Source: an uncultured Candidatus Saccharibacteria bacterium (GTDB taxonomy: Bacteria > Patescibacteriota > Minisyncoccia > Phycocordibacterales > 2-02-FULL-43-11). From it: a stretch of 64,000 nt of DNA. The stretch spans positions 1,188 to 65,187 of the forward strand of contig CAYGDO010000005.1 of assembly GCA_964348785.1 (NCBI GenBank). The letters run 5' to 3'. Below, piece by piece: positions 1 to 64,000 of this stretch. Positions within the stretch are counted from its first letter, which is position 1. Each line of letters begins with the position of its first letter. Made by a program: the position numbers and the translations under genes. Under the pieces are notes generated by a model, which made no database searches, was not told where the DNA came from, and worked only from the letters and a program-made list of their open reading frames with translations.

Positions 1-282
1 ATCAATTGATAAATATGGCCAAAGGTTCGGTAGGCCGTATTCCTTTTCAAGTGTTTCTAAATATTTCCAATCAATTTTTGTGTTTTTGTATTCTTTTTGA
101 ATATCTTCATCTAAAATCAAAGAGCCGTATTTTATTTCTTGTTGTTTTTTTAAAAAATCATAGCCAGTTCGAAGGTAAACATAACCACAAAATTCATTTA
201 TACCGTGGTTTTTTTTTAATTCTATGGCGATTTTGTGAGCCACTGGAGTGAATCGTCTTTGGAATATTAAACAAGCTTTCAT
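1..282 (-). CDS. Hypothetical protein, N-terminal part only; the gene continues past the window start. ATG at 282-280 on the minus strand; reads MKACLIFQRRFTPVAHKIAIELKKNHG...
   Basis: Open reading frame on the minus strand running off the window edge. It is absent from the ORF track because no stop codon lies inside the window. The overlapping plus-strand ORF 6..251 looks spurious. No recognisable domain. Confidence 0.3.
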   Translation of the reverse strand, partial: MKACLIFQRRFTPVAHKIAIELKKNHGINEFCGYVYLRTGYDFLKKQQEIKYGSLILDEDIQKEYKNTKIDWKYLETLEKEYGLPNLWPYLSID

Positions 283-296
283 CGAGATGATATTTA

Positions 297-2159
297 TTGA
301 TTTATTGGGATAATAAATGTATATTAAATGATACTTACATATACTTAGTAAGTCAATTTATGATTAATTTAGGCGATATAATTGGGATTAATAAGATTTT
401 TAATTTACTTCGATTATTTAAAGGAGCTTTCGGTAAACACAAATTAGAACTGATTGTTATAGTCCTTTTGGGCTTAGTCAGCAGTTTTTTTGAGGGTGTA
501 GGCATTAGTGCCATAATTCCTATCTTTTCTTTTGTTGCTGGACAAGGTGTTTCTTCAACAGACTTTATTACGAAATTTATTGAAAGTGCTTTTAATTTCT
601 TTGGTATCGTTTATACATTTCGGACTTTAATTTATCTTATCGGTTTTTTGTTTGTCGCTAGGATATTTGCTTTATTTTTAATTCAGTACATCACAGCACG
701 AATTGTTTTTGGATATGAGAGAAATATGAGGAATGAATTGTTTCAGTCTACTGTTTCAGCTAAGTGGCCATTTTTGGTAAATCAGAAGGTGGGACATTTA
801 GATCAACTTCTTATAACAAACACTACCAATGTCTCTCAATTTTTTGGTTTTTTTGCGACCTTGATTATAGTTTCGTCTAAGACAATAGCCTATACTCTGA
901 TTGCTATAAATGTATCTTTTACTGTTGCGGTCTTAACTTTGCTAGTTGGGTTGTTGGCTTTTATACTTTTTCAACCACTTTTCACGAAGAATAAAAGAAT
1001 CTCTAGTGAGGCCGAGGAACAAAATAGATCAATTGCGCATTTCACTAGTCAACATGTGGGCGGGATGAAAGCTATAAAAATAATGTCCATTGAAGATGAG
1101 GTGGCAAAACGGGCCTCTGGTTTTTTTGAAAAAGTTAGACAGTTGTACGTTAATATGACTATTGTTAGAGGCACCACGGAAATGCTTATACGAATTGTTG
1201 GCCTTGCTTTTGTCGGGGGAGTTTTTGTTTTTATGTACAAAACGCCGGGATTTAATTTCGCCTCTTTTGCTGTGATTGTTTACGCTATAAACCAATTATT
1301 TAGTCAGATACAGGCAGCACAAACTCAATTCCATGCTATATCAGCCATGACCCCTTATCTTGATAGAACTATTTCTTATGTGAATGATTCAAAAAATATG
1401 AAAGAAGAAAGTAAGGGAGAAATAGCTTTTTCTTTTAATGAAAGTCTTAAATTAACAGATTTAAGTTTTGCCTACCCACAAAGAGGCGAGGTTATTTCAA
1501 AAGTAAATTTATCAATTAACAAAGGAGAAATGGTTGGAATTATCGGACCTTCCGGATCTGGTAAGACCACCATAATTGATTTGATACTTAGATTGTATAC
1601 CCCGACAGAGGGTTTGATACAAGTTGATGGGAAAAATGTAAAAGAGATTGAGTTAAAGAGGTGGAGAGATTATATCGGTTATGTTTCTCAGGATATATTT
1701 ATATTAAATGACACAATAAAAAATAATATTATTTTTTATGATAAGAATGTTAATGAAGGAGACGTTGTTGATTCGGCTAAATTAGTAAATATTGATGATT
1801 TTATAATGTCTTTACCAAATAAATACGACACAGTTATTGGTGATCGAGGTGTTTTGTTGTCTGGCGGACAAAGGCAGAGAATCATATTAGCGAGAATTTT
1901 AGCTAGAAAACCTAAATTACTTATTTTAGATGAAGCCACAAGTTCTTTAGATGGAGAATCTGAGGTTGTTATAAAAGAAGCTATCGATGATTTGAGAGGT
2001 AAAACTACAATTTTGATTGTGGCTCATAGGCTATCAACTATTTCTTCAGTTGATAAGTTGGTAGTTTTAGAAGGTGGAAAAGTGACAGAGGTGGGTAGGC
2101 CAGATGTTTTATTAAAGAATAAAGATTCTTATTTTTACAGATTAAATAATTTAAGTTAA
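297..2159 (+). CDS. ABC transporter, fused permease/ATP-binding protein (MsbA/exporter type). The likely true start is the ATG at 360.
   Basis: N-terminal multi-TM region; Walker A GPSGSGKTT, ABC signature LSGGQRQR, Walker B LLILDEATSSLD, H-loop VAHRL. The track start at 297 is a TTG; the in-frame ATG at 360 gives MINLGDIIG... Confidence 0.85.
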   Translation: MIYWDNKCILNDTYIYLVSQFMINLGDIIGINKIFNLLRLFKGAFGKHKLELIVIVLLGLVSSFFEGVGISAIIPIFSFVAGQGVSSTDFITKFIESAFNFFGIVYTFRTLIYLIGFLFVARIFALFLIQYITARIVFGYERNMRNELFQSTVSAKWPFLVNQKVGHLDQLLITNTTNVSQFFGFFATLIIVSSKTIAYTLIAINVSFTVAVLTLLVGLLAFILFQPLFTKNKRISSEAEEQNRSIAHFTSQHVGGMKAIKIMSIEDEVAKRASGFFEKVRQLYVNMTIVRGTTEMLIRIVGLAFVGGVFVFMYKTPGFNFASFAVIVYAINQLFSQIQAAQTQFHAISAMTPYLDRTISYVNDSKNMKEESKGEIAFSFNESLKLTDLSFAYPQRGEVISKVNLSINKGEMVGIIGPSGSGKTTIIDLILRLYTPTEGLIQVDGKNVKEIELKRWRDYIGYVSQDIFILNDTIKNNIIFYDKNVNEGDVVDSAKLVNIDDFIMSLPNKYDTVIGDRGVLLSGGQRQRIILARILARKPKLLILDEATSSLDGESEVVIKEAIDDLRGKTTILIVAHRLSTISSVDKLVVLEGGKVTEVGRPDVLLKNKDSYFYRLNNLS

Positions 2160-2162
2160 AAA

Positions 2163-3590
2163 ATGAATTTGTTTATTATTGGTCTTGCTCATATTAGACC
2201 TGAGCAGGTTGATGTTGTAAGAGGTCTTTCAAAAAAACATCAGATTTCTTATTGGGTCCGGATGGAGCATTTGTTCGAAATAGATAAGAGCGAATTTCCT
2301 AATACTATTTTTCATGATTATCGATCGGCTTTGGATGGCAAGTCGGCAAACGGAGTGGATGATTCAAGTTTTGAACCGTTATCTGAAGAACTTTTAATAA
2401 AGTTTTCTGAAACTGAGGCAGAAATTTTGACGATGATGGAAAAGAAATTTGAGTCTTGGGGGGTAAATCAGAGACGAGATTTTTATTTTGATTTAATGAG
2501 ATATTGGAAGGGTGTTTTTGAAAAATTTAAACCAGAATTAATTATTTTTTCTGATGTGCCACACGAAGTTTATTCTTTTGTTGTTTATGCTCTTGCTAAA
2601 CATTATGGTGTAAAAACTATAATGTTTGAAAACATTTTTGATTATGGAAGGCTGATGATTTTTAATGACTATAAATTTGGAAATAATCTTTTGGCAAAAG
2701 AAAGTAAAAATAATTTTCCCGATAATTATAGTTTAAAAGATTTAAGCGATTACACTAGAGCTTATTATGAAAAACAAACTTCTGGTAAAGATGAGACCCC
2801 GGTTTATGTGGCCAGTTACAATAAAGAACATAGTGGTTGGAGGAAATTTGCAAGAATGTCTCATGCCATCTGGCCTTTTATTAAAGATGGTTCAATCTTT
2901 GAGCGTGCCACAAGGTATTTTTTTAAACTTTTTAAATCTAATGTGATTAGAGATTATAAAAGATTAGAAATTACACCTGATTTTGATAAAAAATTTATTT
3001 ATGTGACCCTTCATCTCCAGCCAGAAAGAACGACTTCACCTCAAGGGGGTTATTTTGTTGATCAGTTGTTGATGATAAAAACTCTTTCATCAGCTCTTCC
3101 TAAAGATTGGCTTTTGTATGTAAAAGAACACCCAAGTCAGTGGAAGGCACACGGTAAGAGTTACACAGGTTACAGATACCCGGGTTTTTATGAAGAAATT
3201 GTTAAATTAAAAAATGCCAGGATCATTCCTATTACAACTAACAATTATAAATTAATTAAATCTTGTAAGGCAGTCGCAACTATTACAGGTATTCCAGGAT
3301 GGGAGGCCACTTTAAGAGGAAAGCCCGCCCTAATTTTTGGTTATTCATGGTTTATGTATGCTCCTGGGGTTTTTAGAGTTAAAAGCGTAGCCGATTGTAG
3401 GGAAGTTTTAAAAAAAATAGAAGTTGGCTACAAGGCAGATATGCAAAAAATGCTCAACTATACGGCTCTTTTAGATCGTGTCAGTTTTGAGGGTTTTAAT
3501 GATCATTCTGGTAGAAGGATGACAAAAATCCCTGATGAAGAAAATGCGAGCAATATGTTAAAAGCTATTCTTGGCGAATTGGAATCTTAG
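2163..3590 (+). CDS. Capsule-polysaccharide-biosynthesis (KpsC/KpsS, PF05159-like) protein; putative (non)ulosonic-acid glycosyltransferase.
   Basis: Motifs VTLHLQPERTTSPQGG...LLYVKEHPSQ and ITGIPGWEATLRGKPALIFG resemble the Capsule_synth family (Kdo-transferase-type retaining GT). It sits between an ABC exporter and a nonulosonic-acid pathway. The assignment is recalled from memory, not aligned. Confidence 0.45.
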   Translation: MNLFIIGLAHIRPEQVDVVRGLSKKHQISYWVRMEHLFEIDKSEFPNTIFHDYRSALDGKSANGVDDSSFEPLSEELLIKFSETEAEILTMMEKKFESWGVNQRRDFYFDLMRYWKGVFEKFKPELIIFSDVPHEVYSFVVYALAKHYGVKTIMFENIFDYGRLMIFNDYKFGNNLLAKESKNNFPDNYSLKDLSDYTRAYYEKQTSGKDETPVYVASYNKEHSGWRKFARMSHAIWPFIKDGSIFERATRYFFKLFKSNVIRDYKRLEITPDFDKKFIYVTLHLQPERTTSPQGGYFVDQLLMIKTLSSALPKDWLLYVKEHPSQWKAHGKSYTGYRYPGFYEEIVKLKNARIIPITTNNYKLIKSCKAVATITGIPGWEATLRGKPALIFGYSWFMYAPGVFRVKSVADCREVLKKIEVGYKADMQKMLNYTALLDRVSFEGFNDHSGRRMTKIPDEENASNMLKAILGELES

Positions 3591-3629
3591 CTTGATTTTG
3601 TGTCTATTTTTTGAGATTATTCATCCACT

Positions 3630-4640
3630 ATGGATATATTCAAAAATAAGACAATTTTGATTACTGGGGGCACTGGATCTTTCGGTAGGAATTTTGCTAA
3701 ATATCTTTTAGAAAATGCTCCGCTTAAAAAACTCATTATTTTCAGTCGTGATGAATTTAAACAGATGCAACTTGCAGATGAGATTGGAGATGATAAAAGA
3801 GTCAGATTTTTTATAGGCGATATAAGAGATAGAGAAAGATTAGCAAGAGCTTTTGAAGGAGTGGATATTATTGTTCATGCTGCCGCTTTAAAACAGGTTC
3901 CGACTCTTGAGTTTAATCCTTTTGAAGCTGTTAAAACAAACATTAACGGTAGTCAAAATATTATCGAAGAAGCTATAAATCAAGGAGTTGATAAAGTCCT
4001 TCTTATTTCTACAGATAAAGCTGCCCAACCTGCCAACCTTTATGGAGCAACAAAACTTTGTGCTGAAAAACTTTTTGTGGCTGGCAATGTTTATTCTGCT
4101 GGTAGAACAAAATTTAGCGCTGTTAGATATGGCAATGTTATGGGCAGTCGAGGTAGTATCATAGAAAAAGTTTTAAAGAATAAAAATTTAGATCTTGTTC
4201 ATATTACTCATGAGGAGATGACAAGGTTTTGGATTAATTTAAATCAAAGTTTTGAACTTGTACTTTTTGCTTTAAAGAATATGAATGGGGGAGAGATATT
4301 TATACCAAAAATTGAAAGCATGAAGATCGTTGATTTGTTTGATGTCATTGCTCCCGGAATTAACAGAAAGGTTATTGGTATTAGGCCAGGAGAGAAATTG
4401 CACGAAGTTTTACTCACAAAAGATGAATCAAGACATGCTCTAGAATTGAAAAATTATTTTGCTATTTTACCTGAACATGAGGAATTTTTTAATAACAAAA
4501 AAAGATATGCCAATTTGTTTAAAATTGGCAAAAAAGTTGAGGATGGCTTTGAGTTTACTAGTGATACAAATAAAGATTGGTTAACAAAAGAAAAATTTAA
4601 AGAAATAGTTAATCTTGTAAAAAAACAAATAGGGGCCTAG
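3630..4640 (+). CDS. pseB: UDP-N-acetylglucosamine 4,6-dehydratase (inverting), PseB/FlaA1/CapD family.
   Basis: N-terminal Rossmann motif ILITGGTGSFG; downstream IIFSRDEFKQ, VHAAALKQVP, LYGATKLCAEKLF (YxxxK), VRYGNVMGSRGS and IGIRPGEKLHE. These are near-colinear with H. pylori PseB, and the 336-aa size fits. Confidence 0.8.
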   Translation: MDIFKNKTILITGGTGSFGRNFAKYLLENAPLKKLIIFSRDEFKQMQLADEIGDDKRVRFFIGDIRDRERLARAFEGVDIIVHAAALKQVPTLEFNPFEAVKTNINGSQNIIEEAINQGVDKVLLISTDKAAQPANLYGATKLCAEKLFVAGNVYSAGRTKFSAVRYGNVMGSRGSIIEKVLKNKNLDLVHITHEEMTRFWINLNQSFELVLFALKNMNGGEIFIPKIESMKIVDLFDVIAPGINRKVIGIRPGEKLHEVLLTKDESRHALELKNYFAILPEHEEFFNNKKRYANLFKIGKKVEDGFEFTSDTNKDWLTKEKFKEIVNLVKKQIGA

Positions 4641-4650
4641 TTTTAATTTT

Positions 4651-5724
4651 ATGAATAAAATTAAAAAATTTTCTAAAGTTTTTAAAGTAGGAAAAAGATT
4701 GGTTGGAGAAGGTGCTCCGGCTTTAATCATTGCTGATATTGGTGCTAATTTTGATGGTGATCTTGAGAAAGCCAAAAAATTGGCTCTAGCTGTAAAACAA
4801 TCAGGGGGTGATGTTGTTAAAATTCAAAGTTTTAAAGCAGATAAGATTGTTTCGGGTAGGGCGTTTTCCTCAATGAAATTGAAGGGGGTTCACGGCAGTT
4901 GGAATAAACCAATTGATGAGGTTTTTAAGTCAGCAGAATTTAGAAGAGAGTGGCATAAAGAATTTTTTGATTATTGTAAAAAAATTGGTATCGAAGTTTC
5001 TTCTTCTCCTTATGATTTTGAAGCGGTTGATTTGATGGAAAAGATTGGTGTCAATTTTTATAAAATTGGTTCAGGAGATATTACTTGGCATGAGATGCTT
5101 CGATATATTGGAGGTAAGGGAAAGCCTGTCATTTTAGCAACTGGCGCTAGTGATTTAGCTGAAGTTAGCGAAGCTGTCGAAGTTATTAGAAGTACTGGCA
5201 ATATGGATTTTGCTTTACTTCAATGTATTACAAATTATCCTTCAAGAATTGAAAGTGCCAATTTAAAAGTGTTGTCGGTTTATGAAAAAGTTTTTGATGT
5301 TATTACTGGTTATTCAGACCATACTCCTGGAGATACGGTAGTTTTGGGCGCTGTTGCTCTTGGTGCAAAAGTAATCGAAAAACATTTCACTTTAAATAAA
5401 AAAGATGCGGGACCTGATCATCCACATTCAATGGAACCAGAAGAGTTTTCTCTTATGGTCAAACATATTCGTGATATGGAAAGAGCTCTTGGTGATGGAG
5501 TTAAAAAAGTGGAGGAAGAAGAGAGTGAAACAGTTATTGTTCAAAGAAGGGGACTTTGCGTAAATAAAAAAATAAAATTAGGAGAGGTCTTCAAGAAAGA
5601 TAATGTAATTGAACTTCGACCGGCTCTTGGAATCTTGCCTAAATATAAGGAAGTTGTGATTGGTCATAAAGCTAAAAAAGACATGGAGGCCGGTAGCCCA
5701 ATAAAGTGGGAAGATTTGGCTTAA
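4651..5724 (+). CDS. Nonulosonic acid synthase, NeuB/PseI/LegI family (sialic-acid-synthase fold plus C-terminal SAF domain).
   Basis: ALIIADIGANFDGDLEKAKKLALAVKQSGGDVVKIQSF matches the NeuB N-terminal TIM-barrel signature. The C-terminal SAF-like segment is GLCVNKKIKLGEVFKKDNVIELRP. Confidence 0.8.
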   Translation: MNKIKKFSKVFKVGKRLVGEGAPALIIADIGANFDGDLEKAKKLALAVKQSGGDVVKIQSFKADKIVSGRAFSSMKLKGVHGSWNKPIDEVFKSAEFRREWHKEFFDYCKKIGIEVSSSPYDFEAVDLMEKIGVNFYKIGSGDITWHEMLRYIGGKGKPVILATGASDLAEVSEAVEVIRSTGNMDFALLQCITNYPSRIESANLKVLSVYEKVFDVITGYSDHTPGDTVVLGAVALGAKVIEKHFTLNKKDAGPDHPHSMEPEEFSLMVKHIRDMERALGDGVKKVEEEESETVIVQRRGLCVNKKIKLGEVFKKDNVIELRPALGILPKYKEVVIGHKAKKDMEAGSPIKWEDLA

Positions 5725-5727
5725 AAT

Positions 5728-6318
5728 ATGTCACTTTCAGAAAGAGAAAAATTTATTGCCTTAGTTAGTAATGACACTCTAAAAAAGTCTGATGCCATCG
5801 TTATCCTTGAAGGTGATGGCTTTAATCGAATTTCTCACGGGGCTTTTTTATTTAAGAATGGTTGGGCACCACTTATTGTTATCTCTGGGGGGATAGACAA
5901 GCCACCGCATAGTTTACCGGCAAAAGTTATGTTACCTGAACTTTTAAAGTTGGGTATAAAAGAGAGCTCTGTTTTGTTGGAAGAGAAATCAATGAACACC
6001 AGAGAGCAGGCTGTGGAGATTATGAAAATGGTTAAAGAGAAAAATTGGAAAAGTATTATAATTGTAGCGTCACATTATCATCAATATCGAGCTTACCTTA
6101 CGTTTTTAAAAGGTATGAAGGAAGCTGGTTTGGATATTTTGATTATCAATTCTCCAGCAAGAGATTTAAAATGGTTTGAAGATGATGAGAAAGCTAGTGG
6201 AAAAAGAGTAGATGTTTTGGAGAGAGAATTTGAAAAAATAGAGGAGTACAGTTTAAAAGGCCATATTGCTAGTTTTGAAGATGTCATTCTATATCAAATT
6301 TGGAAAGAAGCCCAATAA
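5728..6318 (+). CDS. DUF218 (YdcF/SanA/ElyC-like) domain protein.
   Basis: SDAIVILEGDGFNRISHGAFLFKNGWAPLIVISGG is typical of the DUF218 core. Confidence 0.55.
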   Translation: MSLSEREKFIALVSNDTLKKSDAIVILEGDGFNRISHGAFLFKNGWAPLIVISGGIDKPPHSLPAKVMLPELLKLGIKESSVLLEEKSMNTREQAVEIMKMVKEKNWKSIIIVASHYHQYRAYLTFLKGMKEAGLDILIINSPARDLKWFEDDEKASGKRVDVLEREFEKIEEYSLKGHIASFEDVILYQIWKEAQ

Positions 6319-6325
6319 AAATAAC

Positions 6326-6961
6326 ATGAAAAATGATGATGCAAAAAAAATAATGGGAGAAAATTTTATTGGATATGATGAAATCATTTCTATTTCTAAT
6401 GATTTGAATTTGGAAAAAATAGACATAGGCAGTGTTCCAGAAATTCCTTTTTCTGAAAAAGTTTTAAATGACAATAAAGATAACATTTTGATTTTGGGTG
6501 TTTCAAAACATAAAGATGGTTCGCCTCTAACTTTAAATAGTTTAAGAAATTTATTTGGACTGGATCCTGAAAAAAAAGAGCCCTGTTTTTACAACCAGGA
6601 TTGGTATTTGAAACAAGGTTTTGCCAACGAATCTTTGGAATCCAAATGGTATTTGGTAAAGAAAAATATAGAAGAAAAAACCAGGGGAGAGGAGCCTCAA
6701 AAAATAATTAGTGAATTAGATAACGGTGAATCTTTACCAAAAGCTGTAGTTACTGCTTATGTCTTTTTTGCAAATTATCTACTCAATAAAGAAATTTTGT
6801 GGGAGGGTGATTTTATCTGGTGTTCTGATTTGGATGATAATGGGGACAGGATTTATACAGGTAGATACATTGATCCATCAGGAAAAAATAAAAAAGGGTT
6901 TAACATCCATCGCCATTTAAGCATTCGTCCTTGTTATGGGGCCATTTTAGAAATAAAATAA
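6326..6961 (+). CDS. Hypothetical protein. Track ORF 6266..6961 starts at a TTG; the ATG at 6326 avoids overlap with the upstream gene.
   Basis: Long ORF with coding-like composition inside the glycan operon. No recognisable motif. Confidence 0.4.
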   Translation: MKNDDAKKIMGENFIGYDEIISISNDLNLEKIDIGSVPEIPFSEKVLNDNKDNILILGVSKHKDGSPLTLNSLRNLFGLDPEKKEPCFYNQDWYLKQGFANESLESKWYLVKKNIEEKTRGEEPQKIISELDNGESLPKAVVTAYVFFANYLLNKEILWEGDFIWCSDLDDNGDRIYTGRYIDPSGKNKKGFNIHRHLSIRPCYGAILEIK

Positions 6962-6963
6962 AA

Positions 6964-7281
6964 ATGGAAAACAATAATTTTAATTTAATAGACAGTGAGG
7001 AGAAGAGTTTGGTAGGTCTTCTTTATAACCACATTTCTTTTGGGACAACAATGGAGATGTTTAATGAGCTTGGCGAGGGGGGCTTAGCAAGATTAAATAA
7101 TTTAAGAAATGTTTTCCGTAAGTTGGTTTCCAAATATAATTTAACATCACAATTTAGCAGTCAGGATTTTTTGTTGTTAGGACTAATTGATTTTGTCAGT
7201 GATGAGGATTTAAAATATTTTAAGGAAAGTGGTAACAATCATTTAAAAAATCGAGTTTTGTATTTTACTAAGAGTAAATAA
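6964..7281 (+). CDS. Hypothetical small protein. Track ORF 6931..7281 starts at a TTG; ATG at 6964.
   Basis: ORF packed tightly between neighbours. No recognisable motif. Confidence 0.3.
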   Translation: MENNNFNLIDSEEKSLVGLLYNHISFGTTMEMFNELGEGGLARLNNLRNVFRKLVSKYNLTSQFSSQDFLLLGLIDFVSDEDLKYFKESGNNHLKNRVLYFTKSK

Positions 7282-7290
7282 TTAAACAAT

Positions 7291-8514
7291 ATGGCCAAAA
7301 AACAAAAAAAAATCCTTCGGGTGGGCAAAAAAGAAAGAGCTTATGTTGAAGAGGTTTTGAAGACTGAGTTTCGATCTTCAAAAGGTTGCAATATGCTTCG
7401 TCGATTTGAAGACGCCTTTTCAAAGAGATTTGGTGTTAAATATTCTGTGGGTCACACAAATGGTACAGCAACACTTCATTCTGCTTTGTTTGCGGTTGGG
7501 GTAAGAGCCGGGGATGAAGTAATTGTCCCGCCTCTTACAATGTCAGCAACAACTATGGCTGTTCTTCACGCTGACGCTGTGCCTGTTTTTGCTGATGTTC
7601 TAGAAGATACTTATCAAATTAATCCAAAATCAATTGAGAAATTAATTACTCCTAGAACAAAAGCAATTATTACAGTTGCTCTTTATGGTTTGTCACCTCA
7701 AATGGACGAAATAAAGAAAATTGCTAAGAAAAATAATATTAAAGTTATTGAAGATGATGCCCAGTGTTTTCTAGGAGAATATAAAGGAAAGTTAGTTGGC
7801 ACTTTGGGTGATGTTTCAAGTTTTAGTTTTCAAAGCAGTAAACACATGACAGCAGGAGAAGGTGGAATGGTTTGTACTGACGATTTAGAAATTGCTGATA
7901 AGGTTAGAAGATTTTCTGTTTTAGGTTATGCGAGCGTTTCTGCTAAAGTGGGGAAAATTACAAAAAATGATATTCAAAATCCAAATTACGACAGACATTC
8001 TGAAATGGGATTTAATTATAGAATGTCAGAACTTTGTGCCGCAGTCTCTTTTGGTCAGTTAGAAAGATTGGATGAATTGGTACAAAGGAGAATAGATGTT
8101 GCTAATTTGTTTATTAAAACAATAGGTAATTGTAAATGGCTTAAGGTCCAAAAGACTCCAGATGACTGCAAACACTCATATTGGGCCTTGCCAGTAAGGA
8201 TGCTTCATCCAACTATTTCTTGGGCAGATTTTAGAAAGAAATTTATGGAATTTGGTGGCGATGGAATTTATGCCACTTGGAAGTTGACTTATTTGGAACC
8301 AATGTTTAAGACCTTAAATTTTTCTGGAAAGGAAACCGTGATCAAGGCTACGTACAAAGGCACAATGCAAAAGTTTGAAAAAGGTCTTTGTCCTGTTGCC
8401 GAAAAACTTCAAAAAGAAATTTTAGCTTTTAAGACAAATTATTGGGATTGGGGTAGGGCTTTGAAACAAGCAGAAATTTTAAAAAAGACTATAGAGTTTT
8501 ATGATAAAAAATAA
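7291..8514 (+). CDS. DegT/DnrJ/EryC1/StrS-family PLP-dependent sugar aminotransferase (PseC/ArnB-like).
   Basis: Conserved PLP-lysine context SFSFQSSKHMTAGEGGMVCTDD; N-terminal GVKYSVGHTNGTATLHSALFAVG; family-typical length. Confidence 0.85.
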   Translation: MAKKQKKILRVGKKERAYVEEVLKTEFRSSKGCNMLRRFEDAFSKRFGVKYSVGHTNGTATLHSALFAVGVRAGDEVIVPPLTMSATTMAVLHADAVPVFADVLEDTYQINPKSIEKLITPRTKAIITVALYGLSPQMDEIKKIAKKNNIKVIEDDAQCFLGEYKGKLVGTLGDVSSFSFQSSKHMTAGEGGMVCTDDLEIADKVRRFSVLGYASVSAKVGKITKNDIQNPNYDRHSEMGFNYRMSELCAAVSFGQLERLDELVQRRIDVANLFIKTIGNCKWLKVQKTPDDCKHSYWALPVRMLHPTISWADFRKKFMEFGGDGIYATWKLTYLEPMFKTLNFSGKETVIKATYKGTMQKFEKGLCPVAEKLQKEILAFKTNYWDWGRALKQAEILKKTIEFYDKK

Positions 8515-9253
8515 AAGAGTTATTGCAACTATTCAAGTAAGATTGACCTCTTCTCGTTTGCCGGGAAAAGCCATGTTGCCTCTTGCTGGAAAACCGGTCA
8601 TAGAGCATATGATTGAAAGGCATCGAAAAAGTAAGTACACAGACGAAGTTGTCGTTGCAACCACCACAAACAAAACTGATGATCCGATTGCTGAATTTTG
8701 TAAAAAAATATCTTGTCCTTGTTGGAGAGGAAGTGAAGAAGATGTTTTATCTCGTGTGACTGACGCTGCCAGAAGTCAAAAAGCAGATATTGTGGTCCAA
8801 GGAATGGCAGACAGCCCTCTTGTTGATTTTAGGATTGTAGACAGACTTTTGGAGATGTTGATAGATAGTGAGACTGAATACGTAAGCAATGAAATAGAAG
8901 AATCTTTTCCTGTTGGCTTTGATGCTAGGGCTTTTTTGTTTAGTGCTATCGAAAAAAGTGAACGTGTTGGGAAAGACCAAATGTATCGCGAGCACGCAGG
9001 ATATTATATTTTTTCTCATCCAAAAGAATTTAAGCAAATTAATTGGAAAGCTGAAGGTGAGATGTTTTGGCCAAAACTTAGACTGACTTTAGATACTAAG
9101 GAAGATTATGAATTGATCAGTGCAGTTTACGATGCTCTGTATCCTAAAAATAATGACTTTTCTTCTTTAGATGTGGTAAAGTTCTTGAGACAGCATCCTG
9201 AATTGGTCGCAATTAATAGTGATGTCCTGCAGAAAAAACCAACTAATAATTAA
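8501..9253 (+). CDS. Acylneuraminate/pseudaminate cytidylyltransferase-family protein (CTP_transf_3; NeuA/PseF/SpsF-like).
   Basis: N-terminus IATIQVRLTSSRLPGKAMLPLAGKPVIEH matches the cytidylyltransferase P-loop-like motif. It overlaps the aminotransferase gene end, which suggests an operon. Confidence 0.7.
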   Translation: MIKNKRVIATIQVRLTSSRLPGKAMLPLAGKPVIEHMIERHRKSKYTDEVVVATTTNKTDDPIAEFCKKISCPCWRGSEEDVLSRVTDAARSQKADIVVQGMADSPLVDFRIVDRLLEMLIDSETEYVSNEIEESFPVGFDARAFLFSAIEKSERVGKDQMYREHAGYYIFSHPKEFKQINWKAEGEMFWPKLRLTLDTKEDYELISAVYDALYPKNNDFSSLDVVKFLRQHPELVAINSDVLQKKPTNN

Positions 9254-9259
9254 AAAATT

Positions 9260-10120
9260 ATGAAAATTATTAAAAAGATTAGTATCGAAGAATTACCAAA
9301 GTGGTCTTCATGGCCAGCAAGAATTTTTGGATTGAAAGAATGGAAAAATGTCCAAAGAGGAGTAGGGAAGGTGGAACAAGAATATAATAAAGAAAAATAT
9401 GCTGAGTGCTTGGAATTGTATAGGAAAGCTACAAAAAAACCGTCAGTTGGGGAAATAAAAAAATTTGAATATAGAGATTTTGCTGGAAAAGTTTGTATTT
9501 CTTTCCGAAATAAACTTGTAATTGTAAAAGCTGAGGATGCTCTTAAAGAGTATTATGAAATGATTTTAAAGACCCTTACACCTCTTATAAAAGATGGTGA
9601 TGCAGTTTTAGAACTTGGTGCAGGTTATGGATATAATCTGGATCTCCTCCGAAAGAAAATAAAAAAAGATGTGAAGTTTTATGGTGGTGAATATTCAGAG
9701 AATGCCGTTACTTTAGGAAATGAAATTTTTAAAAATGATAAAAACCCAATCAATTTGGAAGTTTTTAATTTCTATGATGAGGAATATAAAATTTTAGAGA
9801 AAATTGATAGGCCTGTTGTTTTGTTTACAGCTCATGCTATTGAACAGATTCCTGATATCAGCAATATGTTTAAGGCCTTGAAGAAGTATAAAAATAAAAT
9901 TAAAGCAGTTGTTCATTTTGAACCAGTCTATGAACTCCATGACGATTCTTTACTTGGGATGATGAGAAAGGCTTACGCAAACGCCGTTGATTATAGTAGA
10001 AATTTGATGAGTGAATTAAAGAAAAATGAAGATATAAAGGTGCTTTCTGTTAAGCCAGATTTTCTTGGTTATAATCCTCTGAATTCAACTTCGGTCATAA
10101 AGTGGCAGTATAAAAAATAG
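9260..10120 (+). CDS. Class I SAM-dependent methyltransferase (putative sugar-modifying).
   Basis: Motif I-like VLELGAGYGYNLDLL; last gene of the glycan operon before the high-GC island. Confidence 0.5.
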   Translation: MKIIKKISIEELPKWSSWPARIFGLKEWKNVQRGVGKVEQEYNKEKYAECLELYRKATKKPSVGEIKKFEYRDFAGKVCISFRNKLVIVKAEDALKEYYEMILKTLTPLIKDGDAVLELGAGYGYNLDLLRKKIKKDVKFYGGEYSENAVTLGNEIFKNDKNPINLEVFNFYDEEYKILEKIDRPVVLFTAHAIEQIPDISNMFKALKKYKNKIKAVVHFEPVYELHDDSLLGMMRKAYANAVDYSRNLMSELKKNEDIKVLSVKPDFLGYNPLNSTSVIKWQYKK

Positions 10121-10271
10121 GGAACCTGGCGGATGCTTTCTGAGTAGCTTCTGCTATTCGTCTGCCGGTGTTTAAGAAAGAGACCTCTATTGCACATAAT
10201 GAATTATTGTGTTATTATTTAAAATGGTAGTTTTTTGAATTTGAACAGGCAACAATCAACTTAACACAGAC

Positions 10272-11096
10272 ATGAATACACGAGAAAGTGCGGAAAAGGC
10301 TCTTCGGACGTTCAGCTTCAGTGGCCAGGCACGGCAGATTTCTGTTCCCATTGCTACGGCAACTCAGGGGATGATGCTCGGGTTTCAACCTTTCGGCGTC
10401 GTTTCTTGTTCGTTGGAAGATGGCCGGGACCTTCTGGTCGTTTCGGCCTACTACGAGTCGGCGGTGTGCCTCGCTAAAGTTCGGGTGATTGGCGAGTACC
10501 TCGATTTCGATGTGGAATGGGTCCGTGGTGCCAAGAACACTGTCCGGCTTTTCCCCAACCTCGACCCGGTCGTCGGCGGTAATCGTTGTTACGTCGCTTA
10601 CATCGACAATGATGGGAACATTGTTGTCGGTCGCGGGGAACGCAAGCTCTATGTGCTCGAACGGAGCGCCGAAGGTTGGGAGTACAACGGCAAGATGATT
10701 CAACTGCCGGATCACGACAGTGGCGAGTACTTCTACGTGGTTTACGCGAACGAGGTCGAGCCGGGGGTCATTGAGACCAACGAGCATGATGCTCGCGCGC
10801 GTTGGCAGATGCGACGTTATGGTCTACGGAAGACAGGCCTTTGGGAGGTGATAACTGATATCGACCTTCCCCAGTTTTGTCATCGGTGTGCTCCCCGGGA
10901 GGATATCCTTTCGGTTTTCGATCGAAGGGTAATTTCTCGGTCTGGAATAAGCGGGAAAACGTTTGAAGTTTCAGGCACTGGCGTGGCACCACTTTCAAGC
11001 GGCGGTCACGTCGTTGTCGACTACGGTCAATACGAACCCTCAAGTCCCTTCAATGGGGCGCCTGGTTCGCTCACCTACATTCCTCCGGCTTCGTAG
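10272..11096 (+). CDS. Hypothetical protein encoded in a high-GC (about 55-58% GC) island. Strand and frame are uncertain.
   Basis: Longest ORF (274 aa) within a compositionally foreign roughly 1 kb segment. Several overlapping ORFs are open on both strands, as expected for GC-rich DNA. No recognisable domain. An AT-rich promoter-like stretch lies immediately upstream. Confidence 0.4.
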   Translation: MNTRESAEKALRTFSFSGQARQISVPIATATQGMMLGFQPFGVVSCSLEDGRDLLVVSAYYESAVCLAKVRVIGEYLDFDVEWVRGAKNTVRLFPNLDPVVGGNRCYVAYIDNDGNIVVGRGERKLYVLERSAEGWEYNGKMIQLPDHDSGEYFYVVYANEVEPGVIETNEHDARARWQMRRYGLRKTGLWEVITDIDLPQFCHRCAPREDILSVFDRRVISRSGISGKTFEVSGTGVAPLSSGGHVVVDYGQYEPSSPFNGAPGSLTYIPPAS

Positions 11097-11163
11097 CTGG
11101 CTATCGGTTCTTTCAGCCCTGTCGCTTCTCGCGTCGGGGCTTTTTTATTGTTACTATTTTAAA

Positions 11164-11994
11164 ATGTTTGGTTTTATTTTGGCAATTTCTGGAAGTTTGT
11201 TTAATGAATTATCTGACACGATAGGCAAGAAAAAGATTGAAGATAAAAAAGTAGGTGTTTACACAATTGGTTTTTTGACTGTTATTTTCGGTTTTGTTTT
11301 TTATGCTGTTTCTGCTTACTTTAGAAATTCTTTTGTTTTTTCTTTAGATTCTTTGCCGACTTTTGTCGTGAGAATGATTGCAGAAACTATTTTAAATTAT
11401 GTTGTTATAAACGCTTTAGCAAAAGCCGATCGTAGCACTTTTGGCTTTGTAAGATCTCTTACAATCCCGCTTCTTTTGATTACTGATTTGTTTATGGGTT
11501 ATTCCATATCAAACACTAAGTTGTTGGGCATTTTTATAATTTTTGTTTCTATTTTTTTTATCTTTTTCTCTAAGGACATAAATAAAAAAGGTATAGGTTT
11601 ACTTGTGACTGGTTCGATTTTAGCTGTTATTACTTTGTCTATTTATAAGTATGATATTAAGCATTTTAATTCTGTTGAAGGAGAACAAATGATGGCTTCA
11701 TTGATAAACATCATTTTCTTTTTCTTGATGGCAAAATTTAAGGATAAAGAAAATCCATTCATTTTTCTTAAAAAACCAATTTTCCTTGCGCAAGCAATTT
11801 TTAGTGGGTTTTCTTCTGTTTTGGGAGGTTTTGCTTATCTTTTTGGTTCGCCGTCCGTTATTGTTACGACTTTAAGAGGAAGCGCCATATTATTTTCTAC
11901 TTTGTCAGGAGATTTTTATTTTAAAGAAAAGAAACTATCTACGAAATTGGCACTATCTTTTTCTATTGTTATTGGTTTGATTTTTTTAATCTAA
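11164..11994 (+). CDS. Multi-pass membrane protein (EamA/DMT-like topology). Track ORF 10963..11994 is a 5' over-extension into the high-GC island.
   Basis: Starting at the ATG at 11164 (MFGFILAISG...) gives roughly 8-10 hydrophobic helices. The upstream ORF part lies in foreign-composition DNA. Confidence 0.5.
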   Translation: MFGFILAISGSLFNELSDTIGKKKIEDKKVGVYTIGFLTVIFGFVFYAVSAYFRNSFVFSLDSLPTFVVRMIAETILNYVVINALAKADRSTFGFVRSLTIPLLLITDLFMGYSISNTKLLGIFIIFVSIFFIFFSKDINKKGIGLLVTGSILAVITLSIYKYDIKHFNSVEGEQMMASLINIIFFFLMAKFKDKENPFIFLKKPIFLAQAIFSGFSSVLGGFAYLFGSPSVIVTTLRGSAILFSTLSGDFYFKEKKLSTKLALSFSIVIGLIFLI

Positions 11995-12033
11995 ATATTG
12001 CTTTATTTCTTAAGGCGTAAGATAATCTTTCTT

Positions 12034-14283
12034 ATGGAAAATTTTTTAAGAAAATCAATAATTGGACTTTTGTTTTTATCAGTTTTGACACCTTTTATAG
12101 TGGCGGAAACAATGTTTTTCCCATTTATAACAGGCAAGAATTTCTTTTTTAGAATCCTGACTGAGATTGCCTTTTTTTTGTGGTTATCTTTGATGTTGTA
12201 TAAACCTCAATTTAGGCCAAGATTTTCTTTTATTTCTGTTGCTTTGGTGATATTTACGACTATTGTGTTGATTGCCGATATTTTTGCTGAAAATCCAGCT
12301 AAAGCTTTTTGGAGCAATTTTGAAAGAATGGAAGGATTTGTGACTATGATTCATCTTCTGGCTTATTTTATAGTCATCGGTTCAGTATTTAACACAAAAA
12401 AGCTATGGATGTGGTTTGCAAGAGCTTATGTTAGCAGTAGTTTTTTGATGAGTCTTTTCTCAAGCGGACAATTGTTCTTCAATTCTAGTTTCTATAAAAA
12501 TAGTATAAGTGGCAGTTTGGGAGAGTCCACAGCAAAATTTTTAGGAGATTTTTTTGTAATCAATCAAGGAGGTGTTCGTGTTGATGGTAGGTTAGGTAAT
12601 GCAGCATATCTTGCAGGTTTTCTTTTGATTAGCTTTTTTGTAGCCTTGTTTTTGGTTTATAAAGACAAAATAAGAAATTGGAGAATTTTTTATATTATTG
12701 CTTTATTGCTAAATCTTTTTGTTTTGTATAGCACGGCGACAAGAGGGGCGATTCTTGGACTGTTTGGTGGATTATGCGCTACGGGTATTTTAATTTTGAT
12801 TTTTGAAAAAAAGGATATTTTGATAAGAAAAATATCAATGATAGCGCTTGGTATTGTAATCGTGTCAGGACTTTTTGTTTTTGTGGCTAAGGATTCTGAT
12901 TTTGTAAAACAAAATCCTACTCTGTCGCGCCTCTCAACGATTTCTATAAAAAGCGGTGACGCCCAAGCTCGTTTTATGATTTGGAATATGGCATTTGAAG
13001 GTTTTAAAGAGAGGCCAATTTTGGGTTGGGGACAAGAAGGTTTTAATTTTGTCTTCAATAAATATTTTGACCCTAAAATGCACAATAGGGAACAGTGGTT
13101 TGATAGGACTCATAATATCTTTTTTGACTGGTTAATTTCCGCTGGTATCTTTGGTCTTTTGTCTTATCTATCACTTTTAGTTTTGATTTTTGTTTATATT
13201 TGGAAAGTTAAAGGTTTACCGGAATCCAAGTTTGGTTTTTCTATATCAGAGAAAGCCATTCTCACTGGTTTAGTGTTGGCTTATGCTTTTCATAACATCT
13301 TTGTTTTTGACAACATTGTGAGTTATCTAATGTTCTTCTCTTTGTTGGCTTTTTTCCATCACGATCGATCTTCAGAGTTTAAGAAAATTGATTATAAAAA
13401 CGAAGTTGCCGTTGGAGACATAAAAAGTTTCTACGGGCCAATATTTTTGGTGTTGTTTTTGCTAACCGTTTATTTTGTTAATGGAAAAGCATTTATGGCA
13501 TCAGGTGATTTGATTAAAGCTTTGAAATCTCAAAAAGAGGGTGTAAATAAAAATTTAGATATTTTGGAAAAGGCTCTAAGTCACAATTCTTTTGCTAATC
13601 AGGAAATTAGAGAGCAAATGTATCAGATGGCTGTTACCATTAATTCACCGAACATAAATATTGATGGAGCTATAAAATCTAGATCTCTCGCCTTGGCAGA
13701 AAAAGAGTTACGAAAACAAGTAGTGGAGACACCAACAGACGCTAGGGGGTATGTATTTTTGGGATCTCTTCTATCATTTGTTGGCAATAGAACTGATGCA
13801 GTTAATTTTATGGAGACTGCTTTAAAACTTTCTCCAAAGAAACAGGTGATTAAGCTGGCGTTAGCTGAAAATTATTTAAAATTAGGAGATGGTGAAAAAT
13901 CTTTCACACAAGCAAGGGAAGCATATGAGCTCGCTCCACAGTTTAGAGATTTGGCTACTAATTTTAGTATTTTTGCTATTTATACAGGAAAACTCGATGA
14001 GGCTAAAAAGGTGCTTATTAAAGAGTATGGTACAGAGTTTCCTTTAGAACCTAGAATTTTGAAAGCCTACTCTGACATTGGTTATAGACAAAAAGTTCTT
14101 GATGCTATTAGACAAAATATAACTAAAACTCCAGATAATACTGAATTATACATACTGTTGGCACAGATATATTTAGACGGTGGGATGAAGCAGGGTGCTA
14201 TAGATGCCCTAAGAAGCGGTATAAAAAATGTCCCTTCTTTTAAGGACCAAGGAGAGCAATATATTAAACAAATTAGTTCGTAA
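12034..14283 (+). CDS. O-antigen ligase-like (Wzy_C) polytopic membrane protein with a C-terminal TPR repeat domain.
   Basis: Many TM helices; the YSTATRGAILGLFGG region resembles the Wzy_C/O-antigen ligase loop. The C-terminal roughly 250 aa are TPR-like (LALAENYLKLGDGEKSFTQAREAYELAP...). The track start at 11998 is a TTG; ATG at 12034. Confidence 0.65.
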   Translation: MENFLRKSIIGLLFLSVLTPFIVAETMFFPFITGKNFFFRILTEIAFFLWLSLMLYKPQFRPRFSFISVALVIFTTIVLIADIFAENPAKAFWSNFERMEGFVTMIHLLAYFIVIGSVFNTKKLWMWFARAYVSSSFLMSLFSSGQLFFNSSFYKNSISGSLGESTAKFLGDFFVINQGGVRVDGRLGNAAYLAGFLLISFFVALFLVYKDKIRNWRIFYIIALLLNLFVLYSTATRGAILGLFGGLCATGILILIFEKKDILIRKISMIALGIVIVSGLFVFVAKDSDFVKQNPTLSRLSTISIKSGDAQARFMIWNMAFEGFKERPILGWGQEGFNFVFNKYFDPKMHNREQWFDRTHNIFFDWLISAGIFGLLSYLSLLVLIFVYIWKVKGLPESKFGFSISEKAILTGLVLAYAFHNIFVFDNIVSYLMFFSLLAFFHHDRSSEFKKIDYKNEVAVGDIKSFYGPIFLVLFLLTVYFVNGKAFMASGDLIKALKSQKEGVNKNLDILEKALSHNSFANQEIREQMYQMAVTINSPNINIDGAIKSRSLALAEKELRKQVVETPTDARGYVFLGSLLSFVGNRTDAVNFMETALKLSPKKQVIKLALAENYLKLGDGEKSFTQAREAYELAPQFRDLATNFSIFAIYTGKLDEAKKVLIKEYGTEFPLEPRILKAYSDIGYRQKVLDAIRQNITKTPDNTELYILLAQIYLDGGMKQGAIDALRSGIKNVPSFKDQGEQYIKQISS

Positions 14284-14446
14284 AGTTTTGACTATTTTTC
14301 GGTTTTTTGTTTGACCTTTATTTAGAACATAAATTAGGGCGGACTTTGGCTTGTGTTGTATAATCTTTATAAGTTTGACTGGCCAATTACTAAACTGGTT
14401 GTGGGGTCTGTTAAATTATTTTTTCTAACAATATCTAAATATCAAA

Positions 14447-15871
14447 ATGCTCGTAGAAGAAAAAGTTTCCTTAAAAGAGTTGACTACTATGAAAACTGGG
14501 GGAGAGGCCAAGTATTTTTGTGTTGTTAGAAAAAAGAATGACGTAATTGAGGCGATCTCTTTTTCAAAGAAAAATAACACTCCATTTTTTATTTTGGGTG
14601 GAGGGTCTAATATAGTTGTTTCTGATAGTGGATTTTCTGGTTTGGTTATTAAAAATATGATAAGGGGTTTGGATTTTGAAGACCAGGATGGAGGTTTCGT
14701 GAAAGTTAAAGCCGGGGCTGGTGAAAATTGGGATAATTTTGTATCTCAGGTGGTGGACGATGGTTTGTGGGGATTAGAAAATCTATCAGGTATTCCTGGA
14801 ACAGTTGGCGCATCCCCAGTCCAAAATATTGGTGCTTATGGTAGTGATGTTTCTAGTATTATTCATTCTGTTGAAATTTTTGATCCGGCAGTTATGGATT
14901 TTAGAATTATTTCTAAGGATCAATGTCGTTTTGGTTACAGAGATAGTATTTTTAAGAGACCGGAAGGAAAAAATTTTGTAGTGGTTAATGTTTTTTTTAA
15001 ACTTTGGAGGAAGGAACAATCAAATCTCGAGTATAAAGACTTAAAAGAGTATTTTAAAGATAGCAAGCCAAATCTCTTAGAAATTAGACAGGCTGTTTTA
15101 AAAATTAGAGCTGAAAAATTTCCGCCACTTCATCTTTACGGCACAGCGGGTTCTTTTTTTAAAAACCCAATAGTTGGTTTATCGGAACTCAGTTTGTTAA
15201 AAGACAAGTTTCCAGAAATTCCATCTTTCCCGCAAGGAAAGAATTTATTTAAAATCCCACTGGCTTGGATTTTGGATAAAGTGTGTGGATTTAGAGGTTT
15301 AAAAATGGAAAATGTTGGTCTGTATGATAAACAGCCATTAGTGTTGGTCAATTTTGGAGAGGCGACATTTCATGAAATTTTTGTTTTTGCTGAAAAGGTG
15401 AGGGAAGAGGTAAAAAGATTGACTGGTGTAAATATTGAGCGAGAGGTGGAATATATTGGTAAGGACGATTTGCCGAAAGAATACCAAAGTTGGTTTTGGA
15501 AGAACCTGTATAGTTTTTGGCCAAAATTAGTTTTTTCAGTACAACGTTTAGGTATTCATAAATTTAAACAGAATTATTTAATTGGTTTTCTAAAAGATGG
15601 TTGTAGACCCGAAGATTTTGCCAAATTTTTGCACGATCATGGATATTCGAAGGCCTATATGGCATGGAAAGATCCGGGAGAAATTTTAAGTATGAGAAAA
15701 ATTGTTAGATCTGTTTTTCAATATCATATTAGACTTTTTAATGACGGAGAAATTAGAGGGCATTATGAATATACTCCAGAAGCAAATCCTGTCGGTCACT
15801 TATTGGAATCAATTTTTACTTTCCCTAAAATTTATTTTGATCATTTATTATATAAATTCTTAAAAAAATAA
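14447..15871 (+). CDS. murB: UDP-N-acetylenolpyruvoylglucosamine reductase (MurB) with an uncharacterised roughly 170-aa C-terminal extension.
   Basis: FAD-binding N-terminus LKELTTMKTGGEAKYFCVVRKKNDVIEAISFSKKNNTPFFILGGGSNIVVSD. MurB is normally about 300 aa; this ORF is 474 aa. Confidence 0.75.
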   Translation: MLVEEKVSLKELTTMKTGGEAKYFCVVRKKNDVIEAISFSKKNNTPFFILGGGSNIVVSDSGFSGLVIKNMIRGLDFEDQDGGFVKVKAGAGENWDNFVSQVVDDGLWGLENLSGIPGTVGASPVQNIGAYGSDVSSIIHSVEIFDPAVMDFRIISKDQCRFGYRDSIFKRPEGKNFVVVNVFFKLWRKEQSNLEYKDLKEYFKDSKPNLLEIRQAVLKIRAEKFPPLHLYGTAGSFFKNPIVGLSELSLLKDKFPEIPSFPQGKNLFKIPLAWILDKVCGFRGLKMENVGLYDKQPLVLVNFGEATFHEIFVFAEKVREEVKRLTGVNIEREVEYIGKDDLPKEYQSWFWKNLYSFWPKLVFSVQRLGIHKFKQNYLIGFLKDGCRPEDFAKFLHDHGYSKAYMAWKDPGEILSMRKIVRSVFQYHIRLFNDGEIRGHYEYTPEANPVGHLLESIFTFPKIYFDHLLYKFLKK

Positions 15872-16016
15872 TTTTTGATCATTTACTATCAAAAAAAGTT
15901 ATCCACTTCTTTCAAATTATTTTTTTTGGACTATAATTAAGTTAATAGTCGTTTTGAATTTTTTTCTATTTCGTATTAGGAAAATTTTCAAGTTTTATCA
16001 ACCAATCTATTTCCAA

Positions 16017-16088
16017 ATGGCAAAGAAGAAAACGACAAAGAGAAAGACTACCAAGAAGACTAAGAAGAGCAAATCAAAGAAACGATAG
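16017..16088 (+). CDS. Possible micro-ORF encoding a 23-aa lysine-rich peptide (MAKKKTTKRKTTKKTKKSKSKKR).
   Basis: ATG...TAG in the secA upstream intergenic region, followed 18 nt later by a strong terminator hairpin. No obvious SD. It may instead be part of a small RNA. Confidence 0.2.
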   Translation: MAKKKTTKRKTTKKTKKSKSKKR

Positions 16089-16106
16089 TCTTTTATCTTT
16101 TTCTCC

Positions 16107-16137
16107 GCAAAAACCACTGACACTCAGTGGTTTTTGC
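16107..16137 (+). terminator. Rho-independent terminator, probably bidirectional.
   Basis: GCAAAAACCACTGA-CAC-TCAGTGGTTTTTGC: a 14-bp perfect stem, 3-nt loop, T-tract downstream and A-tract upstream. Confidence 0.7.
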
Positions 16138-16199
16138 TTTTAATTTTTGACTAACGGTCTGTGACCTTTGAGGTTAAAAAAATATGATTTTATGATAAT

Positions 16200-18686
16200 A
16201 TGGTTCTTATGTTTGAAGCTGTGAAGAATTTTTTCGGAGATAGTAATGTTAAAAAACTTAAGCCATTTGAGGTTATTTTGGCTAAAGTTAACTCTTTTGA
16301 GGACAGTGTCTCTAAGCTATCTGATGATGGTATAAAAGAAAAAACATTGGAATTTAAAAAGAGACTAAAGGAAGGCGAAAATGTCAATGATATTGCAGTT
16401 GAGGCTTTTGCTTTGGTTCGTGAAGTGGCCAATAGGACTTTGAAACAGAGACATTTTGACGTTCAGATTTTGGGAGGTCTGGTATTGAATAGTGGGGCTA
16501 TCGCCGAAATGAGGACAGGAGAAGGAAAAACTCAGGTTGCAACCCTTCCTGTTTATTTGAATGCTTTAACTGGAAAAGGAGTACACGTTGTAACTGTGAA
16601 CGATTACTTATCAAGAAGAGATGCTGTTTGGATGGGTCAAATTTATTCTGCTCTTGGTTTGTCTGTTGGAGTTATCAATCACGAGACCTCATTTATTTAT
16701 GATCCTAATCATCAAAACTTAGATAAAGAAAGAGATGATGTAGGCTCATTTAAAGTTGTCCATGAATTTTTGAGACCTTGTACGAGACGTGAAGCCTATG
16801 AAGCGGATATTACTTATGGAACAAATAATGAATTCGGTTTTGATTATTTGAGAGATAATCTTGAATATGAATCAGGCTCTTTGAGGCAGAGGGGACATCA
16901 CTTTGCTATTGTGGATGAAGTGGATTCTATTTTAATTGATGAAGCGAGAACTCCTCTTATTATTTCCGCTCCAACTGTTGAATCTGAAGATTTATATAAA
17001 GTTTTTGCAAAAATTGCCGACAAGCTTAAAAAAGATGAGGATTTTACAGTTGATGAAAAATGGAAATCTATCGCTCTTAAAGATTCTGGAATAGAGAAAG
17101 CGGAGAAATCTTTAGGCGTAGATAATATTTATACGGACAAAGGTATTAAATATGTTCATCACTTAGAAACCGCCATTCGCGCTAAGGCACTTTTTGAAAA
17201 GGACAAAGAATATGTTGTAAAAGACGATGAGATTGTCATAGTAGATGAATTTACAGGAAGACTTCAGCCAGGGAGGCGTTGGAGTGAAGGACTTCACCAA
17301 GCCATAGAAGCCAAAGAAGGCGTTAGGATTCAGAAAGAATCTAGAACTTTTGCTTCTATCACATTCCAAAATTATTTTAGGTTGTATGAAAAATTGTCTG
17401 GTATGACAGGAACTGGACTTACTTCATCTGAAGAATTTTTTAAAGTCTATGGTTTAGACGTCATGTCCATTCCTACAAATAAACCTTTAACTAGAAAAGA
17501 TTCTCAAGATCAAATTTTCCAAACAGAAAAGGGGAAATTTATGGCCATTGCGAGAAAAGTTAAAGAATTAAATAAAAACGGACAGCCGGTGCTCATTGGT
17601 ACAGTCTCAATAGAAAAAAATGAACTTTTGTCCGAGTATTTAAAAAGAGAAGGGGTAGAGCATACAGTTTTGAATGCAAAAAATCATGAAAGAGAGGGAG
17701 AGATTATTGCTCAAGCCGGTAAAGTTGGGGCCGTCACTATAGCTACGAATATGGCAGGTCGTGGAGTCGATATAAAACTTGGAGGGAATCCTTCAACTCC
17801 AGCTCTTTATGAAGAAATAAAATCTATAGGAGGTCTTTTTGTTCTTGGTACTGAAAGACATGAAGCAAGAAGAATTGATAATCAGCTTAGAGGTAGATCT
17901 GGAAGACAGGGTGATCCTGGAGAAACTCAGTTTTTTGTTTCTATGGAGGATTCTTTGATGAGAATTTTTGCTGCCGATATGATTAAAAAGATGATAGGTT
18001 CTTTTGGTATGCCTGAAGATATGCCAATAGAGCATTCTGTTATTACTAGATCATTAGAAACTGCTCAGACAAAAATAGAGGGTTTCAACTTTGATGCCAG
18101 AAAACAAGTTTTGGAATTTGATGATGTTTTAAATCATCAGAGAAAAATAATTTACGAAAAAAGAAGGCAGGTTTTAACTGGTTCAAATCAAGATATTGAG
18201 AATAGATTGATTGAGATGGGTGGAGGTAACGCTGATGTGTCAAAAACTATTGAAGAAAGGAAAAAGGAAATTGGCGAAGAAAATTTCTTTAATATGGCAC
18301 GAGGTCTCATTTTGCAGGTCAATGATTTATTCTGGGTGGATCATTTGGAACTGATGGAATATGCAAGAGGTAGTGTAAATCTAAGAGCTTATGGCCAAAG
18401 AGATCCTTTAGTTGAATACAAAAAAGAAGGTTTAAGATTGTTTAAAGAAATGGAGCAAGGTGTGGCCGATAAAGTTTTGAGCATTCTCCCTTCTCTTGGA
18501 GGAACAGTCTCAAAGATTAATGTTGATGAAAAAAGAAAATTAGAGGAAGTTCATGAAAATGCTCGAATGATAGGAGGAGAAAGCGATACGAAGAGCAATG
18601 TCGGTTCTTCTTCTAATAAAGTTGGCCGAAACGATCCTTGCCCTTGTGGTAGTGGCAAGAAATATAAAAAATGTCACGGGGCGTAA
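16200..18686 (+). CDS. secA: Preprotein translocase ATPase SecA.
   Basis: Canonical SecA DEAD-motor motifs (LGGLVLNSGAIAEMRTGEGKT, VVTVNDYLSRRDA, FAIVDEVDSILIDEARTPLIIS, MTGTG, TNMAGRGVDIKLGG) and the C-terminal zinc finger CPCGSGKKYKKCHG. The start may be the ATG at 16209. Confidence 0.95.
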   Translation: MVLMFEAVKNFFGDSNVKKLKPFEVILAKVNSFEDSVSKLSDDGIKEKTLEFKKRLKEGENVNDIAVEAFALVREVANRTLKQRHFDVQILGGLVLNSGAIAEMRTGEGKTQVATLPVYLNALTGKGVHVVTVNDYLSRRDAVWMGQIYSALGLSVGVINHETSFIYDPNHQNLDKERDDVGSFKVVHEFLRPCTRREAYEADITYGTNNEFGFDYLRDNLEYESGSLRQRGHHFAIVDEVDSILIDEARTPLIISAPTVESEDLYKVFAKIADKLKKDEDFTVDEKWKSIALKDSGIEKAEKSLGVDNIYTDKGIKYVHHLETAIRAKALFEKDKEYVVKDDEIVIVDEFTGRLQPGRRWSEGLHQAIEAKEGVRIQKESRTFASITFQNYFRLYEKLSGMTGTGLTSSEEFFKVYGLDVMSIPTNKPLTRKDSQDQIFQTEKGKFMAIARKVKELNKNGQPVLIGTVSIEKNELLSEYLKREGVEHTVLNAKNHEREGEIIAQAGKVGAVTIATNMAGRGVDIKLGGNPSTPALYEEIKSIGGLFVLGTERHEARRIDNQLRGRSGRQGDPGETQFFVSMEDSLMRIFAADMIKKMIGSFGMPEDMPIEHSVITRSLETAQTKIEGFNFDARKQVLEFDDVLNHQRKIIYEKRRQVLTGSNQDIENRLIEMGGGNADVSKTIEERKKEIGEENFFNMARGLILQVNDLFWVDHLELMEYARGSVNLRAYGQRDPLVEYKKEGLRLFKEMEQGVADKVLSILPSLGGTVSKINVDEKRKLEEVHENARMIGGESDTKSNVGSSSNKVGRNDPCPCGSGKKYKKCHGA

Positions 18687-18691
18687 AGATT

Positions 18692-19216
18692 ATGAAAATT
18701 AATATTGCCTCACAAAATCCAGCAAAAGTGGGAGCATTAAAAGAGTTGATTCAAGATTATTCTTGTTTGAAAAACTCTAAGATTATTTCTACAGATGTGT
18801 CTTCCGGGGTGGATAATCAGCCTAAGTCTTTGGTGGAAACTATAAAGGGGGCGATGGGCAGGTCTTTAAATGCATACGGTGATTGCGATTATAGTTTCGG
18901 TATAGAATCAGGTTTGATGGAGGTGCCATATACTAAGACGGGTTACATGGATGTTTGTGTTTGTGCTATTTTTGATGGTAAGGAGTACCACTTAGGTCTT
19001 TCCTCTGCATGGGAGGTGCCGGAAAAGGTAGCTAAATATATTCTGAATGAAGGACTGGATATGAATGTTGCGGCTCACAAGGCTGGTTTAACCAGAAATA
19101 TCAAGGTAGGATCAGCGGAAGGATTAGTCGGTATAATGACCAAAGGAAGATTGACGAGAAAAGAATATACAAAAGAAGCAATTAGGATGGCTTTAATTCA
19201 TATTGATACAGAATGA
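18692..19216 (+). CDS. Non-canonical purine NTP phosphatase, YjjX/DUF84-like (inosine/xanthosine triphosphatase family).
   Basis: N-terminus MKINIASQNPAKVGALKE parallels YjjX MHQVVCATTNPAKIQA. About 175 aa. The in-frame upstream ATG at 18671 would overlap the secA stop. Confidence 0.5.
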   Translation: MKINIASQNPAKVGALKELIQDYSCLKNSKIISTDVSSGVDNQPKSLVETIKGAMGRSLNAYGDCDYSFGIESGLMEVPYTKTGYMDVCVCAIFDGKEYHLGLSSAWEVPEKVAKYILNEGLDMNVAAHKAGLTRNIKVGSAEGLVGIMTKGRLTRKEYTKEAIRMALIHIDTE

Positions 19217-19671
19217 ACTATAAGGAGCGTTACAAATTAATTCCCGAGGTTTTCCTTCTTCTGATCGACGGAGATAAAATTTTGCTTTCGAGGCGTTTTC
19301 AAACTGGCTATGAAGACGGGAATTATGGATTGCCTGCAGGTCACGGTGAGGACGGGGAAACCATGCGTCAAGGTGTGGTAAGAGAAGCTAAAGAAGAAAT
19401 TGGTATAGATATAAAAATTGATGATTTAGATTTCGCTCTGGTTCAACATCGATGGAGTTCGGATAAAAATAATCCACATGCTCGAGTTGGATTTTATTTT
19501 ACTGCCAGACAATATGGCGGCGAACCAATAAATAATGAGTTAGATAAATGTGACGATTTACAATGGTTTTTTCTTGATAAGTTGCCAATAAACACCATTG
19601 GCCATGTTCGTGTCGCCATTGAATGTTATATCAAAGGTCAGAAATATTCAGAGTTTGGGTGGGACAATTAA
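19213..19671 (+). CDS. NUDIX hydrolase.
   Basis: Nudix box GHGEDGETMRQGVVREAKEEIGI (GX5EX7REUXEEXGU). Confidence 0.8.
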   Translation: MNYKERYKLIPEVFLLLIDGDKILLSRRFQTGYEDGNYGLPAGHGEDGETMRQGVVREAKEEIGIDIKIDDLDFALVQHRWSSDKNNPHARVGFYFTARQYGGEPINNELDKCDDLQWFFLDKLPINTIGHVRVAIECYIKGQKYSEFGWDN

Positions 19672-19697
19672 ACCGTATAAAAAATAGTGGAAAATCT

Positions 19698-20129
19698 ATG
19701 ATTTGTTTATTTTGTGAAAATACAGAAATACAGGAAAGAATTATATACGAGGATGATTTAGTTAAGATTTTTCCTACAAATATTCCTATTACTAGAGGAC
19801 ACATTTTAGTGTTACCAAAAAGGCATATTTCAAAAATTGATGAATTGAGTCAAGAGGAACTGTTTGCTATAAAAGATTGGATTGTAAAGATAAAAAATGT
19901 TTTGAAACAAACATTTGGTGCTGAAGGTTTTAATGTAGCTTTCAATGAAGGTGAATCAGCTGGGCAAAGCGTTCCACATCTACATATTCACATTGTGCCA
20001 AGAAAGAAAGGCGATACTGGAATTTATGAGTATGATCCTAGAAAGTTTTTATATAGACCTGGTTCACGGGCTGAATCGGAAGTCAAAGAACTTGAAGACG
20101 TCGCTACTTTAGTAAAAAATAATCTTTAA
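19698..20129 (+). CDS. HIT-family nucleotide hydrolase/transferase.
   Basis: Histidine triad VPHLHIHIVPR. N-terminal MICLFCEN... contains the zinc-binding CxxC typical of Hint proteins. The track start at 19623 is upstream; ATG at 19698. Confidence 0.8.
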   Translation: MICLFCENTEIQERIIYEDDLVKIFPTNIPITRGHILVLPKRHISKIDELSQEELFAIKDWIVKIKNVLKQTFGAEGFNVAFNEGESAGQSVPHLHIHIVPRKKGDTGIYEYDPRKFLYRPGSRAESEVKELEDVATLVKNNL

Positions 20130-20143
20130 CTGGACAAATAAAT

Positions 20144-20569
20144 ATGGAAAAGGAAAGACCAAAGGTTGGAACGGGAGTGATGATTAAGAGAGGTAATGAA
20201 GTACTTCTTGGTTTGAGAAAAAACTCTATGGGAGCAGGCGAATGGACTTTCCCAGGAGGCCATCTTGAAAATTTTGAGTCAATAGAAGATTGCGTGAAAA
20301 GGGAGGCGTTGGAAGAGTGTGGTGTTAAGATAAAAAATGTTAAATTTCAGTGCGTGGCCAATATTAGAAAATATCAAAAACATTACCTTATGATCGGTTT
20401 TGTCTCAGATTTGAAATCTGGAGACCCAAAACTTTTAGAACCGGACAAGTTTGAAAAATGGCAATGGTTTAATCTAAATAAATTACCAAAAAATCTTTTT
20501 GGTGGGACAAGTTATATTTTAAAATCTTATAAAGATAAAAAAATTTACTTTGATGGCAAGGGAATCTAA
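20144..20569 (+). CDS. NUDIX hydrolase.
   Basis: Nudix box GGHLENFESIEDCVKREALEECGV. Confidence 0.8.
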   Translation: MEKERPKVGTGVMIKRGNEVLLGLRKNSMGAGEWTFPGGHLENFESIEDCVKREALEECGVKIKNVKFQCVANIRKYQKHYLMIGFVSDLKSGDPKLLEPDKFEKWQWFNLNKLPKNLFGGTSYILKSYKDKKIYFDGKGI

Positions 20570-20858
20570 ATTGATTAGAGATAGAATTCTAGAAATCATT
20601 TTGAAAAAAGGTGGAAAGTGTTCTTTTCATATTGCCGATAAAAGAGAGTTTGAAAAAAGATTAAAGGATAAATTAAAAGAGGAGGTGGGTGAATTGTGTG
20701 AAAAATTAGATAAAGAAGAAATAGCAGATGTTTTTGAGGTTTTGGATACTATTTTAAAATTCAAAAAATACAAAAAAATAGATATTTTAAAAATTCAGCA
20801 GAAGAAAAGGAAGGAAAAAGGTGGTTTTGACAGGGGGATAGTTTTAGATAAATATTAG
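20553..20858 (+). CDS. MazG-like nucleoside triphosphate pyrophosphohydrolase (small all-alpha NTP-PPase).
   Basis: LKEEVGELCEKLDKEEIADVFEVLDTIL matches the MazG EExxE...E..D metal-binding helix pattern. About 100 aa. Confidence 0.5.
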   Translation: MARESKLIRDRILEIILKKGGKCSFHIADKREFEKRLKDKLKEEVGELCEKLDKEEIADVFEVLDTILKFKKYKKIDILKIQQKKRKEKGGFDRGIVLDKY

Positions 20859-20914
20859 CCTTATTGATTGATGATTGCAGATGGGTGACATCTCCAACGT
20901 TTAATCGTATTTAT

Positions 20915-21391
20915 ATGCATTTAGAAAAGGGAAAAAGAAAAGTTACTACTCTTGTGATGGTAAAAGATGGCAATAAACTTCTTTTGGGTATGAAAAAGAG
21001 AGGTTTTGGTAATGGAAAATGGAATGGTTTTGGTGGAAAAGTGGAAGTGGGAGAAAGCGTTGAAGAGGGCGCAAAGAGGGAACTTTTTGAGGAGTCAGGA
21101 CTTCGGGCAAAAAATTTAGTAAAAATTGGCGTCAATGAATTTTCGTGGAAAGGTAACGAGGATGCAATTTTAGAAGTTAATATTTTTAAAACAACAGATG
21201 TTGAGGGAAATTTGATTGAAACAGAGGAAATGTTACCCAAGTGGTTTTTTCTAGATGAGATTCCTTTTAAAGAGATGTGGATTGATGATATGTATTGGGT
21301 GCCATTATTTCTTGAAGGTAAAAATTTTAAAGGCAAATTTATTTTTGATGAGAATGATAAGATTTTGAGTTATTCTCTAAAAGAGGTGTAA
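20915..21391 (+). CDS. NUDIX hydrolase (MutT/8-oxo-dGTPase-like).
   Basis: Nudix box GGKVEVGESVEEGAKRELFEESGL. The track start at 20864 is a TTG; ATG at 20915. Confidence 0.8.
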   Translation: MHLEKGKRKVTTLVMVKDGNKLLLGMKKRGFGNGKWNGFGGKVEVGESVEEGAKRELFEESGLRAKNLVKIGVNEFSWKGNEDAILEVNIFKTTDVEGNLIETEEMLPKWFFLDEIPFKEMWIDDMYWVPLFLEGKNFKGKFIFDENDKILSYSLKEV

Positions 21392-21478
21392 ATTTTTATT
21401 GACTCTTTTATTATTGTTGTGCAAAATAGCTTGTATCAATTAATTTTTGATTTTTAATATTTAATTTTCCCTTTTCCT

Positions 21479-22693
21479 ATGTACCAACCACCAAAGAAAA
21501 TTTTAGAGAGATATGCTGATATTTTAGTCAATTACGCTCTTGGTGGTGGTAAGGGGATTAAAAAGGGTGAGGTTGTTCATTTGATAGCTTATGAGGTAGC
21601 TAAACCGCTTTATAGAGAACTAAAAATCGCTATTTTAAAGGCTGGTGGGCATGTTATAGGCGATTATAGGCCTGATAGTGGTGATAGATTTCCATTGGAT
21701 AGGGATTTTTTTGTAAACGCGAAAGATCACCAACTTGATTTTTTTCCAGAAAAATATGCTAAAGGATTAGTTGACCAGGTTGATCACAGTATTTTCGTTA
21801 TAAGTGAAGTAGATAAGCATGAGCTTGAAGATATTGATCCAAGAAAAATTATGAGAAGAGGGCTTGCTTGGAAGCCATATATGGATTGGAGGAATGAAAA
21901 AGAAAACAAAGGACGATACACCTGGACGCTTGCTCTTTATGGTACAGAAGCTGAAGCTAAAGAAGCAGGCCTTTCTTTTAAAGAATATTGGGGTCAGATT
22001 ATAAAAGCTTGTTTTTTGGACAAGGAAAATCCTATTGGTGAATGGAAAAAGGTTTATAAAGATTTAGAGAAAACCAGAGTTAAACTTAATAATTTGCCTA
22101 TAGAGAAATTGCACGTAAAAGGACCAGATGTTGATTTGTGGGTACATTTAGGAAATAAAAGAAGGTGGATGGGCGGTAGTGGCAGAAATATTCCAAGTTT
22201 TGAGTTATTTACTTCACCGGATTGGAGAGGGACAAATGGCTGGATTAGGTTTAATCAGCCGTTGTATAGATATGGTTCGCTTATAGAAGGCATAGAACTT
22301 CATTTTAAAGATGGTAAGGTTATTAAATCATCAGCCAAGAAAAATGAAAAAGTTCTTAAGGAAATGATACGGACCGCACATGCTGACAAAATAGGCGAAT
22401 TTTCTTTGACTGATAGGAGGTTTTCAAGGATTACAAAATTTATGGCTGAAACTTTGTTTGATGAAAATATTGGGGGTCCAAATGGCAATACTCATATAGC
22501 TCTTGGCAATTCTTATCATGATTGTTATATGGGAGATCCCGGAGAATTGTCTCCTGAAGATTGGGCAGAGTTAGGTTTCAATAATTCCTCAGTTCATACA
22601 GATATTATTTCTACTGCCCCTAGAGAAGTGACCGCTTATATGAAAGACGGCACGTCAAAAGTGATATATAAAGGTGGTTGTTTTTTACTTTAA
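21479..22693 (+). CDS. Aminopeptidase, M29 family (AmpS/PepS/aminopeptidase T-like).
   Basis: N-terminus LERYADILVNYALGGGKGIKKGEVVHLIAYEVAKPLYRELKIAILKAGGHVI is the typical M29 start. About 404 aa. Confidence 0.7.
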   Translation: MYQPPKKILERYADILVNYALGGGKGIKKGEVVHLIAYEVAKPLYRELKIAILKAGGHVIGDYRPDSGDRFPLDRDFFVNAKDHQLDFFPEKYAKGLVDQVDHSIFVISEVDKHELEDIDPRKIMRRGLAWKPYMDWRNEKENKGRYTWTLALYGTEAEAKEAGLSFKEYWGQIIKACFLDKENPIGEWKKVYKDLEKTRVKLNNLPIEKLHVKGPDVDLWVHLGNKRRWMGGSGRNIPSFELFTSPDWRGTNGWIRFNQPLYRYGSLIEGIELHFKDGKVIKSSAKKNEKVLKEMIRTAHADKIGEFSLTDRRFSRITKFMAETLFDENIGGPNGNTHIALGNSYHDCYMGDPGELSPEDWAELGFNNSSVHTDIISTAPREVTAYMKDGTSKVIYKGGCFLL

Positions 22694-22699
22694 ATTTTT

Positions 22700-23131
22700 A
22701 TGAAAATCGCTATTTGTGGTAGTTTGTCGTTTGCGGATAATATGGGAAAAGCTGGTGACTATTTAGAAACAATAGGTCATGAAGTTTTTGTACCTTTTAG
22801 CGCTGAAAAAATTTTGAAAGGTGAGTATTCTTTATCTGATATTGAAGACAAAAAGAATAGTGGTAATTTTAGCGCTATGGTTATTGAAAATGACGCTATA
22901 AGAAAATGGTTTGGGGTTATAAAAAATTCTGATTCTGTTTTGGTTTTAAATTATGATAAAAAAGGAATTAAAAATTACGTAGGAGGCAACGCTTTTTTAG
23001 AGATAGGGTTTGCTCATGTTTTAAATAAGAAAATTTTTCTTTTGAACCCCATACCGGAAATTTCATACAGAGATGAAATTTTGTCTATGAAACCTTTTAT
23101 TTTAAATGGTAATTTGGATTTGATATCGTGA
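22700..23131 (+). CDS. Nucleoside 2-deoxyribosyltransferase-like protein (PF05014-like).
   Basis: MKIAICGSLSF...GNAFLEIGFAHVLNKKIFLL resembles the NDT fold, with a C-terminal catalytic Glu in the ElG context. Assignment recalled from memory. Confidence 0.45.
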   Translation: MKIAICGSLSFADNMGKAGDYLETIGHEVFVPFSAEKILKGEYSLSDIEDKKNSGNFSAMVIENDAIRKWFGVIKNSDSVLVLNYDKKGIKNYVGGNAFLEIGFAHVLNKKIFLLNPIPEISYRDEILSMKPFILNGNLDLIS

Positions 23132-23135
23132 TTTT

Positions 23136-23567
23136 ATGTCTAAGGGTAATCAATCAATAAATATTGCTATCATATATTTTTGTCATGACGGGGCGGGTAA
23201 TTATTTATTTAATAAAAGAAGTAAAAATTGTAGAGATGAGGTTGGGCGATGGGATTGTGGCGGTGGCAAATTGGAATTTGGTGAACGGGTTGAGGACTGC
23301 CTCAGGAAAGAATTGAGTGAAGAATATTGTATAAAACCAATTAAATCCGAATTTTTAGGGTTTAGAGACGTGCATAGAAAAAATAGAGGTTTGAAAACTC
23401 ATTGGGTGGCTTTGGATTTTAGAGTTTTGGTAGATAGAAATAAGGTCAAAAATGGTGAACCACATAAATTTGATGAGATATGCTGGTTTAAGATAAATAA
23501 ATTGCCTAAAAAATTACACTCCCAAGTGCCTCTAAGCTTAAAAAAATATAGGAGAATATTGAAATAG
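23136..23567 (+). CDS. NUDIX hydrolase.
   Basis: Nudix-like box CGGGKLEFGERVEDCLRKELSEEYCI. Confidence 0.7.
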   Translation: MSKGNQSINIAIIYFCHDGAGNYLFNKRSKNCRDEVGRWDCGGGKLEFGERVEDCLRKELSEEYCIKPIKSEFLGFRDVHRKNRGLKTHWVALDFRVLVDRNKVKNGEPHKFDEICWFKINKLPKKLHSQVPLSLKKYRRILK

Positions 23568-23630
23568 TACTATTTGTTGTTTTGTGTTTAGTCGTTTAAT
23601 ATAGAGCTATAAACTAATTATATTTACTTT

Positions 23631-24011
23631 ATGAAGAAACTATTAAGCTTTTTTGATAAATTAGAAGACCACGTAAGGGGATTTTTAAGTCACTATCCAA
23701 TGCTTTACGCCATTATAGGAGGATTTGCCATAGTTATATTTTGGAGAGGTGTTTGGGAGACAGCTGATATTATGCATTTGTCAGCTCCGTGGTCAATTGT
23801 AGGTAGTTCTCTGGTTATGATGGTTACAGGTCTTTTTGTTTCCTTTTTCATTGGAGATCGGGTGATTCTTTCAGGCTTAAAAAATGAAAAGAAAGCTATA
23901 GAAAGAACTGGAGAAGAAGTTGAGGAAGAGGAAACTTTGATTAAGAAAGTTCTAAGTAAATTAGAAAAAATGGAAAATGAGTTGTCCGAGATAAAAAGTA
24001 AGATTAAATGA
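23631..24011 (+). CDS. Small membrane protein with a C-terminal coiled-coil/acidic tail.
   Basis: Two predicted TM helices (YAIIGGFAIVIFW; VGSSLVMMVTGLFVSFFIG), then a charged helical tail. Confidence 0.45.
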   Translation: MKKLLSFFDKLEDHVRGFLSHYPMLYAIIGGFAIVIFWRGVWETADIMHLSAPWSIVGSSLVMMVTGLFVSFFIGDRVILSGLKNEKKAIERTGEEVEEEETLIKKVLSKLEKMENELSEIKSKIK

Positions 24012-24544
24012 TTTCTGAAAAAGTAAAAATTAGTATTGTGCTTGGAACAGGTAGGCAGGGCAGATTTTCTGAAAAAGTTTTTAAATTTGTATTTGACGAA
24101 GTCTCTAAAGATAAGCGTTTTGAAGTTCAATCTGTGGACGTCCGGGATTTTGTTTTTGGTGTTACTGATGATTCTAAAAAGAGTGATTTAGCTTTGAAGT
24201 GGAAAAATATTGTTTTGTCTTCTCATGCTTTTTTGTTTGTATCTCCAGAATATAACAGAAGTTATCCTGGAGAATTAAAAATATTGATTGATTCTTTATT
24301 TGAGGAATATAAAGGGAAGGTGGCGGGTATTTGTGGAGTATCTTCTGGTGGTTTTGGAGGAGTAAGGATGGTTGAAAAATTAAAATCGCTGTTTTTGGTT
24401 TTAGGCATAAGGCCGGTTTCAACAGATATAAATATCTCTTTTGTAGAAAAAGAATTTGGCGAGAACGATATTCCTAATAATGCTTCTCTTTATTCTAAAA
24501 AAATAAATGACACTCTTGACGAGATTGTGGAAATTTTAAATTGA
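24008..24544 (+). CDS. NADPH-dependent FMN reductase-like flavoprotein (flavodoxin-like fold).
   Basis: KISIVLGTGRQGRFSEKV... and FVSPEYNRSYPGELK resemble PF03358. Confidence 0.5.
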   Translation: MISEKVKISIVLGTGRQGRFSEKVFKFVFDEVSKDKRFEVQSVDVRDFVFGVTDDSKKSDLALKWKNIVLSSHAFLFVSPEYNRSYPGELKILIDSLFEEYKGKVAGICGVSSGGFGGVRMVEKLKSLFLVLGIRPVSTDINISFVEKEFGENDIPNNASLYSKKINDTLDEIVEILN

Positions 24545-24549
24545 ATTTT

Positions 24550-25440
24550 ATGAAGAAAATTATTACTCATAATGGTAAGTTTCATTCTGACGATGTTTTT
24601 GCTGTTGCCACTATCTCCATTTTCTTTGGCGCTGATAGTATTGAAATAATTAGAACTAGAGATGAAAAAGTAATTGAGCAAGGGGATATTATTGCTGATG
24701 TTGGAGGTAAATATGATGGAGAAAGATTTTTTGATCATCATCAAAAAGGTGGTGCCGGAATAAGGGAAAACGGCATACCCTACGCTTCTTTTGGTTTGGT
24801 TTGGAAAAGATTTGGTGAACAAATCTGTAATTCAAAATCAGTGTTTAATTTTATTGATAGCAATTTGGTGCAATTTATTGATGCCGGAGACTCCGGTTTA
24901 GGAGAAGCGAAACCGTTTTTCAAAGAAGTGGTTCCTTTTTCCGTGGTTGACGCGATTAATATTTTGAACCAAGAGAGAACATCTAAAGATGAGGACGATT
25001 TAATCGTTTTTGAGGATGCTGTATCGTTCGCTGGAAGGATATTAAGAGATCTAATTAGGTATGCTACAAAATTTTTTGAAGATAAAAAGACTGTAATTGA
25101 AATTTATGAAAAAACCGAAGATAAACGATTGTTGGTTTTTGAAGATAATTACGACTGGCAAGAAGTTCTTGGCGACTATAAGGAAGTTTTGTATGTTGTT
25201 GAGCCGGATGATAAAAAATTACCAAATCATAATTGGCGACTGAGTTGTGTGAGAGCTCAAAAGAATTCTTTTATTAATCGGAAAGATTTACCGAAAGAAT
25301 GGGCGGGTCTCCGAGATGAGGATTTGGCAAAAGCATCTGGAGTTTCGGATGCTGTCTTCTGTCACAATATGCTTTTTATGGCTATAGCCAAAAGTAAGGA
25401 TGGAATTTTAAAAATGGCGGAAAAGGCATTATTGCGTTAA
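24550..25440 (+). CDS. MYG1/UPF0160-family metal-dependent hydrolase.
   Basis: N-terminus ITHNGKFHSDDVFA matches the conserved MYG1 start (THxGxFHADE). The track start at 24541 is a TTG. Confidence 0.65.
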   Translation: MKKIITHNGKFHSDDVFAVATISIFFGADSIEIIRTRDEKVIEQGDIIADVGGKYDGERFFDHHQKGGAGIRENGIPYASFGLVWKRFGEQICNSKSVFNFIDSNLVQFIDAGDSGLGEAKPFFKEVVPFSVVDAINILNQERTSKDEDDLIVFEDAVSFAGRILRDLIRYATKFFEDKKTVIEIYEKTEDKRLLVFEDNYDWQEVLGDYKEVLYVVEPDDKKLPNHNWRLSCVRAQKNSFINRKDLPKEWAGLRDEDLAKASGVSDAVFCHNMLFMAIAKSKDGILKMAEKALLR

Positions 25441-25451
25441 AGTGTTAAATA

Positions 25452-26423
25452 ATGTTAATAGATGAAGTAATAATAAATTTAACCTCTGGTAAGGGTGGAG
25501 ATGGGGTGGTCAGGTGGCTTCATGAGAAGGGCAAGGAATTTTCTGGTCCAGCTGGGGGTAATGGTGGTAAGGGTGGAAATGTTTTTATAACTGCCATTAG
25601 GGATATAAGCGCACTTTCTCGTTTTAGGGCTGAGAAAAAATTTGAAGCAGGAAGGGGTGATGAGGGTGGCAGTTTCGGAATGCACGGAAAAGATGGCAGT
25701 GATTTGCTTATTAAAGTTCCGATTGGTTCAATTGTAACTAATTCGGATACTGGAAAGGTTTACGAATTTTTAAAAGAGGAGGATAAAATTTTGGCTATAC
25801 CTGGAGGATTGGGAGGAAAGGGAAATAAAAATTTTAAGAGCGCTACCAATACTCGTCCCGAGGAATCTACAAAAGGAAAGCCTGGTTACAGTGCTGATTT
25901 TAAAATTGAACTTCGTCTGATTGCTGACGTGGGTTTTATCGGATTACCAAATGCTGGTAAAACTAGTTTATTAAATGCTCTTACAAATTCTAAGGCTCGT
26001 GTTGCCGATTATCCATTTACGACACTCGAACCAAATCTTGGTAGTTTGTACGGTATGATTTTGGCTGATATCCCAGGCCTTATTGAAGGAGCTTCAGAAG
26101 GGAAAGGTATCGGAGATAAGTTTTTAAGACACATCAGCAGAACCAGTTTAATTGTCCACTGTATTGCTTTAGATAGTGGAGACCTTTTTGGTGATTATGA
26201 AGTCATTCGTAAAGAATTACTTGATTACGATAAAACCCTTTGTGATAAAGAAGAAATTATCGTTTTAACGAAAACTGACAAGGTTTCTTCGGATGTAATC
26301 AAAAACGCTATAAAATTGTTTAAAAAAACAAAGAATAAAGTATTAACAGTATCGATCCTTGAGGACGGATCTATCAAAGAGTTGTCTGACTATTTATCAT
26401 CAGAGTTTAGTAAAAAGATTTAA
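25452..26423 (+). CDS. obg: GTPase Obg/CgtA.
   Basis: Gly-rich Obg fold GKGGDGVVRWLHEKGKEFSGPAGGNGGKGGNV. G-domain G1 GLPNAGKTSL, G2 YPFTTLEPNLG, G3 DIPGLIEG, G4 TKTD. Confidence 0.9.
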   Translation: MLIDEVIINLTSGKGGDGVVRWLHEKGKEFSGPAGGNGGKGGNVFITAIRDISALSRFRAEKKFEAGRGDEGGSFGMHGKDGSDLLIKVPIGSIVTNSDTGKVYEFLKEEDKILAIPGGLGGKGNKNFKSATNTRPEESTKGKPGYSADFKIELRLIADVGFIGLPNAGKTSLLNALTNSKARVADYPFTTLEPNLGSLYGMILADIPGLIEGASEGKGIGDKFLRHISRTSLIVHCIALDSGDLFGDYEVIRKELLDYDKTLCDKEEIIVLTKTDKVSSDVIKNAIKLFKKTKNKVLTVSILEDGSIKELSDYLSSEFSKKI

Positions 26424-26472
26424 ACATTCTATTCCTTGATTAAGCTATAAAAATTGTTAAACTTTTTAAGTT

Positions 26473-27879
26473 ATGGGGTATAAACCAACTATTGGGCTCG
26501 AAATACATGCGGAGTTAAAAACATCATCAAAGATGTTTTGTTCTTGTAAGAATGACCCTTTTAATAGCGAACCGAATGCAAATATTTGCCCAATTTGTAC
26601 TGGTCATCCGGGCACGCTACCTGTCGCTAATATGGAAGCCATAAGAAGTGTTTTAAAAGTTGGAGTTGCAATAGACGGTAAATTGGCTGATTTTAGTGAG
26701 TTTGATAGGAAAAATTATTTTTATCCGGACATACCAAAAGGTTATCAGATTAGTCAGTATAAATATCCTCTTGTTTCCGGCGGTTCAATAAATGGTATTC
26801 AAATAACTAGAATTCATATTGAAGAAGACACAGGTACATCACTTCATGAAGAGGGAGATTATTCTCTAGTTGATTTTAATAGAGCGGGTGTTCCTCTTAT
26901 GGAACTTGTTACCGAACCAGTGATTCACAGCGCTGAAGACGCTTCATCTTTTGCAAAAGAATTACAACTGATATTGCGCTATCTTGGTGTATCAGATGCC
27001 AATATGGAAAAAGGGGAGATGAGAGTAGAAGCAAATATTTCCATTAGCGACACAGATAAGTTTGGCACCAAAGTTGAAGTAAAAAATTTAAATTCTTTTA
27101 AAGCTGTAGAAAAAGCTATCCAGTATGAATTAAAAAGACAAGAAGAAGTTTTGGAAGCGGGGGAGAAGGTTGTTCAGGAAACAAGAGGATGGGATGAAAA
27201 TAAACAAAGAACTTTTTCTCAAAGAAAGAAAGAAGAATCTCACGACTATAGATATTTTCCAGAACCAGATTTACCCAAATTAAAACTTAGTGAGTTGGAG
27301 TGGGCCAGTCCTGAAAATTTGAAAAAAGAATTACCTGAATTACCAAAAGAAAAAAGAGATCGTTACACCAAAAATTTTGGAATTAAAATTGAAGATGTAG
27401 ATTTTTATATTAACGATTCTAGTCTATCAAAAGTTTTTGAAGAGGGAGTTAATAATTTAAAAACTAAAGAAGAATTTTCTTTATTATCAAATTATATAAT
27501 TTCCGATCTTGCTGGTTTGTTAAAAAATGGAGCAAGTCTCGATAAAATTTCTGGCAAAAAAATGTCCGAAATTGTTAGGATGATAGGCGAGGGTAAATTG
27601 TCTTCAAGGGGTGCAAAGGACGTACTTTCTAAGATGGTTTTGGATGGTAAAGAACCTGAAGAAATTGCGAAAGATTTGGGGGTTATACAGGTCTCTGATG
27701 AGGGAGCAATTAAGGCAATTGTGGCGAAGGTTTTAGATGCTAATAAAAAGGTGGTTGAGGATTATAAGTCTGGAAAAGGTCCGGCTCTTCAGTACCTAAT
27801 CGGGCAGGTTATGAAAGAGTCTAAAGGATCTGCAAAACCAGATTTGGTAAAGAATATAATCACCAGTTTGCTATCTTAA
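26473..27879 (+). CDS. gatB: Aspartyl/glutamyl-tRNA(Asn/Gln) amidotransferase subunit B.
   Basis: N-terminus YKPTIGLEIHAELKTSSKMFCSC...NANICPICTGHPG and the C-terminal GatB/YqeY domain. Confidence 0.92.
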   Translation: MGYKPTIGLEIHAELKTSSKMFCSCKNDPFNSEPNANICPICTGHPGTLPVANMEAIRSVLKVGVAIDGKLADFSEFDRKNYFYPDIPKGYQISQYKYPLVSGGSINGIQITRIHIEEDTGTSLHEEGDYSLVDFNRAGVPLMELVTEPVIHSAEDASSFAKELQLILRYLGVSDANMEKGEMRVEANISISDTDKFGTKVEVKNLNSFKAVEKAIQYELKRQEEVLEAGEKVVQETRGWDENKQRTFSQRKKEESHDYRYFPEPDLPKLKLSELEWASPENLKKELPELPKEKRDRYTKNFGIKIEDVDFYINDSSLSKVFEEGVNNLKTKEEFSLLSNYIISDLAGLLKNGASLDKISGKKMSEIVRMIGEGKLSSRGAKDVLSKMVLDGKEPEEIAKDLGVIQVSDEGAIKAIVAKVLDANKKVVEDYKSGKGPALQYLIGQVMKESKGSAKPDLVKNIITSLLS

Positions 27880-27906
27880 ATTTATATTAACGTTTTTTAG
27901 GTTTTT

Positions 27907-27937
27907 AAAAAGCTAGGTTGTGAAACCTAGCTTTTTA
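27907..27937 (+). terminator. Rho-independent terminator after gatB.
   Basis: AAAAAGCTAGGTT-GTGA-AACCTAGCTTTTT: a 9-bp stem with flanking A/T tracts, probably bidirectional. Confidence 0.7.
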
Positions 27938-27958
27938 ATATTTAATTCAATTAAGATG

Positions 27959-27997
27959 CTAGCCGAGATGCCTTGTTAAATAAGGCTATCTCGGCTA
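27959..27997. repeat. Nested perfect inverted repeat (TAGCCGAGAT-GCCTTgttaaatAAGGC-ATCTCGGCTA) with no T-tract.
   Basis: A 10-bp outer stem encloses a 5-bp inner stem. It lies in the 690-bp non-coding region upstream of the giant gene. Confidence 0.4.
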
Positions 27998-28574
27998 TGA
28001 AACATATATCTTTTAAGGATTTATATTTTGGGTTTCATACAAAAGGAGGAAAAGTTTTTAAATTTATCTCATGAATCCAAAGGTGCTTTTTCTGTTTTAT
28101 TATCGATGTTATTCAAACACCTTCCTCCGGAACTATTTTTAAATTGATAAAGTCTAAATAGCACCAACCTTTAATTTTGTAGGCCGTAAAACCACGCATA
28201 ATGCCTCAAGATGGCCTTTTCGAATGTGTTTATGGATCCGTTTTGGCTTACCGGTAGAGAGTTATCGCAATCCTTTGTTTTTAATGCCCCGAAACTTTAG
28301 CTATCGTTAGAATTAAGGCCTGTTTTTTTATGGGTTTTAGGACTTATGGGGTAACTGTTTGGGGTAATTAATTTTTTGCTAAAAAATATGAATTTTTGGC
28401 TCATTTTTGGTCTAGTTTTTTGGGGGCGTGCTACGAGTTTGTAATTTTCAATTTATTGACAATATCGGATATCCGAGATGGCCTTATTTATACACAGTTT
28501 TGCTATTAATCTCGGGCTCTATAAGAGGTATAATTTATGTACTTAAGAAATCTTTTTCCAATATATAAATAATA

Positions 28575-31500
28575 ATGTCTGCTGGATTGAAAATTGAAGA
28601 TAGAAAATTTATACCCTCGAAGGATGCTTCGAAGTTATCTGGTTATGCTCCGGATTATATTGGTCAGCTTTGTAGAGGTGGAAAACTTGAATGTAGAAGG
28701 GTAGGCAGATCCTGGTTTGTTGAAGAAACCTCTTTGGTTAAACATTGCCAAATTAACGGCAATGATAAACCTCTAACTCAGGAGTCGGTACCGGGTTATA
28801 AGTCTTCCGGTTTTGAAATTGAGGACAAAGACAGGGTTTATGTGGCTTCGGACTTTAAAGTTGAGAATAAACAAGAGAATGAAAAAACAGCTCTCCCAAA
28901 GGTTGAGGAAATAAAATCCCTTTCTAACGTTGTCATTTTAGAAAACTCAAAAATTAGCCCATCTTCTTCCGGTGCATTGAGTTTAAAGAACAACCTAAAG
29001 ACCAGTCTTTTGAAATTGCCAAAGTTCCCAAAGATTGATCCTGACTTTTTGCATAAAATTTATTCACTCACTGTTTCAGTCGCTGTCGTTACTTTTGTCT
29101 TTTTTGCTAGAGGTTCTTCTTTTACCGAAACAGTTTCTTTATTTGCAAAAAATTCTTTTGATAACTTGAATTCTGGTTTTGTGGCTTTGGTTCAAGATTT
29201 TAGTAATTTGACCCCAAAGGTTTTGGCCAATAATTTTGCTTACGGTTTTGAAAATAAAATAGACAAAAAAGAATCCGGATTGATTTCTAGTTTTGTGAAT
29301 CATCAAGTATTCAATTTTGGGAAAAAAGCTTCTCTTGTTTTTAATACAACTAAATTTGCTTCTTTGGAGTTTAAAGATAATCCTATCGGTTTTGGTAAAA
29401 ATACCGCTTTAGTAATTTTTGAAAATAGTTCAAACAAGGTTTCAGGTTTGGCAAAAAATATTTCTGGTATGCCAGATAGATTTGCTTTTTACTTGTCTAG
29501 TCAAAAAGTTTTAATTAATGATTTGATGGTTGTTACGGCTTCAATTTCTGAAAGTCTTAAACAAGATCCTCTTTTCCCAATTAAAGAATTTGCTAAGAAC
29601 GTAAATTTGGAAACAGATAAGTACATTAACAATGGCAAAAATTTTGTTTTGAGTTTGTTTGATAGAAGCAAATTACCAAATCAATTTATCGTGGTTTATA
29701 AAGTTGATGGAACTAAAAAATTACAAAAGACTCCTGCTTCACAGATTTACATTGAAGGACCAAGACAGGTTGTGCAAAACGTAACGCAACAAATAAAAGT
29801 TTCTGGAGTGACAAAGGAAGAAGTCGAATCAATGCTTGCTTCTTTAAATACAAAACTTTCAAGTGAAATTTATAAAATATCAAGTGCCACAAATAGTAAT
29901 GGCGTTTATATAAATAATGTTTACAATACTGTTTCTCATACAAACAAAATAGATAAATTGGGTTCTATTGAAATCTCTAATTCCACAATTACCGGTTCAA
30001 CATTTAGCGGAACAACTGGAGTTTTCTCTGAATCAGTTTCTATCGGTGGAACATTGGCAGTAACTGGATCTTCAACTTTCTCAGGTAATACAAATTTTGA
30101 TTCTGGAGTTTTATATATTGATTCTGTAAATAACAGAGTTGGAATTTCAACCACAACTCCGGGATTTACTCTTGATGTTGATGGAACAATTAATGCGACA
30201 GCTTTGTATGTTAATGGTTCTCCTTACATAGGCAGTCAATGGACAACTTCTGGCACTGATGTTTATTACAACGGTGGAAATGTTGGCATCGGCACATCTT
30301 CCCCTTATGGGTTGCTTTCTGTCGTCGGTGAAATTATTGCAGAAAAATTTACAGCCACTTCAACTACAGCAACAAGCACTTTTGGAGGAGGTTTGTCGGT
30401 TTTGGGCAATATAAATTTTAATGGAGAGCTTCTTCAAGACAATGCTCCATTTGTTGGTAGTCAATGGACTAGCACTTCAACTGGAGTTTATTACAATTCT
30501 GGTAACGTTGGAGTAGGTACAACTTCTCCAACTGATTTGTTTTCAGTCGGTGGAGTAGTTTATATTGCTTCAACCACTTCACCATCTGTAGCTACTAACA
30601 GACTTTATAATTCCTTTGGAGATTTATATTGGAATGGAAATCTTTTGAGTTCTGGATCAATTGGCACTTGGACATCTTCTGGTGGAAATGTTTATCGTGG
30701 TTCAGGATTTGTCGGAATTGGTAGCACAACTCCTTTTGTGACATTAGCTGTTGGTGGTGATGCTTATGTTGACGGCAATTTAACTGCTTCAAACATAACA
30801 GCAACTGGCACTGCAACATTTAGAAATATTTTGGCAACATCTTCTACCACCCTCCAAAACTTCACTTTCCAAAATGCTACAGGTACACAAGCAACTACAA
30901 CTAATTTCTTCTCTTCAATCTTTAACGGCATCACAGGAATCTTTTCTTCTTTAACTTCTGGTTCTGCCACTTTCGGTTCGTTAACGGCAACATCTTCAGT
31001 AAATCTTTCTTATGCTGGCGCTGGTAATAACATGCTCCTCACCACAGATGGATCAGGAAATGTTGTTGGAAGTTCTACTCCACAAGTGGCTTCGATTAAT
31101 GCGACAAGTACGACGGCGACTTCCACATTTACAAATTTATTTGCTAATCAATCAATTCTTGGGACTATTATTGGCGGCACTTGGAACGGTTCTACGATCG
31201 CTCAATCTTATGGTGGTACAGGATTTAGTTCATACACCGCTGGAGATGTTTTGTATGCAAATGGTTCTGGCAATTTAACAAAACTTCCAATTGGAGCTGA
31301 TGGTTTGGTTTTGAAAATCACTGGCGGTCTTCCAGATTGGCAGGCAGATGTGACTAATAGCGGAGCGGCGGGATTGTGGGCAACATCAACTGACAGTCTA
31401 GTTCTTTATCCTACTGATTCGGCAGACGTTTTAGTTTTAGGAGGAACTGCTACCACTACAACTGGAAATATTTTAGAAGTTATTGGTAATTCAAGATTAG

Positions 31501-34500
31501 GTGGCACAGTTTCTGTCGGAGCCACAACAACACCTTCCGCTTCTTTGTCTATAAACGCTTTGGCCGGGCAAGATTCATTCTCTATTGGCTCTTCAACTTC
31601 TTCGTATTTCTTGGTTAACAAGAGTGGAAATGTTGGAATTGGGACAACTAGTCCTGTAACTAAACTAGCAATTACCACATCTACAGGTGCTGATGGTCTT
31701 ATTGCTGGAAATTCTTTTGTTGGTAACTGGAATGATATATCAACATACGCCGTTTTTTCTCACAGTAATTTCAGAGTAAATGGTTCTACAAACAATTATG
31801 CCTTAATTCAGGATTCTACTGGCGAGACATATTTAAATGCAGCTTCTGGAAAGGAAATTCGTTTTGCTTTGGCTGGAACGAGAGCAATGGTATTGGATGA
31901 TAACGGCAATCTTGGAATAGCAAGTAATACCCCTTATGCAAAATTATCTGTAACTAACACGGGAACAAACCCGTCATTTTTGGTGGAAGATTCAACTTCA
32001 TCAGACTCAACGCCATTTATTATTGATGCGAGTGGAAATGTTGGTGTCGGCACCACTACTCCAAATTGGAAATTATCAGTAGCAGGGATCGGATCATTTG
32101 ATGATTATATTAGAGCCTCATATTTTACTGCGACTTCAACTTTAAGAGCTTCAACTTTTCCATATGCATCAACAACCGCTCTTTCGGTTTCTGAAAATGC
32201 ATATTTTCCAAATAATGGAATTTGGAATGAAAATGGCGATCTTGGTGTAGGGACGACCTCACCTTCTTCAAATTTTTCTGTTTCTGGAAATGCTTATATA
32301 ACTTCGACTTTAGGCATTGGCACAAACGATGTGCCACAAGGACAATTAAGGGTGGCTGGGGATACTCAAGGTTTATTGTATGTTTCTCAACTTGGAGCAG
32401 CGGATGATGAGAAGAACTGGTATTTTGACGCAGAAGGAGGTGATTTATATTGGGGAATAAACAACGATGCTTTTTCTGGAGGTGCTAATTATGCAAGAAT
32501 TTCTAGGACGGGAGTAAGCATTGATGCTTTTGAAGTGATGTATGGTTATAACAACCAAGCATGGTTTAAGCAGGAAGTGGCGGGTATTCAACCTTATACT
32601 AACTCTCCAACAGCTCGTTGGCATATAAGAGCGGGTTCAACCGCTGCAAGTAGCGCCCCTCTCAAAATAGATTCCGGTCCATTGATGACCAGTCCTGAAA
32701 TCGGAGCTATAGAATTTTTGACTGATAAGTGGTATGGAACTATTACTACCGGCACATCAAGAAAAGAATTTACGTTAAATGACCAAGTTTTGACTTCGGG
32801 TAGAGTTCCTTTTGCAACAACCAATGGTAGATTGACTGATGATACGGATTTAGTTTTCACAGGCTCTAATCTTGGAATTGGAACTTCTACTCCTTACGCA
32901 ATGTTGTCTGTTGCTGGAGAAGTTGTGGCTCAAAACTTTACTGCCACTTCTACAACCGCCACATCAACATTTGCGGGAGGTATTACAGGACCAGGAAGTT
33001 TTACTGTTCAATCTTCAAGTGGAAGAGTTGGAGTTGGTACAACTTCTCCTTATGCTTTGCTTTCGGTTCATGGGCTTGGAGCTTTTGATTACATCAATGT
33101 TAATGCCACAACTTCCACTTCAACTATCTCTGGTGGTTTAAGTGTTGGAGGAGGTGCTTTAAATTACGATTTTTCTTCAGGAGTTACTTCAATAAATGCC
33201 TTAGAAATGGGGGCTTTGAATTTTGAAGCAGATGCTGGGCAGGTAAGCTGGGCTGATCTAACAGTTACATCAGCTTCAGTTGCCGGTTTAGCTCAAAGTT
33301 ATTCAGCGCAAATAAATAGCAATCCAATTTTGACAATTTTTGGTGAGGCAGATGGGGCAGGTGGAGTCAGAAATACTTTGGCCGTTGGTATCGGCACCAC
33401 ATCTCCACTTCATCAGTTAGATATTTTGGCTGGTTCAACAACTGATTTTACAACAGGAAAAACTGCTAATTATTATGGTATTAACGTAAGCAATCAAGCG
33501 ACCTCTTCAACAGCATCAATTATAAAATCAGGTATCAATATTACTTCTACGGGTAGTTGGTCGGGCACTTCCGCTTCAAATATTGGATTGTATGTTTCTT
33601 CTGTCACTGGAGGTACAAATAATTATGACGCCATATTTAATGGTGGTGGAAATGTTGGAATTGGCACGACTTCACCTTTTGCTAAATTATCGGTTGCAGG
33701 AGCTTCACTTTCAACTTCACCGGTCTTTGCAGTTTCTACTTCAACCGCCTCAGCAACTTCAACCGCCTTCATCATTGATTCAAACGGAAAGGTAGGAATC
33801 GGCACTTCCACTCCGTCTCAACAACTATCAGTTCAAGGTAACGGTTACTTCACCGGCAACTTAATTGCTAACACTCTTCAGTTCTTAGGTATTGGAAACA
33901 ATATGATGCTTGTTACTGATGATTCAGGAAATGTTGTTGGAAGTTCAACTCCACAAGTGGCTTCGATTAATGCAACAAGTACAACGGCAACTTCCACCTT
34001 CGCCGGCAACCTCTCAGTCGGAGGAAATTTGAATTTCAACGGAGCATTTTTGCAAAACGGTTCTCCGTTTGTTGGTAGTCAGTGGACAACAAGTGGTTCA
34101 AATATTTACTACAATACTGGCAACGTCGGCATCTCATCATCAACTCCAGTAAACACTCTTGATGTCGGTGGTTGGATCGGTGTTGCAACTGCTTACGGAT
34201 TTAAACAAGGCACCACAACCGCCCTCATCGCCTCATCAACCACTTACGGAACATTTGTCGGAGGTAACGCTGGAAAATCAACAAACTCCACAGGACTATA
34301 CAACACAGCAGTTGGATACAACTCTGCATTTACAAACACTACTGGAAGCTCCAACACATCTTTGGGATACAACTCACTCTTCACCAACACAGGTGACTCA
34401 AACGTAGCACTCGGTGAAAACACACTTTATCTAAACGGAACTGGTTCATACAACACAGCTGTCGGTACTCGTTCTCTATATACTAATAGTACAGGTGCCA

Positions 34501-37500
34501 ACAACACCGCTCTTGGTTTCGGTGCTCTCTATACCAACACTGCTTCAAACAACGTAGCTCTAGGTATGCACTCTCTCTACTACAACTCATCAGGTGCTGA
34601 CAATATTTCTATTGGTTATCAATCTTCATACTCAAACGACACAGGAGGAAAAAACACAGTCATTGGTACTCAAGCTCTCTACACCAACTTCTCTGGAGCT
34701 AACAACACAATCTTAGGATACAAATCAGGTTATGCCGTAGACACAGGAGCCAACAATATATTGTTAGGTTATCAAGCTGGTGATGCTATTACATCAGGAT
34801 CAAACAACATTGTCTTAGGTTATGACATTGACGCTCCTTCAAACACAGACAGCAATCAATTGAACATCGGTAACATAATCTTTGGTACATCTATTGATGG
34901 AACAGGGACAACCATTTCATCAGGCAACATCGGCATCGGTACAACATCTCCTGGTCAAAAACTTTCTGTCGCCGGTGACATTCTTGGAAACAATATTATT
35001 GGTCAATACTTTACTGCGACTTCTTCAAGTGCAACCAGCACTTTCGCAGGAGGTATCACAGGGCCTGGAAGTTTTACTGTTCAATCTTCAAGTGGAAGAT
35101 TGGGAGTGGGGACTACATCGCCTTACGCTTTTCTATCAGTTAATTCAAATGGTTTAACTGGTCCAGCTTTTAACATTGGTTCATCAACGCAAACCAATTT
35201 TGAGATATCAAATGTGGGAAGTATGACTGTAAGAAACACACAATTTGGTGCAACACATAATATCATCGCGAGAGATCTTACTTATAGTTTTACTGATGGT
35301 TCGGGTAGTGGTCTTGGAATTGGTACAGGTATGTATTTAGCACCAGGTCAAATTAGATTGGGAACCAGTGTTATTAATTGGACAGGAGACCCAGCAGTGG
35401 TTGGCAACAGTAATAGTATAGGTCTTGCTTATCAAGCCAAGGGATTTTTGAGAGTTACAGATGGCAGCTCGGGTTTTGGTAATTTAATTTCAAATGCTAT
35501 CGGGGTGAGTACAACATCACCTTGGGCTGTTCTTTCTGTCGCCGCTTCTTCTACAAATTCAAACAGCATTCCTTTATTTGCAGTTTCGACTTCTACCGCC
35601 TCCGCCACTTCTACCGCTTTCATTATTGACGCAAACGGAAAAGTTGGAATCGGAACAACAACTCCGTATACACAACTTGCTGTACAAGGTGGAATTGCAG
35701 GAGACTATTTGAATATTAATGCCACAACTTCCACTTCAACTATCTCTGGTGGTTTGAGTGTTGGGGGAGGCTCTTTGGTTTATGATTATTCTTCAGCTTT
35801 GACTTCGATTAATGGACTTCAGATTAGTGGAACTTTGAAGTTTGATACTGATGCAGGTGTAATAAATTGGATAGATTTACCAATTTCTGCCGCTGCAAAT
35901 AATGCGCCACAAAGCTACTCAGCCAACATCGGTTCAACCGAAGTTTTCACAGTCTACGGCGAAGCAGACGGATCAGGAAACTCCAAAAACCTAAGAGTTG
36001 GAATCGGCTCTACCACTCCTATGGCAAAACTCTCTGTCTCTGGAACAACCACTTCTTCAACAAGTTGGGCATTTGCTGTTGCTGATGTAGCTTCATCAAC
36101 TAAATTCATAATAAGAGACGATGGGGTAATAGGTGTTGCCACAACCACACCTTGGGGACTCTTTGCAATCAATCCAAATGGTGTCACAGGCCCTTCATTT
36201 GTTGTCGGCTCTTCAACTAGAACTGACTTTGTTGTGAACAATGATGGAAAAGTTGGAGTTGGTGGAACAACGACACCTTGGACCGCTCTTGCTATTAATG
36301 CACAAGCTGGCACTGATTCATTTGCCATCGGTTCTTCCACCTCTTCATACTTTATTGTTAACAAGAGTGGAAATGTTGGAGTAGGAACATCAACACCTTC
36401 TGTCGGTCTTCATGTTTATAAAAATTTTCAGACATATCAGCAATTGGCATCAACAATGGTTTTAGATTCTGATTCGTATACGGGTTTAGTTTTGTCAGAA
36501 GGTGGTAATTCAAAATGGGCAATTAGGACTCAGTCAAATTCTAATAGTGATTTGATCTTTCTAAGAAATAGCGGTACATCAGCCTCTCCTTCTTGGGATA
36601 CAGACAATTTAGTTTTTCAAAGGTCAACTGGTAATATTGGTATTGGCACCACATCTCCTGGTCAGACATTGTCTGTCGCCGGTGACATTCTTGGAAATAA
36701 CATTATCGGTCAATACTTCACTGCAACTTCTTCAAGTGCCACTTCAACATTTGCTGGGGGAATTACTGGGCCTAATAGTTTTACTGTTCAATCTTCAAGT
36801 GGAAGATTGGGAATTGGCACTTCTTCTCCATGGACATCATTAGCCATTGAAGCAACAGCGGGTCAGGATTCTTTCTCTATCGGCTCTTCAACATCGTCAC
36901 ATTTTACGATTAATAAGAGTGGGGTTGTGAATATAAACAATGGGCCTATTAGTGCAACGAATGTGCCATTGATAGTTAGAGATACAACTAATGATGGGGC
37001 CTCTTCGATTAAAGTTACATCTAATAATAATAGCCAGATTGCATTAATTGGACCTACTGCATTTAGTTCTAATACTGTTTTGACCATTAGTGCAACAGGC
37101 GGCGGGGCACTTCAACTCCAGAATTATAGTACTGGACCTGTAACCATTGGTACTAACGGGGGCACAGAGAGATTTAGAGTTAATAGTGCCGGGCTTGTTG
37201 GTATTGGTGCATCATCTACTCCATGGGCGTTACTTTCTGTTAATCCTAATGCTCACACATCTGGCCCTTCATTTGTTATTGGTTCTTCAACTAAAACTGA
37301 TTTTGTTGTTGCTAATGATGGTAAAGTTGGAATAGGTACGACTTCACCTTCTCAAGAATTATCGGTTCAAGGCAACGGATATTTTTCAGGTAACGTCATT
37401 ACATCTGGTTCTCTCACAATAAATGATTGGTTAAATCTTCCAGCAGGTTATGGTATTAAACAAGGCACCACCACAGCCCTCATCGCTTCATCAACCACCT

Positions 37501-40500
37501 ACGGAACATTTGTCGGAGGTAACGCTGGAAAATCAACAAACTCCACAGGACTATACAACACAGCAGTTGGATACAACTCTGCATTTACAAACACTACTGG
37601 AAGCTCCAACACATCTTTGGGATACAACTCACTCTTCACCAACACAGGTGACTCAAACGTAGCACTCGGTGAAAACACACTTTATCTAAACGGAACTGGT
37701 TCATACAACACAGCTGTCGGTACTCGTTCTCTATATACTAATAGTACAGGTGCCAACAACACCGCTCTTGGTTTCGGTGCTCTCTATACCAACACTGCTT
37801 CAAACAACGTAGCTCTAGGTATGCACTCTCTCTACTACAACTCATCAGGTGCTGACAATATTTCTATTGGTTATCAATCTTCATACTCAAACGACACAGG
37901 AGGAAAAAACACAGTCATTGGTACTCAAGCTCTCTACACCAACTTCTCTGGAGCTAACAACACAATCTTAGGATACAAATCAGGTTATGCCGTAGACACA
38001 GGAGCTAACAACACACTCTTAGGTTATCAAGCAGGTGACGCTATCACATCAGGATCAAACAACATTGTCTTAGGTTATGACATTGATGCTCCTTCAAACA
38101 CAGACAGCAATCAATTGAACATCGGTAACATAATCTTTGGCACAAACATTAGTGGAACTGGCACCACTATTTCAACAGGTAACATTGGTATCGGCACAAC
38201 ATCACCAGGTCAAAAACTTTCAGTTGCTGGAGATATTCTTGGAAACAATATTATTGGTCAATACTTTACTGCGACATCGACTACTGCGACGAGTACGTTT
38301 GCGGGGGGTATCACAGGACCAGGAAGTTTTACTGTTCAATCAGACAGTGGGAGATTGGGTGTGGGCACGACTTCACCTTCAGCTTTACTTTCTGTTAACG
38401 CTTCCGCCGGTAATGATTCCTTCTCTATCGGCTCATCAACTTCTTCATATTTCATTGTTAACAAGAGTGGGAATGTGGGAGTGGGTACGACTTCGCCTTC
38501 TGCAAAATTGTCAGTTAAAGGTGATGGGACAACAACGGGCAGAGCCTTTGCCATTTCAAATTCATCTGGAGCAGAAAAGTTTACTGTATTAGACAGTGGA
38601 AACGTCAGACTTGGCGTTGGTGCTAATGCTGCTGCTACAAAATTGGAGATAATCGGTTCGGATTCTTCATCTTCAGTGGGGACAGAGGATGAGATTAAAT
38701 TGATTCGCCCACTATTATCATTGGAATATCCAAAAGTTGCATCATTTAAACTTGGTAAATGGGACCCTGGCAATTTAACTTCAAGTTCTAGACTCGATAT
38801 AGCATTAAAAAATGGAGCCAACGGAACTTATGATGCTGATACGACAGTTATGTCTTTTCTTTCAAGCGGTAATATTGGTATTGGTACAACATCTCCATAT
38901 GCAATGCTTTCTGTTGCTGGTGAAGTCGTGGCTAAAAATTTCACTGCCACATCTACAACTGCTACATCAACATTCGCTGGCGGAATAACTGGACCAAATA
39001 GTTTTACTGTTCAGTCTTCAAGTGGAAGGTTGGGTGTTGGCACATCTTCTCCGTGGACATCATTAGCTATTGAAGCGACAGCAGGTCAAGATTCTCTTGC
39101 TATTGGTTCCTCAACTTCTTCATATTTTGTGGTTGATAAGAGTGGAAATGTGGGTATTGGAACTAGTAGTCCTATGTATAAACTTAATTTGAAAACAGCT
39201 ACAGCTAATTATGGTTTTATGCATACTGATGGTTCTGTAGAGTTAGGTACTTTCGTATGGAATACAGGCAGTCTTCCGGGTGGATGGATTGGAACAAAAT
39301 CTAATCATGATTTACATCTTTTCACTAATAATAGTAATCCTTTAGCAACTCTTGATACTTCTGGAGATTTTGGTATAGGTACCACTTCTCCATACGCAAA
39401 ATTATCCGTAACAAACACAGGCACAGAACCATCATTTTTGGTGGAAGACTCAACTTCTCCAGACTCAACACCGTTTATTATTGATGCTTCAGGACAAATG
39501 GCACTTGGGACTTCAACCACTCTTGAAAAGTTTACTCAGTCGGGTGGGTATTTCCGACTTACTTCTGGAGCAACCAATGGTGATGGGGTAAATAATGGAA
39601 CGTATTTTACTGATTCAACTGGTAATAATGAACTTATGCAAGCAACAGGGGGTAAGCCAACTTATTCATCAGGATATAAAGTTACTCCAGCAGGAACAGC
39701 GGCCACTATTCAATTAAATACCGCCACTGCTTTTAATTGGTATATACCAACTGGATTAAGCGCAGGCTCAACATCTGGTGATTTAACTGGAATAACTACA
39801 AATACAATGGTGTTTAACAGTTCAGGAAGATTGGGTATTGGCACCACTACGCCATATGCCAGACTTTCTATAAACGGAGCTTCAACTGGAACAGACAATT
39901 TATTTTTGGTAGCCACTTCTACCGCTTCTGCCACCTCAACCGCATTCATCATTGATTCAAACGGAAAAGTGGGAGTTGGTACAACTTCTCCTTATGCACA
40001 ACTTTCAGTTCAAGGAATAATCGCAGGACAAAGTTTTAATGCTGATAATGCTTCCGCTACCAGTACTTTTGCTGGAGGTTTCAATGTTGGTAACGGTTCA
40101 ATATTGTATGATTGGAATTCAGGCACAACTTCTATTCCTTATCTTGAAATTGGTGCACAAAATTTTGCCGCTGATTCTGGTATTGTCTCTTGGACTGATT
40201 TACCAATAACCTCTTCTTCTGCTAATAATTCTGTACAAAGCTACTCTGCCAACATCGGTTCGACCGAAGTTCTAACAGTCTACGGCGAAGCCGACGGATC
40301 AGGTAATTCCAAAAACCTAAGAGTCGGAATTGGTTCAACCACTCCTATGGCAAAACTTTCTGTCTCTGGTACAACAACATCATCAACAAGTTGGGCGTTT
40401 GCAGTAGCTGATGTTTCCTCATCAACCAAATTCATAATTAGAGATGACGGAGTAATAGGAGTCGCTACCACCACTCCTTGGGGACTCTTTGCAATCAATC

Positions 40501-42782
40501 CAAATGGTGTAACAGGCCCTTCATTTGTTATTGGTTCTTCAACTAAAACTGATTTTGTTGTGAACAATGATGGGAATGTTGGTGTCGGTACCACTTCTCC
40601 ATATGCAAAACTTTCTGTAACCAACACAGGCACAGGGCCATCATTTTTGGTGGAAGATTCAACTTCTCCAGATTCAACACCTTTTGTTATTGCAGATGAT
40701 GGTGATATTGGTATAGGAACTAGCACTTCAAATCTTGGTTCTTATAGATTATTTATTGATTCTCCAAATTCACAAACTTTAGGAATAAAAAATTCAGTAA
40801 CCACCAACCAACCTGAAATGCTGACAATGACTGCTTCAGACAACTCTGTTTTAGCTATTAGATATAACGAAGCTGCTCCAACTAACGCTGTCCCCGCAGA
40901 TGTTTGGGAATATAGATCAGGAGGTTCAGGAAGAAAGCAAGTTTTTTCTTACTTTAGTCTTTATCCAACATTGACAGTAGACACTGCGGCTTCAAGAGGT
41001 GGTATCGGTATTGGTACTACTACTCTAGGTTCTAAACTTTCTGTTGCTGGTTGGTCTGATGATACTGCCGGAACTGCTTTAATGTTGATTTCAACTTCTA
41101 CTGCTTCTGCTACTTCTACTGCTTTCGTAGTTGATTCAAACGGAAAAGTTGGAATTGGTTTAAATAATCCTCAGTCGCAACTTCACATATCAGGCAATGT
41201 ACTTTTAAATAACGGACAAGCGTTCCAGGTAGTAGATAGTGCCGGTACTAATAGAAGCGTCTTAACGATGTCATCGGCAGATAACGTCACTTTAGCTGGC
41301 AGGTCAGGGGTGTCAGATATAAATATAATAAGTTCCACTACTTTTATAGTTAAGTCTTCAGGTGCTATTGGTATCAACGATACTACTCCTGATTTCAAAT
41401 TTGAATTAAACGGGCAAACTGGAAGTGGATATTTTGGTATAACACAAGCTGTCGATGGAGATGTGTTTCAAGTTGGAGCTAACGGATTAGTGGGTATTGG
41501 AACATCAACTCCTTTCGCCAAATTATCAGTTTCGGGAACTTCACTTTCAACTTCACCGGTCTTTGCAGTTTCCACCTCCACAGCCTCAGCAACTTCAACC
41601 GCCTTTATTATTGATTCAAACGGTAAGGTTGGAATCGGAACAACTTCACCTTGGACCACCTTCTCTGTAAATGGCGGAGTTGCGATGCCAAGTTTGACCG
41701 CTGAAAGTACTTCAGGAAGCGCTGTTTGTTTGGATGCGGGAGGGGAGCTCCAAGTAAACACAGGTCTTCAAACTTGCACAGTGTCATCTATTAGGTATAA
41801 GACAGATATAAATAATAATACTGGTGGTCTAAGTACGATTCTTGCTCTTAAACCTTCCGCCTTCAAATATAAAGATGGTGACGGAAAAGAAAGAATTGGA
41901 TTTGTAGCCGAAGATGTTGAAAAGATTGACCCAAGACTTATTGCTTTAGGAAGAGACGGTTTACCTCAAGGTGTTCGCTATGAAGATATCACCGCGGTTC
42001 TCACAAAGTCCACTCAAGATATTGCTTTTATACTTTCTTTGGCTTCAAGCACGGATGGCACATTTAGATCAGTTCGTTTGGATGATTTGGAAAAGAGAGT
42101 TTCTGATTTGGAAAATAGAAATGTTGCCAATGTGAGCTCTTCCGGCTCTAATATTTCTTTGCAAGGTGCAGTTGATGCAGTCGTTACATACTTTGAATCA
42201 TTGGGTGTAAAAATCTCAAACGGTGTCGCTGAATTTAAGAAAATTATTACTGAAAACTTTGAAGTGGGAAGTTCCGCAAGACCGGCAGGTATCACTTTGT
42301 ATGATGAGGAAACAAAAAATCCTTATTGTTTTAAGATTTTAGGTGGCGTGGCCACAAGCACTCCTGGCTCTTGTGATTCTATTGTTCCAATTGATTCTGC
42401 TACAAGCACTCCTTCAACTCCGGGGGATGTCGCTTCAAGTACCGCCGATGTAATTCCTCCAGTTATTACTTTGCTTGGCAATAATCCAGCAGAGATTGCC
42501 AAAGGAACTTCCTATGTTGATGTTGGTGCAACCGCAACTGATAATTCTGGAATGAGTATCATGCCAGATATTATTGAAAATACAGTTGATACTTCTGTTG
42601 TCGGCGAATACCGAGTTGTTTATAGCGCTCACGATGCCTTGATGAATATTTCAACAAGTACTCGTATTGTGAAAGTTTTTGATCCGTACGCTCCGATTGT
42701 TCCTGTAGAACCACCAGTTACAACAACTGAACCAATTATTGATAATACTGTATCAACAAGTACAGCAACCAGCACAGAATAG
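28575..42782 (+). CDS. Giant (4735 aa) membrane-anchored surface fibre protein. Order: N-terminal excisionase-type HTH; single TM; long β-helix/β-roll-like repeat region; C-terminal peptidase-S74 intramolecular-chaperone domain; terminal Ig-like (DUF5011-type) domain.
   Basis: One uninterrupted 14.2 kb ORF. Residues about 20-55, YAPDYIGQLCRGGKLECRRVGRSWFV, are HTH_17-like. TM helix IYSLTVSVAVVTFVFFA at about aa 160-180. More than 40 copies of the GNVGIGTTSPxxKLSV(A/S)G motif, plus 16-17-residue N..G.. repeats (NTAVGYNSAFTNTTGSS...). C-terminus SIRYKTDI...LKPSAFKYKDGDGKERIGFVAEDVEKIDPRLIA...GVRYEDITAVL...LEKRVSDLENR matches the phage tail-fibre/endosialidase S74 chaperone. Final PPVITLLGNNPAEIAKGTSYVDVGATATD... 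is DUF5011-like. Confidence 0.85.
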   Translation: MSAGLKIEDRKFIPSKDASKLSGYAPDYIGQLCRGGKLECRRVGRSWFVEETSLVKHCQINGNDKPLTQESVPGYKSSGFEIEDKDRVYVASDFKVENKQENEKTALPKVEEIKSLSNVVILENSKISPSSSGALSLKNNLKTSLLKLPKFPKIDPDFLHKIYSLTVSVAVVTFVFFARGSSFTETVSLFAKNSFDNLNSGFVALVQDFSNLTPKVLANNFAYGFENKIDKKESGLISSFVNHQVFNFGKKASLVFNTTKFASLEFKDNPIGFGKNTALVIFENSSNKVSGLAKNISGMPDRFAFYLSSQKVLINDLMVVTASISESLKQDPLFPIKEFAKNVNLETDKYINNGKNFVLSLFDRSKLPNQFIVVYKVDGTKKLQKTPASQIYIEGPRQVVQNVTQQIKVSGVTKEEVESMLASLNTKLSSEIYKISSATNSNGVYINNVYNTVSHTNKIDKLGSIEISNSTITGSTFSGTTGVFSESVSIGGTLAVTGSSTFSGNTNFDSGVLYIDSVNNRVGISTTTPGFTLDVDGTINATALYVNGSPYIGSQWTTSGTDVYYNGGNVGIGTSSPYGLLSVVGEIIAEKFTATSTTATSTFGGGLSVLGNINFNGELLQDNAPFVGSQWTSTSTGVYYNSGNVGVGTTSPTDLFSVGGVVYIASTTSPSVATNRLYNSFGDLYWNGNLLSSGSIGTWTSSGGNVYRGSGFVGIGSTTPFVTLAVGGDAYVDGNLTASNITATGTATFRNILATSSTTLQNFTFQNATGTQATTTNFFSSIFNGITGIFSSLTSGSATFGSLTATSSVNLSYAGAGNNMLLTTDGSGNVVGSSTPQVASINATSTTATSTFTNLFANQSILGTIIGGTWNGSTIAQSYGGTGFSSYTAGDVLYANGSGNLTKLPIGADGLVLKITGGLPDWQADVTNSGAAGLWATSTDSLVLYPTDSADVLVLGGTATTTTGNILEVIGNSRLGGTVSVGATTTPSASLSINALAGQDSFSIGSSTSSYFLVNKSGNVGIGTTSPVTKLAITTSTGADGLIAGNSFVGNWNDISTYAVFSHSNFRVNGSTNNYALIQDSTGETYLNAASGKEIRFALAGTRAMVLDDNGNLGIASNTPYAKLSVTNTGTNPSFLVEDSTSSDSTPFIIDASGNVGVGTTTPNWKLSVAGIGSFDDYIRASYFTATSTLRASTFPYASTTALSVSENAYFPNNGIWNENGDLGVGTTSPSSNFSVSGNAYITSTLGIGTNDVPQGQLRVAGDTQGLLYVSQLGAADDEKNWYFDAEGGDLYWGINNDAFSGGANYARISRTGVSIDAFEVMYGYNNQAWFKQEVAGIQPYTNSPTARWHIRAGSTAASSAPLKIDSGPLMTSPEIGAIEFLTDKWYGTITTGTSRKEFTLNDQVLTSGRVPFATTNGRLTDDTDLVFTGSNLGIGTSTPYAMLSVAGEVVAQNFTATSTTATSTFAGGITGPGSFTVQSSSGRVGVGTTSPYALLSVHGLGAFDYINVNATTSTSTISGGLSVGGGALNYDFSSGVTSINALEMGALNFEADAGQVSWADLTVTSASVAGLAQSYSAQINSNPILTIFGEADGAGGVRNTLAVGIGTTSPLHQLDILAGSTTDFTTGKTANYYGINVSNQATSSTASIIKSGINITSTGSWSGTSASNIGLYVSSVTGGTNNYDAIFNGGGNVGIGTTSPFAKLSVAGASLSTSPVFAVSTSTASATSTAFIIDSNGKVGIGTSTPSQQLSVQGNGYFTGNLIANTLQFLGIGNNMMLVTDDSGNVVGSSTPQVASINATSTTATSTFAGNLSVGGNLNFNGAFLQNGSPFVGSQWTTSGSNIYYNTGNVGISSSTPVNTLDVGGWIGVATAYGFKQGTTTALIASSTTYGTFVGGNAGKSTNSTGLYNTAVGYNSAFTNTTGSSNTSLGYNSLFTNTGDSNVALGENTLYLNGTGSYNTAVGTRSLYTNSTGANNTALGFGALYTNTASNNVALGMHSLYYNSSGADNISIGYQSSYSNDTGGKNTVIGTQALYTNFSGANNTILGYKSGYAVDTGANNILLGYQAGDAITSGSNNIVLGYDIDAPSNTDSNQLNIGNIIFGTSIDGTGTTISSGNIGIGTTSPGQKLSVAGDILGNNIIGQYFTATSSSATSTFAGGITGPGSFTVQSSSGRLGVGTTSPYAFLSVNSNGLTGPAFNIGSSTQTNFEISNVGSMTVRNTQFGATHNIIARDLTYSFTDGSGSGLGIGTGMYLAPGQIRLGTSVINWTGDPAVVGNSNSIGLAYQAKGFLRVTDGSSGFGNLISNAIGVSTTSPWAVLSVAASSTNSNSIPLFAVSTSTASATSTAFIIDANGKVGIGTTTPYTQLAVQGGIAGDYLNINATTSTSTISGGLSVGGGSLVYDYSSALTSINGLQISGTLKFDTDAGVINWIDLPISAAANNAPQSYSANIGSTEVFTVYGEADGSGNSKNLRVGIGSTTPMAKLSVSGTTTSSTSWAFAVADVASSTKFIIRDDGVIGVATTTPWGLFAINPNGVTGPSFVVGSSTRTDFVVNNDGKVGVGGTTTPWTALAINAQAGTDSFAIGSSTSSYFIVNKSGNVGVGTSTPSVGLHVYKNFQTYQQLASTMVLDSDSYTGLVLSEGGNSKWAIRTQSNSNSDLIFLRNSGTSASPSWDTDNLVFQRSTGNIGIGTTSPGQTLSVAGDILGNNIIGQYFTATSSSATSTFAGGITGPNSFTVQSSSGRLGIGTSSPWTSLAIEATAGQDSFSIGSSTSSHFTINKSGVVNINNGPISATNVPLIVRDTTNDGASSIKVTSNNNSQIALIGPTAFSSNTVLTISATGGGALQLQNYSTGPVTIGTNGGTERFRVNSAGLVGIGASSTPWALLSVNPNAHTSGPSFVIGSSTKTDFVVANDGKVGIGTTSPSQELSVQGNGYFSGNVITSGSLTINDWLNLPAGYGIKQGTTTALIASSTTYGTFVGGNAGKSTNSTGLYNTAVGYNSAFTNTTGSSNTSLGYNSLFTNTGDSNVALGENTLYLNGTGSYNTAVGTRSLYTNSTGANNTALGFGALYTNTASNNVALGMHSLYYNSSGADNISIGYQSSYSNDTGGKNTVIGTQALYTNFSGANNTILGYKSGYAVDTGANNTLLGYQAGDAITSGSNNIVLGYDIDAPSNTDSNQLNIGNIIFGTNISGTGTTISTGNIGIGTTSPGQKLSVAGDILGNNIIGQYFTATSTTATSTFAGGITGPGSFTVQSDSGRLGVGTTSPSALLSVNASAGNDSFSIGSSTSSYFIVNKSGNVGVGTTSPSAKLSVKGDGTTTGRAFAISNSSGAEKFTVLDSGNVRLGVGANAAATKLEIIGSDSSSSVGTEDEIKLIRPLLSLEYPKVASFKLGKWDPGNLTSSSRLDIALKNGANGTYDADTTVMSFLSSGNIGIGTTSPYAMLSVAGEVVAKNFTATSTTATSTFAGGITGPNSFTVQSSSGRLGVGTSSPWTSLAIEATAGQDSLAIGSSTSSYFVVDKSGNVGIGTSSPMYKLNLKTATANYGFMHTDGSVELGTFVWNTGSLPGGWIGTKSNHDLHLFTNNSNPLATLDTSGDFGIGTTSPYAKLSVTNTGTEPSFLVEDSTSPDSTPFIIDASGQMALGTSTTLEKFTQSGGYFRLTSGATNGDGVNNGTYFTDSTGNNELMQATGGKPTYSSGYKVTPAGTAATIQLNTATAFNWYIPTGLSAGSTSGDLTGITTNTMVFNSSGRLGIGTTTPYARLSINGASTGTDNLFLVATSTASATSTAFIIDSNGKVGVGTTSPYAQLSVQGIIAGQSFNADNASATSTFAGGFNVGNGSILYDWNSGTTSIPYLEIGAQNFAADSGIVSWTDLPITSSSANNSVQSYSANIGSTEVLTVYGEADGSGNSKNLRVGIGSTTPMAKLSVSGTTTSSTSWAFAVADVSSSTKFIIRDDGVIGVATTTPWGLFAINPNGVTGPSFVIGSSTKTDFVVNNDGNVGVGTTSPYAKLSVTNTGTGPSFLVEDSTSPDSTPFVIADDGDIGIGTSTSNLGSYRLFIDSPNSQTLGIKNSVTTNQPEMLTMTASDNSVLAIRYNEAAPTNAVPADVWEYRSGGSGRKQVFSYFSLYPTLTVDTAASRGGIGIGTTTLGSKLSVAGWSDDTAGTALMLISTSTASATSTAFVVDSNGKVGIGLNNPQSQLHISGNVLLNNGQAFQVVDSAGTNRSVLTMSSADNVTLAGRSGVSDINIISSTTFIVKSSGAIGINDTTPDFKFELNGQTGSGYFGITQAVDGDVFQVGANGLVGIGTSTPFAKLSVSGTSLSTSPVFAVSTSTASATSTAFIIDSNGKVGIGTTSPWTTFSVNGGVAMPSLTAESTSGSAVCLDAGGELQVNTGLQTCTVSSIRYKTDINNNTGGLSTILALKPSAFKYKDGDGKERIGFVAEDVEKIDPRLIALGRDGLPQGVRYEDITAVLTKSTQDIAFILSLASSTDGTFRSVRLDDLEKRVSDLENRNVANVSSSGSNISLQGAVDAVVTYFESLGVKISNGVAEFKKIITENFEVGSSARPAGITLYDEETKNPYCFKILGGVATSTPGSCDSIVPIDSATSTPSTPGDVASSTADVIPPVITLLGNNPAEIAKGTSYVDVGATATDNSGMSIMPDIIENTVDTSVVGEYRVVYSAHDALMNISTSTRIVKVFDPYAPIVPVEPPVTTTEPIIDNTVSTSTATSTE

Positions 42783-42803
42783 TTTTTTGATTTAAGATAA
42801 GAT

Positions 42804-43322
42804 ATGAAAAACAAACCAAACAATTATGCGTTCATAGACAGTCAGAATGTTCACAAGGGAATTAAACATCTTGGTTGGGATATAGATTGGTACAGATTTT
42901 TGGTGTATCTAAAAGAAAAATATAAAGTAAGTGCAATATATTTATTTATTGGTTTTGTGCAAGAGAATCAAAAACTATACGAATATCTTCAAAAGTGTGG
43001 CTATATATTAATTTTCAAACCAATTATATTTGATGGTGAAGGGAAAGTTAAAGGGAATTGTGATGCTGATTTAGTATTACACACTCTCTTGAAAATTAAT
43101 GAATATGAAAAAGCGGTAATTGTTACGAGCGATGGTGATTTTTACTCACTTGTTAGACATTTATATGAGCAGAAAAAACTTGAAATGGTGTTAAGTTCAT
43201 ACGTTAAGACTTGTTCAAAACTTTTAAAAAAGGAGGCAAAAGAGAAGATAAATTATATGGATAATCTTAGGAACAAAATAGGCAGAAATGAAAATGCACC
43301 GCATAAGGACGGAACCTTATGA
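42804..43322 (+). CDS. NYN-domain (LabA-like) putative RNase.
   Basis: YAFIDSQNVHKG...NCDADLVLHTL...AVIVTSDGDFYSLVRHL matches NYN/PIN-like conserved Asp positions. Confidence 0.65.
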   Translation: MKNKPNNYAFIDSQNVHKGIKHLGWDIDWYRFLVYLKEKYKVSAIYLFIGFVQENQKLYEYLQKCGYILIFKPIIFDGEGKVKGNCDADLVLHTLLKINEYEKAVIVTSDGDFYSLVRHLYEQKKLEMVLSSYVKTCSKLLKKEAKEKINYMDNLRNKIGRNENAPHKDGTL

Positions 43323-43399
43323 AGTGCATTTTCTTATGGATAAGCATTATGTTAGTAAATATTTATGGGTAAGTCAATGTTTGATATTTAGATAAAAAA

Positions 43400-45610
43400 A
43401 TGAAAATCGCTTACAAAAATACGTTAGAAAATAAGGACAAAATTAAGGTCGTTATATCAAGGTCGAACCTTGATATCAAGGTTCGACCTTGGACAAAATT
43501 GATATTTTTATTATTTTTTATCTTTTGTTTTTTTGGTATTTTTAGTTTTGCTGATGCTGTCGTGGTTAATACTACAAATAAAGACACTTTAAGAAACGGC
43601 TTAGTTGGCCACTGGACCATGGACGGTAAAGACGTAGTAAGCGGAGTACTCCAAGACAAAAGTGGAAATGGAAACAGTGGTCGATTGGTAAACATTGCCA
43701 CTTCTACTTTCTATACCTTGGGCAAAATTGGTCAGGCGTTTAGGTTTAGTAAGAATCTTAGTCAATACGTTACTATTCCTGATAATTCATCTTTTGATAA
43801 CACTTCAACATTGTCATTTGGAGGTTGGTTTTATCTTGATAGTTTGGTTTCTTTTAATACCATAATATGTAAAAGGGTGGGTAGTTCTGATAATCATTCT
43901 TTTTGTGTGTTTGCCGATAGCTCTGGGAAATTAAATATTGATATTGACGGTTTTGGAGATAGATTTACTAGTACCGCAACCTTATCTCCGAAGAAATGGT
44001 ATCAATTTATGGTGGTTTATGATGGAAATTTGGTCTCAACTGAGCGCGCTAAATTGTATATCAACGGAACACTTGATAGGAGTGCTACCGAAACGAGTTC
44101 TTCAGTACCAAATTACACTTCCACCCTAAGGTTTGGTGAGTTGCAGGGAAATAGTGCAGGGTATATGGGTGGAAAGATTGATGATATTCGTATCTACAAC
44201 CGCGCTCTATCAGCTTCAGAAATTACTCAACTATATAACCAAAGCGCGGGTGACAAAATTAACTCCACTCCAAAAGGCATACCAGCGAGCGGTCTTAACT
44301 CCGGCCTCGTCGGCTGGTGGACAATGGATGGTAAAGACGTAGTCAACGGAGTACTCCAAGACAAAAGTGGAAATGGAAACACGGGAAATTTGGTAAACAT
44401 TGCCACTTCTACTTTCTATACTTTAGGTAAGATAGGTCAGGCGGGGAAGTTTGATGGGAGTGATGATGTTATCGTCGCATCTAGTGATCTTGTCGGTACA
44501 GGAGCAGATTCTATCTGCGCGTGGATTAAACCATCGGGTTGGGGTGAGGGTGGTTTCGGTAGATTGTTTGATAATAGCGTAATGTGGTTTTATTTAGTTC
44601 AGACAGGTCAATCTTTACGCTTTACATCAAACCAATCCAGTGGTTTCTATTTTGATACCACTTCAAGCAGTATCAAGCTAAACCAGTGGCAACATGTATG
44701 TGCGGTCAGAGATGCATCAGGAAGTGGTATTGTTTATATTAATGCTGTTTCTAATAATACTGGCAATACAGGCACTCCCGCAGCTGGTTCCACTTCGTAT
44801 ATAGGTAATCGCGCCGCCGGCGATAGGGCGTTTAATGGATTAATCGACGACGTTCGCATCTACAACCGTGTACTTTCCGCATCAGAAATTACTCAACTAT
44901 ACAACCAAGGAGCTGGCGACAAAGTAAACTCCACCCCCAAAGGTGTTGCAACCCAAGGTCTCAACTCCGGCCTCGTCGGCCACTGGACCATGGATGGTAA
45001 AGACGTAGTCAATGGAGTACTTCAAGATAAAAGTGGAAATGGAAACAGTGGTCAGTTGGTAAACATCGCCACCTCTACTTTCTATACCTTAGGCAAGATC
45101 GGTCAGGCGTTTAAGTTTGATGGGGTCAATGATTATGTAAATTCAAATTACAAGTTTAATTTTGGCACATCGCCTTTTGCGGTTTCGTTTTGGATTAACA
45201 CAAAAATAGCGGTTGCGTTCCGTCCCATCATTGGAGAAGTGCATAACACTCTTGCCTCTTGGACGGTTACCTTTTCTAATCTGACAACAGGCACTCTAAG
45301 TATGCAAATTTATGATGGTTCAGGAACCGATACTGCAACAACAAATGGAACAACAAAAATCAACGATGGAAAATGGCATCACATTGTAGCGTTTCGTAAT
45401 GGTTCAACACTTAATATTTATGTTGACGGGCGTTTGGAAGTTACCCCGGCAACTGACAATCAGAGAAATTATGGCACAAATGCTAATTTTGCAATGATGG
45501 CAAGAGCTGATTCGTTCCTTCCTAATGGTGGAAAATTAGACGACGTTCGTCTTTACAACCGTGTGCTTTCTGCTTCTGAAATTACACAGTTATATAATTT
45601 AGGCCGTTAA
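43400..45610 (+). CDS. Secreted/membrane-anchored protein with three tandem LamG-like (concanavalin A-like lectin/glucanase, PF13385-type) domains; paralog 1 of 4.
   Basis: An N-terminal hydrophobic signal/anchor (LIFLLFFIFCFFGIFSFADA). Three repeats each begin LVGHWTMDGKDVV..DKSGNGN.G.LVNIATSTFYT.GKIGQA.KFDG and end DD(I/V)RIYNR.LSASEITQLYNQ, the LamG_3 hallmark. The 5' coding region contains the REP palindrome. Confidence 0.8.
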   Translation: MKIAYKNTLENKDKIKVVISRSNLDIKVRPWTKLIFLLFFIFCFFGIFSFADAVVVNTTNKDTLRNGLVGHWTMDGKDVVSGVLQDKSGNGNSGRLVNIATSTFYTLGKIGQAFRFSKNLSQYVTIPDNSSFDNTSTLSFGGWFYLDSLVSFNTIICKRVGSSDNHSFCVFADSSGKLNIDIDGFGDRFTSTATLSPKKWYQFMVVYDGNLVSTERAKLYINGTLDRSATETSSSVPNYTSTLRFGELQGNSAGYMGGKIDDIRIYNRALSASEITQLYNQSAGDKINSTPKGIPASGLNSGLVGWWTMDGKDVVNGVLQDKSGNGNTGNLVNIATSTFYTLGKIGQAGKFDGSDDVIVASSDLVGTGADSICAWIKPSGWGEGGFGRLFDNSVMWFYLVQTGQSLRFTSNQSSGFYFDTTSSSIKLNQWQHVCAVRDASGSGIVYINAVSNNTGNTGTPAAGSTSYIGNRAAGDRAFNGLIDDVRIYNRVLSASEITQLYNQGAGDKVNSTPKGVATQGLNSGLVGHWTMDGKDVVNGVLQDKSGNGNSGQLVNIATSTFYTLGKIGQAFKFDGVNDYVNSNYKFNFGTSPFAVSFWINTKIAVAFRPIIGEVHNTLASWTVTFSNLTTGTLSMQIYDGSGTDTATTNGTTKINDGKWHHIVAFRNGSTLNIYVDGRLEVTPATDNQRNYGTNANFAMMARADSFLPNGGKLDDVRLYNRVLSASEITQLYNLGR
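43454..43490. repeat. REP-like nested palindrome, copy 1 (TATCAAGGTCGAACCTTGATATCAAGGTTCGACCTTG), inside the 5' coding region of the LamG gene.
   Basis: The 19-bp unit ATCAAGGTCGAACCTTGAT is followed by its reverse complement. The same element is found at 46131, 50652, 52927 (half copy) and 53617. Confidence 0.75.
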
Positions 45611-45716
45611 CCCCGTTAGAGATTTAACATCATTAAGTTTTGTAACGTAACTACTAATTAGAGTAACCCATGTATAATTTAGTAACATATAAAAAGTAAA
45701 TGAATCTCTAACGGGG
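45611..45716. repeat. 14-bp perfect inverted repeat pair (CCCCGTTAGAGATT ... AATCTCTAACGGGG) enclosing a 78-bp AT-rich segment with a TGTATAAT -10-like box, directly upstream of the GIY-YIG gene.
   Basis: Arms at 45611-45624 and 45703-45716 match exactly as reverse complements. TATAAT at 45673-45678. Confidence 0.5.
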
Positions 45717-45727
45717 TAGATAAAACT

Positions 45728-45988
45728 ATGATTTATACTTACATACTAAAAAGCGATAAAGATGGAATGTTATATACAGGTTGCACGTCAGATTTACGGA
45801 AGCGTTTTAAGGAGCATAATGCTAACAAGGTTGTTGCGACTAAATCTCGGGGGCCGTTTACTATTATCTATTACGAAGCTTGTATAGATGATCATGACGG
45901 TTTTACTAGAGAGAAATATTTGAAAACGGGTATGGGTAAAAGATATTTAAAAAATCGTTTAAAACGCTTCCTTACTCTAACGGTCTAA
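45728..45988 (+). CDS. Small GIY-YIG nuclease-superfamily protein (UPF0213/YhbQ-like).
   Basis: IYTYILKSDKDGMLYTGCTSDLRKRFKEHN matches the GIY-(10-11)-YIG motif plus conserved Arg and Glu. 86 aa. Confidence 0.75.
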   Translation: MIYTYILKSDKDGMLYTGCTSDLRKRFKEHNANKVVATKSRGPFTIIYYEACIDDHDGFTREKYLKTGMGKRYLKNRLKRFLTLTV

Positions 45989-46036
45989 AGGAAGATAAGA
46001 AGATAAATCAAAAATGAAAAATCAAATATCATAAAT

Positions 46037-48322
46037 ATGAAGATAAAAAAGCCAATTTTAATAAATAATGAAATAATGAAAATTACTTACAAAAATACGT
46101 TAGAAAATAAGGACAAAATCAATGTCGTCATATCAAGGTCGAACCTTGATATCAAGGTTCGACCTTGGACAAATTTGATATTTTTATTATTTTTTATCTT
46201 TTGTTTTTTGGGTGTTTTTCAAAAAGCAGAAGCTGTAATCGTAACTCCTGGAGTTGGTTTTGGTTCTACCACATCATCACTTTATAACGGACTTGTTGGC
46301 TGGTGGACTTTTGATAATCAAGACATGTTAAACGGCGCGGTAAGAGATAAAAGTGGAAATGGAAATACTGGGAATTTGGTAAACATTGCCACATCCACTT
46401 TTTACACTCAAGGAAAATTGGGTCAAGCGTTTAAGTTTGATGGGGTGAATGATTATGTGCAAATAAATAACGGTGCAAATGCGCTGAGCGGTTTAAATAA
46501 CACAGCTCTGTCAGTTTGGTTTAATGGCACAGCAAATGGTTTTCCAGCTGTAGTTAATAGCGCGGTATCAGATTTAACGTGGGGGATCGAGTTTAATAAT
46601 AGTGGGACATCTCTGTTTTTGTGGCGAGGTGGTTCGTACCGAACATATACAATCAGTATAAATCTTTTAGATAAAAAATGGCATCATGTTGTTGTTAATT
46701 ACACAGGGAGTGGTGATAGTGCTAGTTTATATGTTGATGGACAACTACAGTCTAGTTTCACTGGGTCTATTGCTGGTATGCGCACAGAAACAGGTAATAT
46801 TGAGATTGGTAGATACCGCACGGGTATAAATTATTTTAAAGGTTCGATTGATGACGTCCGCATCTACAACCGCGCTCTCTCCGCCTCCGAAATCTCCCAA
46901 CTATACAAACAAGGTCAAGCTATAGTTGGAGCCACTCAAAATCCAAAATCAACTGTTAGTTCACTTGATTCAGGGCTGGTAGGTTATTGGACTTTCAACA
47001 ATCAAGATATGTTAAACGGCGCGGTAAAAGACAAAAGTGGAAATGGGAACACAGGAAATTTGGTGAACATTGCCACTTCCACTTTTTACACGCGAGGCAA
47101 ATTAGGACAAGGGTTTAAGTTTGATGGGGCTAATGATTATATGACTACTGCCAGCACTTTTACTCCAACCACAACTTTCACGGTTTCTGCTTGGGTATAC
47201 CCTATTCGTTATGGTATCGTATCTTTTAGGGCTGCATTCGCTACCAGAACCTACGATAGTACTGATAACTTTGGTGTTTGGTTAAGAGATAACGGCTTAT
47301 ATTATATTCAGGTGCACGGTAACGGTACTGATGTCGCTGCGAATACTGTTGCTTATTCAGATAAGAAATGGGACCATATAATTTTGGTTAAAAATACTAG
47401 TAGTCCATATGTAAAATTTTACGTTAATGGAGTATTGAGATATTCTTCCACTTCCAATCCTGACACACTAACCAGCAGGCAACTTGACGTGGGAAGTTAT
47501 TCGAACACAACTGGTCCGTTTTTGGGTACAATTGATGATGTCCGCATCTACAACCGTGCCCTATCCGACTTTGAAGTCACCCAACTCTACAAACAAGGTC
47601 AAGTCACAATCGGCGCCACTCAAAATCCAAAACCAACTATCAATTCACTTGATTCAGGATTGGTAGGTTATTGGACATTTAATAATCAAGACATGCTAAA
47701 TGGTGCGGTGAAAGATAAAAGTGGAAATGGCAACACGGGGAGTTTGATAAACATCGCCACTTCCACTTTCTATACGCAAGGGAAATTGGGGCAAGGGTTT
47801 AAGTTTGATGGGGCGGATGATTATGTGAATCTAGGTTCAGCCGCTATTTTAACTGCTGGCAGTCCGTTTAGTATAAGCTGGTGGGAAAAAATAAATAGCA
47901 ATACAAATAATTTTCCATCTCGTTTTAACTTAAAAATGAATGGTACTAGCAATTATTTTGCTGTGGCTCGGGCTAAATCTTCAGCCAGTTATCAAACAAT
48001 TACGTGGGGTAGGGCACCAAATACGAATTTAGGTATTAGATCATCTGCTGCACCTTCTGTTGCTTCAAGTGTCAAAATTTGGAGGCATTTTGTTATTACA
48101 GGAAGTGATCCCAATAGTACTACTCCTGGAGATTATTCTATATATGCGGATGGTGTTTCGTATGCGACAATTCAAGCTGGTACTTTTTCTACAGATACAA
48201 GAAATAGTATTGGGAAAAGTGGTGTGGACAATGGTGCTGATGCTGTCATTGACGATGTCCGTGTATATAATCGTGCCCTCTCTGCCACTGAAATTCGTCA
48301 GTTGTATAATCAGGGAAGATAA
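46037..48322 (+). CDS. Three-LamG-domain secreted protein, paralog 2. An alternative start is the ATG at 46076.
   Basis: The N-terminus from the second Met, MKITYKNTLENKDKINVVISRSNLDIKVRPWTNLIFLLFFIFCF, is near-identical to paralog 1 including the REP. Three LamG modules each end DDVRIYNRALS(A/D).E(I/V).QLY.QG. Confidence 0.8.
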   Translation: MKIKKPILINNEIMKITYKNTLENKDKINVVISRSNLDIKVRPWTNLIFLLFFIFCFLGVFQKAEAVIVTPGVGFGSTTSSLYNGLVGWWTFDNQDMLNGAVRDKSGNGNTGNLVNIATSTFYTQGKLGQAFKFDGVNDYVQINNGANALSGLNNTALSVWFNGTANGFPAVVNSAVSDLTWGIEFNNSGTSLFLWRGGSYRTYTISINLLDKKWHHVVVNYTGSGDSASLYVDGQLQSSFTGSIAGMRTETGNIEIGRYRTGINYFKGSIDDVRIYNRALSASEISQLYKQGQAIVGATQNPKSTVSSLDSGLVGYWTFNNQDMLNGAVKDKSGNGNTGNLVNIATSTFYTRGKLGQGFKFDGANDYMTTASTFTPTTTFTVSAWVYPIRYGIVSFRAAFATRTYDSTDNFGVWLRDNGLYYIQVHGNGTDVAANTVAYSDKKWDHIILVKNTSSPYVKFYVNGVLRYSSTSNPDTLTSRQLDVGSYSNTTGPFLGTIDDVRIYNRALSDFEVTQLYKQGQVTIGATQNPKPTINSLDSGLVGYWTFNNQDMLNGAVKDKSGNGNTGSLINIATSTFYTQGKLGQGFKFDGADDYVNLGSAAILTAGSPFSISWWEKINSNTNNFPSRFNLKMNGTSNYFAVARAKSSASYQTITWGRAPNTNLGIRSSAAPSVASSVKIWRHFVITGSDPNSTTPGDYSIYADGVSYATIQAGTFSTDTRNSIGKSGVDNGADAVIDDVRVYNRALSATEIRQLYNQGR
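46131..46167. repeat. REP-like nested palindrome, copy 2 (inside the paralog 2 5' coding region).
   Basis: Same sequence as copy 1. Confidence 0.75.
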
Positions 48323-48334
48323 AAAGATAAATCA

Positions 48335-48352
48335 ATCCGCCAGCTGGCGGAT
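48335..48352. repeat. 18-bp perfect palindrome ATCCGCCAGCTGGCGGAT just after the paralog 2 stop; possible terminator or protein-binding site.
   Basis: Perfect dyad symmetry and GC-rich relative to surroundings, flanked by A/T-rich sequence. Confidence 0.4.
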
Positions 48353-48431
48353 AAAAATCAAATATTAAAAATATGAAGATAAAAATGACCAGTTTTCAAT
48401 TTAAGAAAGACAAAATGCAAAAAATAAAAAA

Positions 48432-50537
48432 ATGAAAGATAAATTGAAAAACAAAAAAATATTTACTAAATTTTACAAAGTCACTTTTATCGTTTTTTGT
48501 TTTTTTGGTGTTTTTAATTTTGCTAACGCATTGATTATAAATTCCAATACTCTAAACGCCGGAGGGGATACTCTTAAAAACGGTCTCGTCGGCCATTGGA
48601 CATTTGACGGAGCGGATTTAGTTTCAAATGTGGTGGATAAAAGTGGAAACGGAAATACCGGTAATATGGTAAATATGGCCACAAGTTCCGCAAAGGCGGG
48701 AGGTGTTTTGGGTCAAGCGCTCAAGTTTGATGGGGTGAATGATTATATACGTGTCCCGCATTCTACTTCGTACAAAAGCAACAATCAGGCGATTTCTTTT
48801 TGGATGTACCCCTTACAAATACCTTCTTCTGGCTATGATGGTGTATTAGGTATGATAACAAACGACTCGAATGCGTTTGAGGTTTTTATGGATAACAGCA
48901 CTAGCGTTTTGTCAGCGGGTAGTTATCCTTGGCAATTAACTTATACTATTCCTAAAAAAAATGTTTGGTACCATGTATACGTTGAGACTGTTAGCGGTGT
49001 AGGTAAAATTTATATTAACGGGGTGTTGCAGGATACTGGAAATGTGGCTTACGGAGGTGCGTCAAATACTGCCGATTTTTATATTGGAAGTCGTAACACA
49101 ACTTATTTTTTTCCAGGATATTTAGATGACGTCCGCGTCTACAACCGTGCTCTCTCTGCTTCTGAAATAAAACAACAATACAACCAAGGTGGAAGTAAAT
49201 TAAATTCTCAAACCTTGAACGCCGGAGGCGACATGCTTAAGCAAGGATTGGTCAGTTGGTGGACATTTGACGGCGCTGATTTAGTTTCAAATGTGGTGGA
49301 CAGGGGTAGTGCGGGTAATACTGGGAATTTGGTCAATATGTCCACTTCAACAGCAAAAGTGCCAGGAGCACTTGGCCAAGCTTTGAAGTTTGATGGAAGT
49401 GATGATTATGTTGATATTGCAGACGTTGATGCTTCTCTAGCATCAAACTCGTCAATTTCTGTTTGGATTAATCCGCGCAGTGTCTCAGTAAGTCACAGGA
49501 TATTTGGAGGGCGTACTAACTCAGCTCCCGTTGTAGGTATTTATCCTTCGCCATATGGAATTATTGCGAGTGGTGCAACACAAGGTAATCAGAGGACTGG
49601 TTCAACAAGTACTATCAAATTAAACGCTTGGAATCATCTTGTGGTTACATATGGTGCAACAAGCATACCGACTATTTATGTAAATGGCGTAGAGGTGACT
49701 TATACTGCTTCAACTTATTGGGGTGCTACAAATTCAACTATAGGAAAGGCGGGAGGAAATACTTTTCAAGGGATCATTGATGATGTTCGTCTTTATAGCC
49801 GCGTTCTTACTTCTAAAGAAATTAAACAACTATACAACCAAGGCGGTAGCAAAATAACTTCTCAAACCCCAAATGCCGGAGGCGATAGTTTAAAATCTGG
49901 TCTTGTTGCTCATTGGACTTTTGATGGAGCCGATTTGGTTTCAAACGTAGCTGACAAAAGTGGTAATGGAAACAATGGTAATTTGGTAGGATTTACTTCT
50001 ACAACTACTGCAAAAACGGGAGGTGTTTTGGGTCAGGCGTTGAAGTTTGATGGGGTGGATGATTATGTATCGATTCCAAATAACCTATCCTCTTATTTTA
50101 CTAATCAAGAAGCAACTTTTAATGTATGGTTAAAAAAAATGCAGCACACTCCTTCTTCATCAGGTAATACAGGATCTTGGTATTTTAATGCTTCAGATGC
50201 TAACAATCATTATGTTTGGACAGACGGATCTATTTATGACGGTACTTTTAAAACAACCAGAGATAATGTCGGTGCCGGTCTTATAAGTAATAGAAAAAAT
50301 TGGCATATGGTAACCATTACTAGAAAAGCCGGAGCTAATGGTTGGAATTATTATCAAAATGGGCGACTCGCATATTCTACAAGCGGTGGAACTTGGGATT
50401 TTGCTACTTCAAATTATAAAATTGGTGAGTCGGCAAGTAACACTTATAATTTTTTTGGTGTGATGGATGATGTGAGATTATACAACCGTGTGCTTTCTGC
50501 TTCTGAAATCCAAAAGCTTTATAATATGGGAAGATAA
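48432..50537 (+). CDS. Three-LamG-domain secreted protein, paralog 3 (no REP in the 5' end).
   Basis: Signal peptide-like FTKFYKVTFIVFCFFGVFNFANA. Junction blocks LVGHWTFDGADLVSNVVDKSGNGNTGN and DDVRVYNRALSASEIKQQYNQGGSK repeated three times. Confidence 0.8.
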   Translation: MKDKLKNKKIFTKFYKVTFIVFCFFGVFNFANALIINSNTLNAGGDTLKNGLVGHWTFDGADLVSNVVDKSGNGNTGNMVNMATSSAKAGGVLGQALKFDGVNDYIRVPHSTSYKSNNQAISFWMYPLQIPSSGYDGVLGMITNDSNAFEVFMDNSTSVLSAGSYPWQLTYTIPKKNVWYHVYVETVSGVGKIYINGVLQDTGNVAYGGASNTADFYIGSRNTTYFFPGYLDDVRVYNRALSASEIKQQYNQGGSKLNSQTLNAGGDMLKQGLVSWWTFDGADLVSNVVDRGSAGNTGNLVNMSTSTAKVPGALGQALKFDGSDDYVDIADVDASLASNSSISVWINPRSVSVSHRIFGGRTNSAPVVGIYPSPYGIIASGATQGNQRTGSTSTIKLNAWNHLVVTYGATSIPTIYVNGVEVTYTASTYWGATNSTIGKAGGNTFQGIIDDVRLYSRVLTSKEIKQLYNQGGSKITSQTPNAGGDSLKSGLVAHWTFDGADLVSNVADKSGNGNNGNLVGFTSTTTAKTGGVLGQALKFDGVDDYVSIPNNLSSYFTNQEATFNVWLKKMQHTPSSSGNTGSWYFNASDANNHYVWTDGSIYDGTFKTTRDNVGAGLISNRKNWHMVTITRKAGANGWNYYQNGRLAYSTSGGTWDFATSNYKIGESASNTYNFFGVMDDVRLYNRVLSASEIQKLYNMGR

Positions 50538-50609
50538 AAATAAATTAAATATTAAAAAAACCAAAGAACATCCGTAGACATCCGACATCTACAGAATCAA
50601 AAATAAAAG

Positions 50610-52910
50610 ATGATCAACTTTCAAGAAAAACAAATAAAAAACAAAAAATTTTATCAAGGTCGAACCTTGATATCAAGGTTCGACCTTGATAAAAAGAAGA
50701 GCAATGTTTACACGATTGCGATTTTCTCTTTTTTATTTTTTGGCGTTTTTAATTTTGCTAACGCTATTACGGTTGGAGTTTCTCCAAACGCCGGAGGCGA
50801 CACTCTTAAAAACGGTCTTGTTGGCCACTGGACCTTCGACGGCGCAGATTTAGTTTCAAACGTAGCTGACAAAAGTGGAAATGGAAACAATGGAAATATG
50901 TCAGGATTCACTTCTACCAGTTCTGCAAAAGTTGTGGGGAAGTTAGGTCAGGCGTTGAAGTTTGATGGTGTGAATGATTATGTAAATAATCCTACAAATA
51001 TAGTTTTGACGGGAGATTACGCTATTTCTACCTGGTTTTTTAGTGAAAATGCTATCAATACAAACAAGAGGCTTATTAGTATTGGTGATTCTACTAATTC
51101 AATTTACGCCCATATTTCTACTAATCCATCCGCAGGGAATGCTATTGGACTTAAAAGTGTTCATTGTATACAGAACACTTTATCCGGAGGACTTTCTGTC
51201 GCTCGCTATGCTTTGGCTTCGTCAAATGCGTGGCATCACGTCATATGTAATTACAGTGGCGGGGTTCTGAATAGCATGTATGTTGATGGTGTAATAACAG
51301 CACTTGATGCTGGTAACGGAACATGGGCTAATGATGCTCATACTGGAATTAAGTTTGGTACAAGAGGTAGTTTGGCCACATTTTGGGCAGGAAGGTTGGA
51401 TGATACTCGCATTTACAGTCGTACCCTTTCCGCCTCAGAAATCCAAAAACTATACAATCAGGGCGGTAGCAAATTAAATTCTCAAACTCCAAACGCCGGT
51501 GGCGACACTCTAAAATCCGGCCTAGTCGGCCACTGGACTTTTGATGGAGCGGATTTGGTTTCAAACGTGGTGGACAAAAGTGGGAATGGAAATCATGGAA
51601 ATATGTCAGGATTCACTTCTACCAGTTCTGCAAAAGTTGTGGGGAAGTTAGGTCAGGCGTTAAAATTTGATGGGGTAGATGATTATATTAATGCAGGAGA
51701 TATAGAAAGTATTGATACTTCTACGGCTTTGTCAGGATGTGCATGGGTTAAACATACTACCATAACAAATGATGATGGTATTTTTGCTAAAATTACTGGG
51801 GGGAGTGGCGATGGATTTATTTTCTTTAGAGATGATGTGGGTGCAACAAGTGGGCGTACCGATGGGTATAACATTTATTTTGCTGATAGTGGTGATACAG
51901 ATACTGTGCGTATTGAAAGTGCCACAAATGCTTCACCTCTTAATAAATGGACACAAGTTTGTTTTACTTTCCAAACAGCTACAGCAAACGGTTTACATTT
52001 ATATGTAAATGGAGTTGAGGATGCTAATAGTCCTGTAAGTACAGCAAGTATTGGAGCTATCAATGCGGGAACGGCCATGCTTTCTATCGGAGAAAGATTG
52101 GATTTTTCTAACCCTTTTAATGGAACAATAGACGACGTCCGCATCTACAACCGCGCCCTTTCTGCCTCTGAAGTTAAACAACTGTACAATCTAGGTGGCA
52201 GTAAATTAAATTCTCAAATTCCAAACGCAGGAGGCGACACTCTAAAATCTGGCCTAGTCGGCCACTGGACCTTCGACGGCGCAGATTTAGTTTCAAACGT
52301 AACCGATAAGAGTGGAAATGGAAACAATGGAAATATGTCTGGATTTACCTCAACAAGTTCTGCAAAAGTTGTGGGGAAGTTGGGTCAGGCGCTTAAGTTT
52401 GATGGGGTGAATGATTATGTGAAGACTGGCCTCATCAATCCAAATTCTAATATTATTACTCTTACATATTGGGCAAAAAGACCTGTTAGTACAAGTGGTT
52501 TAGTAGAAATAGAACAAAGTGCAAATTTTAACAGTGTAGATCATTCCTTTTTATCCAATCCAGATGGTTCAAACAATAGATTTTCGGCAGCCATTCACGG
52601 TACGGGAGCCAGTTATAGGGCTGAGTATATTACTCTTCCACAGGCGAATACTTGGAATCATTACGCCATTGTCTTTGACCACAACGTTGCAAATTGTGAT
52701 ATTCGCATATACTTAAATGGAACTGAAAGTGCTACGACTATAACTAATGCAAACTGTGGCGGAGCTGCCGATTTTAGGACTGATAATATTTATATGATGT
52801 CGAGAGGTGGTTCAACTTTATATCAAAATGGCATCATGGACGATGTTCGCATCTACAACCGCACCCTATCCGCCACCGAAATTAAACAACTTTATAATTT
52901 GGGAAAGTAA
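50610..52910 (+). CDS. Three-LamG-domain secreted protein, paralog 4.
   Basis: Same junction blocks, with variable cores. Its 5' end carries a REP copy in a different reading frame (FYQGRTLISRFDLD). Confidence 0.8.
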   Translation: MINFQEKQIKNKKFYQGRTLISRFDLDKKKSNVYTIAIFSFLFFGVFNFANAITVGVSPNAGGDTLKNGLVGHWTFDGADLVSNVADKSGNGNNGNMSGFTSTSSAKVVGKLGQALKFDGVNDYVNNPTNIVLTGDYAISTWFFSENAINTNKRLISIGDSTNSIYAHISTNPSAGNAIGLKSVHCIQNTLSGGLSVARYALASSNAWHHVICNYSGGVLNSMYVDGVITALDAGNGTWANDAHTGIKFGTRGSLATFWAGRLDDTRIYSRTLSASEIQKLYNQGGSKLNSQTPNAGGDTLKSGLVGHWTFDGADLVSNVVDKSGNGNHGNMSGFTSTSSAKVVGKLGQALKFDGVDDYINAGDIESIDTSTALSGCAWVKHTTITNDDGIFAKITGGSGDGFIFFRDDVGATSGRTDGYNIYFADSGDTDTVRIESATNASPLNKWTQVCFTFQTATANGLHLYVNGVEDANSPVSTASIGAINAGTAMLSIGERLDFSNPFNGTIDDVRIYNRALSASEVKQLYNLGGSKLNSQIPNAGGDTLKSGLVGHWTFDGADLVSNVTDKSGNGNNGNMSGFTSTSSAKVVGKLGQALKFDGVNDYVKTGLINPNSNIITLTYWAKRPVSTSGLVEIEQSANFNSVDHSFLSNPDGSNNRFSAAIHGTGASYRAEYITLPQANTWNHYAIVFDHNVANCDIRIYLNGTESATTITNANCGGAADFRTDNIYMMSRGGSTLYQNGIMDDVRIYNRTLSATEIKQLYNLGK
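50652..50690. repeat. REP-like nested palindrome, copy 3 (inside the paralog 4 5' coding region, in a different frame from copies 1 and 2).
   Basis: TATCAAGGTCGAACCTTGATATCAAGGTTCGACCTTGAT. Confidence 0.75.
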
Positions 52911-52926
52911 AAATAGATTTATGTTT

Positions 52927-53657
52927 TATCAAGGTCGAACCTTGATAAAATTAAGTCGAAAAGGGCTTGTTGTTAAGCCATTCTGTGGTATGACTTTCAA
53001 AATCTTTAAAATTTTCAAAATATTGAGGCAAGGAATCTTTTTGTATTATTTTATTTTCAATTCTTTTTTCGCCAAGAAAATCGGAATAACTTGAATACCT
53101 ATATTTTTTTAAAAACAGCTCTGCTTGTTTTGGATTTTTTATACCTTTTTCTTTCCATTCTGGTTCAGTGAGTTTAATTGGATTTAAGTGAACGTATGAT
53201 ATTAAATATTTAAGATATCTATCTGTATCAAGATGAGTATCTTTAAATTTTCCTTGAAATAGGGCACCACTTCTTGCGTATTTTTTATTGAAATACATTG
53301 TATAGGCGGTAAGTAACTTTTGCATAAATTTACTAATGCCGTTTTCAATTTTTTCATGGAGTAGAAGATGAAAATGATTTGGCATGAGGCAGTAAGCCCC
53401 AATCTCAACTATTTTTTCTTTTATTTCTAGATTGAGAATATCATTTAGATTTTTTCCTTGGATTTGTATATGAACTTTATTTTTATTGTTGCATATATAT
53501 AAAAGAGAAAGAAACCTCTCATGATCTTTTTTGTCCAGAAAAATCTTTCTTTTTTCTGTGCCCCTGTTGTAAATATGGTAAAATTCTTCAAGAGAAATGT
53601 TTCGCATGACAAAATAATATCAAGGTCGAACCTTGATATCAAGGTTCGACCTTGATA
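52927..53657 (-). mobile_element. REP-RAYT unit: a REP-associated tyrosine transposase gene flanked by REP palindromes (half copy at 52927-52947, full copy at 53617-53657).
   Basis: The gene sits exactly between two copies of the palindrome that is dispersed in the neighbouring LamG genes. This is the classic tnpA_REP/REPIN arrangement. Confidence 0.7.
52951..53607 (-). CDS. IS200/IS605-type Y1 (HuH) transposase, RAYT/TnpA_REP-like.
   Basis: HuH motif in CLMPNHFHLLL; catalytic Tyr context LISYVHLNPIK; N-terminus YHIYNRGTEKRKIF. 218 aa. Confidence 0.8.
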   Translation of the reverse strand: MRNISLEEFYHIYNRGTEKRKIFLDKKDHERFLSLLYICNNKNKVHIQIQGKNLNDILNLEIKEKIVEIGAYCLMPNHFHLLLHEKIENGISKFMQKLLTAYTMYFNKKYARSGALFQGKFKDTHLDTDRYLKYLISYVHLNPIKLTEPEWKEKGIKNPKQAELFLKKYRYSSYSDFLGEKRIENKIIQKDSLPQYFENFKDFESHTTEWLNNKPFST

Positions 53658-53681
53658 TTTTTAGGTTTGCCTTTTGTGAAC

Positions 53682-53690
53682 TGATATAAT
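53682..53690 (+). promoter_or_regulatory. Extended -10 promoter element (TGATATAAT) upstream of gap.
   Basis: Matches the TGnTATAAT consensus. A weak -35-like TTGCCT lies about 17 bp upstream, and the site is 62 bp upstream of the gap ATG. Confidence 0.45.
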
Positions 53691-53752
53691 TACTTTGTTA
53701 GTAAAATTAGTTTAGATAGTTTTTTAAATATTTTATTTAAATTTAAAGTTTT

Positions 53753-54775
53753 ATGAAAAAAATTAAAGTAGCGGTAAATGGTTGCGGAAGAATTGGAAGA
53801 GCTTTTATTAAGTTGGCTTTTAAGAGAGAAGAAATTGAAGTGGTGGCGGTAAATGATTTGGGTGATATAAATAATATCGCTTATCTTTTAAAGTACGACT
53901 CTGCTTATGGAAAAAGTGATTTAGATGTTTTGGTCTCAAAAACTGGGAAGGAGCTGATTATAAATGGCAAGGAAGTTTTATTTTTTTCAGAAAAAGAGCC
54001 TGGCAATTTACCTTGGGGCAAATTGGATATTGATGTGGTTATTGAATCAACGGGATTTTTTACTTCATTTGAAGGGGCAGGGGAACATATAAAAGCGGGG
54101 GCTAAAAAAGTAATCATTACAGCTCCAGCTAAAGATGATCCAAGAAGTGAAAAGGAAGCAACAATTCTTTTGGGAGTTAATGAGGAAAAAAGAAAAGACG
54201 CGGTGATTATTTCTAATGCTTCTTGTACTACAAATGCTTCAAGTCCTATTATTGCAATTTTGGATGAGACGGTTGGTATTGAAAAAGCATTACTCAATAC
54301 TGTGCACGCTTATACCGCTAGTCAAAGTATTGTTGATGGGCCAAATAAAAAAGATTGGCGAGAGGGGAGAGCTGGAGGACAAAATATCGTTCCTTCATCA
54401 ACAGGTGCTGCAAAAGCTGTAGCAAAAGCGTTTCCAAAAATGGAGGGGATTTTTGATGGCATTTCTATTCGTGTGCCAGTTGTTGTCGGCTCTATTGCAG
54501 ATATTACTTTTATTTCAAAGAGAAATACTTCAGTTGAAGAAATAAATGAAATATTAGAAAAAGCTTCAACGGATGATAGATGGCAAGGCATTTTTACTGT
54601 GACAAAAGAACAGTTAACGTCCAGAGATATTATCGGGAGTACTTTTGCTTCAATGGCGGATTTATCTTTTACTAAAGTCGTTGGTGGCAATTTGGTGAAA
54701 GTTCTTGCTTGGTATGACAATGAAATGGGATATACAAATACGTTAGTGGAGCAAGTATTGAGATTGGAGTTATAA
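53753..54775 (+). CDS. gap: Glyceraldehyde-3-phosphate dehydrogenase, type I.
   Basis: NAD-binding VAVNGCGRIGRAF; active-site SNASCTTNA; typical 340-aa length. Confidence 0.92.
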   Translation: MKKIKVAVNGCGRIGRAFIKLAFKREEIEVVAVNDLGDINNIAYLLKYDSAYGKSDLDVLVSKTGKELIINGKEVLFFSEKEPGNLPWGKLDIDVVIESTGFFTSFEGAGEHIKAGAKKVIITAPAKDDPRSEKEATILLGVNEEKRKDAVIISNASCTTNASSPIIAILDETVGIEKALLNTVHAYTASQSIVDGPNKKDWREGRAGGQNIVPSSTGAAKAVAKAFPKMEGIFDGISIRVPVVVGSIADITFISKRNTSVEEINEILEKASTDDRWQGIFTVTKEQLTSRDIIGSTFASMADLSFTKVVGGNLVKVLAWYDNEMGYTNTLVEQVLRLEL

Positions 54776-54783
54776 TTGAAGGG

Positions 54784-55356
54784 ATGGGGATTTTTTCAAA
54801 AAATAATAAATTTTTTAATAAAAAAGCTTTCACTTTAGTGGAACTTTTGGTTGTTATATCAATAATCGGAATTCTATCATCAACCGTTTTTGCTAGTTTA
54901 AGTAGCGCAAGAAGTAGAGCGAGAGACGCAATAAGAAAATCTGATTTAGCGCAAATCGCTAAAGCTTTTAGGTTGTATTATGAGCAAAATGGAACTTACA
55001 GAATTCCTAATACGGGTTGGGTTGATGACACAGGTTATGCAACGGGGGTAGGACACTTTAATTATGATTATGACGCTGCTGGGCCAGTCGTCTCTGTTTC
55101 TCAAGGTTTGATAAATGCGGGATTGTTGCCTAAAGATATAAGAGATCCTTCTGGTTTGGCGTCGGGTTTTGGTAACATAGGTGCTGCCTATATGTTCTAT
55201 GCCCCTCTGATTGAACAATTTACTCTGTGGACGTCTTTGGAAAACCCTTCTACTTCTGATACTGATACTTTAAGTAATTGTTCTAGAAATGAATATGATG
55301 GATATAGTATTGCTTATCCAGCAAACAGAAGGACTAATTATTGTGTAAGTAACTAA
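54784..55356 (+). CDS. Type IV pilin-like/pseudopilin protein with an atypical long leader.
   Basis: N-terminal N-methylation-type motif FTLVELLVVISIIGILSS, preceded by a 23-residue leader ending KKA (Ala rather than Gly at -1). Confidence 0.6.
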   Translation: MGIFSKNNKFFNKKAFTLVELLVVISIIGILSSTVFASLSSARSRARDAIRKSDLAQIAKAFRLYYEQNGTYRIPNTGWVDDTGYATGVGHFNYDYDAAGPVVSVSQGLINAGLLPKDIRDPSGLASGFGNIGAAYMFYAPLIEQFTLWTSLENPSTSDTDTLSNCSRNEYDGYSIAYPANRRTNYCVSN

Positions 55357-55358
55357 GA

Positions 55359-55835
55359 ATGAAAATTTTGATTTCATCTGATCACGCCGGTTTTGAGTTA
55401 AAAGAAAAACTAAAAGCGTTTCTTAATGATTTGGGTTATAAGATTAAAGATTTTGGCGCATATATTTTTAATGAAAATGATGATTATCCGGATTTTGTAA
55501 AACCATTGGCAAAAGAAATTTCTGAGAATTCTGGTGATTTAGGTATAATTTTGGGTGGCTCTGGGCAAGGTGAAGCAATTTGTGCTAATAGATTTAAAGG
55601 CGTGAGAGCTGTTGTTTTTAATGGTCAGTATAAGCCAGTTGATGGTCGGGAAGTTCCCAATGAAATTGTTTTATCGAGAGAGCATAATAATGCTAACGTA
55701 CTTTCACTTGGTGCAAGATTTTTAAGTTTTGATGAAGCAAAAGAAGCGGTAATGCTATGGCTAAAAACCCCTTTTTCCGGTGATGGACGTCATGTGCGGA
55801 GAATTAATAAGATAGATTCTGTTAATAATGTCTAA
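55359..55835 (+). CDS. rpiB: Ribose-5-phosphate isomerase B (RpiB/LacAB family).
   Basis: N-terminus MKILISSDHAGFELKEKL is the RpiB signature. About 158 aa. Confidence 0.85.
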   Translation: MKILISSDHAGFELKEKLKAFLNDLGYKIKDFGAYIFNENDDYPDFVKPLAKEISENSGDLGIILGGSGQGEAICANRFKGVRAVVFNGQYKPVDGREVPNEIVLSREHNNANVLSLGARFLSFDEAKEAVMLWLKTPFSGDGRHVRRINKIDSVNNV

Positions 55836-55867
55836 TATCTAATTACCAATATCTAATTAAAACTTAA

Positions 55868-56236
55868 ATGCTAAATGGGGGAAAAAAGTATGATCTTGAA
55901 GAACGAACTGCGATATTTGGTGAGAATGTAGTAAAATTTACCAAGAAGGTTTTAAGAACAGTAATCACCATTCCTATTATCAGTCAGTTGGTCAGATCTG
56001 CAACAAGTATAGGTGCTAATTATTGTGAAGCGGATTGTGCGGAGACACGGAAAGATTTTGAACATAAAATTGGTTTGTGCAAAAAGGAGGCAAAAGAAAC
56101 TCGTCATTGGTTGCGAATGATTGCGGTCGCGGTACCCGAGTTGGAGCCGGATTCAAAGATTTTGTGGCAAGAAGCTCACGAGCTCCATTTAATATTTATC
56201 AGTATTGTTAGAAATTCTAGATTAAAAGAAGTTTAG
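55868..56236 (+). CDS. Four-helix-bundle protein of the 23S rRNA intervening-sequence protein family (PF05635/TIGR02436).
   Basis: SATSIGANYCEADCAETRKDFEHKIGLCKKEAKETRHWLRMI matches the family's conserved second half. Confidence 0.65.
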   Translation: MLNGGKKYDLEERTAIFGENVVKFTKKVLRTVITIPIISQLVRSATSIGANYCEADCAETRKDFEHKIGLCKKEAKETRHWLRMIAVAVPELEPDSKILWQEAHELHLIFISIVRNSRLKEV

Positions 56237-56274
56237 TTGTTTAGAAATTAAGTATTAGTAATTAGAAATTTTCT

Positions 56275-56940
56275 ATGGAAATCATACCCGCGGTCATACC
56301 AAAAAATTTTATAGATATTGAAGAAAAAGCTGAATTGGCAAAAGATTTTTTGTCTACCATTCAGATTGATGTTTGTGATGGGGGATTTGTTCAAAACAGA
56401 ACATGGCCTTTTGAAAATGATTTTGGTGAATTTGAAAAAATAAAGAGTGAAGAAATTGGCCTACCTTTTTGGGAAGATTTAGATTATGAAATTCATTTGA
56501 TGACTAGAACTCCGGAGGATGAAGTTGAGGATTGGGTGAAAGCTGGCGCGATGAGAATTTTTCTACATTTAGAATCTGCACAAGATTCATTTCTTAATAT
56601 TTTGGAAGAATGGGGGAAGGTTGTTGATATTGGTTTAGCAATAAAAATGGAAACACCGGTTACAAGTCTTACCGCTTATTTTGAAAAAGTTCAGTCAATA
56701 CAATTGATGGCTATAAATCGGATTGGTTTTCAAGGTGAAAAATTTGATGAAAAAATCTTTGAAAAAGTGAAAGAATTAAGGAAGCTAGGCTTTAATCATA
56801 GAATTTCTATTGATGGTGGGGTTGATCTAGAAAATGCAAAAATTTTTAAAGGATTAGGGGTTGACGCCGTGGTTATTGGTTCAGAAATATGGGGGAATGA
56901 TAACCCGCAGTATGCAATGATGGATTTTAAATCACTTTAG
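56275..56940 (+). CDS. Ribulose-phosphate 3-epimerase-like protein (divergent).
   Basis: IQIDVCDGGFVQNRTWPF parallels the Rpe HVDVMDGHFVPNITFG metal-binding segment. It has the size of a TIM-barrel protein and sits among pentose-phosphate genes. Confidence 0.55.
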   Translation: MEIIPAVIPKNFIDIEEKAELAKDFLSTIQIDVCDGGFVQNRTWPFENDFGEFEKIKSEEIGLPFWEDLDYEIHLMTRTPEDEVEDWVKAGAMRIFLHLESAQDSFLNILEEWGKVVDIGLAIKMETPVTSLTAYFEKVQSIQLMAINRIGFQGEKFDEKIFEKVKELRKLGFNHRISIDGGVDLENAKIFKGLGVDAVVIGSEIWGNDNPQYAMMDFKSL

Positions 56941-56964
56941 TTTGTTTATGTTAAAATAGTTTAA

Positions 56965-57258
56965 ATGAAGAAGGAGAATAAAAAAGATGTTTCTAACAAA
57001 GATTTGGGTAATATGATAGAAAGTTTAGCAGTTTCTACCGCTAATGGTTTTGAGGAAATGAAAGGATGGTTTAAAGATGTAAATAGGAGATTGGATATTC
57101 TTGAAAATAAGGTTGGAGGTGTAGAGATGGGTATATTTTCTTTATCTCAAAAAATTTCTGGGATTGACAGAAGAATGGATGATTTGTCTTTAAATAAGAT
57201 CAAGTATGAAGATTTTGATTTATTAAAAAAAGAGGTTGGAGTAATAAGTGGCATTTAA
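56965..57258 (+). CDS. Hypothetical small coiled-coil protein.
   Basis: ORF with coding-like composition. No recognisable domain. Confidence 0.35.
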   Translation: MKKENKKDVSNKDLGNMIESLAVSTANGFEEMKGWFKDVNRRLDILENKVGGVEMGIFSLSQKISGIDRRMDDLSLNKIKYEDFDLLKKEVGVISGI

Positions 57259-57279
57259 ATTTGAAAAATAAAAAAACCA

Positions 57280-58119
57280 ATGGTTCTAAATAGTGCAGAC
57301 AAAAAATTTTTGGAGCAAAAGGCAAAAGATATAAGAGTTTCAATCATAGAAATGCTTGTTGAAGCCAAATCGGGTCACACGGCGGGCCCGCTTGGAATGA
57401 CGGATATTTTTACAGCCCTTTATTTCAAAGTTTTGAATCATAAACCTGAAAATCCTAAATGGGAAGAACGGGATAGAGTTTTGCTTTCCAACGGTCATAT
57501 TTGCCCAGTTTTATATGCCACAATGGCACATTCTGGCTATTTTTTTGTTGATGAACTTAAAACTTTAAGAAAATTTAATTCCAGACTTCAAGGTCATCCG
57601 CATCGAGAGTTTTTGGAATATTTGGAAAATAGTTCAGGACCTCTTGGATCAGGTCTTTCTCAAGCAACGGGTATGGCAATTGCGGATAGAATGAATGGTG
57701 CAAAAGACAGATTTATTTATTGTATGATGAGTGATGGTGAGCTTGATTGTGGAAATACTTGGGAGGGTTCAATGCTCGCTGGAAAAGAAAAATTAGAAAA
57801 TTTAATTGCGGTTGTTGATAGAAATAATATTCAAATTGACGGTTTTACGGAAAATATAATGCCTCTTGAACCATTATCCGACAAATGGCAGTCATTTAAT
57901 TGGAGGACAATTGAGGTGAATGGTCATGATTTTGAATCTATTTTAAATGGGTTTGAAGAAGCTAAAACTCCGGTTGGAAAACCAACTGTTATTTTATCTA
58001 ACAATACTCCAGGAAAAGGTGTAAAGGATTGGGAAAATAAATGGCAATGGCATGGGAAAGCACCAACGAAAGAGGAGGGGGAGAAGGCGATAGAGGAGAT
58101 AAAAGGAAAAGGATATTAG
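57280..58119 (+). CDS. Transketolase, N-terminal (TPP-binding) subunit.
   Basis: GHTAGPLGMTDIFTALYF...NPKWEERDRVLLSNGHICPVLYA...DGELDCGNTWEG, the split-Tkt N-subunit motifs. Confidence 0.9.
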   Translation: MVLNSADKKFLEQKAKDIRVSIIEMLVEAKSGHTAGPLGMTDIFTALYFKVLNHKPENPKWEERDRVLLSNGHICPVLYATMAHSGYFFVDELKTLRKFNSRLQGHPHREFLEYLENSSGPLGSGLSQATGMAIADRMNGAKDRFIYCMMSDGELDCGNTWEGSMLAGKEKLENLIAVVDRNNIQIDGFTENIMPLEPLSDKWQSFNWRTIEVNGHDFESILNGFEEAKTPVGKPTVILSNNTPGKGVKDWENKWQWHGKAPTKEEGEKAIEEIKGKGY

Positions 58120-58231
58120 GTCCTAAGCACTAGGCATTAGGAAAAATAAAATGGAAAATGTAAATAAAAAAAATATTGGTTGAGAGGAGGAATTAATTGT
58201 TTATTTATGTTAAATATTAAATATTAAAAAT

Positions 58232-58576
58232 ATGAAATTTATGAAGGATTTGCTAATTAAATTTTTAGAATGGAAAAAGGATATTTATTGGGTCAGAGGT
58301 GTCAAAATTTTTTTAGTATTATTTGTATGTTTTTTATCGTTGCAAATTATCCCAGGTATTTTTGGTTTAGCATTTCTTTTTTTGTGGATTCCTTTTTTGT
58401 TTTTATCAGATTTGTTCGGAATTAGAGAAATTATTGCTAATCACCGTGAACCTATACCTGGGCCAAATGCATTAGGTTGGATTGCTTTTTTGATATTTTG
58501 CTTCGCTATAAGTGTATTTTTAGGTTGGCTTTACGGAAAAATTAAAAATAGGAAAAAACCACCCCTAAATACCTAA
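58232..58576 (+). CDS. Small membrane protein inserted between the two transketolase subunit genes.
   Basis: Three predicted TM helices. No recognisable domain. Confidence 0.4.
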   Translation: MKFMKDLLIKFLEWKKDIYWVRGVKIFLVLFVCFLSLQIIPGIFGLAFLFLWIPFLFLSDLFGIREIIANHREPIPGPNALGWIAFLIFCFAISVFLGWLYGKIKNRKKPPLNT

Positions 58577-58612
58577 AGCTTAATTACTAATGCCTAATTT
58601 ATCTAAAGCCTA

Positions 58613-59656
58613 GTGCCTAGAATCTATATGTTAAATTTAACACAAAAACTAAATACGAAAATTTTTGACAAAGACCTGCCTGCCGCGCCGGGTCGCGCGG
58701 CGCAGGCAGGTGTGGAACAGATACCAATTCGTAAGGGTTTTGGGGAAGGACTTTTGATATTGGGTGAAGAAAATAAAGATGTTGTAGGTTTGTGCGCTGA
58801 TCTTACCGACTCAACATATATGAATTTGTTTAGAGAAAAGTTTCCAGAAAGATTTGTTGAGATTGGTGTAGCGGAACAAAATTTAGCTACAGTTGCCAGT
58901 GGCATGTCTGCAATGGGTAAAATTCCTTTTATTTCTTCATATGCCACATTTTCTCCCGGCAGAAATTGGGAACAAATTAGGACAACAATTTGTTATAACA
59001 ATAGAAAGGTAATTATTATTGGAAGCCATGGTGGTGTTTCTGTTGGCCCCGATGGTGGAAGTCATCAAGCTTTGGAAGATATCGCCATTATGAGAGTTTT
59101 ACCCAATATGACGGTTATTTCTCCTTGTGATTACATAGAAGCAAGAAAGGCAACTGTTGCATCATTAAAATATCCTGGACCAGTTTATATTCGTTTGGCA
59201 AGAGAAAAAACTCCTGTGATTACCACAGAAGAAACATCTTTTGAAATAGGAAAAGCCCAAGTCTTTTATGAGCAAGAAGGGGAAAGTGAGGCTACGATTA
59301 TTGCAACAGGGGCTTTGGTTTATAGGGCTTTGAAGGTGGCAAAAAAATTAGATGAAATTGGAATTAAGATTGAAGTTGTTAATTTGCACACAATAAAACC
59401 TCTTGATGAAAATCTTTTATTAGAAAAAGCAAAAAAAAGTGGAGCGTTTGTAACTGTCGAAGAGCATCAGATTGCAGGCGGTATGGGAAGTGCGGTTTCT
59501 GAATTTGTTTCAAAAAATATCCCAATACCAATTGAATTTATTGGAGTTAAAGATAAATTTGGACAAACAGGAAAACCTGAAGAACTGATTTCTTTTTATG
59601 AAATGGACGAAGACGCCATAGAGAAAGCGGTTCGAAAGGTTATTAGCAGAAAATAG
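58613..59656 (+). CDS. Transketolase, C-terminal (pyrimidine-binding) subunit. The true start is probably downstream: ATG at 58628 or GTG at 58712.
   Basis: GFGEGLLILGEENKDVVGLCADL...GVAEQNLATVASGMSAMGKIPF...GSHGGVSVGPDGGSHQALEDIAIMRVLPNMTV matches the Tkt C-subunit. The first roughly 30 residues of the track ORF are an atypical extension spanning a GC-rich hairpin. Confidence 0.88.
   Translation: MPRIYMLNLTQKLNTKIFDKDLPAAPGRAAQAGVEQIPIRKGFGEGLLILGEENKDVVGLCADLTDSTYMNLFREKFPERFVEIGVAEQNLATVASGMSAMGKIPFISSYATFSPGRNWEQIRTTICYNNRKVIIIGSHGGVSVGPDGGSHQALEDIAIMRVLPNMTVISPCDYIEARKATVASLKYPGPVYIRLAREKTPVITTEETSFEIGKAQVFYEQEGESEATIIATGALVYRALKVAKKLDEIGIKIEVVNLHTIKPLDENLLLEKAKKSGAFVTVEEHQIAGGMGSAVSEFVSKNIPIPIEFIGVKDKFGQTGKPEELISFYEMDEDAIEKAVRKVISRK
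58675..58710. repeat. GC-rich near-perfect palindrome (CCTGCCTGCCGCGC-CGGGTC-GCGCGGcGCAGGCAGG) preceded by a TTGACA -35-like hexamer at 58665-58670.
   Basis: A roughly 15-bp stem with one bulged base, inside AT-rich DNA at the 5' end of the tkt C-subunit ORF. Confidence 0.5.
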
Positions 59657-59658
59657 TT

Positions 59659-60651
59659 TTAAATTTCTTTAGCCACGTAATTTTCTTTTGCGGTTTTGAG
59701 TTTTTCTTCTATTTTTTCTTTATTTAAAAGTCCTTTTTGGGCGCCAATAAACTGGATTACGGAATTGGCGTTTATTCCTGCAAGTTGAAGCCCTTCTTCT
59801 GGACTTTTTTGGAATAACAATATGGAACAAGCAAGAGTGGAGGTATAGGAATCACCAGCCCCCGTTCTTTCATAAGGCGGTTTTTCGTCTGGGTAGATTG
59901 GCATAAATAATTTTTTGGAACCGTCTGAAAAATAAGCTCCTTTTACACCATCTGTTATAAGAACCATTTTAGGTCCTAATTTGTGCAGATCATCAATTAA
60001 TTTTTTAAAATCTTCCTCTTTGTTTTTTAATACTTTTTGTGCCTCTCTTTTATTTACAGCAAAAAAATCTGTTCTTTTGTAAATTCTTTTTAATTTTTCA
60101 GTGCCCAGTTTGATTTGGAAGGTTCCTGGTTGGAAAATCAATTTAACATTTGGGTGATTTTCAAGATAATTTGCAATTTCTTCGTGATAATTTTCTGTGT
60201 TTTCTCCGATTGAACTCAAATAAATAGCTTTTGGTTCTTCAAAATTTGGTAATTTATATTCATAAGCATGATGTTTTACTAGTATGGTTCTATCGTCTTC
60301 AAACCACAAAACATAGTGATAATTACTTTCTTTTCCGTTTTGTTTTGATACAAAATCAATATCAACTTTTTCTTTTGTTAAATTTTTTAGACAATCTTCT
60401 CCGTATCTATCATCTCCAATGTTGCTTATTAAAGCGCATTTTAAACCCAGTCTTGATGCGCAAACGCTAGCGTTCGGGCTATTGCCAACGGAGGTGACGA
60501 CTTCAACAAATTGATAGGGAACTTTTTCACCATAATACATACACAATTCAAGATTTTGTCTGTCCATATGACAGTGAGCTCCTGGTTCTTCCATTCTTAT
60601 AAAGGCGTCTGTTGCCATATCTCCAATGGCTATTAAATCATATTCTTTCAT
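59659..60651 (-). CDS. PfkB-family carbohydrate kinase (ribokinase-like).
   Basis: N-terminal YDLIAIGDMATD and the C-terminal PfkB signature TGAGDSYTSTLA. Confidence 0.8.
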   Translation of the reverse strand: MKEYDLIAIGDMATDAFIRMEEPGAHCHMDRQNLELCMYYGEKVPYQFVEVVTSVGNSPNASVCASRLGLKCALISNIGDDRYGEDCLKNLTKEKVDIDFVSKQNGKESNYHYVLWFEDDRTILVKHHAYEYKLPNFEEPKAIYLSSIGENTENYHEEIANYLENHPNVKLIFQPGTFQIKLGTEKLKRIYKRTDFFAVNKREAQKVLKNKEEDFKKLIDDLHKLGPKMVLITDGVKGAYFSDGSKKLFMPIYPDEKPPYERTGAGDSYTSTLACSILLFQKSPEEGLQLAGINANSVIQFIGAQKGLLNKEKIEEKLKTAKENYVAKEI

Positions 60652-60702
60652 AACAAATATAATATCATAAAAAGAGTTTAAAATTATGGTATAATTGTAA
60701 AA

Positions 60703-61575
60703 ATGAGTAAAAAACTTATTGATTATATTGTTGAATCAAAAAATGCAGGGAAAGCTCTAGGTCATTTTAATTTTGGCAGTCTGGAGATGCTTTATGGAAT
60801 AATTGAAGCCGGTAAAGAGTTGAATTGTCCTATTATCGTTGGGTTATCTGAGGGGGAAAGGAATTTTTTGAATGGGAAGAGAATGGCAGATTTGGTTAAA
60901 AATATAAGAGAACAAGAAAATTATCCTATTTTTTTGAATGCAGATCATACTCATACTATTGAAAATGCAAAAAAAGCTATTGATGACGGTTTTGATAGCA
61001 TAGTTGCTGACGGTTCCAAATTGTCTTTTGAAGAAAATATTAAATTTGTAAAGGAGGTAAAAGACTATGCTAAAAAGGTAGGTTCAGAAATTTTAATAGA
61101 GGGAGAATTGGGTTTTATAGGGGATTCATCAAAAATTATAGATAGTCTGCCTGACAATTTTAAAGAAAATGATGATTATATGACTAAAATTGATGACGCT
61201 GTTGAATTTGTTAAACAAACAGGCGTTGATTTGTTTAGTCCTTCTGTCGGTACTGTTCACGGAATGTTTAAGGGAGGCAATGATCCACAAGTTTCCATAA
61301 AAAGGGTAGAGGAGATTTCAAATTCCGTTTCTTGTCCTTTAGTTCTTCATGGTGGTTCTGGGACTAAAGATGATGTTCTTGCCGAAGCTGTAAAATCGGG
61401 CATCGCTGTAGTGCATATTAGTACGGAACTCCGAGTGGCATTTAAAGATGGGTTGATTGTCGGGTTGGGTAGAGATGAAAATGAGATTACACCTAGTAAA
61501 TATATGACAGATAGTATAACTTTAGTTAAGGATTTAGTGTTTAAGAAATTGAAAATTTTTGGTTGGGGGTTATAA
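60703..61575 (+). CDS. Class II fructose/tagatose-bisphosphate aldolase.
   Basis: LGHFNFGSLEMLYGIIEAGKELNCPIIVGLSEGE, LNADHTHT, LVLHGGSG: class II FBA metal-binding motifs. Confidence 0.85.
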   Translation: MSKKLIDYIVESKNAGKALGHFNFGSLEMLYGIIEAGKELNCPIIVGLSEGERNFLNGKRMADLVKNIREQENYPIFLNADHTHTIENAKKAIDDGFDSIVADGSKLSFEENIKFVKEVKDYAKKVGSEILIEGELGFIGDSSKIIDSLPDNFKENDDYMTKIDDAVEFVKQTGVDLFSPSVGTVHGMFKGGNDPQVSIKRVEEISNSVSCPLVLHGGSGTKDDVLAEAVKSGIAVVHISTELRVAFKDGLIVGLGRDENEITPSKYMTDSITLVKDLVFKKLKIFGWGL

Positions 61576-61603
61576 TCAATTTATATAATAAAAATTATTT
61601 TTT

Positions 61604-61804
61604 ATGCCAGATGTTAGATTTGAAGAGGAAAATCAGTGGGAAGTGAGACGATTTGATAATCAAAATGATCAGTCATCTTTGGTTAAATTGATTATGAAAA
61701 CAGGCTTAGTTAAGGATCCGAAGAATGCAAATTATGTTTTGCTTGGTGTTGCAGGCATTTTTGTTTTAGTTACTATCATCGTTGTATTAAGTGTTTTAAA
61801 CTAA
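61604..61804 (+). CDS. Small hypothetical protein with a C-terminal TM helix.
   Basis: 66-aa ORF. The hydrophobic tail is VLLGVAGIFVLVTIIVVLSVL. Confidence 0.3.
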   Translation: MPDVRFEEENQWEVRRFDNQNDQSSLVKLIMKTGLVKDPKNANYVLLGVAGIFVLVTIIVVLSVLN

Positions 61805-61882
61805 TTTTTTTGTCTGGGTAGTAGTTATGGGATTTGATTGGGGTTGATTTTTTATTGTTTATGGTTATACTTTACGGCTAAT

Positions 61883-62563
61883 ATGGTTATAGAAATTAAA
61901 GCTGAAAAAAGGGATATAAAGGAGAAGCCTGATTTCATAAGAAAGTCTGGTTTTGTTCCAGCTGTTATTTATGGTAGAAAAACGGAAGCTTTTCATGTTA
62001 AGTTGTCCCAAATTGATTTTAAAAAGGTTTGGCAGAGGGCGGGTGAGTCATCAGTTGTTTCTGTGGTTTTGGGGACTGAAAATTTTGACTGTTTGATAAA
62101 AGAGGTTCAACTTGATCCAATAAAAGACGTGCCAGTTCATGCTGATTTTTATGCTCTAGAAAAAGGACAGAAGGTGAAGGTTAGAGTCCCTCTTGAATTT
62201 ATAGGCGTTTCCCCTGCGGTTAAGGATTTGGGCGCTGTTTTAGTTAAGGTTATGCATGATATTGAAATAGAAGCTGTGCCAAAAGATTTGCCTCATAGAG
62301 TTGAAATTGATATTTCCATGTTATCTAGTTTTGGTAGTCAAATTTTTGCGAAGGATGCAAAGTTACCAAACGGAGTAACTTTGGTTGAAAAAGCGGATGA
62401 CGTGGTTGCCTCGGTGTATGAACCTAAAGAAGAAAAAATTGAAGAGGCCCCTGTAGACTTGTCAGCGATAGAAGTTGAAAAGAAAGGTAAGAAAGAAGAA
62501 GAAGGGGTTACAGCAGAAGGAGCCGATTCTTCAAAAGCTCAAGGTGAACCAGCAAAAAAATAA
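61883..62563 (+). CDS. rplY: 50S ribosomal protein L25/general stress protein Ctc with a C-terminal acidic/lysine-rich extension.
   Basis: MVIEIKAEKRDIKEKPDFIRKSGFVPAVIYGRK matches the L25 N-terminus. The track ORF begins further upstream at 61838. Confidence 0.8.
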   Translation: MVIEIKAEKRDIKEKPDFIRKSGFVPAVIYGRKTEAFHVKLSQIDFKKVWQRAGESSVVSVVLGTENFDCLIKEVQLDPIKDVPVHADFYALEKGQKVKVRVPLEFIGVSPAVKDLGAVLVKVMHDIEIEAVPKDLPHRVEIDISMLSSFGSQIFAKDAKLPNGVTLVEKADDVVASVYEPKEEKIEEAPVDLSAIEVEKKGKKEEEGVTAEGADSSKAQGEPAKK

Positions 62564-62572
62564 TTTAAAAAA

Positions 62573-62595
62573 ACAGCCCCTCGGCTGTTTTTTTG
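62573..62595 (+). terminator. Rho-independent terminator after rplY.
   Basis: ACAGCC-CCTC-GGCTGT followed by TTTTTTT. Confidence 0.7.
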
Positions 62596-62626
62596 TGGTT
62601 CTTAATTTGTTATTATATTAAGTAAT

Positions 62627-63166
62627 ATGAAAAAGGGTTTTACTTTGGTTGAATTATTGGTGGTTATATCAATAATCGGTATTTTGTCTTCAATGGTTTT
62701 TGCTAGTTTGAGTTCTGGCCGGGCAAGGGCAAGAGACGCTAAGAGAAAAGTCGCTTTAAATCAGATAGCTAAAGCTATAGATTTATATACTGAAAGTACG
62801 GGCGCTAATCCTTTTGTTCAGGGTTATTTTTCTAATAGAGATGGGGGATTAGGTAATAGTAATATTAACGTTCTGTCTCCAACTTATTTTTCTTATGTTC
62901 CAGATGATCCACTCCATGTTTTAAATTCAAGCACTTGGTCATACATGTATCTTACAAAGAATTATGTAACTCCGTTACCTCATACACCAACTAGTATTGA
63001 TATTATTAACTGTCCATCTTTGGTTGTACAATCATCTAATAAGTGGTCTTTGTATGCTATGTTGGAGAATCCATCTTCATCTGATTTGGCAACAATACAG
63101 GCCGATACCTATGATGCTTGTATTAATCAGGTTATACCTAGATTTAATTATCGTGTTGGAAATTAA
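62627..63166 (+). CDS. Type IV pilin-like protein (class III signal peptide).
   Basis: Canonical MKKGFTLVELLVVISIIGILSS prepilin leader, with the N-methyl-Phe site and Glu+5. Confidence 0.75.
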   Translation: MKKGFTLVELLVVISIIGILSSMVFASLSSGRARARDAKRKVALNQIAKAIDLYTESTGANPFVQGYFSNRDGGLGNSNINVLSPTYFSYVPDDPLHVLNSSTWSYMYLTKNYVTPLPHTPTSIDIINCPSLVVQSSNKWSLYAMLENPSSSDLATIQADTYDACINQVIPRFNYRVGN

Positions 63167-63218
63167 TATTTTTAAGCAGAGGGTTTATTTATAAGGGTTT
63201 CTGTTATAATTAAACATT

Positions 63219-64000
63219 ATGAGAGGATTATTTAAGATCTCATTTTTTGTTTTTATAATTGTGGCTTTTTTACCTTTGTTGTCTAGTGCTCAACTGACTT
63301 CAGAACGCAGGGCGCAACTTGAAAGGGAATTAGCTGAATTACAGACACAAATTGATAATCAAAAAAAAATTTTGGAAAGTAAGCAAAGAGAAACTGTATC
63401 TTTAGAGAGAGATATAAGTATTTTGAATGCGAAAATTGAGAAAGCTAAATTAAATATTAAGGCTAGAACAATAGCGATTTCTCAGTTGAATTCTGATATT
63501 AATCAAAAGGAGAATAAAATAGGTTCTTTAAATGAGAAGATAAATCGTGAAAAGGATTCTTTAGCTTCAATTTTGAGACAAACAAACAAGTTGCAGAGTT
63601 ATACGCTATCTGAGGTGGTTTTAAATGATCAAAGCATTTCTGAGTTTTTTAGTGATATAGACTCTTTTGCACAGGTCAGGTACGCCCTCCGAGATTCTTT
63701 TGCTGATATAAAAGATGATACTGAAAAGACTAAAGCAGAAAAAGATGATCTGGAAGATAAAAAAGAAGAGCAGATAAATTTAAAAGCCATTCAGGAATTA
63801 GAAAAAAAGAGGATTGAGGAGCAAGAAGCAGAAAAAAAGAGAATTTTAAAAGCTTCAAAGGGAATAGAGGCAGAATATCAGAAAATAATAAAAACAAAAG
63901 AGACAGATGTCGTAAAAATAAAATCTGAACTTTTTAGTTTGACTGGATCATCTGCTATTCCTTTTGAAAAAGCTCTCCAGCTGGCAATAAAGGCTTTTGA
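63219..64000 (+). CDS. Secreted coiled-coil protein, partial (runs off the window end); EnvC/M23-activator-like N-terminal region.
   Basis: ATG at 63219. Signal peptide MRGLFKISFFVFIIVAFLPLLSSAQ, then heptad-rich charged coiled-coil sequence. No stop before the window end. Confidence 0.55.
   Translation, partial: MRGLFKISFFVFIIVAFLPLLSSAQLTSERRAQLERELAELQTQIDNQKKILESKQRETVSLERDISILNAKIEKAKLNIKARTIAISQLNSDINQKENKIGSLNEKINREKDSLASILRQTNKLQSYTLSEVVLNDQSISEFFSDIDSFAQVRYALRDSFADIKDDTEKTKAEKDDLEDKKEEQINLKAIQELEKKRIEEQEAEKKRILKASKGIEAEYQKIIKTKETDVVKIKSELFSLTGSSAIPFEKALQLAIKAF

Follow-up and report, generated by a model that had tools for sequence, protein, structure and literature searches.

The stretch of DNA analysed here (the window, 64 kb in length) carries a GC-rich island of about 1 kb at the end of a nonulosonic-acid operon, between a methyltransferase gene and a gene for a membrane protein. 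A single protein-coding gene on the plus strand, here called gene X, and its terminator account for the island. The features of this part of the window are as follows.

9260..10120, plus strand: SAM-dependent methyltransferase gene, last conserved gene of the nonulosonic-acid operon (weak methyltransferase Pfam matches)
10121..10172, plus strand: GC-rich hairpin directly 3' of the methyltransferase stop codon, probably the terminator of the nonulosonic-acid operon
10191..10218, plus strand: putative promoter of gene X, extended -10 type, TGCACA-16-TATTAT after TG (consensus scan)
10215..10787, minus strand: 190-aa antisense ORF, not a gene (no Pfam match)
10272..11096, plus strand: gene X, 274 aa, predicted soluble beta-propeller of an uncharacterised family (homologues, dN/dS, model)
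10768-11043, minus strand: 91-aa antisense ORF, not a gene (codon-usage by-product)
10809..10985, plus strand: hypervariable segment of gene X, aa 180-238, about one blade (allele comparison)
11115..11147, plus strand: intrinsic terminator of gene X, stem-loop 11115-11141 plus T6 (fold and conservation)
11164..11994, plus strand: EamA/DMT-family membrane protein gene, host-like and AT-rich (Pfam EamA; GC3 0.245)
12034..14283, plus strand: gene for a Wzy_C (O-antigen ligase/polymerase-like) and TPR membrane protein (Pfam match)

The base composition changes abruptly at both ends of gene X. In 200-nt windows the GC content is 0.27-0.37 up to position 10299, 0.51-0.57 from 10300 to 11099 and 0.28-0.34 after 11100, which bears out the claim of the first-pass annotation that GC rises from about 33% to above 55% (about 0.33 to 0.55 between 10278 and 11140). 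The 825-nt coding sequence has a GC content of 0.550 against 0.360 +/- 0.038 (maximum 0.458) for the other windows of that size across all 64 kb (z = 5.0), and measured against the first 28 kb alone (0.339 +/- 0.023) its z is about 9. Cumulative GC change-points fall at 10278 and 11140 and thus match one coding sequence and its terminator, while the promoter region stays host-like and AT-rich. GC3 is 0.59 in gene X and about 0.25-0.26 in its neighbours, a difference of +0.33; GC1 and GC2 are raised too, and Gly, Ala, Arg and Pro are over-represented in the protein (GARP fraction 0.29 versus 0.17-0.22 in the neighbours).

A jump of this kind is what a chimeric or contaminated assembly would produce, and such an assembly had been offered as one explanation of the island. 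The jump is all that speaks for it. Two separate runs (L001 and L002) yielded assemblies with identical junctions, syntenic diverged alleles of gene X occur in four further samples (L003, L004, L044/L045 and L052), and the flanking intergenic DNA is homologous across the alleles. These observations refute the claim and leave an assembly error with a practically negligible probability. The open reading frames that had been described, 274 aa on the plus strand and 190 and 91 aa on the minus strand, are present. The long minus-strand frames are an artefact of GC-rich codon usage. In the antisense frame that is in register with the codons, stops arise only from the sense codons TTA, CTA and TCA, which GC-rich genes avoid, and in low-GC members of the family the frame is closed by 9-15 stops. 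In the other frames stops are as frequent as in synonymous shuffles; isolated depletions in frames +3 and -3 are the exception, and these are not conserved from one family member to the next. An overlapping antisense gene was rejected on the basis of these shuffle tests and the lack of conservation. A structured RNA was rejected as well; two weak Rfam matches near the terminator lie far below their gathering scores, and no match in the window reaches the gathering threshold.

Gene X is a real coding gene, as is evident from its homologues, its dN/dS of 0.13-0.22 and a confident all-beta model of its product. An initial search recovered 8 homologues and an exhaustive search 55 clusters at 50% identity, with 28-70% identity to gene X and similar length. 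The family alignment has 38 invariant columns and the motifs LGFQP, AVCLAKV, VRLFPD..NR and GNG..L.dGs..v..YGQ..PGpFNG.PG.L.Y.P. It had been stated that the island holds no recognisable protein family, and comparison of gene X with Pfam, NCBIfam, PDB sequences and Rfam indeed gave no match. The AlphaFold2 model is all-beta (pLDDT 78, pTM 0.80), with low pLDDT at residues 201-231. Foldseek and profile matches are to propellers throughout, albeit generic ones with a TM score of at most 0.39 to solved propellers. When Pfam profiles were run on 56 members the best matches were Tachylectin (E 0.006) and NHL (0.03), each in 2 of the 56 and below the curated threshold, and PDB profile matches gave E = 0.01-0.05. 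No signal peptide, transmembrane segment or lipoprotein sequence was found in gene X. The product is accordingly predicted from the model to be a soluble beta-propeller resembling NHL/tachylectin repeats, and it is probably cytoplasmic. It would share with NHL and tachylectin-2 propellers an all-beta, propeller-like architecture of about 270-280 aa, and its C-terminal blade aligns with the NHL repeats of TRIM2/3. It differs from them in its low structural similarity to solved propellers and in the motifs particular to its family, and the weak NHL, tachylectin and Reg_prop profile matches (best E about 0.006-0.05) stay short of any curated threshold. On account of the nonulosonic-acid context a sialidase of the GH33 type was also considered and rejected; neither the Asp-box (S-x-D-x-G-x-T-W) nor the FRIP motif occurs in any of the 56 members, and there is no sialidase among the top 50 Foldseek PDB matches. 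A phage origin was likewise rejected. No viral contig carrying the family was found, PADLOC profiles gave no match to the family, and the only PHROGs match had E = 0.01 in one of eight members.

As sampled, the family belongs almost entirely to the CPR. Ten of the 11 named genome loci that carry it are Patescibacteria MAGs, and the closest relatives of the backbone genes MurB, Wzy and EamA are from Parcubacteria/Taylorbacteria MAGs. Relatives more than 60% identical to gene X all lie in the same AT-rich synteny, and the remainder, at most 41% identical, are almost all from the CPR. A search of about 15 billion proteins returned no GC-rich donor and no relative above 40% identity outside this clade. 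At 26 of the 29 loci outside the clade of the window, homologues of glycan genes (CMP-sugar synthetase, DegT, PseB-like, NeuB, ABC, EamA, Wzy or MurB) lie within about 7 kb of gene X. The family is a habitual part of CPR nonulosonic-acid and envelope-glycan loci, in which it is nearly always found. The CPR/Patescibacteria are mostly uncultivated and widely regarded as episymbionts, and their surface chemistry is almost unknown. Our literature search on the CPR and nonulosonic or pseudaminic acid found no paper linking the two.

Comparison with close relatives places gene X at the start of a variable zone. The DegT, CTP-transferase and methyltransferase genes are 89-95% identical among the relatives, the methyltransferase (in amino acids) equally so in relatives with and without the island, and divergence begins directly after the methyltransferase stop codon. 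The methyltransferase gene forms the left edge of the zone. Gene X occupies the same site in several relatives. In L046-L050 the site is empty, and the methyltransferase gene is followed by an unrelated 46-bp spacer and then by a different Wzy allele. The suggestion of a novel small cargo gene is supported in this sense, since gene X is autonomous and accessory, belongs to an uncharacterised family and is missing at the homologous site in close relatives. The EamA gene is a second presence/absence element of the zone by the same sequence comparison. It is missing in L003, L004 and L044, where the gene X terminator abuts ATATTGCTTTATTTC, which follows the EamA gene in the window; EamA genes also neighbour gene X in L014, L015, L035, L037, L017 and L018. 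The Wzy protein of the window is 65-67% identical to the alleles of relatives that carry gene X and 46% identical to the allele of the empty-site relatives; the Wzy/TPR allele type co-varies with the presence of gene X.

The transcription signals argue that gene X is a self-contained unit. The hairpin at 10121-10172 folds at -24.6 kcal/mol (z = -5.6), and in L003 and L004 its place is taken by another, stronger hairpin with a T-run after it. The AT-rich, promoter-like stretch reported upstream of gene X does contain TGCACA-16-TATTAT with an upstream TG, and the block TTGTGTTATT(A/G)T is kept at the same promoter position in the L003, L004, L044 and L052 alleles. From this conservation we infer that the site at 10191-10218 acts as the gene X promoter. 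The hairpin with a T-run that had been noted at the end of the island is present and is conserved in L003, L004 and L044 (-17.8 kcal/mol, z = -3.8). Hairpins on both sides together with the conserved promoter block suggest that gene X is an autonomous unit with a putative promoter of its own. As had also been noted, there are no convincing flanking repeats. The best pair around gene X is an AT-rich, chance-level match of 18 nt with 83% identity (10218-10235 versus 11158-11175), which was rejected as a target-site duplication because it is missing from the empty site and from the other alleles. The 64-kb window contains no tRNA gene, and no signature of mobility (integrase or transposase, tRNA target, direct repeats) was detected around the island, whose neighbours are glycan and housekeeping genes.

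Five diverged alleles of gene X, a minimum count, were found at this same site, with 64-79% amino acid identity. The alleles of L003, L004, L044/L045 and L052 have a GC content of 0.50-0.55 between flanks at about 0.31-0.33, GC3 is 0.54-0.59 in all five, and the alleles differ at about 47-49% of their shared 4-fold sites. The alleles are mosaics produced by intragenic recombination. Pairwise mosaic blocks are visible among them, max-chi-square breakpoints were as extreme in none of 500 permutations in five pairs, and a PHI-like test on 99 informative sites gave a value as low in none of 1000 permutations. Between L004 and L044, identity is 96-100% in the flanks and gene ends but 16-86% inside gene X. 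Our proposal that gene X evolves much faster than the genome had to be qualified; MurB and Wzy are as diverged as gene X between some lineages, the nonulosonic-acid genes being unusually conserved, although the L004-L044 contrast is still specific to gene X. Variation is concentrated in the segment of aa 180-238. Nucleotide identity among alleles is 37-65% at 10809-10985, with indels, and 60-95% in the remaining coding sequence; dN is 0.44-1.02 in the segment versus 0.09-0.26 elsewhere in the gene. A hypervariable segment and mosaicism could point to programmed antigenic variation of the DGR, vls or pilS type, just as the long antisense frames could point to an antisense gene or a structured RNA as the functional element. 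All of these are most improbable. Searches of the 64-kb window by tblastn and blastn found neither a second copy of gene X nor a template repeat or silent cassette, and the variation, which extends over about 750 bp and includes indels and numerous synonymous changes, is unlike the A-specific mutagenesis of a DGR. Codon usage accounts for the antisense frames, which are not conserved, and no Rfam match reaches its gathering score.

The origin of the GC excess was approached through the divergence of the alleles. A recent horizontal acquisition of a 1-kb segment from a GC-rich donor had been put forward, and it would explain both the sharp contrast at all codon positions and in amino-acid content and the presence or absence of gene X among relatives. 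The claim is unsupported as stated. Gene X is older than the radiation of its five alleles, which differ at about 47-49% of shared 4-fold sites and have site, promoter and terminator in common. Its promoter region has the AT-rich composition of the host, CPR glycan loci are the native setting of the family, and no donor was found among about 15 billion proteins. A recent transfer is very unlikely. In the clade of the window the excess is most simply explained by an old acquisition from a source richer in GC, with gene X still ameliorating. Under an HKY model with host 4-fold frequencies (host 4-fold GC about 0.22), an ancestor with GC4 of 0.80-0.85 reproduces both the present GC4 of 0.54-0.59 and the 4-fold difference of 0.47-0.49. 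An early claim of ours, that neutral evolution cannot leave GC3 so high, was withdrawn since the modelled decay from GC4 of about 0.8 fits. Site patterns fit decay (chi2 about 4, lnL -129.4) slightly better than stationarity (chi2 about 10, lnL -132.2), a contrast drawn from 81 sites on a star tree, which mosaicism violates, and with a delta lnL of only about 3. In L018 the GC-rich island covers gene X and the adjoining EamA gene, as would be expected if a DNA segment had been transferred.

A different account holds that a gene-specific force keeps gene X GC-rich in situ, so that the excess reflects an equilibrium instead of being a relic. GC-biased gene conversion (gBGC) at a recombination hotspot is the foremost candidate, with selection on mRNA stability or codon choice as further candidates; the raised GC1 and GC2 argue against pure codon-usage selection. 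Gene X is a demonstrable recombination hotspot, its GC change-points coincide with the coding sequence and terminator beside an AT-rich promoter, all five alleles have kept GC3 at 0.54-0.59, and protein searches found no GC-rich donor. Family-wide, GC3 of gene X exceeds that of the host in 19 of 24 loci, by up to +0.58, and is uncorrelated with it (r = 0.20). At least four separate clades show an excess of +0.3 to +0.58, and the L017 and L018 proteins are only 46% identical, yet GC3 is 0.85-0.91 in both genes and 0.33-0.42 in their hosts. This decoupling implies that simple amelioration is insufficient unless there were several unsampled GC-rich donors. Recombining bacterial genes have a higher GC content, most strongly at GC3 (PMC4450053), and gene X combines intragenic recombination with raised GC in the same manner. 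The site-pattern test, however, does not favour equilibrium, the adjoining and equally diverged Wzy gene is AT-rich, and L008-L010, L016 and L037 show no GC3 excess or even a deficit. Reported effects of gBGC in bacteria amount to a few GC3 points, far below the +0.3 to +0.58 of gene X, and the genome-wide effects of Lassalle et al. 2015 are reportedly far smaller than the +0.33 GC3 of gene X or the +0.58 of its relatives. We consider a GC-maintaining force a minority possibility. Somewhat more doubtful still is its broader form, in which gene X would be a chronic recombination hotspot under gBGC or another gene-specific GC-favouring force across the CPR, with a hypervariable blade that may set nonulosonic-acid glycan specificity. 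If such a force were real, gene X would be, to our knowledge, the most extreme single-gene case in bacteria.

The preferred reading, to which we assign a probability of roughly 0.6, is that the island is an old, self-contained, single-gene accessory cassette with mosaic alleles, encoding a glycan-linked propeller, whose GC content is the legacy of an old acquisition. The cassette would run from the terminator of the upstream operon through a putative extended -10 promoter and the 274-aa coding sequence to an intrinsic terminator. In the clade of the window it opens the variable part of the locus and is tied to one type of Wzy/TPR allele. Its alleles are reshuffled by homologous recombination that has its breakpoints both within gene X and in the conserved ends. 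From the predicted fold and the neighbourhood, the product may bind or modify a glycan or a nonulosonic-acid precursor, with the variable blade perhaps setting specificity and phage or host-interaction pressure perhaps maintaining diversity. The acquisition from a GC-richer genome (ancestral 4-fold GC about 0.8) would predate the allele radiation, and gene X would still be ameliorating toward the host value. The analysis thus delimits a beta-propeller family without a name, about 55 clusters in size, that recurs in CPR nonulosonic-acid and envelope-glycan loci. In one clade its gene behaves like a serotype-type determinant: some relatives lack it, its several alleles are mosaic, and one blade is hypervariable. 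This makes it a candidate for a factor that sets specificity in attachment to hosts or in evasion of phages. A sharp GC island of such a kind need not mean misassembly or recent transfer, and the decoupling of family GC from that of the hosts offers a compact natural test of slow amelioration against gBGC in bacteria.

The arrangement resembles several known systems. As in O-antigen and capsule variable regions, conserved precursor genes adjoin a zone that differs in genes and alleles, including a Wzy-type gene whose allele co-varies with accessory genes; homologous recombination in conserved flanks and atypical composition are also shared. The present locus differs in its CPR host, in breakpoints inside gene X that produce mosaics, and in that gene X encodes, instead of a glycosyltransferase or acetyltransferase, a beta-propeller of an uncharacterised family. 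O-antigen and capsule variable regions are usually AT-richer than the genome, whereas gene X is far GC-richer. Like small islands or 'morons', gene X is an autonomous, compositionally distinct unit between host genes that is present or absent among relatives, but it is an old gene with several alleles at one fixed site and lacks a phage or mobile context, an integrase, repeats and viral copies. Compared with Borrelia vlsE/vls, gene X has no adjacent silent cassettes and no lipoprotein or signal sequence, and its variation is seen between lineages. It shares with vlsE the character of a hypervariable, recombination-diversified gene that is far GC-richer than its AT-rich genome, the vlsE/vls locus being itself GC-rich in an AT-rich genome.

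Composition along the window delimits a real island with sharp bounds. GC in 200-nt windows runs at 0.27-0.37 up to 10299, at 0.51-0.57 over 10300-11099 and at 0.28-0.34 past 11100, and the cumulative GC change-points (10278 and 11140) correspond to the start codon (10272) and the terminator-stem end (11141) of the plus-strand ORF termed gene X. The GC jump reported by the first-pass annotation was borne out, as the 825-nt ORF has a GC of 0.550 (z = 5.0) against 0.360 +/- 0.038 (maximum 0.458) for all other 825-nt windows of the 64 kb. Codon-position values (GC1/GC2/GC3) are 0.62/0.44/0.59 in X versus about 0.43/0.26/0.25 in neighbour genes, and A is scarce at third positions of X (0.11 versus 0.30-0.33). 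A search for repeats flanking the island gave none convincing, in agreement with the annotation. The window holds no tRNA genes, and an Rfam scan returned nothing at a family's gathering score and two weak sub-threshold matches near the X terminator. Elsewhere, a 41% GC block at 30-42 kb (background about 34%) is accounted for by one giant 4,735-aa ORF at 28575-42782.

Features of the island and its surroundings
10121-10172: strong hairpin directly past the stop codon of the methyltransferase gene (MT); fold -24.6 kcal/mol, z = -5.6
10191-10218: extended -10 promoter-like site, TGCACA-16-TATTAT with TG before it, within an AT-rich stretch
10272-11096, plus strand: X coding sequence, 274 aa
11115-11141: stem of the intrinsic terminator of X, followed by T6; conserved
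11164-11994, plus strand: EamA-family membrane protein gene; clean indel, host-like AT-rich composition

Judged from its sequence, this succession of hairpin, promoter-like site, coding sequence and conserved terminator makes X an autonomous monocistronic unit, presumably transcribed from the promoter-like site. The AT-rich promoter-like stretch and the hairpin with T-tract had both been noticed at first pass and stand, the former with a core, TTGTGTTATT(A/G)T, that is conserved among other X alleles. Other lineages have the same layout, the GC island reaching from the start codon to just beyond a downstream GC-rich hairpin. In two contigs carrying X alleles, L003 and L004, the hairpin past MT is another one, stronger still and followed by a T-run. 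The window's post-MT hairpin (L003 counterpart at 3544-3600) is wholly unlike in sequence to those of L003, L004 and two further X-bearing contigs, L044 and L052, with the strong stem kept; the structure may have been replaced, or may have diverged with its fold retained.

The first-pass annotation had allowed for a chimeric or contaminated assembly. This is excluded because the window's exact X protein is found with identical neighbours on contigs of two separate sequencing runs (L001, L002), and diverged alleles in four further samples (L003, L004, L044/L045, L052) occupy the same site with the same MT upstream and the same GC contrast (gene 0.50-0.55, flanks about 0.31-0.33 for all alleles at this site). 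The product matches nothing in Pfam, NCBIfam, PADLOC, PHROGs or PDB sequences, consistent with the earlier failure to recognise a protein family. A word-indexed search returned eight homologues of like length (28-70% identity) and an exhaustive search 55 clusters at 50% identity. The alignment of eight X sequences has 38 invariant columns, with motifs including LGFQP, AVCLAKV, W.RG, VRLFPD..NR and GNG..L..G....YGQ..PG.PFNG.PG.L.Y.P, and dN/dS among X alleles is 0.13-0.22. The plus- and minus-strand ORFs listed previously are all present; those on the minus strand were rejected as genes and result from composition. In the antisense frame aligned with the codons, stops arise solely from sense TTA, CTA and TCA, codons avoided by GC-rich genes. 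Members of the family with low GC carry 9-15 antisense stops, and stop counts in the remaining frames mostly fit synonymous shuffles.

X is present or absent at this site. In five related loci (L046-L050), with an MT about 89-90% identical to that of the window, the site is empty: past the MT stop come a 46-bp spacer of unrelated sequence and a different allele of the Wzy_C/TPR membrane protein gene (Wzy), 46% identical in amino acids. Three haplotypes are distinguished: MT-Wzy(B) without X, MT-X-Wzy(A), and the window's MT-X-EamA-Wzy(A'). EamA (window 11148-11994) is missing from L003, L004 and L044, where the X terminator abuts ATATTGCTTTATTTC, which follows EamA in the window; EamA genes also adjoin X in six other loci (L014, L015, L035, L037, L017, L018). 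In L046, SecA (8282-10832) is seemingly in two pieces, an 85-aa N-terminal and a 296-aa C-terminal one, and the 451-aa ORF between them, without Pfam match, may be an intein or inserted element. The inter-allele identity of X, 64-79%, is by itself unexceptional because background divergence across lineages is large (MurB 60-75%, Wzy 46-67%); upstream nonulosonic-acid genes are 89-95% identical. Over window 7291-10120, DegT, CMP-sugar synthetase and MT are 89-95% identical in amino acids to those of L003, L044 and L046 (dS 0.5-0.7, dN 0.02), and the operon looks either recently shared between lineages or constrained to an unusual degree.

Pairwise identity maps of X alleles show mosaic blocks. 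In the L004/L044 pair, nucleotide identity is 96-100% in MT, promoter, terminator and Wzy (96% in amino acids) and also at both ends of X (the first ~25 nt and the last ~100 nt), but the X interior has 16-86% identity, indels and many third-position differences. L003 and L052 share 96-100% identity over 10810-11100 and 62-87% upstream of it; for L044 and L052, identity is complete (100%) at 10121-10240, and one internal block stands at 98%. Maximum chi-square breakpoints were matched by 0 of 500 permutations in five allele pairs, and a PHI-like incompatibility test on 99 informative sites found none of 1000 permutations as low. Silent or partial X copies are absent from the 64-kb window. Residues 180-238, which coincide with the low-confidence region of the structure model, are hypervariable (dN 0.44-1.02 versus 0.09-0.26 elsewhere; omega 0.3-0.57 versus 0.06-0.33). 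Within the 3' block recently shared by L003 and L052, this segment has nonsynonymous changes only (pN 0.03, pS 0.00; W->C, P->L, R->C, S->N), and the short C-terminal remainder has the opposite pattern (pS 0.12, pN 0.00). The former pattern hints at a variable blade under positive selection, with sites too few for a test.

Family members with higher GC3 also have higher GC12 (slope 0.195, r = 0.83), which indicates a DNA-level cause of the GC excess and disfavours pure codon selection. The argument that neutral evolution cannot leave X GC3 so high after such divergence was dropped after explicit modelling. Under HKY with host 4-fold frequencies (GC4 of 0.22), decay from an ancestral GC4 of 0.80-0.85 arrives at the alleles' GC4 (0.54-0.59) with a pairwise 4-fold difference equal to theirs (0.47-0.49). 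The strong/weak-state spectrum of 81 shared 4-fold sites is fitted by decay (chi2 ~4, lnL -129.4) no worse than by stationarity at the frequencies of X itself (chi2 ~10, lnL -132.2). The recent transfer proposed at first pass is not supported; the most economical account for the window's clade is that X was acquired long ago from a GC-richer source, which would have been before the allele radiation, with amelioration still under way.

Old acquisition alone explains neither the family-wide upward GC3 offset nor the L017/L018 pair, two loci whose X proteins are just 46% identical. X GC3 exceeds that of its flanks in 19 of 24 loci (mean offset +0.145) and is uncorrelated with median flanking-gene GC3 (slope 0.24, r = 0.20, p = 0.34).

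GC3 of X and of its flanks, extremes among compared loci
L021: X 0.66, flank 0.21
L018: X 0.85, flank 0.42
L017: X 0.91, flank 0.33

The main alternative, GC-biased gene conversion at a recombination hotspot (PMC4450053), would keep X GC-rich. Conversion of the magnitude needed for X would, to our knowledge, be unprecedented. X would be of greater interest if a gene-specific GC-elevating force were shown. In L018, of a Magasanikbacteria lineage, the GC-rich island (5580-7625; 0.50-0.58 versus about 0.42) takes in X and the adjacent EamA, as expected under transfer of a DNA segment, and suggests that the two moved as one.

Of the named-genome loci with X, 10 of 11 are Patescibacteria (CPR) MAGs (Falkow-, Magasanik-, Taylor- and Saccharibacteria, Parcubacteria and one unclassified Patescibacteria group member); the one other locus bears the label uncultured gammaproteobacterium. 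The viral contigs searched lacked the family. For MurB, Wzy and EamA of the window, the nearest counterparts come from Parcubacteria/Taylorbacteria MAGs (40-47% identity). Among 29 loci from beyond the window's clade, 26 have X no more than ~7 kb away from homologues of its CMP-sugar synthetase, DegT, PseB-like dehydratase, NeuB, ABC exporter, EamA, Wzy or MurB genes in the window. Four homologues (L011 at ~8200, L025, L030 and L042, one labelled Falkowbacteria) have a single in-frame TGA at a family-invariant Trp codon (...FDFE*IRG...), for which a nonsense mutation common to all four (pseudogene), read-through and recoding are possible explanations.

From the alignment of eight sequences, AlphaFold2 predicted an all-beta protein (pLDDT 78, pTM 0.80). 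Foldseek searches of the PDB and viral libraries gave mostly generic beta-propellers (DDB1, Sec12, GH43, PON1, NHL proteins; TM <= 0.39), profile searches gave weak matches to tachylectin-2 and TRIM2/3 NHL propellers, and a few family members had weak Pfam matches (Tachylectin, NHL, Reg_prop). Asp-box and FRIP motifs, looked for across the family, are not present, and no signal peptide or TM segment is predicted. Q39, Y60, R92, R105, R121, W136, E171 and Y183 are among the residues that at least 90% of 56 members have in common, and these positions can reasonably be read as a putative pocket binding an acidic sugar. X encodes a predicted, uncharacterised beta-propeller, met almost exclusively among CPR genomes. 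Fold, conservation and neighbourhood point to a likely role in binding or modifying a glycan or nonulosonic acid, in which the hypervariable blade would set specificity.

The island amounts to an accessory gene that is old, autonomous, subject to recombination and present in some relatives but not in others, situated where the nonulosonic-acid/glycan locus is variable. The novel small cargo gene is the one first-pass interpretation upheld. X is a variable-region gene of a surface-glycan locus and differs from known genes of this kind in its inverted composition, unnamed protein family and CPR host. Four tandem paralogous genes at 43400-52910 (701-766 aa), notable next to a nonulosonic-acid locus, each encode three Laminin_G_3 (ConA-like lectin) domains, and three of the four are weakly similar to sialidase N-terminal or trans-sialidase C-terminal lectin domains.

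Follow-up and report, generated by a model that had tools for sequence, protein, structure and literature searches.

A giant Patescibacteria gene predicted to encode a membrane-anchored, self-maturing surface fibre with a cytoplasmic helix-turn-helix domain

Results

The fibre gene and its neighborhood

The window considered here is a stretch of 64,000 nucleotides (positions 1,188-65,187, forward strand, of contig CAYGDO010000005.1) from assembly GCA_964348785.1, assigned to an uncultured Candidatus Saccharibacteria bacterium. A preliminary description of this DNA reported a single 14.2-kb ORF encoding 4735 amino acids, and so it proves to be: the frame is open throughout, and its ATG is the one kept in homologues (MSAGLKIEDRKF / MVAGLKIEDKKF). 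Because 4735 codons run without a stop in DNA of 33-42% GC, a chance origin of the ORF is excluded. An exact look-up of the protein returned no record. The features of the gene and of its upstream region are collected in Table 1.

Table 1. Features of the fibre gene and its upstream region (positions within the 64,000-nt window)
Feature	Position	Strand	Evidence or remarks
Inverted pair of CCGAGAT motifs (TAGCCGAGAT..18 nt..ATCTCGGCTA), potential strong hairpin	27960..27997	+	RNA fold -25.3 kcal/mol, z = -6.3
18-bp palindrome ATATCGGATATCCGAGAT (ATCTCGG-N4-CCGAGAT)	28462-28479	+	conserved promoter module (28462..28534)
TTATACACA, variant of TTATCCACA	28488-28496	+	conserved promoter module
Half-site ATCTCGG	28509-28515	+	conserved promoter module
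-10-like TATAAT	28529-28534	+	conserved promoter module
Complete fibre ORF	28575..42782	+	4735 aa; ATG at 28575, stop at 42780-42782
Winged helix-turn-helix, aa 5-60, HTH_17 / Xis-BldC-MerR type, predicted cytoplasmic	28587..28754	+	HTH_17 matches, AF2, Foldseek, invariant columns
Single TM helix, aa 158-180, signal-anchor (N-terminus in, rest out)	29046..29114	+	hydrophobicity, conservation, K-rich flank
Juxtamembrane region, aa 181-395, variable, N/S/F/K-rich	29115..29759	+	poorly conserved in alignment A2; AF2 pLDDT <40
Conserved "neck", aa 396-470 (VTQQI..GVTKEEVESMLASLNTKLSSEIYKIS...YINNVYNTVSHTNKIDKL), predicted helical, start of fibre	29760..29984	+	conserved in P0122-P0126 and locus ORFs
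Fibre shaft, aa 471-4403, mosaic of modules closed by the G.VGIGTTSP..L.V capping-loop motif	29985..41783	+	motif counts, module profile
Internal duplication, first copy, 951 nt, aa 1873-2189; about ten 16-17-aa N.(A/V)(L/V)G....(Y).N..G.. repeats	34193..35143	+	no Pfam or PDB homologue of the repeats
Internal duplication, second copy, aa 2958-3274	37448..38398	+	93% identical to first copy
S74 intramolecular chaperone / autoprotease domain, aa 4404-~4525, ending in helix LEKRVSDLENR	41784..42149	+	Pfam, profile, AF2, Foldseek
Small beta domain with Cys pair, aa ~4560-4615 (GITLYDEETKNPYCFKILGG......GSC; C4585, C4600)	42252..42419	+	conserved in homologues; AF2 pLDDT ~80
Ig-like domain, Bact_surface_Ig-like (PF16403, formerly DUF5011), aa 4631-4701	42465..42677	+	Pfam, AF2, Foldseek
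Pro/Thr-rich C-terminal tail, aa 4702-4735	42678..42779	+	sequence

The neighbors of the gene (secA, obg, gatB, GAPDH, and a split transketolase) are housekeeping genes, and on this ground we consider it a cellular gene of Patescibacteria rather than part of a prophage. The Pfam matches of 30 flanking ORFs across the window, the adjoining ones included, were confined to housekeeping and glycan-synthesis functions and LamG; genes for capsid, tail, baseplate, or integrase were not found among them. In 58 of 73 related loci, gatB lies directly upstream of the fibre gene. No tRNA genes or Rfam families were found in the window.

The terminator of gatB (27905-27938) stands just before the inverted CCGAGAT pair. 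Nearer to the fibre gene is the promoter module, whose elements recur in the same order and with the same spacing upstream of orthologues at other loci (L001, L004, L008, L010, L016, L022, L026). The module is conserved across Paceibacteria and is also found upstream of abundant small paralogues with two HTH copies and a TM helix. The palindrome with its 4-nt spacer is enriched upstream of HTH genes and conserved across species, and it occupies a fixed position, -81 to -92, upstream of genes encoding HTH-TM proteins. A consensus promoter scan upstream of the fibre gene gave no sigma-70-like site. The possibility that TTATCCACA is a DnaA box marking oriC was considered and dropped: the motif is generally enriched in the noncoding DNA of these genomes (0.96 vs 0.63 per kb), it is not overrepresented in the window, and the GC skew of the window never switches sign, so the region is not an origin, nor is the motif peculiar to this gene.

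Cytoplasmic N-terminus and membrane anchor

The preliminary description passed over the first 60 residues, which, to judge by sequence comparison and modeling, are predicted to form a winged helix-turn-helix (HTH) on the cytoplasmic side. HTH_17 (PF12728) is matched by 7/7 family members (best E 1.1e-6), the window protein itself scoring 20.2 bits and the protein of locus L056 26.7 bits against a cutoff of 27. The AF2 model of the domain (pLDDT 81-86) resembles Pukovnik Xis, BldC, and TraN in Foldseek, with TM-scores to target of 0.68-0.72 and weak E values (0.017-0.1 for Xis and BldC). The recognition helix, DYIGQLCRGGK, is invariant among relatives, across species. About 4,400 relatives of the domain are present in a 50%-identity protein library.

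A single TM helix had been placed near residues 160-180. It is found at 158-180, the sole hydrophobic segment of the entire protein (Kyte-Doolittle 1.69), and it is conserved in relatives (with K161 and V172 retained), nearly all of which carry it after the HTH. Its K-rich flank is on the N-terminal side, and a linker of 97 residues joins the HTH to the membrane. Very common are small paralogues that consist of one or two HTH copies and a TM helix, nothing else. Past residue 60, the AF2 model of the N-terminus was uninformative. A Pfam search of the neck found no family.

The shaft

Residues from about 500 to 4400 are 48-64% G, S, T, N, or A, and the motif G.VGIG..P..L.V recurs in about 42 copies, in keeping with the more than 4000 low-complexity Gly/Ser/Thr/Asn-rich residues and more than 40 copies of the GNVGIGTTSP type that had been noted. 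In the DNA, a 61-nt unit occurs 21 times within the gene. The shaft is free of cysteine until the pair C4385/C4401 at its tip; the only cysteines of the protein are two extracellular pairs and three in the HTH.

When a profile built from 31 shaft modules was compared with PDB, it matched Bdellovibrio MAT fibres (8OND at 2.8e-16, in three stretches; 8OJN at 5.8e-8; 8OL4 at 5.7e-5; 8OML at 2e-3) and nothing else at E<=1. Since these are beta-helix fibres whose trimers are known from crystallography, the profile search upholds the earlier suggestion of beta-helix homology. The shaft also matches tail-fibre PHROGs of phages (phrog_9942 tail fibre, E 1e-24). An AF2 monomer model of part of the shaft was of low confidence, and domain searches, Pfam included, recognized no lectin or enzyme domain in the shaft. 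Residues 3939-4053 weakly resemble designed beta-propellers (Cake, nvBagel; E 1e-4), an assignment that was dropped because the module profile fits the MAT beta-helices far better.

The 16-17-residue N..G repeats that had been likened to a beta-roll are indeed present, spaced at 51 nt in two blocks inside the 951-nt duplication. The 17-residue repeat block finds nothing in PDB (by sequence or by profile), in Pfam at E<=10, or in NCBIfam. Because the repeats have no detectable homologue, "YadA-like beta-roll" is a visual impression.

The S74 domain and what follows it

The protein had been said to end in a chaperone of the peptidase-S74 type. The domain is there, where it was placed: Peptidase_S74 (PF13884) matches residues 4404-4455 (nt 41784-41939) with 34.4 bits in the whole protein and 38.2 bits in the C-terminal fragment, above the curated cutoff of 22. 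However, it is not terminal, for it is followed by some 200-210 residues comprising the 2-Cys domain, the Ig-like domain, and the P/T-rich tail, and this extension recurs in homologues from Patescibacteria. In PDB, the S74 profile matched 8JOV (1.4e-13), 6F45 (8e-11), 8HQZ (the T5 L-shaped tail fibre, 1e-6), MyRF 7DC3 (6e-5), and 3GUD (0.012), and the AF2 model of the domain matched the MyRF ICA (7DC3) in Foldseek at 2.9e-3.

The suspected Ser-Lys dyad is also present, as Ser4404 (41784-41786) and Lys4409 (41799-41801), in the S-x4-K spacing at the very start of the domain (SSIRYK). Both residues are invariant in 12-22 homologues. SSIRYK aligns with SDERLK (8JOV), SDRRIK (6F45), and SDERHK (3GUD), its Ser falling on the catalytic serine of chaperone domains of known structure; the chain of 3GUD begins at the aligned Ser. 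The last capping-loop modules (residues 4304-4370) and the Cys-loop tip directly precede S4404. This tip is conserved among homologues, not variable. A cut is predicted between V4403 and S4404, and it would release a fragment of 332 residues with the chaperone, the 2-Cys domain, and the Ig-like domain.

A DUF5011-type Ig domain behind S74 had likewise been proposed, and PF16403 is matched there with 49-54 bits (cutoff 27). Foldseek relates it to BT2262 (5FQ3) at 3e-5 and also to Big_3 2KPN. Modeling of the C-terminus as an AF2 monomer is confident for both the S74 domain (pLDDT 85-91) and the Ig-like domain (93-96). A Pfam search of the 2-Cys domain found no family.

Relatives and independent assemblies

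The order HTH, TM helix, fibre, S74, Ig is found again in complete ORFs of independent genomes, one of 3772 aa (L019) and one of 2305 aa (L004), and both fibre length and module order vary strongly between species. Among viruses, a single-protein scan of IMG/VR (2.9 million viral contigs) gave one weak match, to S74 only, and GenBank phages matched the S74 core alone in tblastn, the tail fibres of Synechococcus phages among them.

At both ends of the gene (within 21458-29879 and 41543-43439), independent assemblies agree with the window at 100% identity. Three contigs of independent origin that carry the same gatB stop inside the fibre gene, at about residues 142, 1483, and 1937, and the latter two breaks coincide with internal repeats. 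The region from about 34.4 to 41.5 kb is uncovered by the independent contigs read. The largest duplication should be resolvable in assembly, since its copies are only 93% identical.

Discussion

We propose, with a probability of roughly 0.7, that the gene encodes a giant, self-maturing, trimeric adhesion fibre on the surface of Patescibacteria of the Paceibacteria type, possibly autoregulated through its HTH. It would be designed like the tail fibre of a phage or a MAT fibre of Bdellovibrio, yet have its root in the cytoplasmic membrane of the cell that makes it. The first 60 residues would stay in the cytoplasm as a winged HTH, the signal-anchor would hold the membrane, and about 4,550 residues would be exported. 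Three chains would then associate, and the S74 chaperone would nucleate a trimeric beta-helical shaft, each module of which would end in a G.VGIGTTSP..L capping loop. Thereafter, Ser4404 and Lys4409 would cleave the chain at V4403/S4404 and free the 332-residue fragment, and the mature fibre would keep a tip looped by a disulphide (C4385-C4401). By a rough scaling from Bd3182 (~550 A per ~760 residues), the ~3,900 residues would extend about 0.3 um, roughly the size of a cell. The most likely job of such a fibre would be attachment to, or recognition of, a host or partner cell. The ORF, its domains and catalytic residues, the shaft's homology to trimeric fibres of known structure, the topology (from hydrophobicity and charge), the synteny, and the cis element stand as results; for the window protein, trimerization, cleavage, and adhesion are inferred from homology, and DNA binding and the length of the fibre are inferences too.

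The nearest solved relatives of the shaft are the mosaic adhesive trimers (MAT) of Bdellovibrio bacteriovorus, in particular those of the S74 subgroup (Bd3182; 8ONC/8OJN, 8OND), which are also cell-encoded surface fibres of a bacterium that lives on bacteria. The organism of the window, one of the Patescibacteria, is not known to have an outer membrane, which sets it apart from Bdellovibrio. The two kinds of fibre share capping-loop modules (V-G-x-G-x-x-x-P-x-x-x-L), a mosaic order of modules, and a C-terminal S74 domain with S-x4-K. The fibre of the window is about five times longer (4735 aa vs ~900-1150 aa). It has the predicted cytoplasmic winged HTH and TM anchor, whereas MAT proteins have a signal peptide and a beta-rich N-domain of ~130 residues; neither of these was found in the window protein, whose N-terminus is hydrophilic (the MAT N-domain has no PDB entry). 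MAT proteins also lack the 2-Cys and Ig-like domains after S74, and they are encoded by 21 scattered paralogues rather than in one conserved chromosomal slot. In MAT fibres, the capping loop (given as V-G-x-x-x-x-P-x-x-x-L) has been described, and this motif and S74 self-cleavage have been demonstrated experimentally (PMC10769870).

Phage fibres and tailspikes (K1F endosialidase, T5 pb1, S16 gp37, GA-1 neck appendage) likewise carry a Ser-Lys S74 domain directly after a beta-helical shaft, and the similarity extends to profile matches to the S74 domain and to the tail-fibre PHROG matches. However, phage fibres are part of a virion, docked on a baseplate, with the chaperone at the end, whereas here there is an N-terminal membrane anchor, an internal chaperone, and no phage gene nearby. 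The internal position of S74 departs from classical phage fibres and counts against the reading proposed here. That the gene came instead from a prophage, a tailocin, or a contractile injection system, and is chromosomal by chance, is an explanation to which the S74 and PHROG homologies and the tblastn matches of phages to the S74 core lend some color. It can scarcely be credited, though, given that the scanned flanks (28 kb either side) have no gene for a capsid, tail, baseplate, or integrase, that the protein has a TM anchor and a cytoplasmic domain of its own, that most related loci share the slot after gatB, and that the viral contigs were nearly silent. An artefact of assembly, in which repeats determined part of the size or internal order of the ORF, also seems improbable. 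The contigs that stop within the gene, two of them at internal repeats, and the uncovered stretch would allow it, but no stop interrupts the 14.2-kb frame, independent assemblies agree fully on both ends of the gene, and complete relatives reach 2305-3772 aa. A different doubt concerns function, and again we think the alternative rather unlikely: the fibre may be a structural part of the envelope (a coat or spacer, a fibre for cohesion between cells, or a holdfast to abiotic surfaces) and no host adhesin at all. The conserved tip, unusual for one that binds receptors, counts against a host adhesin, and the slot beside housekeeping genes, kept in most Paceibacteria examined, is what one would expect of a core envelope gene; the shaft, moreover, shows no recognizable lectin or enzyme domain. 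Against this stand the nearest solved relatives, fibres that serve a predator in adhesion and phages in receptor binding, and the strong differences in length and module order between species, as under diversification driven by hosts.

The N-terminus calls up other comparisons. Myelin regulatory factor (MyRF), too, combines in one chain a DNA-binding-type domain, a single TM helix, and a trimerizing autoprotease of the S74 type, the ICA. In MyRF, the ICA comes after the DNA-binding domain and before the TM helix, with both domains facing one side of the membrane, and cleavage frees a transcription factor. The S74 domain of the window fibre, in contrast, is predicted to lie outside, ~4,200 residues past the TM helix, so a cut there cannot free the HTH. 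Nor are the two DNA-binding folds related, that of MyRF being Ndt80-type and the one predicted here Xis/MerR-type. ToxR and CadC have a comparable topology, with an N-terminal cytoplasmic DNA-binding-type domain, one TM helix, and an extracytoplasmic part, and the conserved palindrome in the promoter of the fibre gene would fit autoregulation. Their DNA-binding domain is of the OmpR type, however, rather than HTH_17/Xis-like, and their outer part is a small sensor domain rather than a fibre of 4,500 residues. The trimeric autotransporters of the YadA family are long repetitive adhesins (the trimer being predicted in our case), and the 17-residue repeats resemble their head repeats by eye. The YadA anchor and the Hep_Hag/YadA head repeats were not found in Pfam (at E<=0.1 for the protein and E<=10 for the repeat block), nor did the repeat block have a PDB match. 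YadA is held by a C-terminal barrel in the outer membrane, whereas the window fibre would have its anchor at the N-terminus, as a TM helix of the cytoplasmic membrane.

Given a cytoplasmic HTH and a palindromic promoter module conserved across species, we suggest that the fibre protein, or else the small 2xHTH paralogues, may bind the module and regulate the gene. A bolder version, which we offer tentatively and consider doubtful, has the fibre double as a membrane-tethered transcription factor, the predicted HTH binding the palindrome and half-site of its own promoter, so that assembly, engagement, or loss of the fibre would feed back on expression. Another reading takes the protein to be, above all, a signalling device across the envelope, akin to ToxR and CadC. 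Binding, tension, or loss of the fibre would be relayed to the tethered HTH, and the HTH would switch the promoter of the fibre gene and possibly further promoters; adhesion would serve as input and not as the final purpose. We think this unlikely. It would account for the topology, for the invariance of the recognition helix, for the palindrome and the half-site (the latter flanked by the TTATCCACA box and the -10), whose conservation is specific to the upstream regions of HTH-TM genes, and for the frequency of paralogues with one or two HTH copies and a TM helix. But the palindrome may be an RNA hairpin or a site for another factor, reach to the DNA across the 97-residue linker is plausible at best, and nothing points to a way in which a single TM helix could pass on a signal from a fibre of 0.3 um.

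If the protein is the adhesion fibre that we favor, then it provides a concrete second candidate, beside type IV pili, for the means by which episymbionts grip their hosts. Its homologues include the fibres with which Bdellovibrio recognizes prey and those with which phages bind receptors, many Paceibacteria keep it in the one conserved slot, and the arrangement of its modules changes from species to species. That a giant adhesin should be fused to a DNA-binding-type domain and have a conserved palindromic promoter is unexpected and may reveal a coupling, specific to the lineage, of surface events to transcription. Were the fibre truly a tethered transcription factor, it would amount to a one-component system coupled to adhesion, where classical regulators are very few. 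For host recognition and attachment by Patescibacteria/CPR episymbionts, research has so far concentrated on type IV pili as the main candidates (PMC12206443). A literature search of incomplete coverage turned up no paper that deals with Patescibacteria and either S74 fibres or giant proteins anchored by an HTH.

Two minor observations concern the relatives. In the L019 homologue, an intein carries a nested NYN that is only 24% identical to the NYN gene downstream of the fibre gene; this link is weak and was set aside. One relative is annotated as "putative hemagglutinin."

The giant gene and its repeats

The giant gene is a single open reading frame, as the preliminary description had it, running from an ATG at 28575 to a stop codon at 42780-42782 and encoding 4735 amino acids. 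The start codon is real, for the closest relatives share the same first residues. The sole hydrophobic segment, aa 158-180, agrees with the single transmembrane (TM) helix described before, and composition bears out the Gly/Ser/Thr/Asn-rich stretch: the protein contains 13.5% Ser, 12.5% Thr, 12.3% Gly, and 7.9% Asn, and G, S, T, N, and A make up 48-64% of residues from about 500 to 4400. The loop motif said to occur more than 40 times, G.VGIG(T/S)(T/S).P..(K)L.V, was counted about 42 times (a 61-nt DNA unit matching it occurs 21 times in the gene), and the N..G repeats of 16-17 residues were found again in two blocks with a period of 51 nt, both lying within a duplication (see table). Cysteines number only 7 in 4735 residues, and the shaft is free of them over more than 4,300 residues. 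The partners of the two outside pairs stand 15-16 residues apart, one pair directly ahead of the predicted cleavage site and the other in the mini-domain described below, and may plausibly form disulphide loops.

Features of the giant gene and of related loci
Feature	Position	Remarks
951-nt duplication	34193-35143 and 37448-38398	93% identity
Cys of the giant protein	C33, C40, C58; C4385/C4401, C4585/C4600	cytoplasmic HTH; outside pairs
Ends of independent contigs within the giant gene	29002, ~33024, ~34386, 41543	ERR3094292, ERR3094302, ERZ27247837; 100% identical where compared
(MYG1)-obg-gatB, then HTH-TM gene	24541-28575	order kept in 58/73 loci: Taylor-, Kaiser-, Nomurabacteria, other Paceibacteria
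Promoter module	28462-28534	same elements as in orthologous loci
Promoter module in relatives	~170 nt before HTH gene start	L001, L004, L008, L010, L016, L022, L026
Arrangement 1: fused HTH-TM-giant fibre		window, L004, others; up to 3772 aa if complete, at least 3393 aa if cut by a contig end
Arrangement 2: small 2xHTH-TM protein, then giant fibre with its own HTH-TM
Arrangement 3: small HTH-TM protein, then large protein with Sec signal peptide

The S74 region and the domains beyond it

Pfam assigns aa 4404-4455 to Peptidase_S74 and aa 4631-4701 to Bact_surface_Ig-like (PF16403, once called DUF5011), each above its curated cutoff; these are exactly the two families expected. The Ser-Lys dyad is present as S4404 and K4409 (SSIRYK), five residues apart; both are invariant in an alignment of 12 S74 sequences, and the Lys across 22 homologues. 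A profile of the region matches the solved chaperones of a tail fibre (8JOV, 1.4e-13) and of phage S16 gp37 (6F45, 8e-11), the T5 L-shaped fibre (8HQZ, 1e-6), the ICA domain of MyRF (7DC3, 6e-5), and the GA-1 neck appendage chaperone (3GUD), whose processed chain begins at the residue aligned with S4404. The cut is predicted to fall between V4403 and S4404, on the model of Bd3182, a Bdellovibrio mosaic adhesive trimer (MAT) protein that cleaves itself at S782 (PMC10769870). The AlphaFold2 model of the monomer is confident for the S74 core (pLDDT 85-91), a small beta domain (about 80), and the Ig domain (93-96), and a Foldseek search with it found the ICA domain of MyRF as well as Ig-like domains.

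The preliminary description was right about the S74 domain but not in placing it at the end of the chain. The core is followed by a helix (LEKRVSDLENR), a conserved mini-domain with two Cys (GITLYDE.T..PYC......G.C), a linker, the Ig-like domain it had also noted, and a P/T tail. Since the chaperone does not end the chain, the piece predicted to be released comprises 332 aa. Many other Patescibacteria proteins have the S74 plus Ig architecture, and databases already label them 'tail fiber domain-containing' or 'DUF5011 domain-containing'; the complete relatives L019 and L004 have it too. Matches to GenBank phages are confined to the S74 core and the final loop module.

Two relatives differ in other ways. 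A 3002-aa protein (L056:2809-11814) has the same HTH-TM start and contains LVIVD repeats; it ends not in S74 but in a stretch that looks by eye like a Peptidase_G2-type autocleavage motif (LALAGRVPTKV..GD.ISLS..PGVGMKA), together with the 2-Cys motif. This putative end suggests that C-terminal chaperone modules are interchangeable among relatives. A 3772-aa Taylorbacteria homologue (L019:1921-13236) carries at aa 998-1330 an intein (PF14890) that has an NYN domain nested in it, and intein C-terminal blocks are present also in other relatives (L046, P0028/46/54/59).

The shaft

When 31 loop-anchored modules were combined into a profile, it matched five distinct sequences in the PDB, every one a MAT fibre: Bd2133 (8OND, 2.8e-16, in three stretches), Bd3182 (8OJN/8ONB/8ONC, 5.8e-8), Bd2439 (8OL4, 5.7e-5), and also Bd1334 (8OML/8ON4). 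These are crystallographic trimers in which a V-G-x-x-x-x-P-x-x-x-L capping loop closes the beta-helix, and both surface location and S74 self-cleavage have been demonstrated experimentally for MAT fibres (PMC10769870). Two phage tail-fibre families of PHROGs are matched as well (1e-24 and 4e-10). Shafts of orthologues are 25-40% identical to that of the giant protein, and since the matches are non-collinear, the modules are shuffled.

The N-terminal HTH and the membrane anchor

Overlooked in the preliminary description was a part of the anchor, a predicted N-terminal winged helix-turn-helix (HTH) at aa 5-60. It resembles HTH_17; the window copy falls under the cutoff, but each of the seven members of the family gave a match (best E 1.1e-6), and the L056 relative scores 26.7 bits. 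AlphaFold2 gives a confident beta-beta-alpha-alpha-beta-beta-alpha winged helix, whose best structural matches, with TM-scores to target of 0.68-0.72 and weak E-values, are all DNA-binding proteins (Pukovnik Xis, BldC, TraN, RacA, RdfS). The presumed recognition helix, DYIGQLCR..K, is invariant in the relatives. A charged linker leads to the TM helix, and because lysines lie on its N-terminal side, the HTH is expected in the cytoplasm and the rest of the chain outside the cell.

Searched for exhaustively with a profile, the HTH turned up in 4,422 cluster representatives (E<=1e-10), and those with the highest scores are proteins of 300-400 aa with two HTH copies. They make up a very large family of small Patescibacteria proteins (loci L054, L075, L023, L018, L035 and others; P0128-P0277) that have one or two HTH copies, a TM helix, and, on the outside, a short tail, ..ELIYERGQ or ..FSDEV.V.PD.SGTAG.I.PVFKK.

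A conserved locus

Related loci were collected from one genome per species, with the HTH signature required; 180 were confirmed, and the 80 retrieved were all from Patescibacteria. Of the loci, 73 come with enough sequence before the HTH gene to be judged, and 58 of these have gatB as the immediate upstream neighbour in the same orientation, preceded by obg and often MYG1 or secA, as in the window. The HTH-TM gene after gatB encodes either the giant fibre or a small 2xHTH protein accompanied by a fibre, and three arrangements are seen in all (see table). Many contigs stop inside the fibre gene, as expected from its repeats.

In the window, the gene is preceded by a nonulosonic-acid/glycan cluster, murB, secA, and genes for an NTPase, a NUDIX protein, an M29 peptidase (80% identical to the copy of a Candidatus Taylorbacteria genome), MYG1, obg, and gatB. 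It is followed by an NYN-domain gene, four tandem genes for LamG_3 surface proteins, an IS200-type transposase gene, GAPDH, a pilin-like gene, rpe, and a split transketolase gene. Nearly all genes lie on the same strand, and GC ranges from 32 to 42%. Relatives of both termini are nearly all from Patescibacteria (Taylor-, Kaiser-, and Nomurabacteria, Paceibacterota, Parcubacteria).

A promoter module

The window contains 8 copies of the 7-mer CCGAGAT (3.0 expected), and none of 100 shuffles reached that many. Two inverted pairs, four copies in all, are found in the 695-nt spacer ahead of the giant gene, and the first pair (27960-27997) is predicted to form a hairpin of -25.3 kcal/mol. Over the loci, the 7-mer reaches 2.70 copies per kb within 450 nt upstream of HTH genes, compared with 0.43 in other non-coding DNA and 0.31 in coding DNA. 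Most copies belong to an 18-bp palindrome, ATCTCGG-N4-CCGAGAT (spacer of 4, 91 cases; 3, 19; 5, 8; 6, 5), about six-fold enriched upstream of HTH-TM genes; 38 of 45 intergenic copies precede HTH genes of strict signature, and at least 3 more precede divergent ones. In at least 12 orthologous loci it lies 81-92 nt ahead of the ATG. The module runs palindrome, 8-10 nt, TTATCCACAG, about 20 nt, an ATCTCGG half-site, about 12 nt, and (TGG)TATAAT, and can be aligned as a whole across species whose GatB is only 50-63% identical to that of the window.

The motif TTATCCAC is itself general to the non-coding DNA of these genomes and not particular to the giant gene; since it is about 13-19 times denser there than in coding DNA, it looks like a general promoter-associated element. 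One such box, in 15890-16090, stands about 27 nt before a TATAAT, ahead of a Lys-rich ORF of 30 codons (15998-16087) upstream of secA.

Proposed mechanism and alternatives

The domain order, catalytic residues, homology to solved trimeric fibres, single anchor, conserved slot, and conserved promoter are established by the analysis. We propose that the giant chain would be inserted into the membrane as a signal-anchor protein, and that the S74 chaperone would zip three chains, C-terminus first, into a trimeric beta-helix. Ser4404/Lys4409 would then free the 332-aa fragment, exposing the Cys-looped tip, and the mature fibre would jut from the cell and bind a partner cell. Its length may be roughly 0.3 um, scaled from Bd3182 (~550 A; PMC10769870).

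Judged from sequence, the giant protein has what characterizes the S74 family and may work like a MAT or phage fibre. It differs from classical phage fibres in that its chaperone is not terminal, and from MAT fibres in that HTH and TM helix replace the signal peptide and N-terminal domain. It resembles MyRF in combining a DNA-binding-type domain, a TM helix, and S74, but its topology is such that S74 cannot free the DNA-binding-type domain. The HTH and the palindrome together suggest autoregulation; simple binding of the one to the other is a tentative reading with the odds leaning against it, and true outside-in signalling through the HTH is less probable again. Searches of the literature turned up no account of the family, its anchor, its synteny, or its promoter. 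The giant fibre is a candidate, and a testable one, for the means by which Patescibacteria attach to their hosts; it also holds an unexpected, regulatory-looking fusion.

An origin of the gene in a prophage is contradicted by its membrane anchor and by its context, which marks it as belonging to the cell and not to a phage. A fibre serving purely as a structural coat would be consistent with the conserved chromosomal slot, the conserved tip, and the lack of a recognisable lectin domain in the shaft. It is possible that part of the ORF is misassembled: three contigs of other assemblies, with identical gatB, break off inside the gene after about 142, 1483, and 1937 residues, the latter two at internal repeats, and 34.4-41.5 kb has no independent support among the contigs compared. 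Against misassembly, the segments compared, 21458-29879 and 41543-43439, are 100% identical between independent assemblies and the window.

Neighbouring genes

A free-standing NYN gene (42804-43322) begins 21 nt past the giant gene, with no terminator between; it is only 24% identical to the intein-nested NYN of L019. Each of the four tandem paralogues (43400-52910; 701-766 aa) carries a signal/anchor segment at its N-terminus and three LamG_3 (concanavalin-like lectin) domains; similar genes lie downstream of HTH genes in L035 and L046. Between two of them (45611-46036), an 86-aa ORF (45728-45988), by eye like a GIY-YIG nuclease, has just upstream, within about 110 nt, an inverted repeat, CCCCGTTAGAGATT / AATCTCTAACGGGG, and the whole may be a small mobile element.

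A nonulosonic-acid-type pathway (2163-14283: Polysacc_synt_2/PseB-like, NeuB, DegT aminotransferase, CMP-sugar cytidylyltransferase, Capsule_synth) adjoins a Wzy_C + TPR protein, presumably akin to PglL/PilO-type O-oligosaccharyltransferases, with homologues upstream of HTH genes in L053, L061, L071, L076, L078, and L080. Possibly, the Ser/Thr-rich fibre is O-glycosylated. Only two large genes of the window lie on the minus strand, a PfkB-family kinase gene (59659-60651) and the IS200-type Y1 transposase gene (52951-53607), the latter with homologues near HTH genes in several loci.

Follow-up and report, generated by a model that had tools for sequence, protein, structure and literature searches.

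A probable recent gene-conversion tract between old, selected modules in a giant S74 fibre-like gene on a Patescibacteria chromosome

Tail fibers, tailspikes, and endosialidases of phages, such as the K1F endosialidase and the L-shaped tail fiber pb1 of T5, carry a C-terminal Peptidase_S74 intramolecular chaperone. The canonical catalytic Ser-Lys dyad of this domain is found in the motif S-D-x-x-x-K (PMC10769870). The mosaic adhesive trimer (MAT) fibers of Bdellovibrio bacteriovorus are cellular and are located on the surface of a cell-attacking bacterium; they are mosaic and modular (Caulton et al. 2024, PMC10769870), and 13 of the 21 end in an S74 chaperone-protease (PMC10769870). Proteins of the MAT superfamily begin with a signal peptide followed by a conserved β-rich N-terminal domain of ~130 aa, and the MAT constructs and cleavage sites lie within ~1,030 residues (PMC10769870). 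Concerted evolution of repeats has been described in the spidroins of spider silk (PMC3933166, PMC3563967) and in the FLO adhesins of yeast (PMC3512402).

In the 64-kb window (the whole stretch of DNA analyzed in this study), a giant ORF for a fiber-like protein occupies 28575..42782 on the + strand, and the coordinates given below follow the same strand. It is a single unbroken reading frame of 4,735 codons and carries every repeat described here. The ORF lies on a Paceibacteria chromosome between gatB on one side and a gene with an NYN domain on the other; murB, secA, obg, and gatB are located upstream, and the NYN gene, LamG proteins, and a gap gene are located downstream. A phage origin of the locus was considered on account of the gene order on one strand and the matches to PHROG families, and it was rejected in view of the neighbors SecA, MurB, Obg, GatB, and GAPDH. 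A search of 50,697 phage records found no DNA resembling the locus, and neither an Rfam family nor a tRNA was identified when the window was scanned for them. Neither the exact giant protein nor the neighboring LamG1 protein has a database record. The best GatB identity in the scan of GTDB representative genomes is 65%, the best match of the head block described below is 54% in the metagenome scan and 55% in the protein search, and a close relative was not found in the genome and metagenome collections.

Judged from its sequence, the product of the giant gene is probably a fiber-like, surface-exposed protein anchored by one N-terminal transmembrane helix. The putative anchor (aa 158-180, 29046..29114) is the sole 19-residue window of the whole protein that reaches a Kyte-Doolittle score of ≥1.6. 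It is preceded by a weakly HTH_17-like domain (aa 16-55, 28620..28739), for which the Pfam match (E = 0.019) misses the cutoff. In a tblastn search, aa 1-114 matched ~9 gatB loci of other Paceibacteria with identities of 34-67%, and a search with the N-terminal region gave 9 matches, mostly to partial proteins, including a homologue (P0128) with PF12728. A Pfam scan of the whole protein identified only Peptidase_S74 and Bact_surface_Ig-like. PHROG tail-fiber families match the body. Ser, Thr, and Gly together account for 41% of the body, and at least 35 motifs of the form G-x-V-G-I-G-T-x-x-P ("GNVGIGTTSP" type) are present in the protein. Homologues are named as tail fiber domain-containing proteins, trimeric autotransporter adhesins (many of them in JGI), or endosialidase-like proteins. 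The Peptidase_S74 domain (PF13884, E = 2.7e-8, 34.4 bits against a gathering cutoff of 22) is located at aa 4404-4455 (41784..41939) and is a candidate intramolecular chaperone and autoprotease that weakly matches the chaperone of a phage long tail fiber (6f45). Its motif is SSIRYK, in which Ser4404 and Lys4409 are spaced as S-x-x-x-x-K and the second position is Ser, not Asp. A bacterial surface Ig-like domain (PF16403, E = 6.9e-13; aa 4631-4701, 42465..42677) follows beyond the predicted S74 cleavage site. The S74 domain at the C-terminus presumably drives trimerization and then cuts itself off; the trimeric architecture of the fiber and the autocleavage are suggested by resemblance to the family.

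The sequence-only reading had described two pairs of near-identical, young repeats in this gene, and self-blastn finds both pairs at the positions claimed and inside one ORF. The offsets of both pairs are divisible by 3. Copy A of pair 1 (34193..35143) consists of a β-solenoid "head" (aa 1874-2116) and a "neck" (aa 2117-2190), and copy B (37448..38398) is located 3,255 bp (1,085 codons) 3' of it. The two copies align over 951 bp with 92.96% identity and no gaps. Within this alignment, 506 bp are exactly identical (34245..34750 in copy A, corresponding to aa 1891-2059, and 37500..38005 in copy B), which is the longest exact repeat of the window, the runner-up being 67 bp, and greatly exceeds what chance would produce. 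The identity is 96.4% over the 724 bp from 34193 to 34916 and decreases to ~82% in the final 227 bp, i.e., the neck. The claim that roughly 700 bp of pair 1 are essentially identical was thus close. Boundaries of this and the other modules were set from motifs and alignments.

The identical tract spans what is predicted to be a 12-rung β-solenoid module. The AlphaFold2 monomer model of the head (pLDDT of 82, pTM of 0.78) takes the shape of 12 strands with a period of ~17 residues. Among the structures in BFVD, the model matches S74 fiber proteins of phages and giant viruses with E values down to 9e-17, and one match is named a YadA-like head. The head block has no sequence match in the PDB, and the fold search of the model against the PDB gave nothing significant; the top entries were the heads of trimeric autotransporter adhesins (E = 0.15-0.9, TM = 0.2-0.35). 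The head module is found only twice in the gene, and an outgroup sequence for it was not found.

All 67 mismatches of pair 1 lie outside the 506-bp run. They include 54 at codon position 3 and 30 transitions, and they therefore represent ordinary neutral divergence. The Nei-Gojobori dS of the core is 0 (0 of 127.7 synonymous sites; 95% bound of <~0.023), whereas dS is 0.62 in the 5' flank, 0.41 in the rest of the head, and 1.0 in the neck; dN is 0.03-0.05 throughout. None of 200,000 permutations produced a mismatch-free run above 225 bp, compared with the 506 bp observed, and the analytic probability of such a run is ~5e-21. If both pairs had arisen recently by unequal recombination and their copies were just starting to diverge, as the exact repeat, the identity of ~96% over ~720 bp, and the in-frame offsets could suggest, the divergence should be low and roughly uniform. 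The observed distribution does not fit this, and a uniform young duplication cannot account for pair 1, in which a core with a dS of 0 lies between flanks with a dS of 0.4-1.0 (P of ~5e-21).

The second pair is likewise difficult to reconcile with recent duplication. Its copies (35573..36263 and 39899..40589) are offset by 4,326 bp (1,442 codons) and align with only 77.5% identity over 697 bp with 4 gaps, the best 300 bp reaching 86.3%. A conserved core of 118 codons (QSYSANIGSTEV..., 35910-36263 and 40236-40589) has a nucleotide identity of 88.1% and an amino acid identity of 95.8%, with a dS of 0.57, a dN of 0.019, and a dN/dS of 0.034. A third, diverged copy of the module (SYSAQINSNPILTIFGEADG..., 33162..33680) has an aligned amino acid identity of 41% to copy 1, and a related locus from Paceibacteria (L025) contains the module as well, with 42% identity. 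It appears that the sequence-only reading judged this pair by its translation. "Near-identical" is an adequate description of part of pair 1 but not of pair 2, and at the 90% nucleotide identity below which that reading would have taken the copies as substantially diverged, pair 2 and the 3' third of pair 1 fall below.

The neck belongs to a family of five modules, namely, the 3' parts of pair 1 (A and B) and the paralogues C (36630..36851), D (38868-39074), and E (32862-33071). Their pairwise nucleotide identities are 69-82%, and their third-position identities are 0.38-0.58. The third-position identity is 0.51 between A and B and 0.53 between A and C; at these positions, A and B resemble each other no more than other pairs of paralogues do. 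Because all five necks are equally saturated, old paralogy explains the 3' flank of pair 1. The neck of copy A, being as far from B as from C, and the dS of pair 2 both stand against two young duplications, which we regard as highly improbable. Both the flanks of pair 1 (dS of 0.41-1.0) and the core of pair 2 (dS of 0.57) combine this synonymous divergence with a dN of ~0.02-0.05, which indicates old duplicates under purifying selection. Exact runs of 34-47 bp between paralogous modules were also considered as further conversion tracts; in a rough calculation that took the identity of 82-88% and multiple testing into account, they did not clearly exceed chance. The fiber body as a whole is best explained as a shuffled mosaic built from a few recurring types of modules.

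We therefore favor, with a probability of roughly 0.75, ancient in-frame duplications of modules under purifying selection combined with one recent intragenic gene-conversion tract. Ancient duplications would have given rise to the repeat pairs, and strong purifying selection would have kept the protein of both copies while differences accumulated at synonymous sites. At a much later time, the head copies would have recombined with each other, and at least 506 bp would have been transferred, in one direction or the other, so that the differences there were wiped out. We infer gene conversion as the event behind the tract: the mismatch-free run is too long for the divergence of its flanks, and the flank divergence is old and mainly synonymous. 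The stepwise increase in dS away from the core (from 0 to 0.41 to 1.0) suggests repeated conversion, with tracts nested in one another. Formally, conversion is equivalent to a second, later duplication in which a shorter segment was placed precisely at the homologous position. The ongoing recombination that had been proposed between the copies is thus supported in its nonreciprocal form, and young duplications of whole modules are not supported.

The mosaic alone does not reveal which segment is the new one, and the young part could in principle be the duplicate as a whole, with its flanks later replaced by a diverged allele of another strain, so that the flank divergence would reflect the distance between strains. 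Recombination between strains is common in genes for surface proteins. Such a history needs at least two imports that end at both edges of the core, compared with a single conversion; moreover, the saturated divergence is common to all five neck paralogues, and pair 2 is independently old. We consider this replacement of the flanks very unlikely. Programmed diversification, either by a diversity-generating retroelement (DGR) with template and variable repeats or by cassette-based antigenic variation, was also considered, as DGRs are frequent in Patescibacteria, in which they target surface proteins. The substitution spectrum of pair 1 is, however, mixed (C>T 13, T>A 13, T>C 9, A>T 7, and others) and is not specific to adenine; most of the mismatches are synonymous, and they fall on the third base of the codon. 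A single ORF runs through both copies, which are translated as parts of it, and a reverse transcriptase was not seen among the neighboring genes scanned. A DGR or other programmed mutagenesis is rejected on account of the mismatch spectrum, and we give programmed diversification almost no weight.

The exact match of the two cores and the number of copies are taken here from one assembly of the metagenome type. An artefact could have arisen if slightly differing cores were merged into a consensus during assembly or polishing, or if the gene truly has more or fewer 3,255-bp units than the two heads imply. Giant, repeat-rich genes are described in the literature as breaking up or being misassembled with short reads. 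The independent Logan short-read assembly of run ERR3094292, which represents the same population with 100% identity, is indeed broken inside the gene: the two contigs retrieved (L081 and L082) leave the stretch between 29002 and 41543 uncovered, and the second of these positions lies inside a block of repeated 31-mers. Longer contigs with the exact GatB or NYN proteins were counted as well. The hazard for assembly pointed out by the sequence-only reading is supported in this respect. On the other hand, the flanks on both sides are distinct, and their differences are codon-periodic, mostly synonymous, and frame preserving; therefore, two copies must exist. A collapse merges only near-identical sequences, and therefore the similarity of the core would in any case exceed that of the flanks by a wide margin. 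Unrelated assemblies also show similar internal repeats of high identity in related genes; fiber genes of other genomes contain internal repeats with 90-98% identity (541 bp at 97.4% in L075, and others in L099 and L104). An artefact that created the identical core or altered the number of heads is thus unlikely, and conversion between two old copies remains our preferred explanation.

With an offset divisible by 3 and an identical tract of 506 bp, pair 1 makes variation in length a legitimate prediction for this gene. A reciprocal crossover in the core is predicted to remove or insert exactly 1,085 codons without a frameshift, which would give proteins of 3,650 or 5,820 aa. The two-copy arrangement is long-lived, which argues against frequent length changes that are tolerated. 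A role of the giant fiber in attachment to host cells may be supposed, and it is plausible that the phage-fiber-like S74 proteins of Patescibacteria serve as host-attachment fibers of epibionts. As a speculative and rather improbable extension, the giant fiber could be a MAT-like host-attachment organelle of an epibiotic patescibacterium in which the identical head cassettes act as a recombination switch, with lineages carrying 3,650, 4,735, or 5,820 residues; if so, a host-recognition fiber would vary in length and valency in a genome of ~1 Mb.

These results also carry a lesson of method, i.e., a protein identity of 96-97% between repeats masked a saturated synonymous divergence. What seemed to be young duplications are old, selected modules, and the conversion tract is the sole truly young feature. 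The exact repeat of 506 bp, 3.3 kb apart and inside a gene that the independent short-read assembly does not cross, marks a site where the copy number of the 1,085-codon unit is sensitive to assembly. Phage-fiber-like S74 proteins on Patescibacteria chromosomes form a little-studied class of genes, and homologous recombination within such fibers, as expected in repetitive adhesin genes, is a route to their remodeling.

Compared with the S74 fibers, tailspikes, and endosialidases of phages, the giant protein has the same C-terminal Peptidase_S74 domain, which is significant in Pfam and in which Ser and Lys occupy the catalytic positions, with Ser in place of the Asp between them. Its predicted β-solenoid matches their predicted structures, in addition to the PHROG matches of the body. 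Unlike the phage fibers, the giant gene is chromosomal and lies among housekeeping genes, with no prophage and no phage DNA match. The protein is also 4-10 times longer, has a putative transmembrane anchor at the N-terminus, where phage fibers have a domain for attachment to the virion, and continues for ~280 residues past S74, including the Ig-like domain. The likeness to the MAT fibers consists of a cellular rather than viral origin, mosaic modules, and the S74 end, and MAT structures are among the weak PDB fold matches (E > 0.1). The N-terminus does not appear to follow the MAT arrangement, as no hydrophobic segment precedes the one at aa 158-180 and the region before it resembles HTH_17 weakly, and the protein is far longer than the ~1,030 residues within which the MAT constructs and cleavage sites lie.

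The trimeric autotransporter adhesins (YadA, UspA1, BoaA, and CbpF) have in common with the giant protein a repetitive solenoid head of the N-x-A-x-G-x-x-A-L type followed by a neck. In contrast to these adhesins, the giant protein shows no YadA-type C-terminal β-barrel anchor when scanned with Pfam over its full length, and the repeat period of its head is ~17 residues, compared with ~14 residues in the YadA head. The spidroin and FLO genes resemble the giant gene in that recombination keeps or makes repeats identical in a long structural gene while the protein is under selection, and in that they present assembly problems. The repeats of the giant gene are, however, dispersed at a distance of 3.3 kb and not in tandem, and only one tract is homogenized, whereas most of the paralogous modules are near synonymous saturation.

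The giant gene is a single uninterrupted open reading frame of 4,735 codons (28575-42782, + strand). Nucleotide self-comparison of this gene recovered both repeat pairs that the sequence-only reading had placed in it, i.e., pair 1 (34193-35143 versus 37448-38398; 951 bp, 92.96% identity, no gaps, offset 3255 bp) and pair 2 (35573-36263 versus 39899-40589; 697 aligned positions, 77.5% identity, 4 gaps, offset 4326 bp). Some 29 further internal similarities are weaker (67-91% identity), and one 61-nt motif family has at least 21 copies; the repeats are far beyond chance. Both pairs had been described as near-identical in nucleotides, which holds for part of pair 1, including an exact run of 506 bp, and for none of pair 2, in which protein identity, seen in translation, appears to have been mistaken for nucleotide identity.

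Copies A and B of pair 1 each comprise a β-solenoid head and a neck. The exact run lies in ungapped register (34245-34750 = 37500-38005) and is the longest exact repeat of the whole 64-kb window. All 67 differences fall outside it: the left-hand 52 bp contain 7 of them and the right-hand 393 bp the other 60. With the 67 mismatches scattered at random, the longest clean run averaged 64 bp and did not exceed 225 bp in 200,000 permutations, and the analytic bound for a mismatch-free run of 506 is approximately 5e-21. The Nei-Gojobori dS is 0 in the core (no differences at 127.7 synonymous sites; upper bound at 95% of approximately 0.023), 0.62 in the 5' flank, 0.41 in the remainder of the head (34752-34916), and 1.0 in the neck (34917-35141); dN is approximately 0.03-0.05 in every segment. 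This mosaic contradicts a uniformly young duplication. Third codon positions hold 54 of the 67 mismatches, 30 are transitions, and no adenine bias was found among them; DGR-type mutagenesis is excluded by this spectrum.

The most likely explanation is recent gene conversion between the heads; we infer recombination from the identity mosaic, not from a sighting of the event. The giant gene would have been pieced together long ago, by duplication and shuffling of a few kinds of recurring module, into a mosaic in which selection held the protein sequence of both copies and synonymous sites drifted. Recent homologous recombination would then have copied at least 506 bp from one head into the other, in a tract spanning nearly the whole β-solenoid (aa 1891-2059 in copy A), and the outward dS gradient (0, 0.41, 1.0) fits recurrent conversions with nested tracts. 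Import of the diverged flanks from another strain is an unnecessary alternative, which requires two coincident events. Five paralogous neck modules (E, A, C, B, and D) occur in the gene, with third-position identities of 0.51 (A-B), 0.53 (A-C), and 0.58 (C-D); this general saturation removes the need for import, and the necks of A and B are simply old paralogues.

The core of pair 2 (35910-36263 versus 40236-40589, 118 codons) is 95.8% identical in protein and 88.1% in DNA, with a dS of 0.57, a dN of 0.019, and a dN/dS of 0.034; beyond it, similarity drops to 50-70% and dS exceeds 1. A diverged third copy lies at approximately 33162-33680, and the module also occurs, at 42% identity, in a related Paceibacteria genome (L025). 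From these data, the duplication behind pair 2 is read as old, with strong purifying selection acting on it. The earlier observation is thus confirmed in part and its interpretation supported in part: the repeats are best seen as old selected duplicates, with one fresh tract (506 bp, dS 0) of probable conversion; the resulting picture is clean but unsurprising.

The warning that the repeats endanger assembly is supported, since an independent short-read assembly breaks within the gene. In the Logan assembly of run ERR3094292, two contigs match the window at 100% identity, one over 21458-29002 and the other over 41543-43439; they therefore represent the same population assembled independently, and this assembly stops short of crossing the giant gene. 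Its restart at 41543 falls in a 31-mer block repeated at 33703-33736. The other contig (L081) ends at 29002 in the non-repetitive N-terminal region, where no 31-mer repeated within the window was found; this stop may stem from variation between strains, a drop in coverage, or a repeat located elsewhere in the genome. The break within the gene agrees with the documented fragmentation of giant, repeat-rich genes in assemblies from short reads (West-Roberts et al. 2023). A pure assembly artefact could affect the copy number or the exact identity of the core, whose true value may be 100% or approximately 99%, but it cannot yield two in-frame copies with differing, mostly synonymous flanks; since these flanks are distinct and codon-periodic, the head must be present in two copies or more.

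The 506-bp tract is a good substrate for reciprocal crossover, the products of which would remain in frame because the offset is exactly 1,085 codons; proteins of 3,650 or 5,820 residues are predicted. The two-copy arrangement is long-lived, which suggests that such length variants are rare or selected against. Related fibre genes in unrelated assemblies also carry high-identity internal repeats (L075, 541 bp, 97.4%, three copies; L104, 350 bp, 92%; and L099), and the phenomenon is therefore typical of this gene class. The L075 gene (L075:12738-19635; CAYSCM010000001.1, a related Patescibacteria genome) is an open reading frame of >2,299 aa downstream of gatB that lacks the GNVGIGTTSP motif; its three copies of a 300-540-bp repeat (97-99% identity) are a further example of repeats recently homogenised or duplicated within a gene.

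The giant gene has a chromosomal, cellular setting. On its upstream side are murB, secA, genes for an M29 peptidase and a MYG1-family protein, obg, and gatB, and downstream are an NYN-domain gene, four Laminin_G_3 protein genes, the gap gene, and genes for transketolase and aldolase; no DNA similarity to phage records was found. By its GatB, the organism belongs to Patescibacteria/Paceibacteria; among GTDB representative genomes, the nearest relative reaches approximately 65% GatB identity. The four Laminin_G_3 genes (43400-52910, +) are tandem paralogues of 736, 761, 701, and 766 aa, each with three of these concanavalin-like lectin domains; within each gene, the repeated domains show 82-89% DNA identity, and short exact runs of up to 67 bp are common to the genes. 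With the fibre gene they make up approximately 24 kb coding for probable surface proteins. Farther upstream (2163-10120, +), a cluster resembling nonulosonic (sialic-like) acid biosynthesis encodes a capsule-synthesis protein, an epimerase, NeuB, an aminotransferase, a CTP_transf_3 cytidylyltransferase, and a methyltransferase. It is followed at 11998-14283 by the gene of a protein with TPR repeats and a weak similarity, below threshold, to an IctB-family membrane protein. These genes point to surface glycosylation, and the same genome encodes an 'endosialidase-chaperone' fibre. Across 28001-44000, G+C is approximately 41% in the giant gene versus 33% in the flanking housekeeping genes, and GC skew falls to approximately zero within the gene; the high G+C probably reflects the Gly/Ala/Thr/Ser-rich composition rather than a foreign origin.

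The N-terminal region (28575-29114, +) comprises approximately 55 residues weakly resembling HTH_17, approximately 100 charged residues, and the only hydrophobic segment of the protein (aa 158-180), a putative transmembrane segment. The same N-terminal domain is found in gatB-adjacent genes of several other Paceibacteria (34-67% identity in L029, L030, L063, L045, L041, L034, and L073), and some of these gatB-adjacent relatives are large open reading frames rich in the GNVGIGTTSP-type motif (L012, >2,070 aa; L019, 1,691 aa; L039, >1,450 aa). For a giant extracellular fibre, an HTH-like domain in the cytoplasm is a puzzling feature. The Ser/Thr/Gly-rich body contains 35 irregularly spaced motifs of the GNVGIGTTSPxxKLSV type and leads to a Peptidase_S74 intramolecular-chaperone domain (aa 4404-4455), in which Ser4404 and Lys4409 occupy the catalytic positions. 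In this C-terminal region (41784-42782, +), the S74 domain is followed by approximately 280 residues that include a Ser/Thr-rich linker and a Bact_surface_Ig-like domain (aa 4631-4701). If cleavage occurs at Ser4404 as in phage fibres, the Ig-like domain would be freed with the chaperone instead of remaining at the fibre tip, which would be unusual among the S74 family.

The AlphaFold2 model of the pair 1 head (46-sequence alignment; pLDDT 82, pTM 0.78) takes the shape of a solenoid of approximately 12 rungs with a period of approximately 17 residues. No significant match was found among solved structures, the best of which (all E >0.1) were trimeric-autotransporter heads and Bdellovibrio MAT fibres. 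Among predicted viral structures there were 97 matches at E <=1e-3 (best, 9e-17), and the named ones are largely 'Peptidase S74 / intramolecular chaperone auto-processing domain' proteins of phages and giant viruses. Sequence homologues of the head are at most 55% identical, commonly carry PF13884, and are named 'tail fiber domain-containing protein', 'trimeric autotransporter adhesin', or 'endosialidase-like'.

The repeat behaviour is of a known kind, i.e., classical concerted evolution as in spidroins and adhesins, and greater interest attaches to the host gene, which possibly encodes the host-attachment fibre of an epibiont. The protein matches the S74 profile and would work like an S74-type trimeric fibre, akin to phage tail fibres, endosialidases with an S74 domain, and the Bdellovibrio MAT-S74 fibres (PMC10769870). 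The absence of a β-barrel anchor excludes it from the trimeric autotransporters, and it differs from the MAT fibres in lacking their N-terminal architecture.
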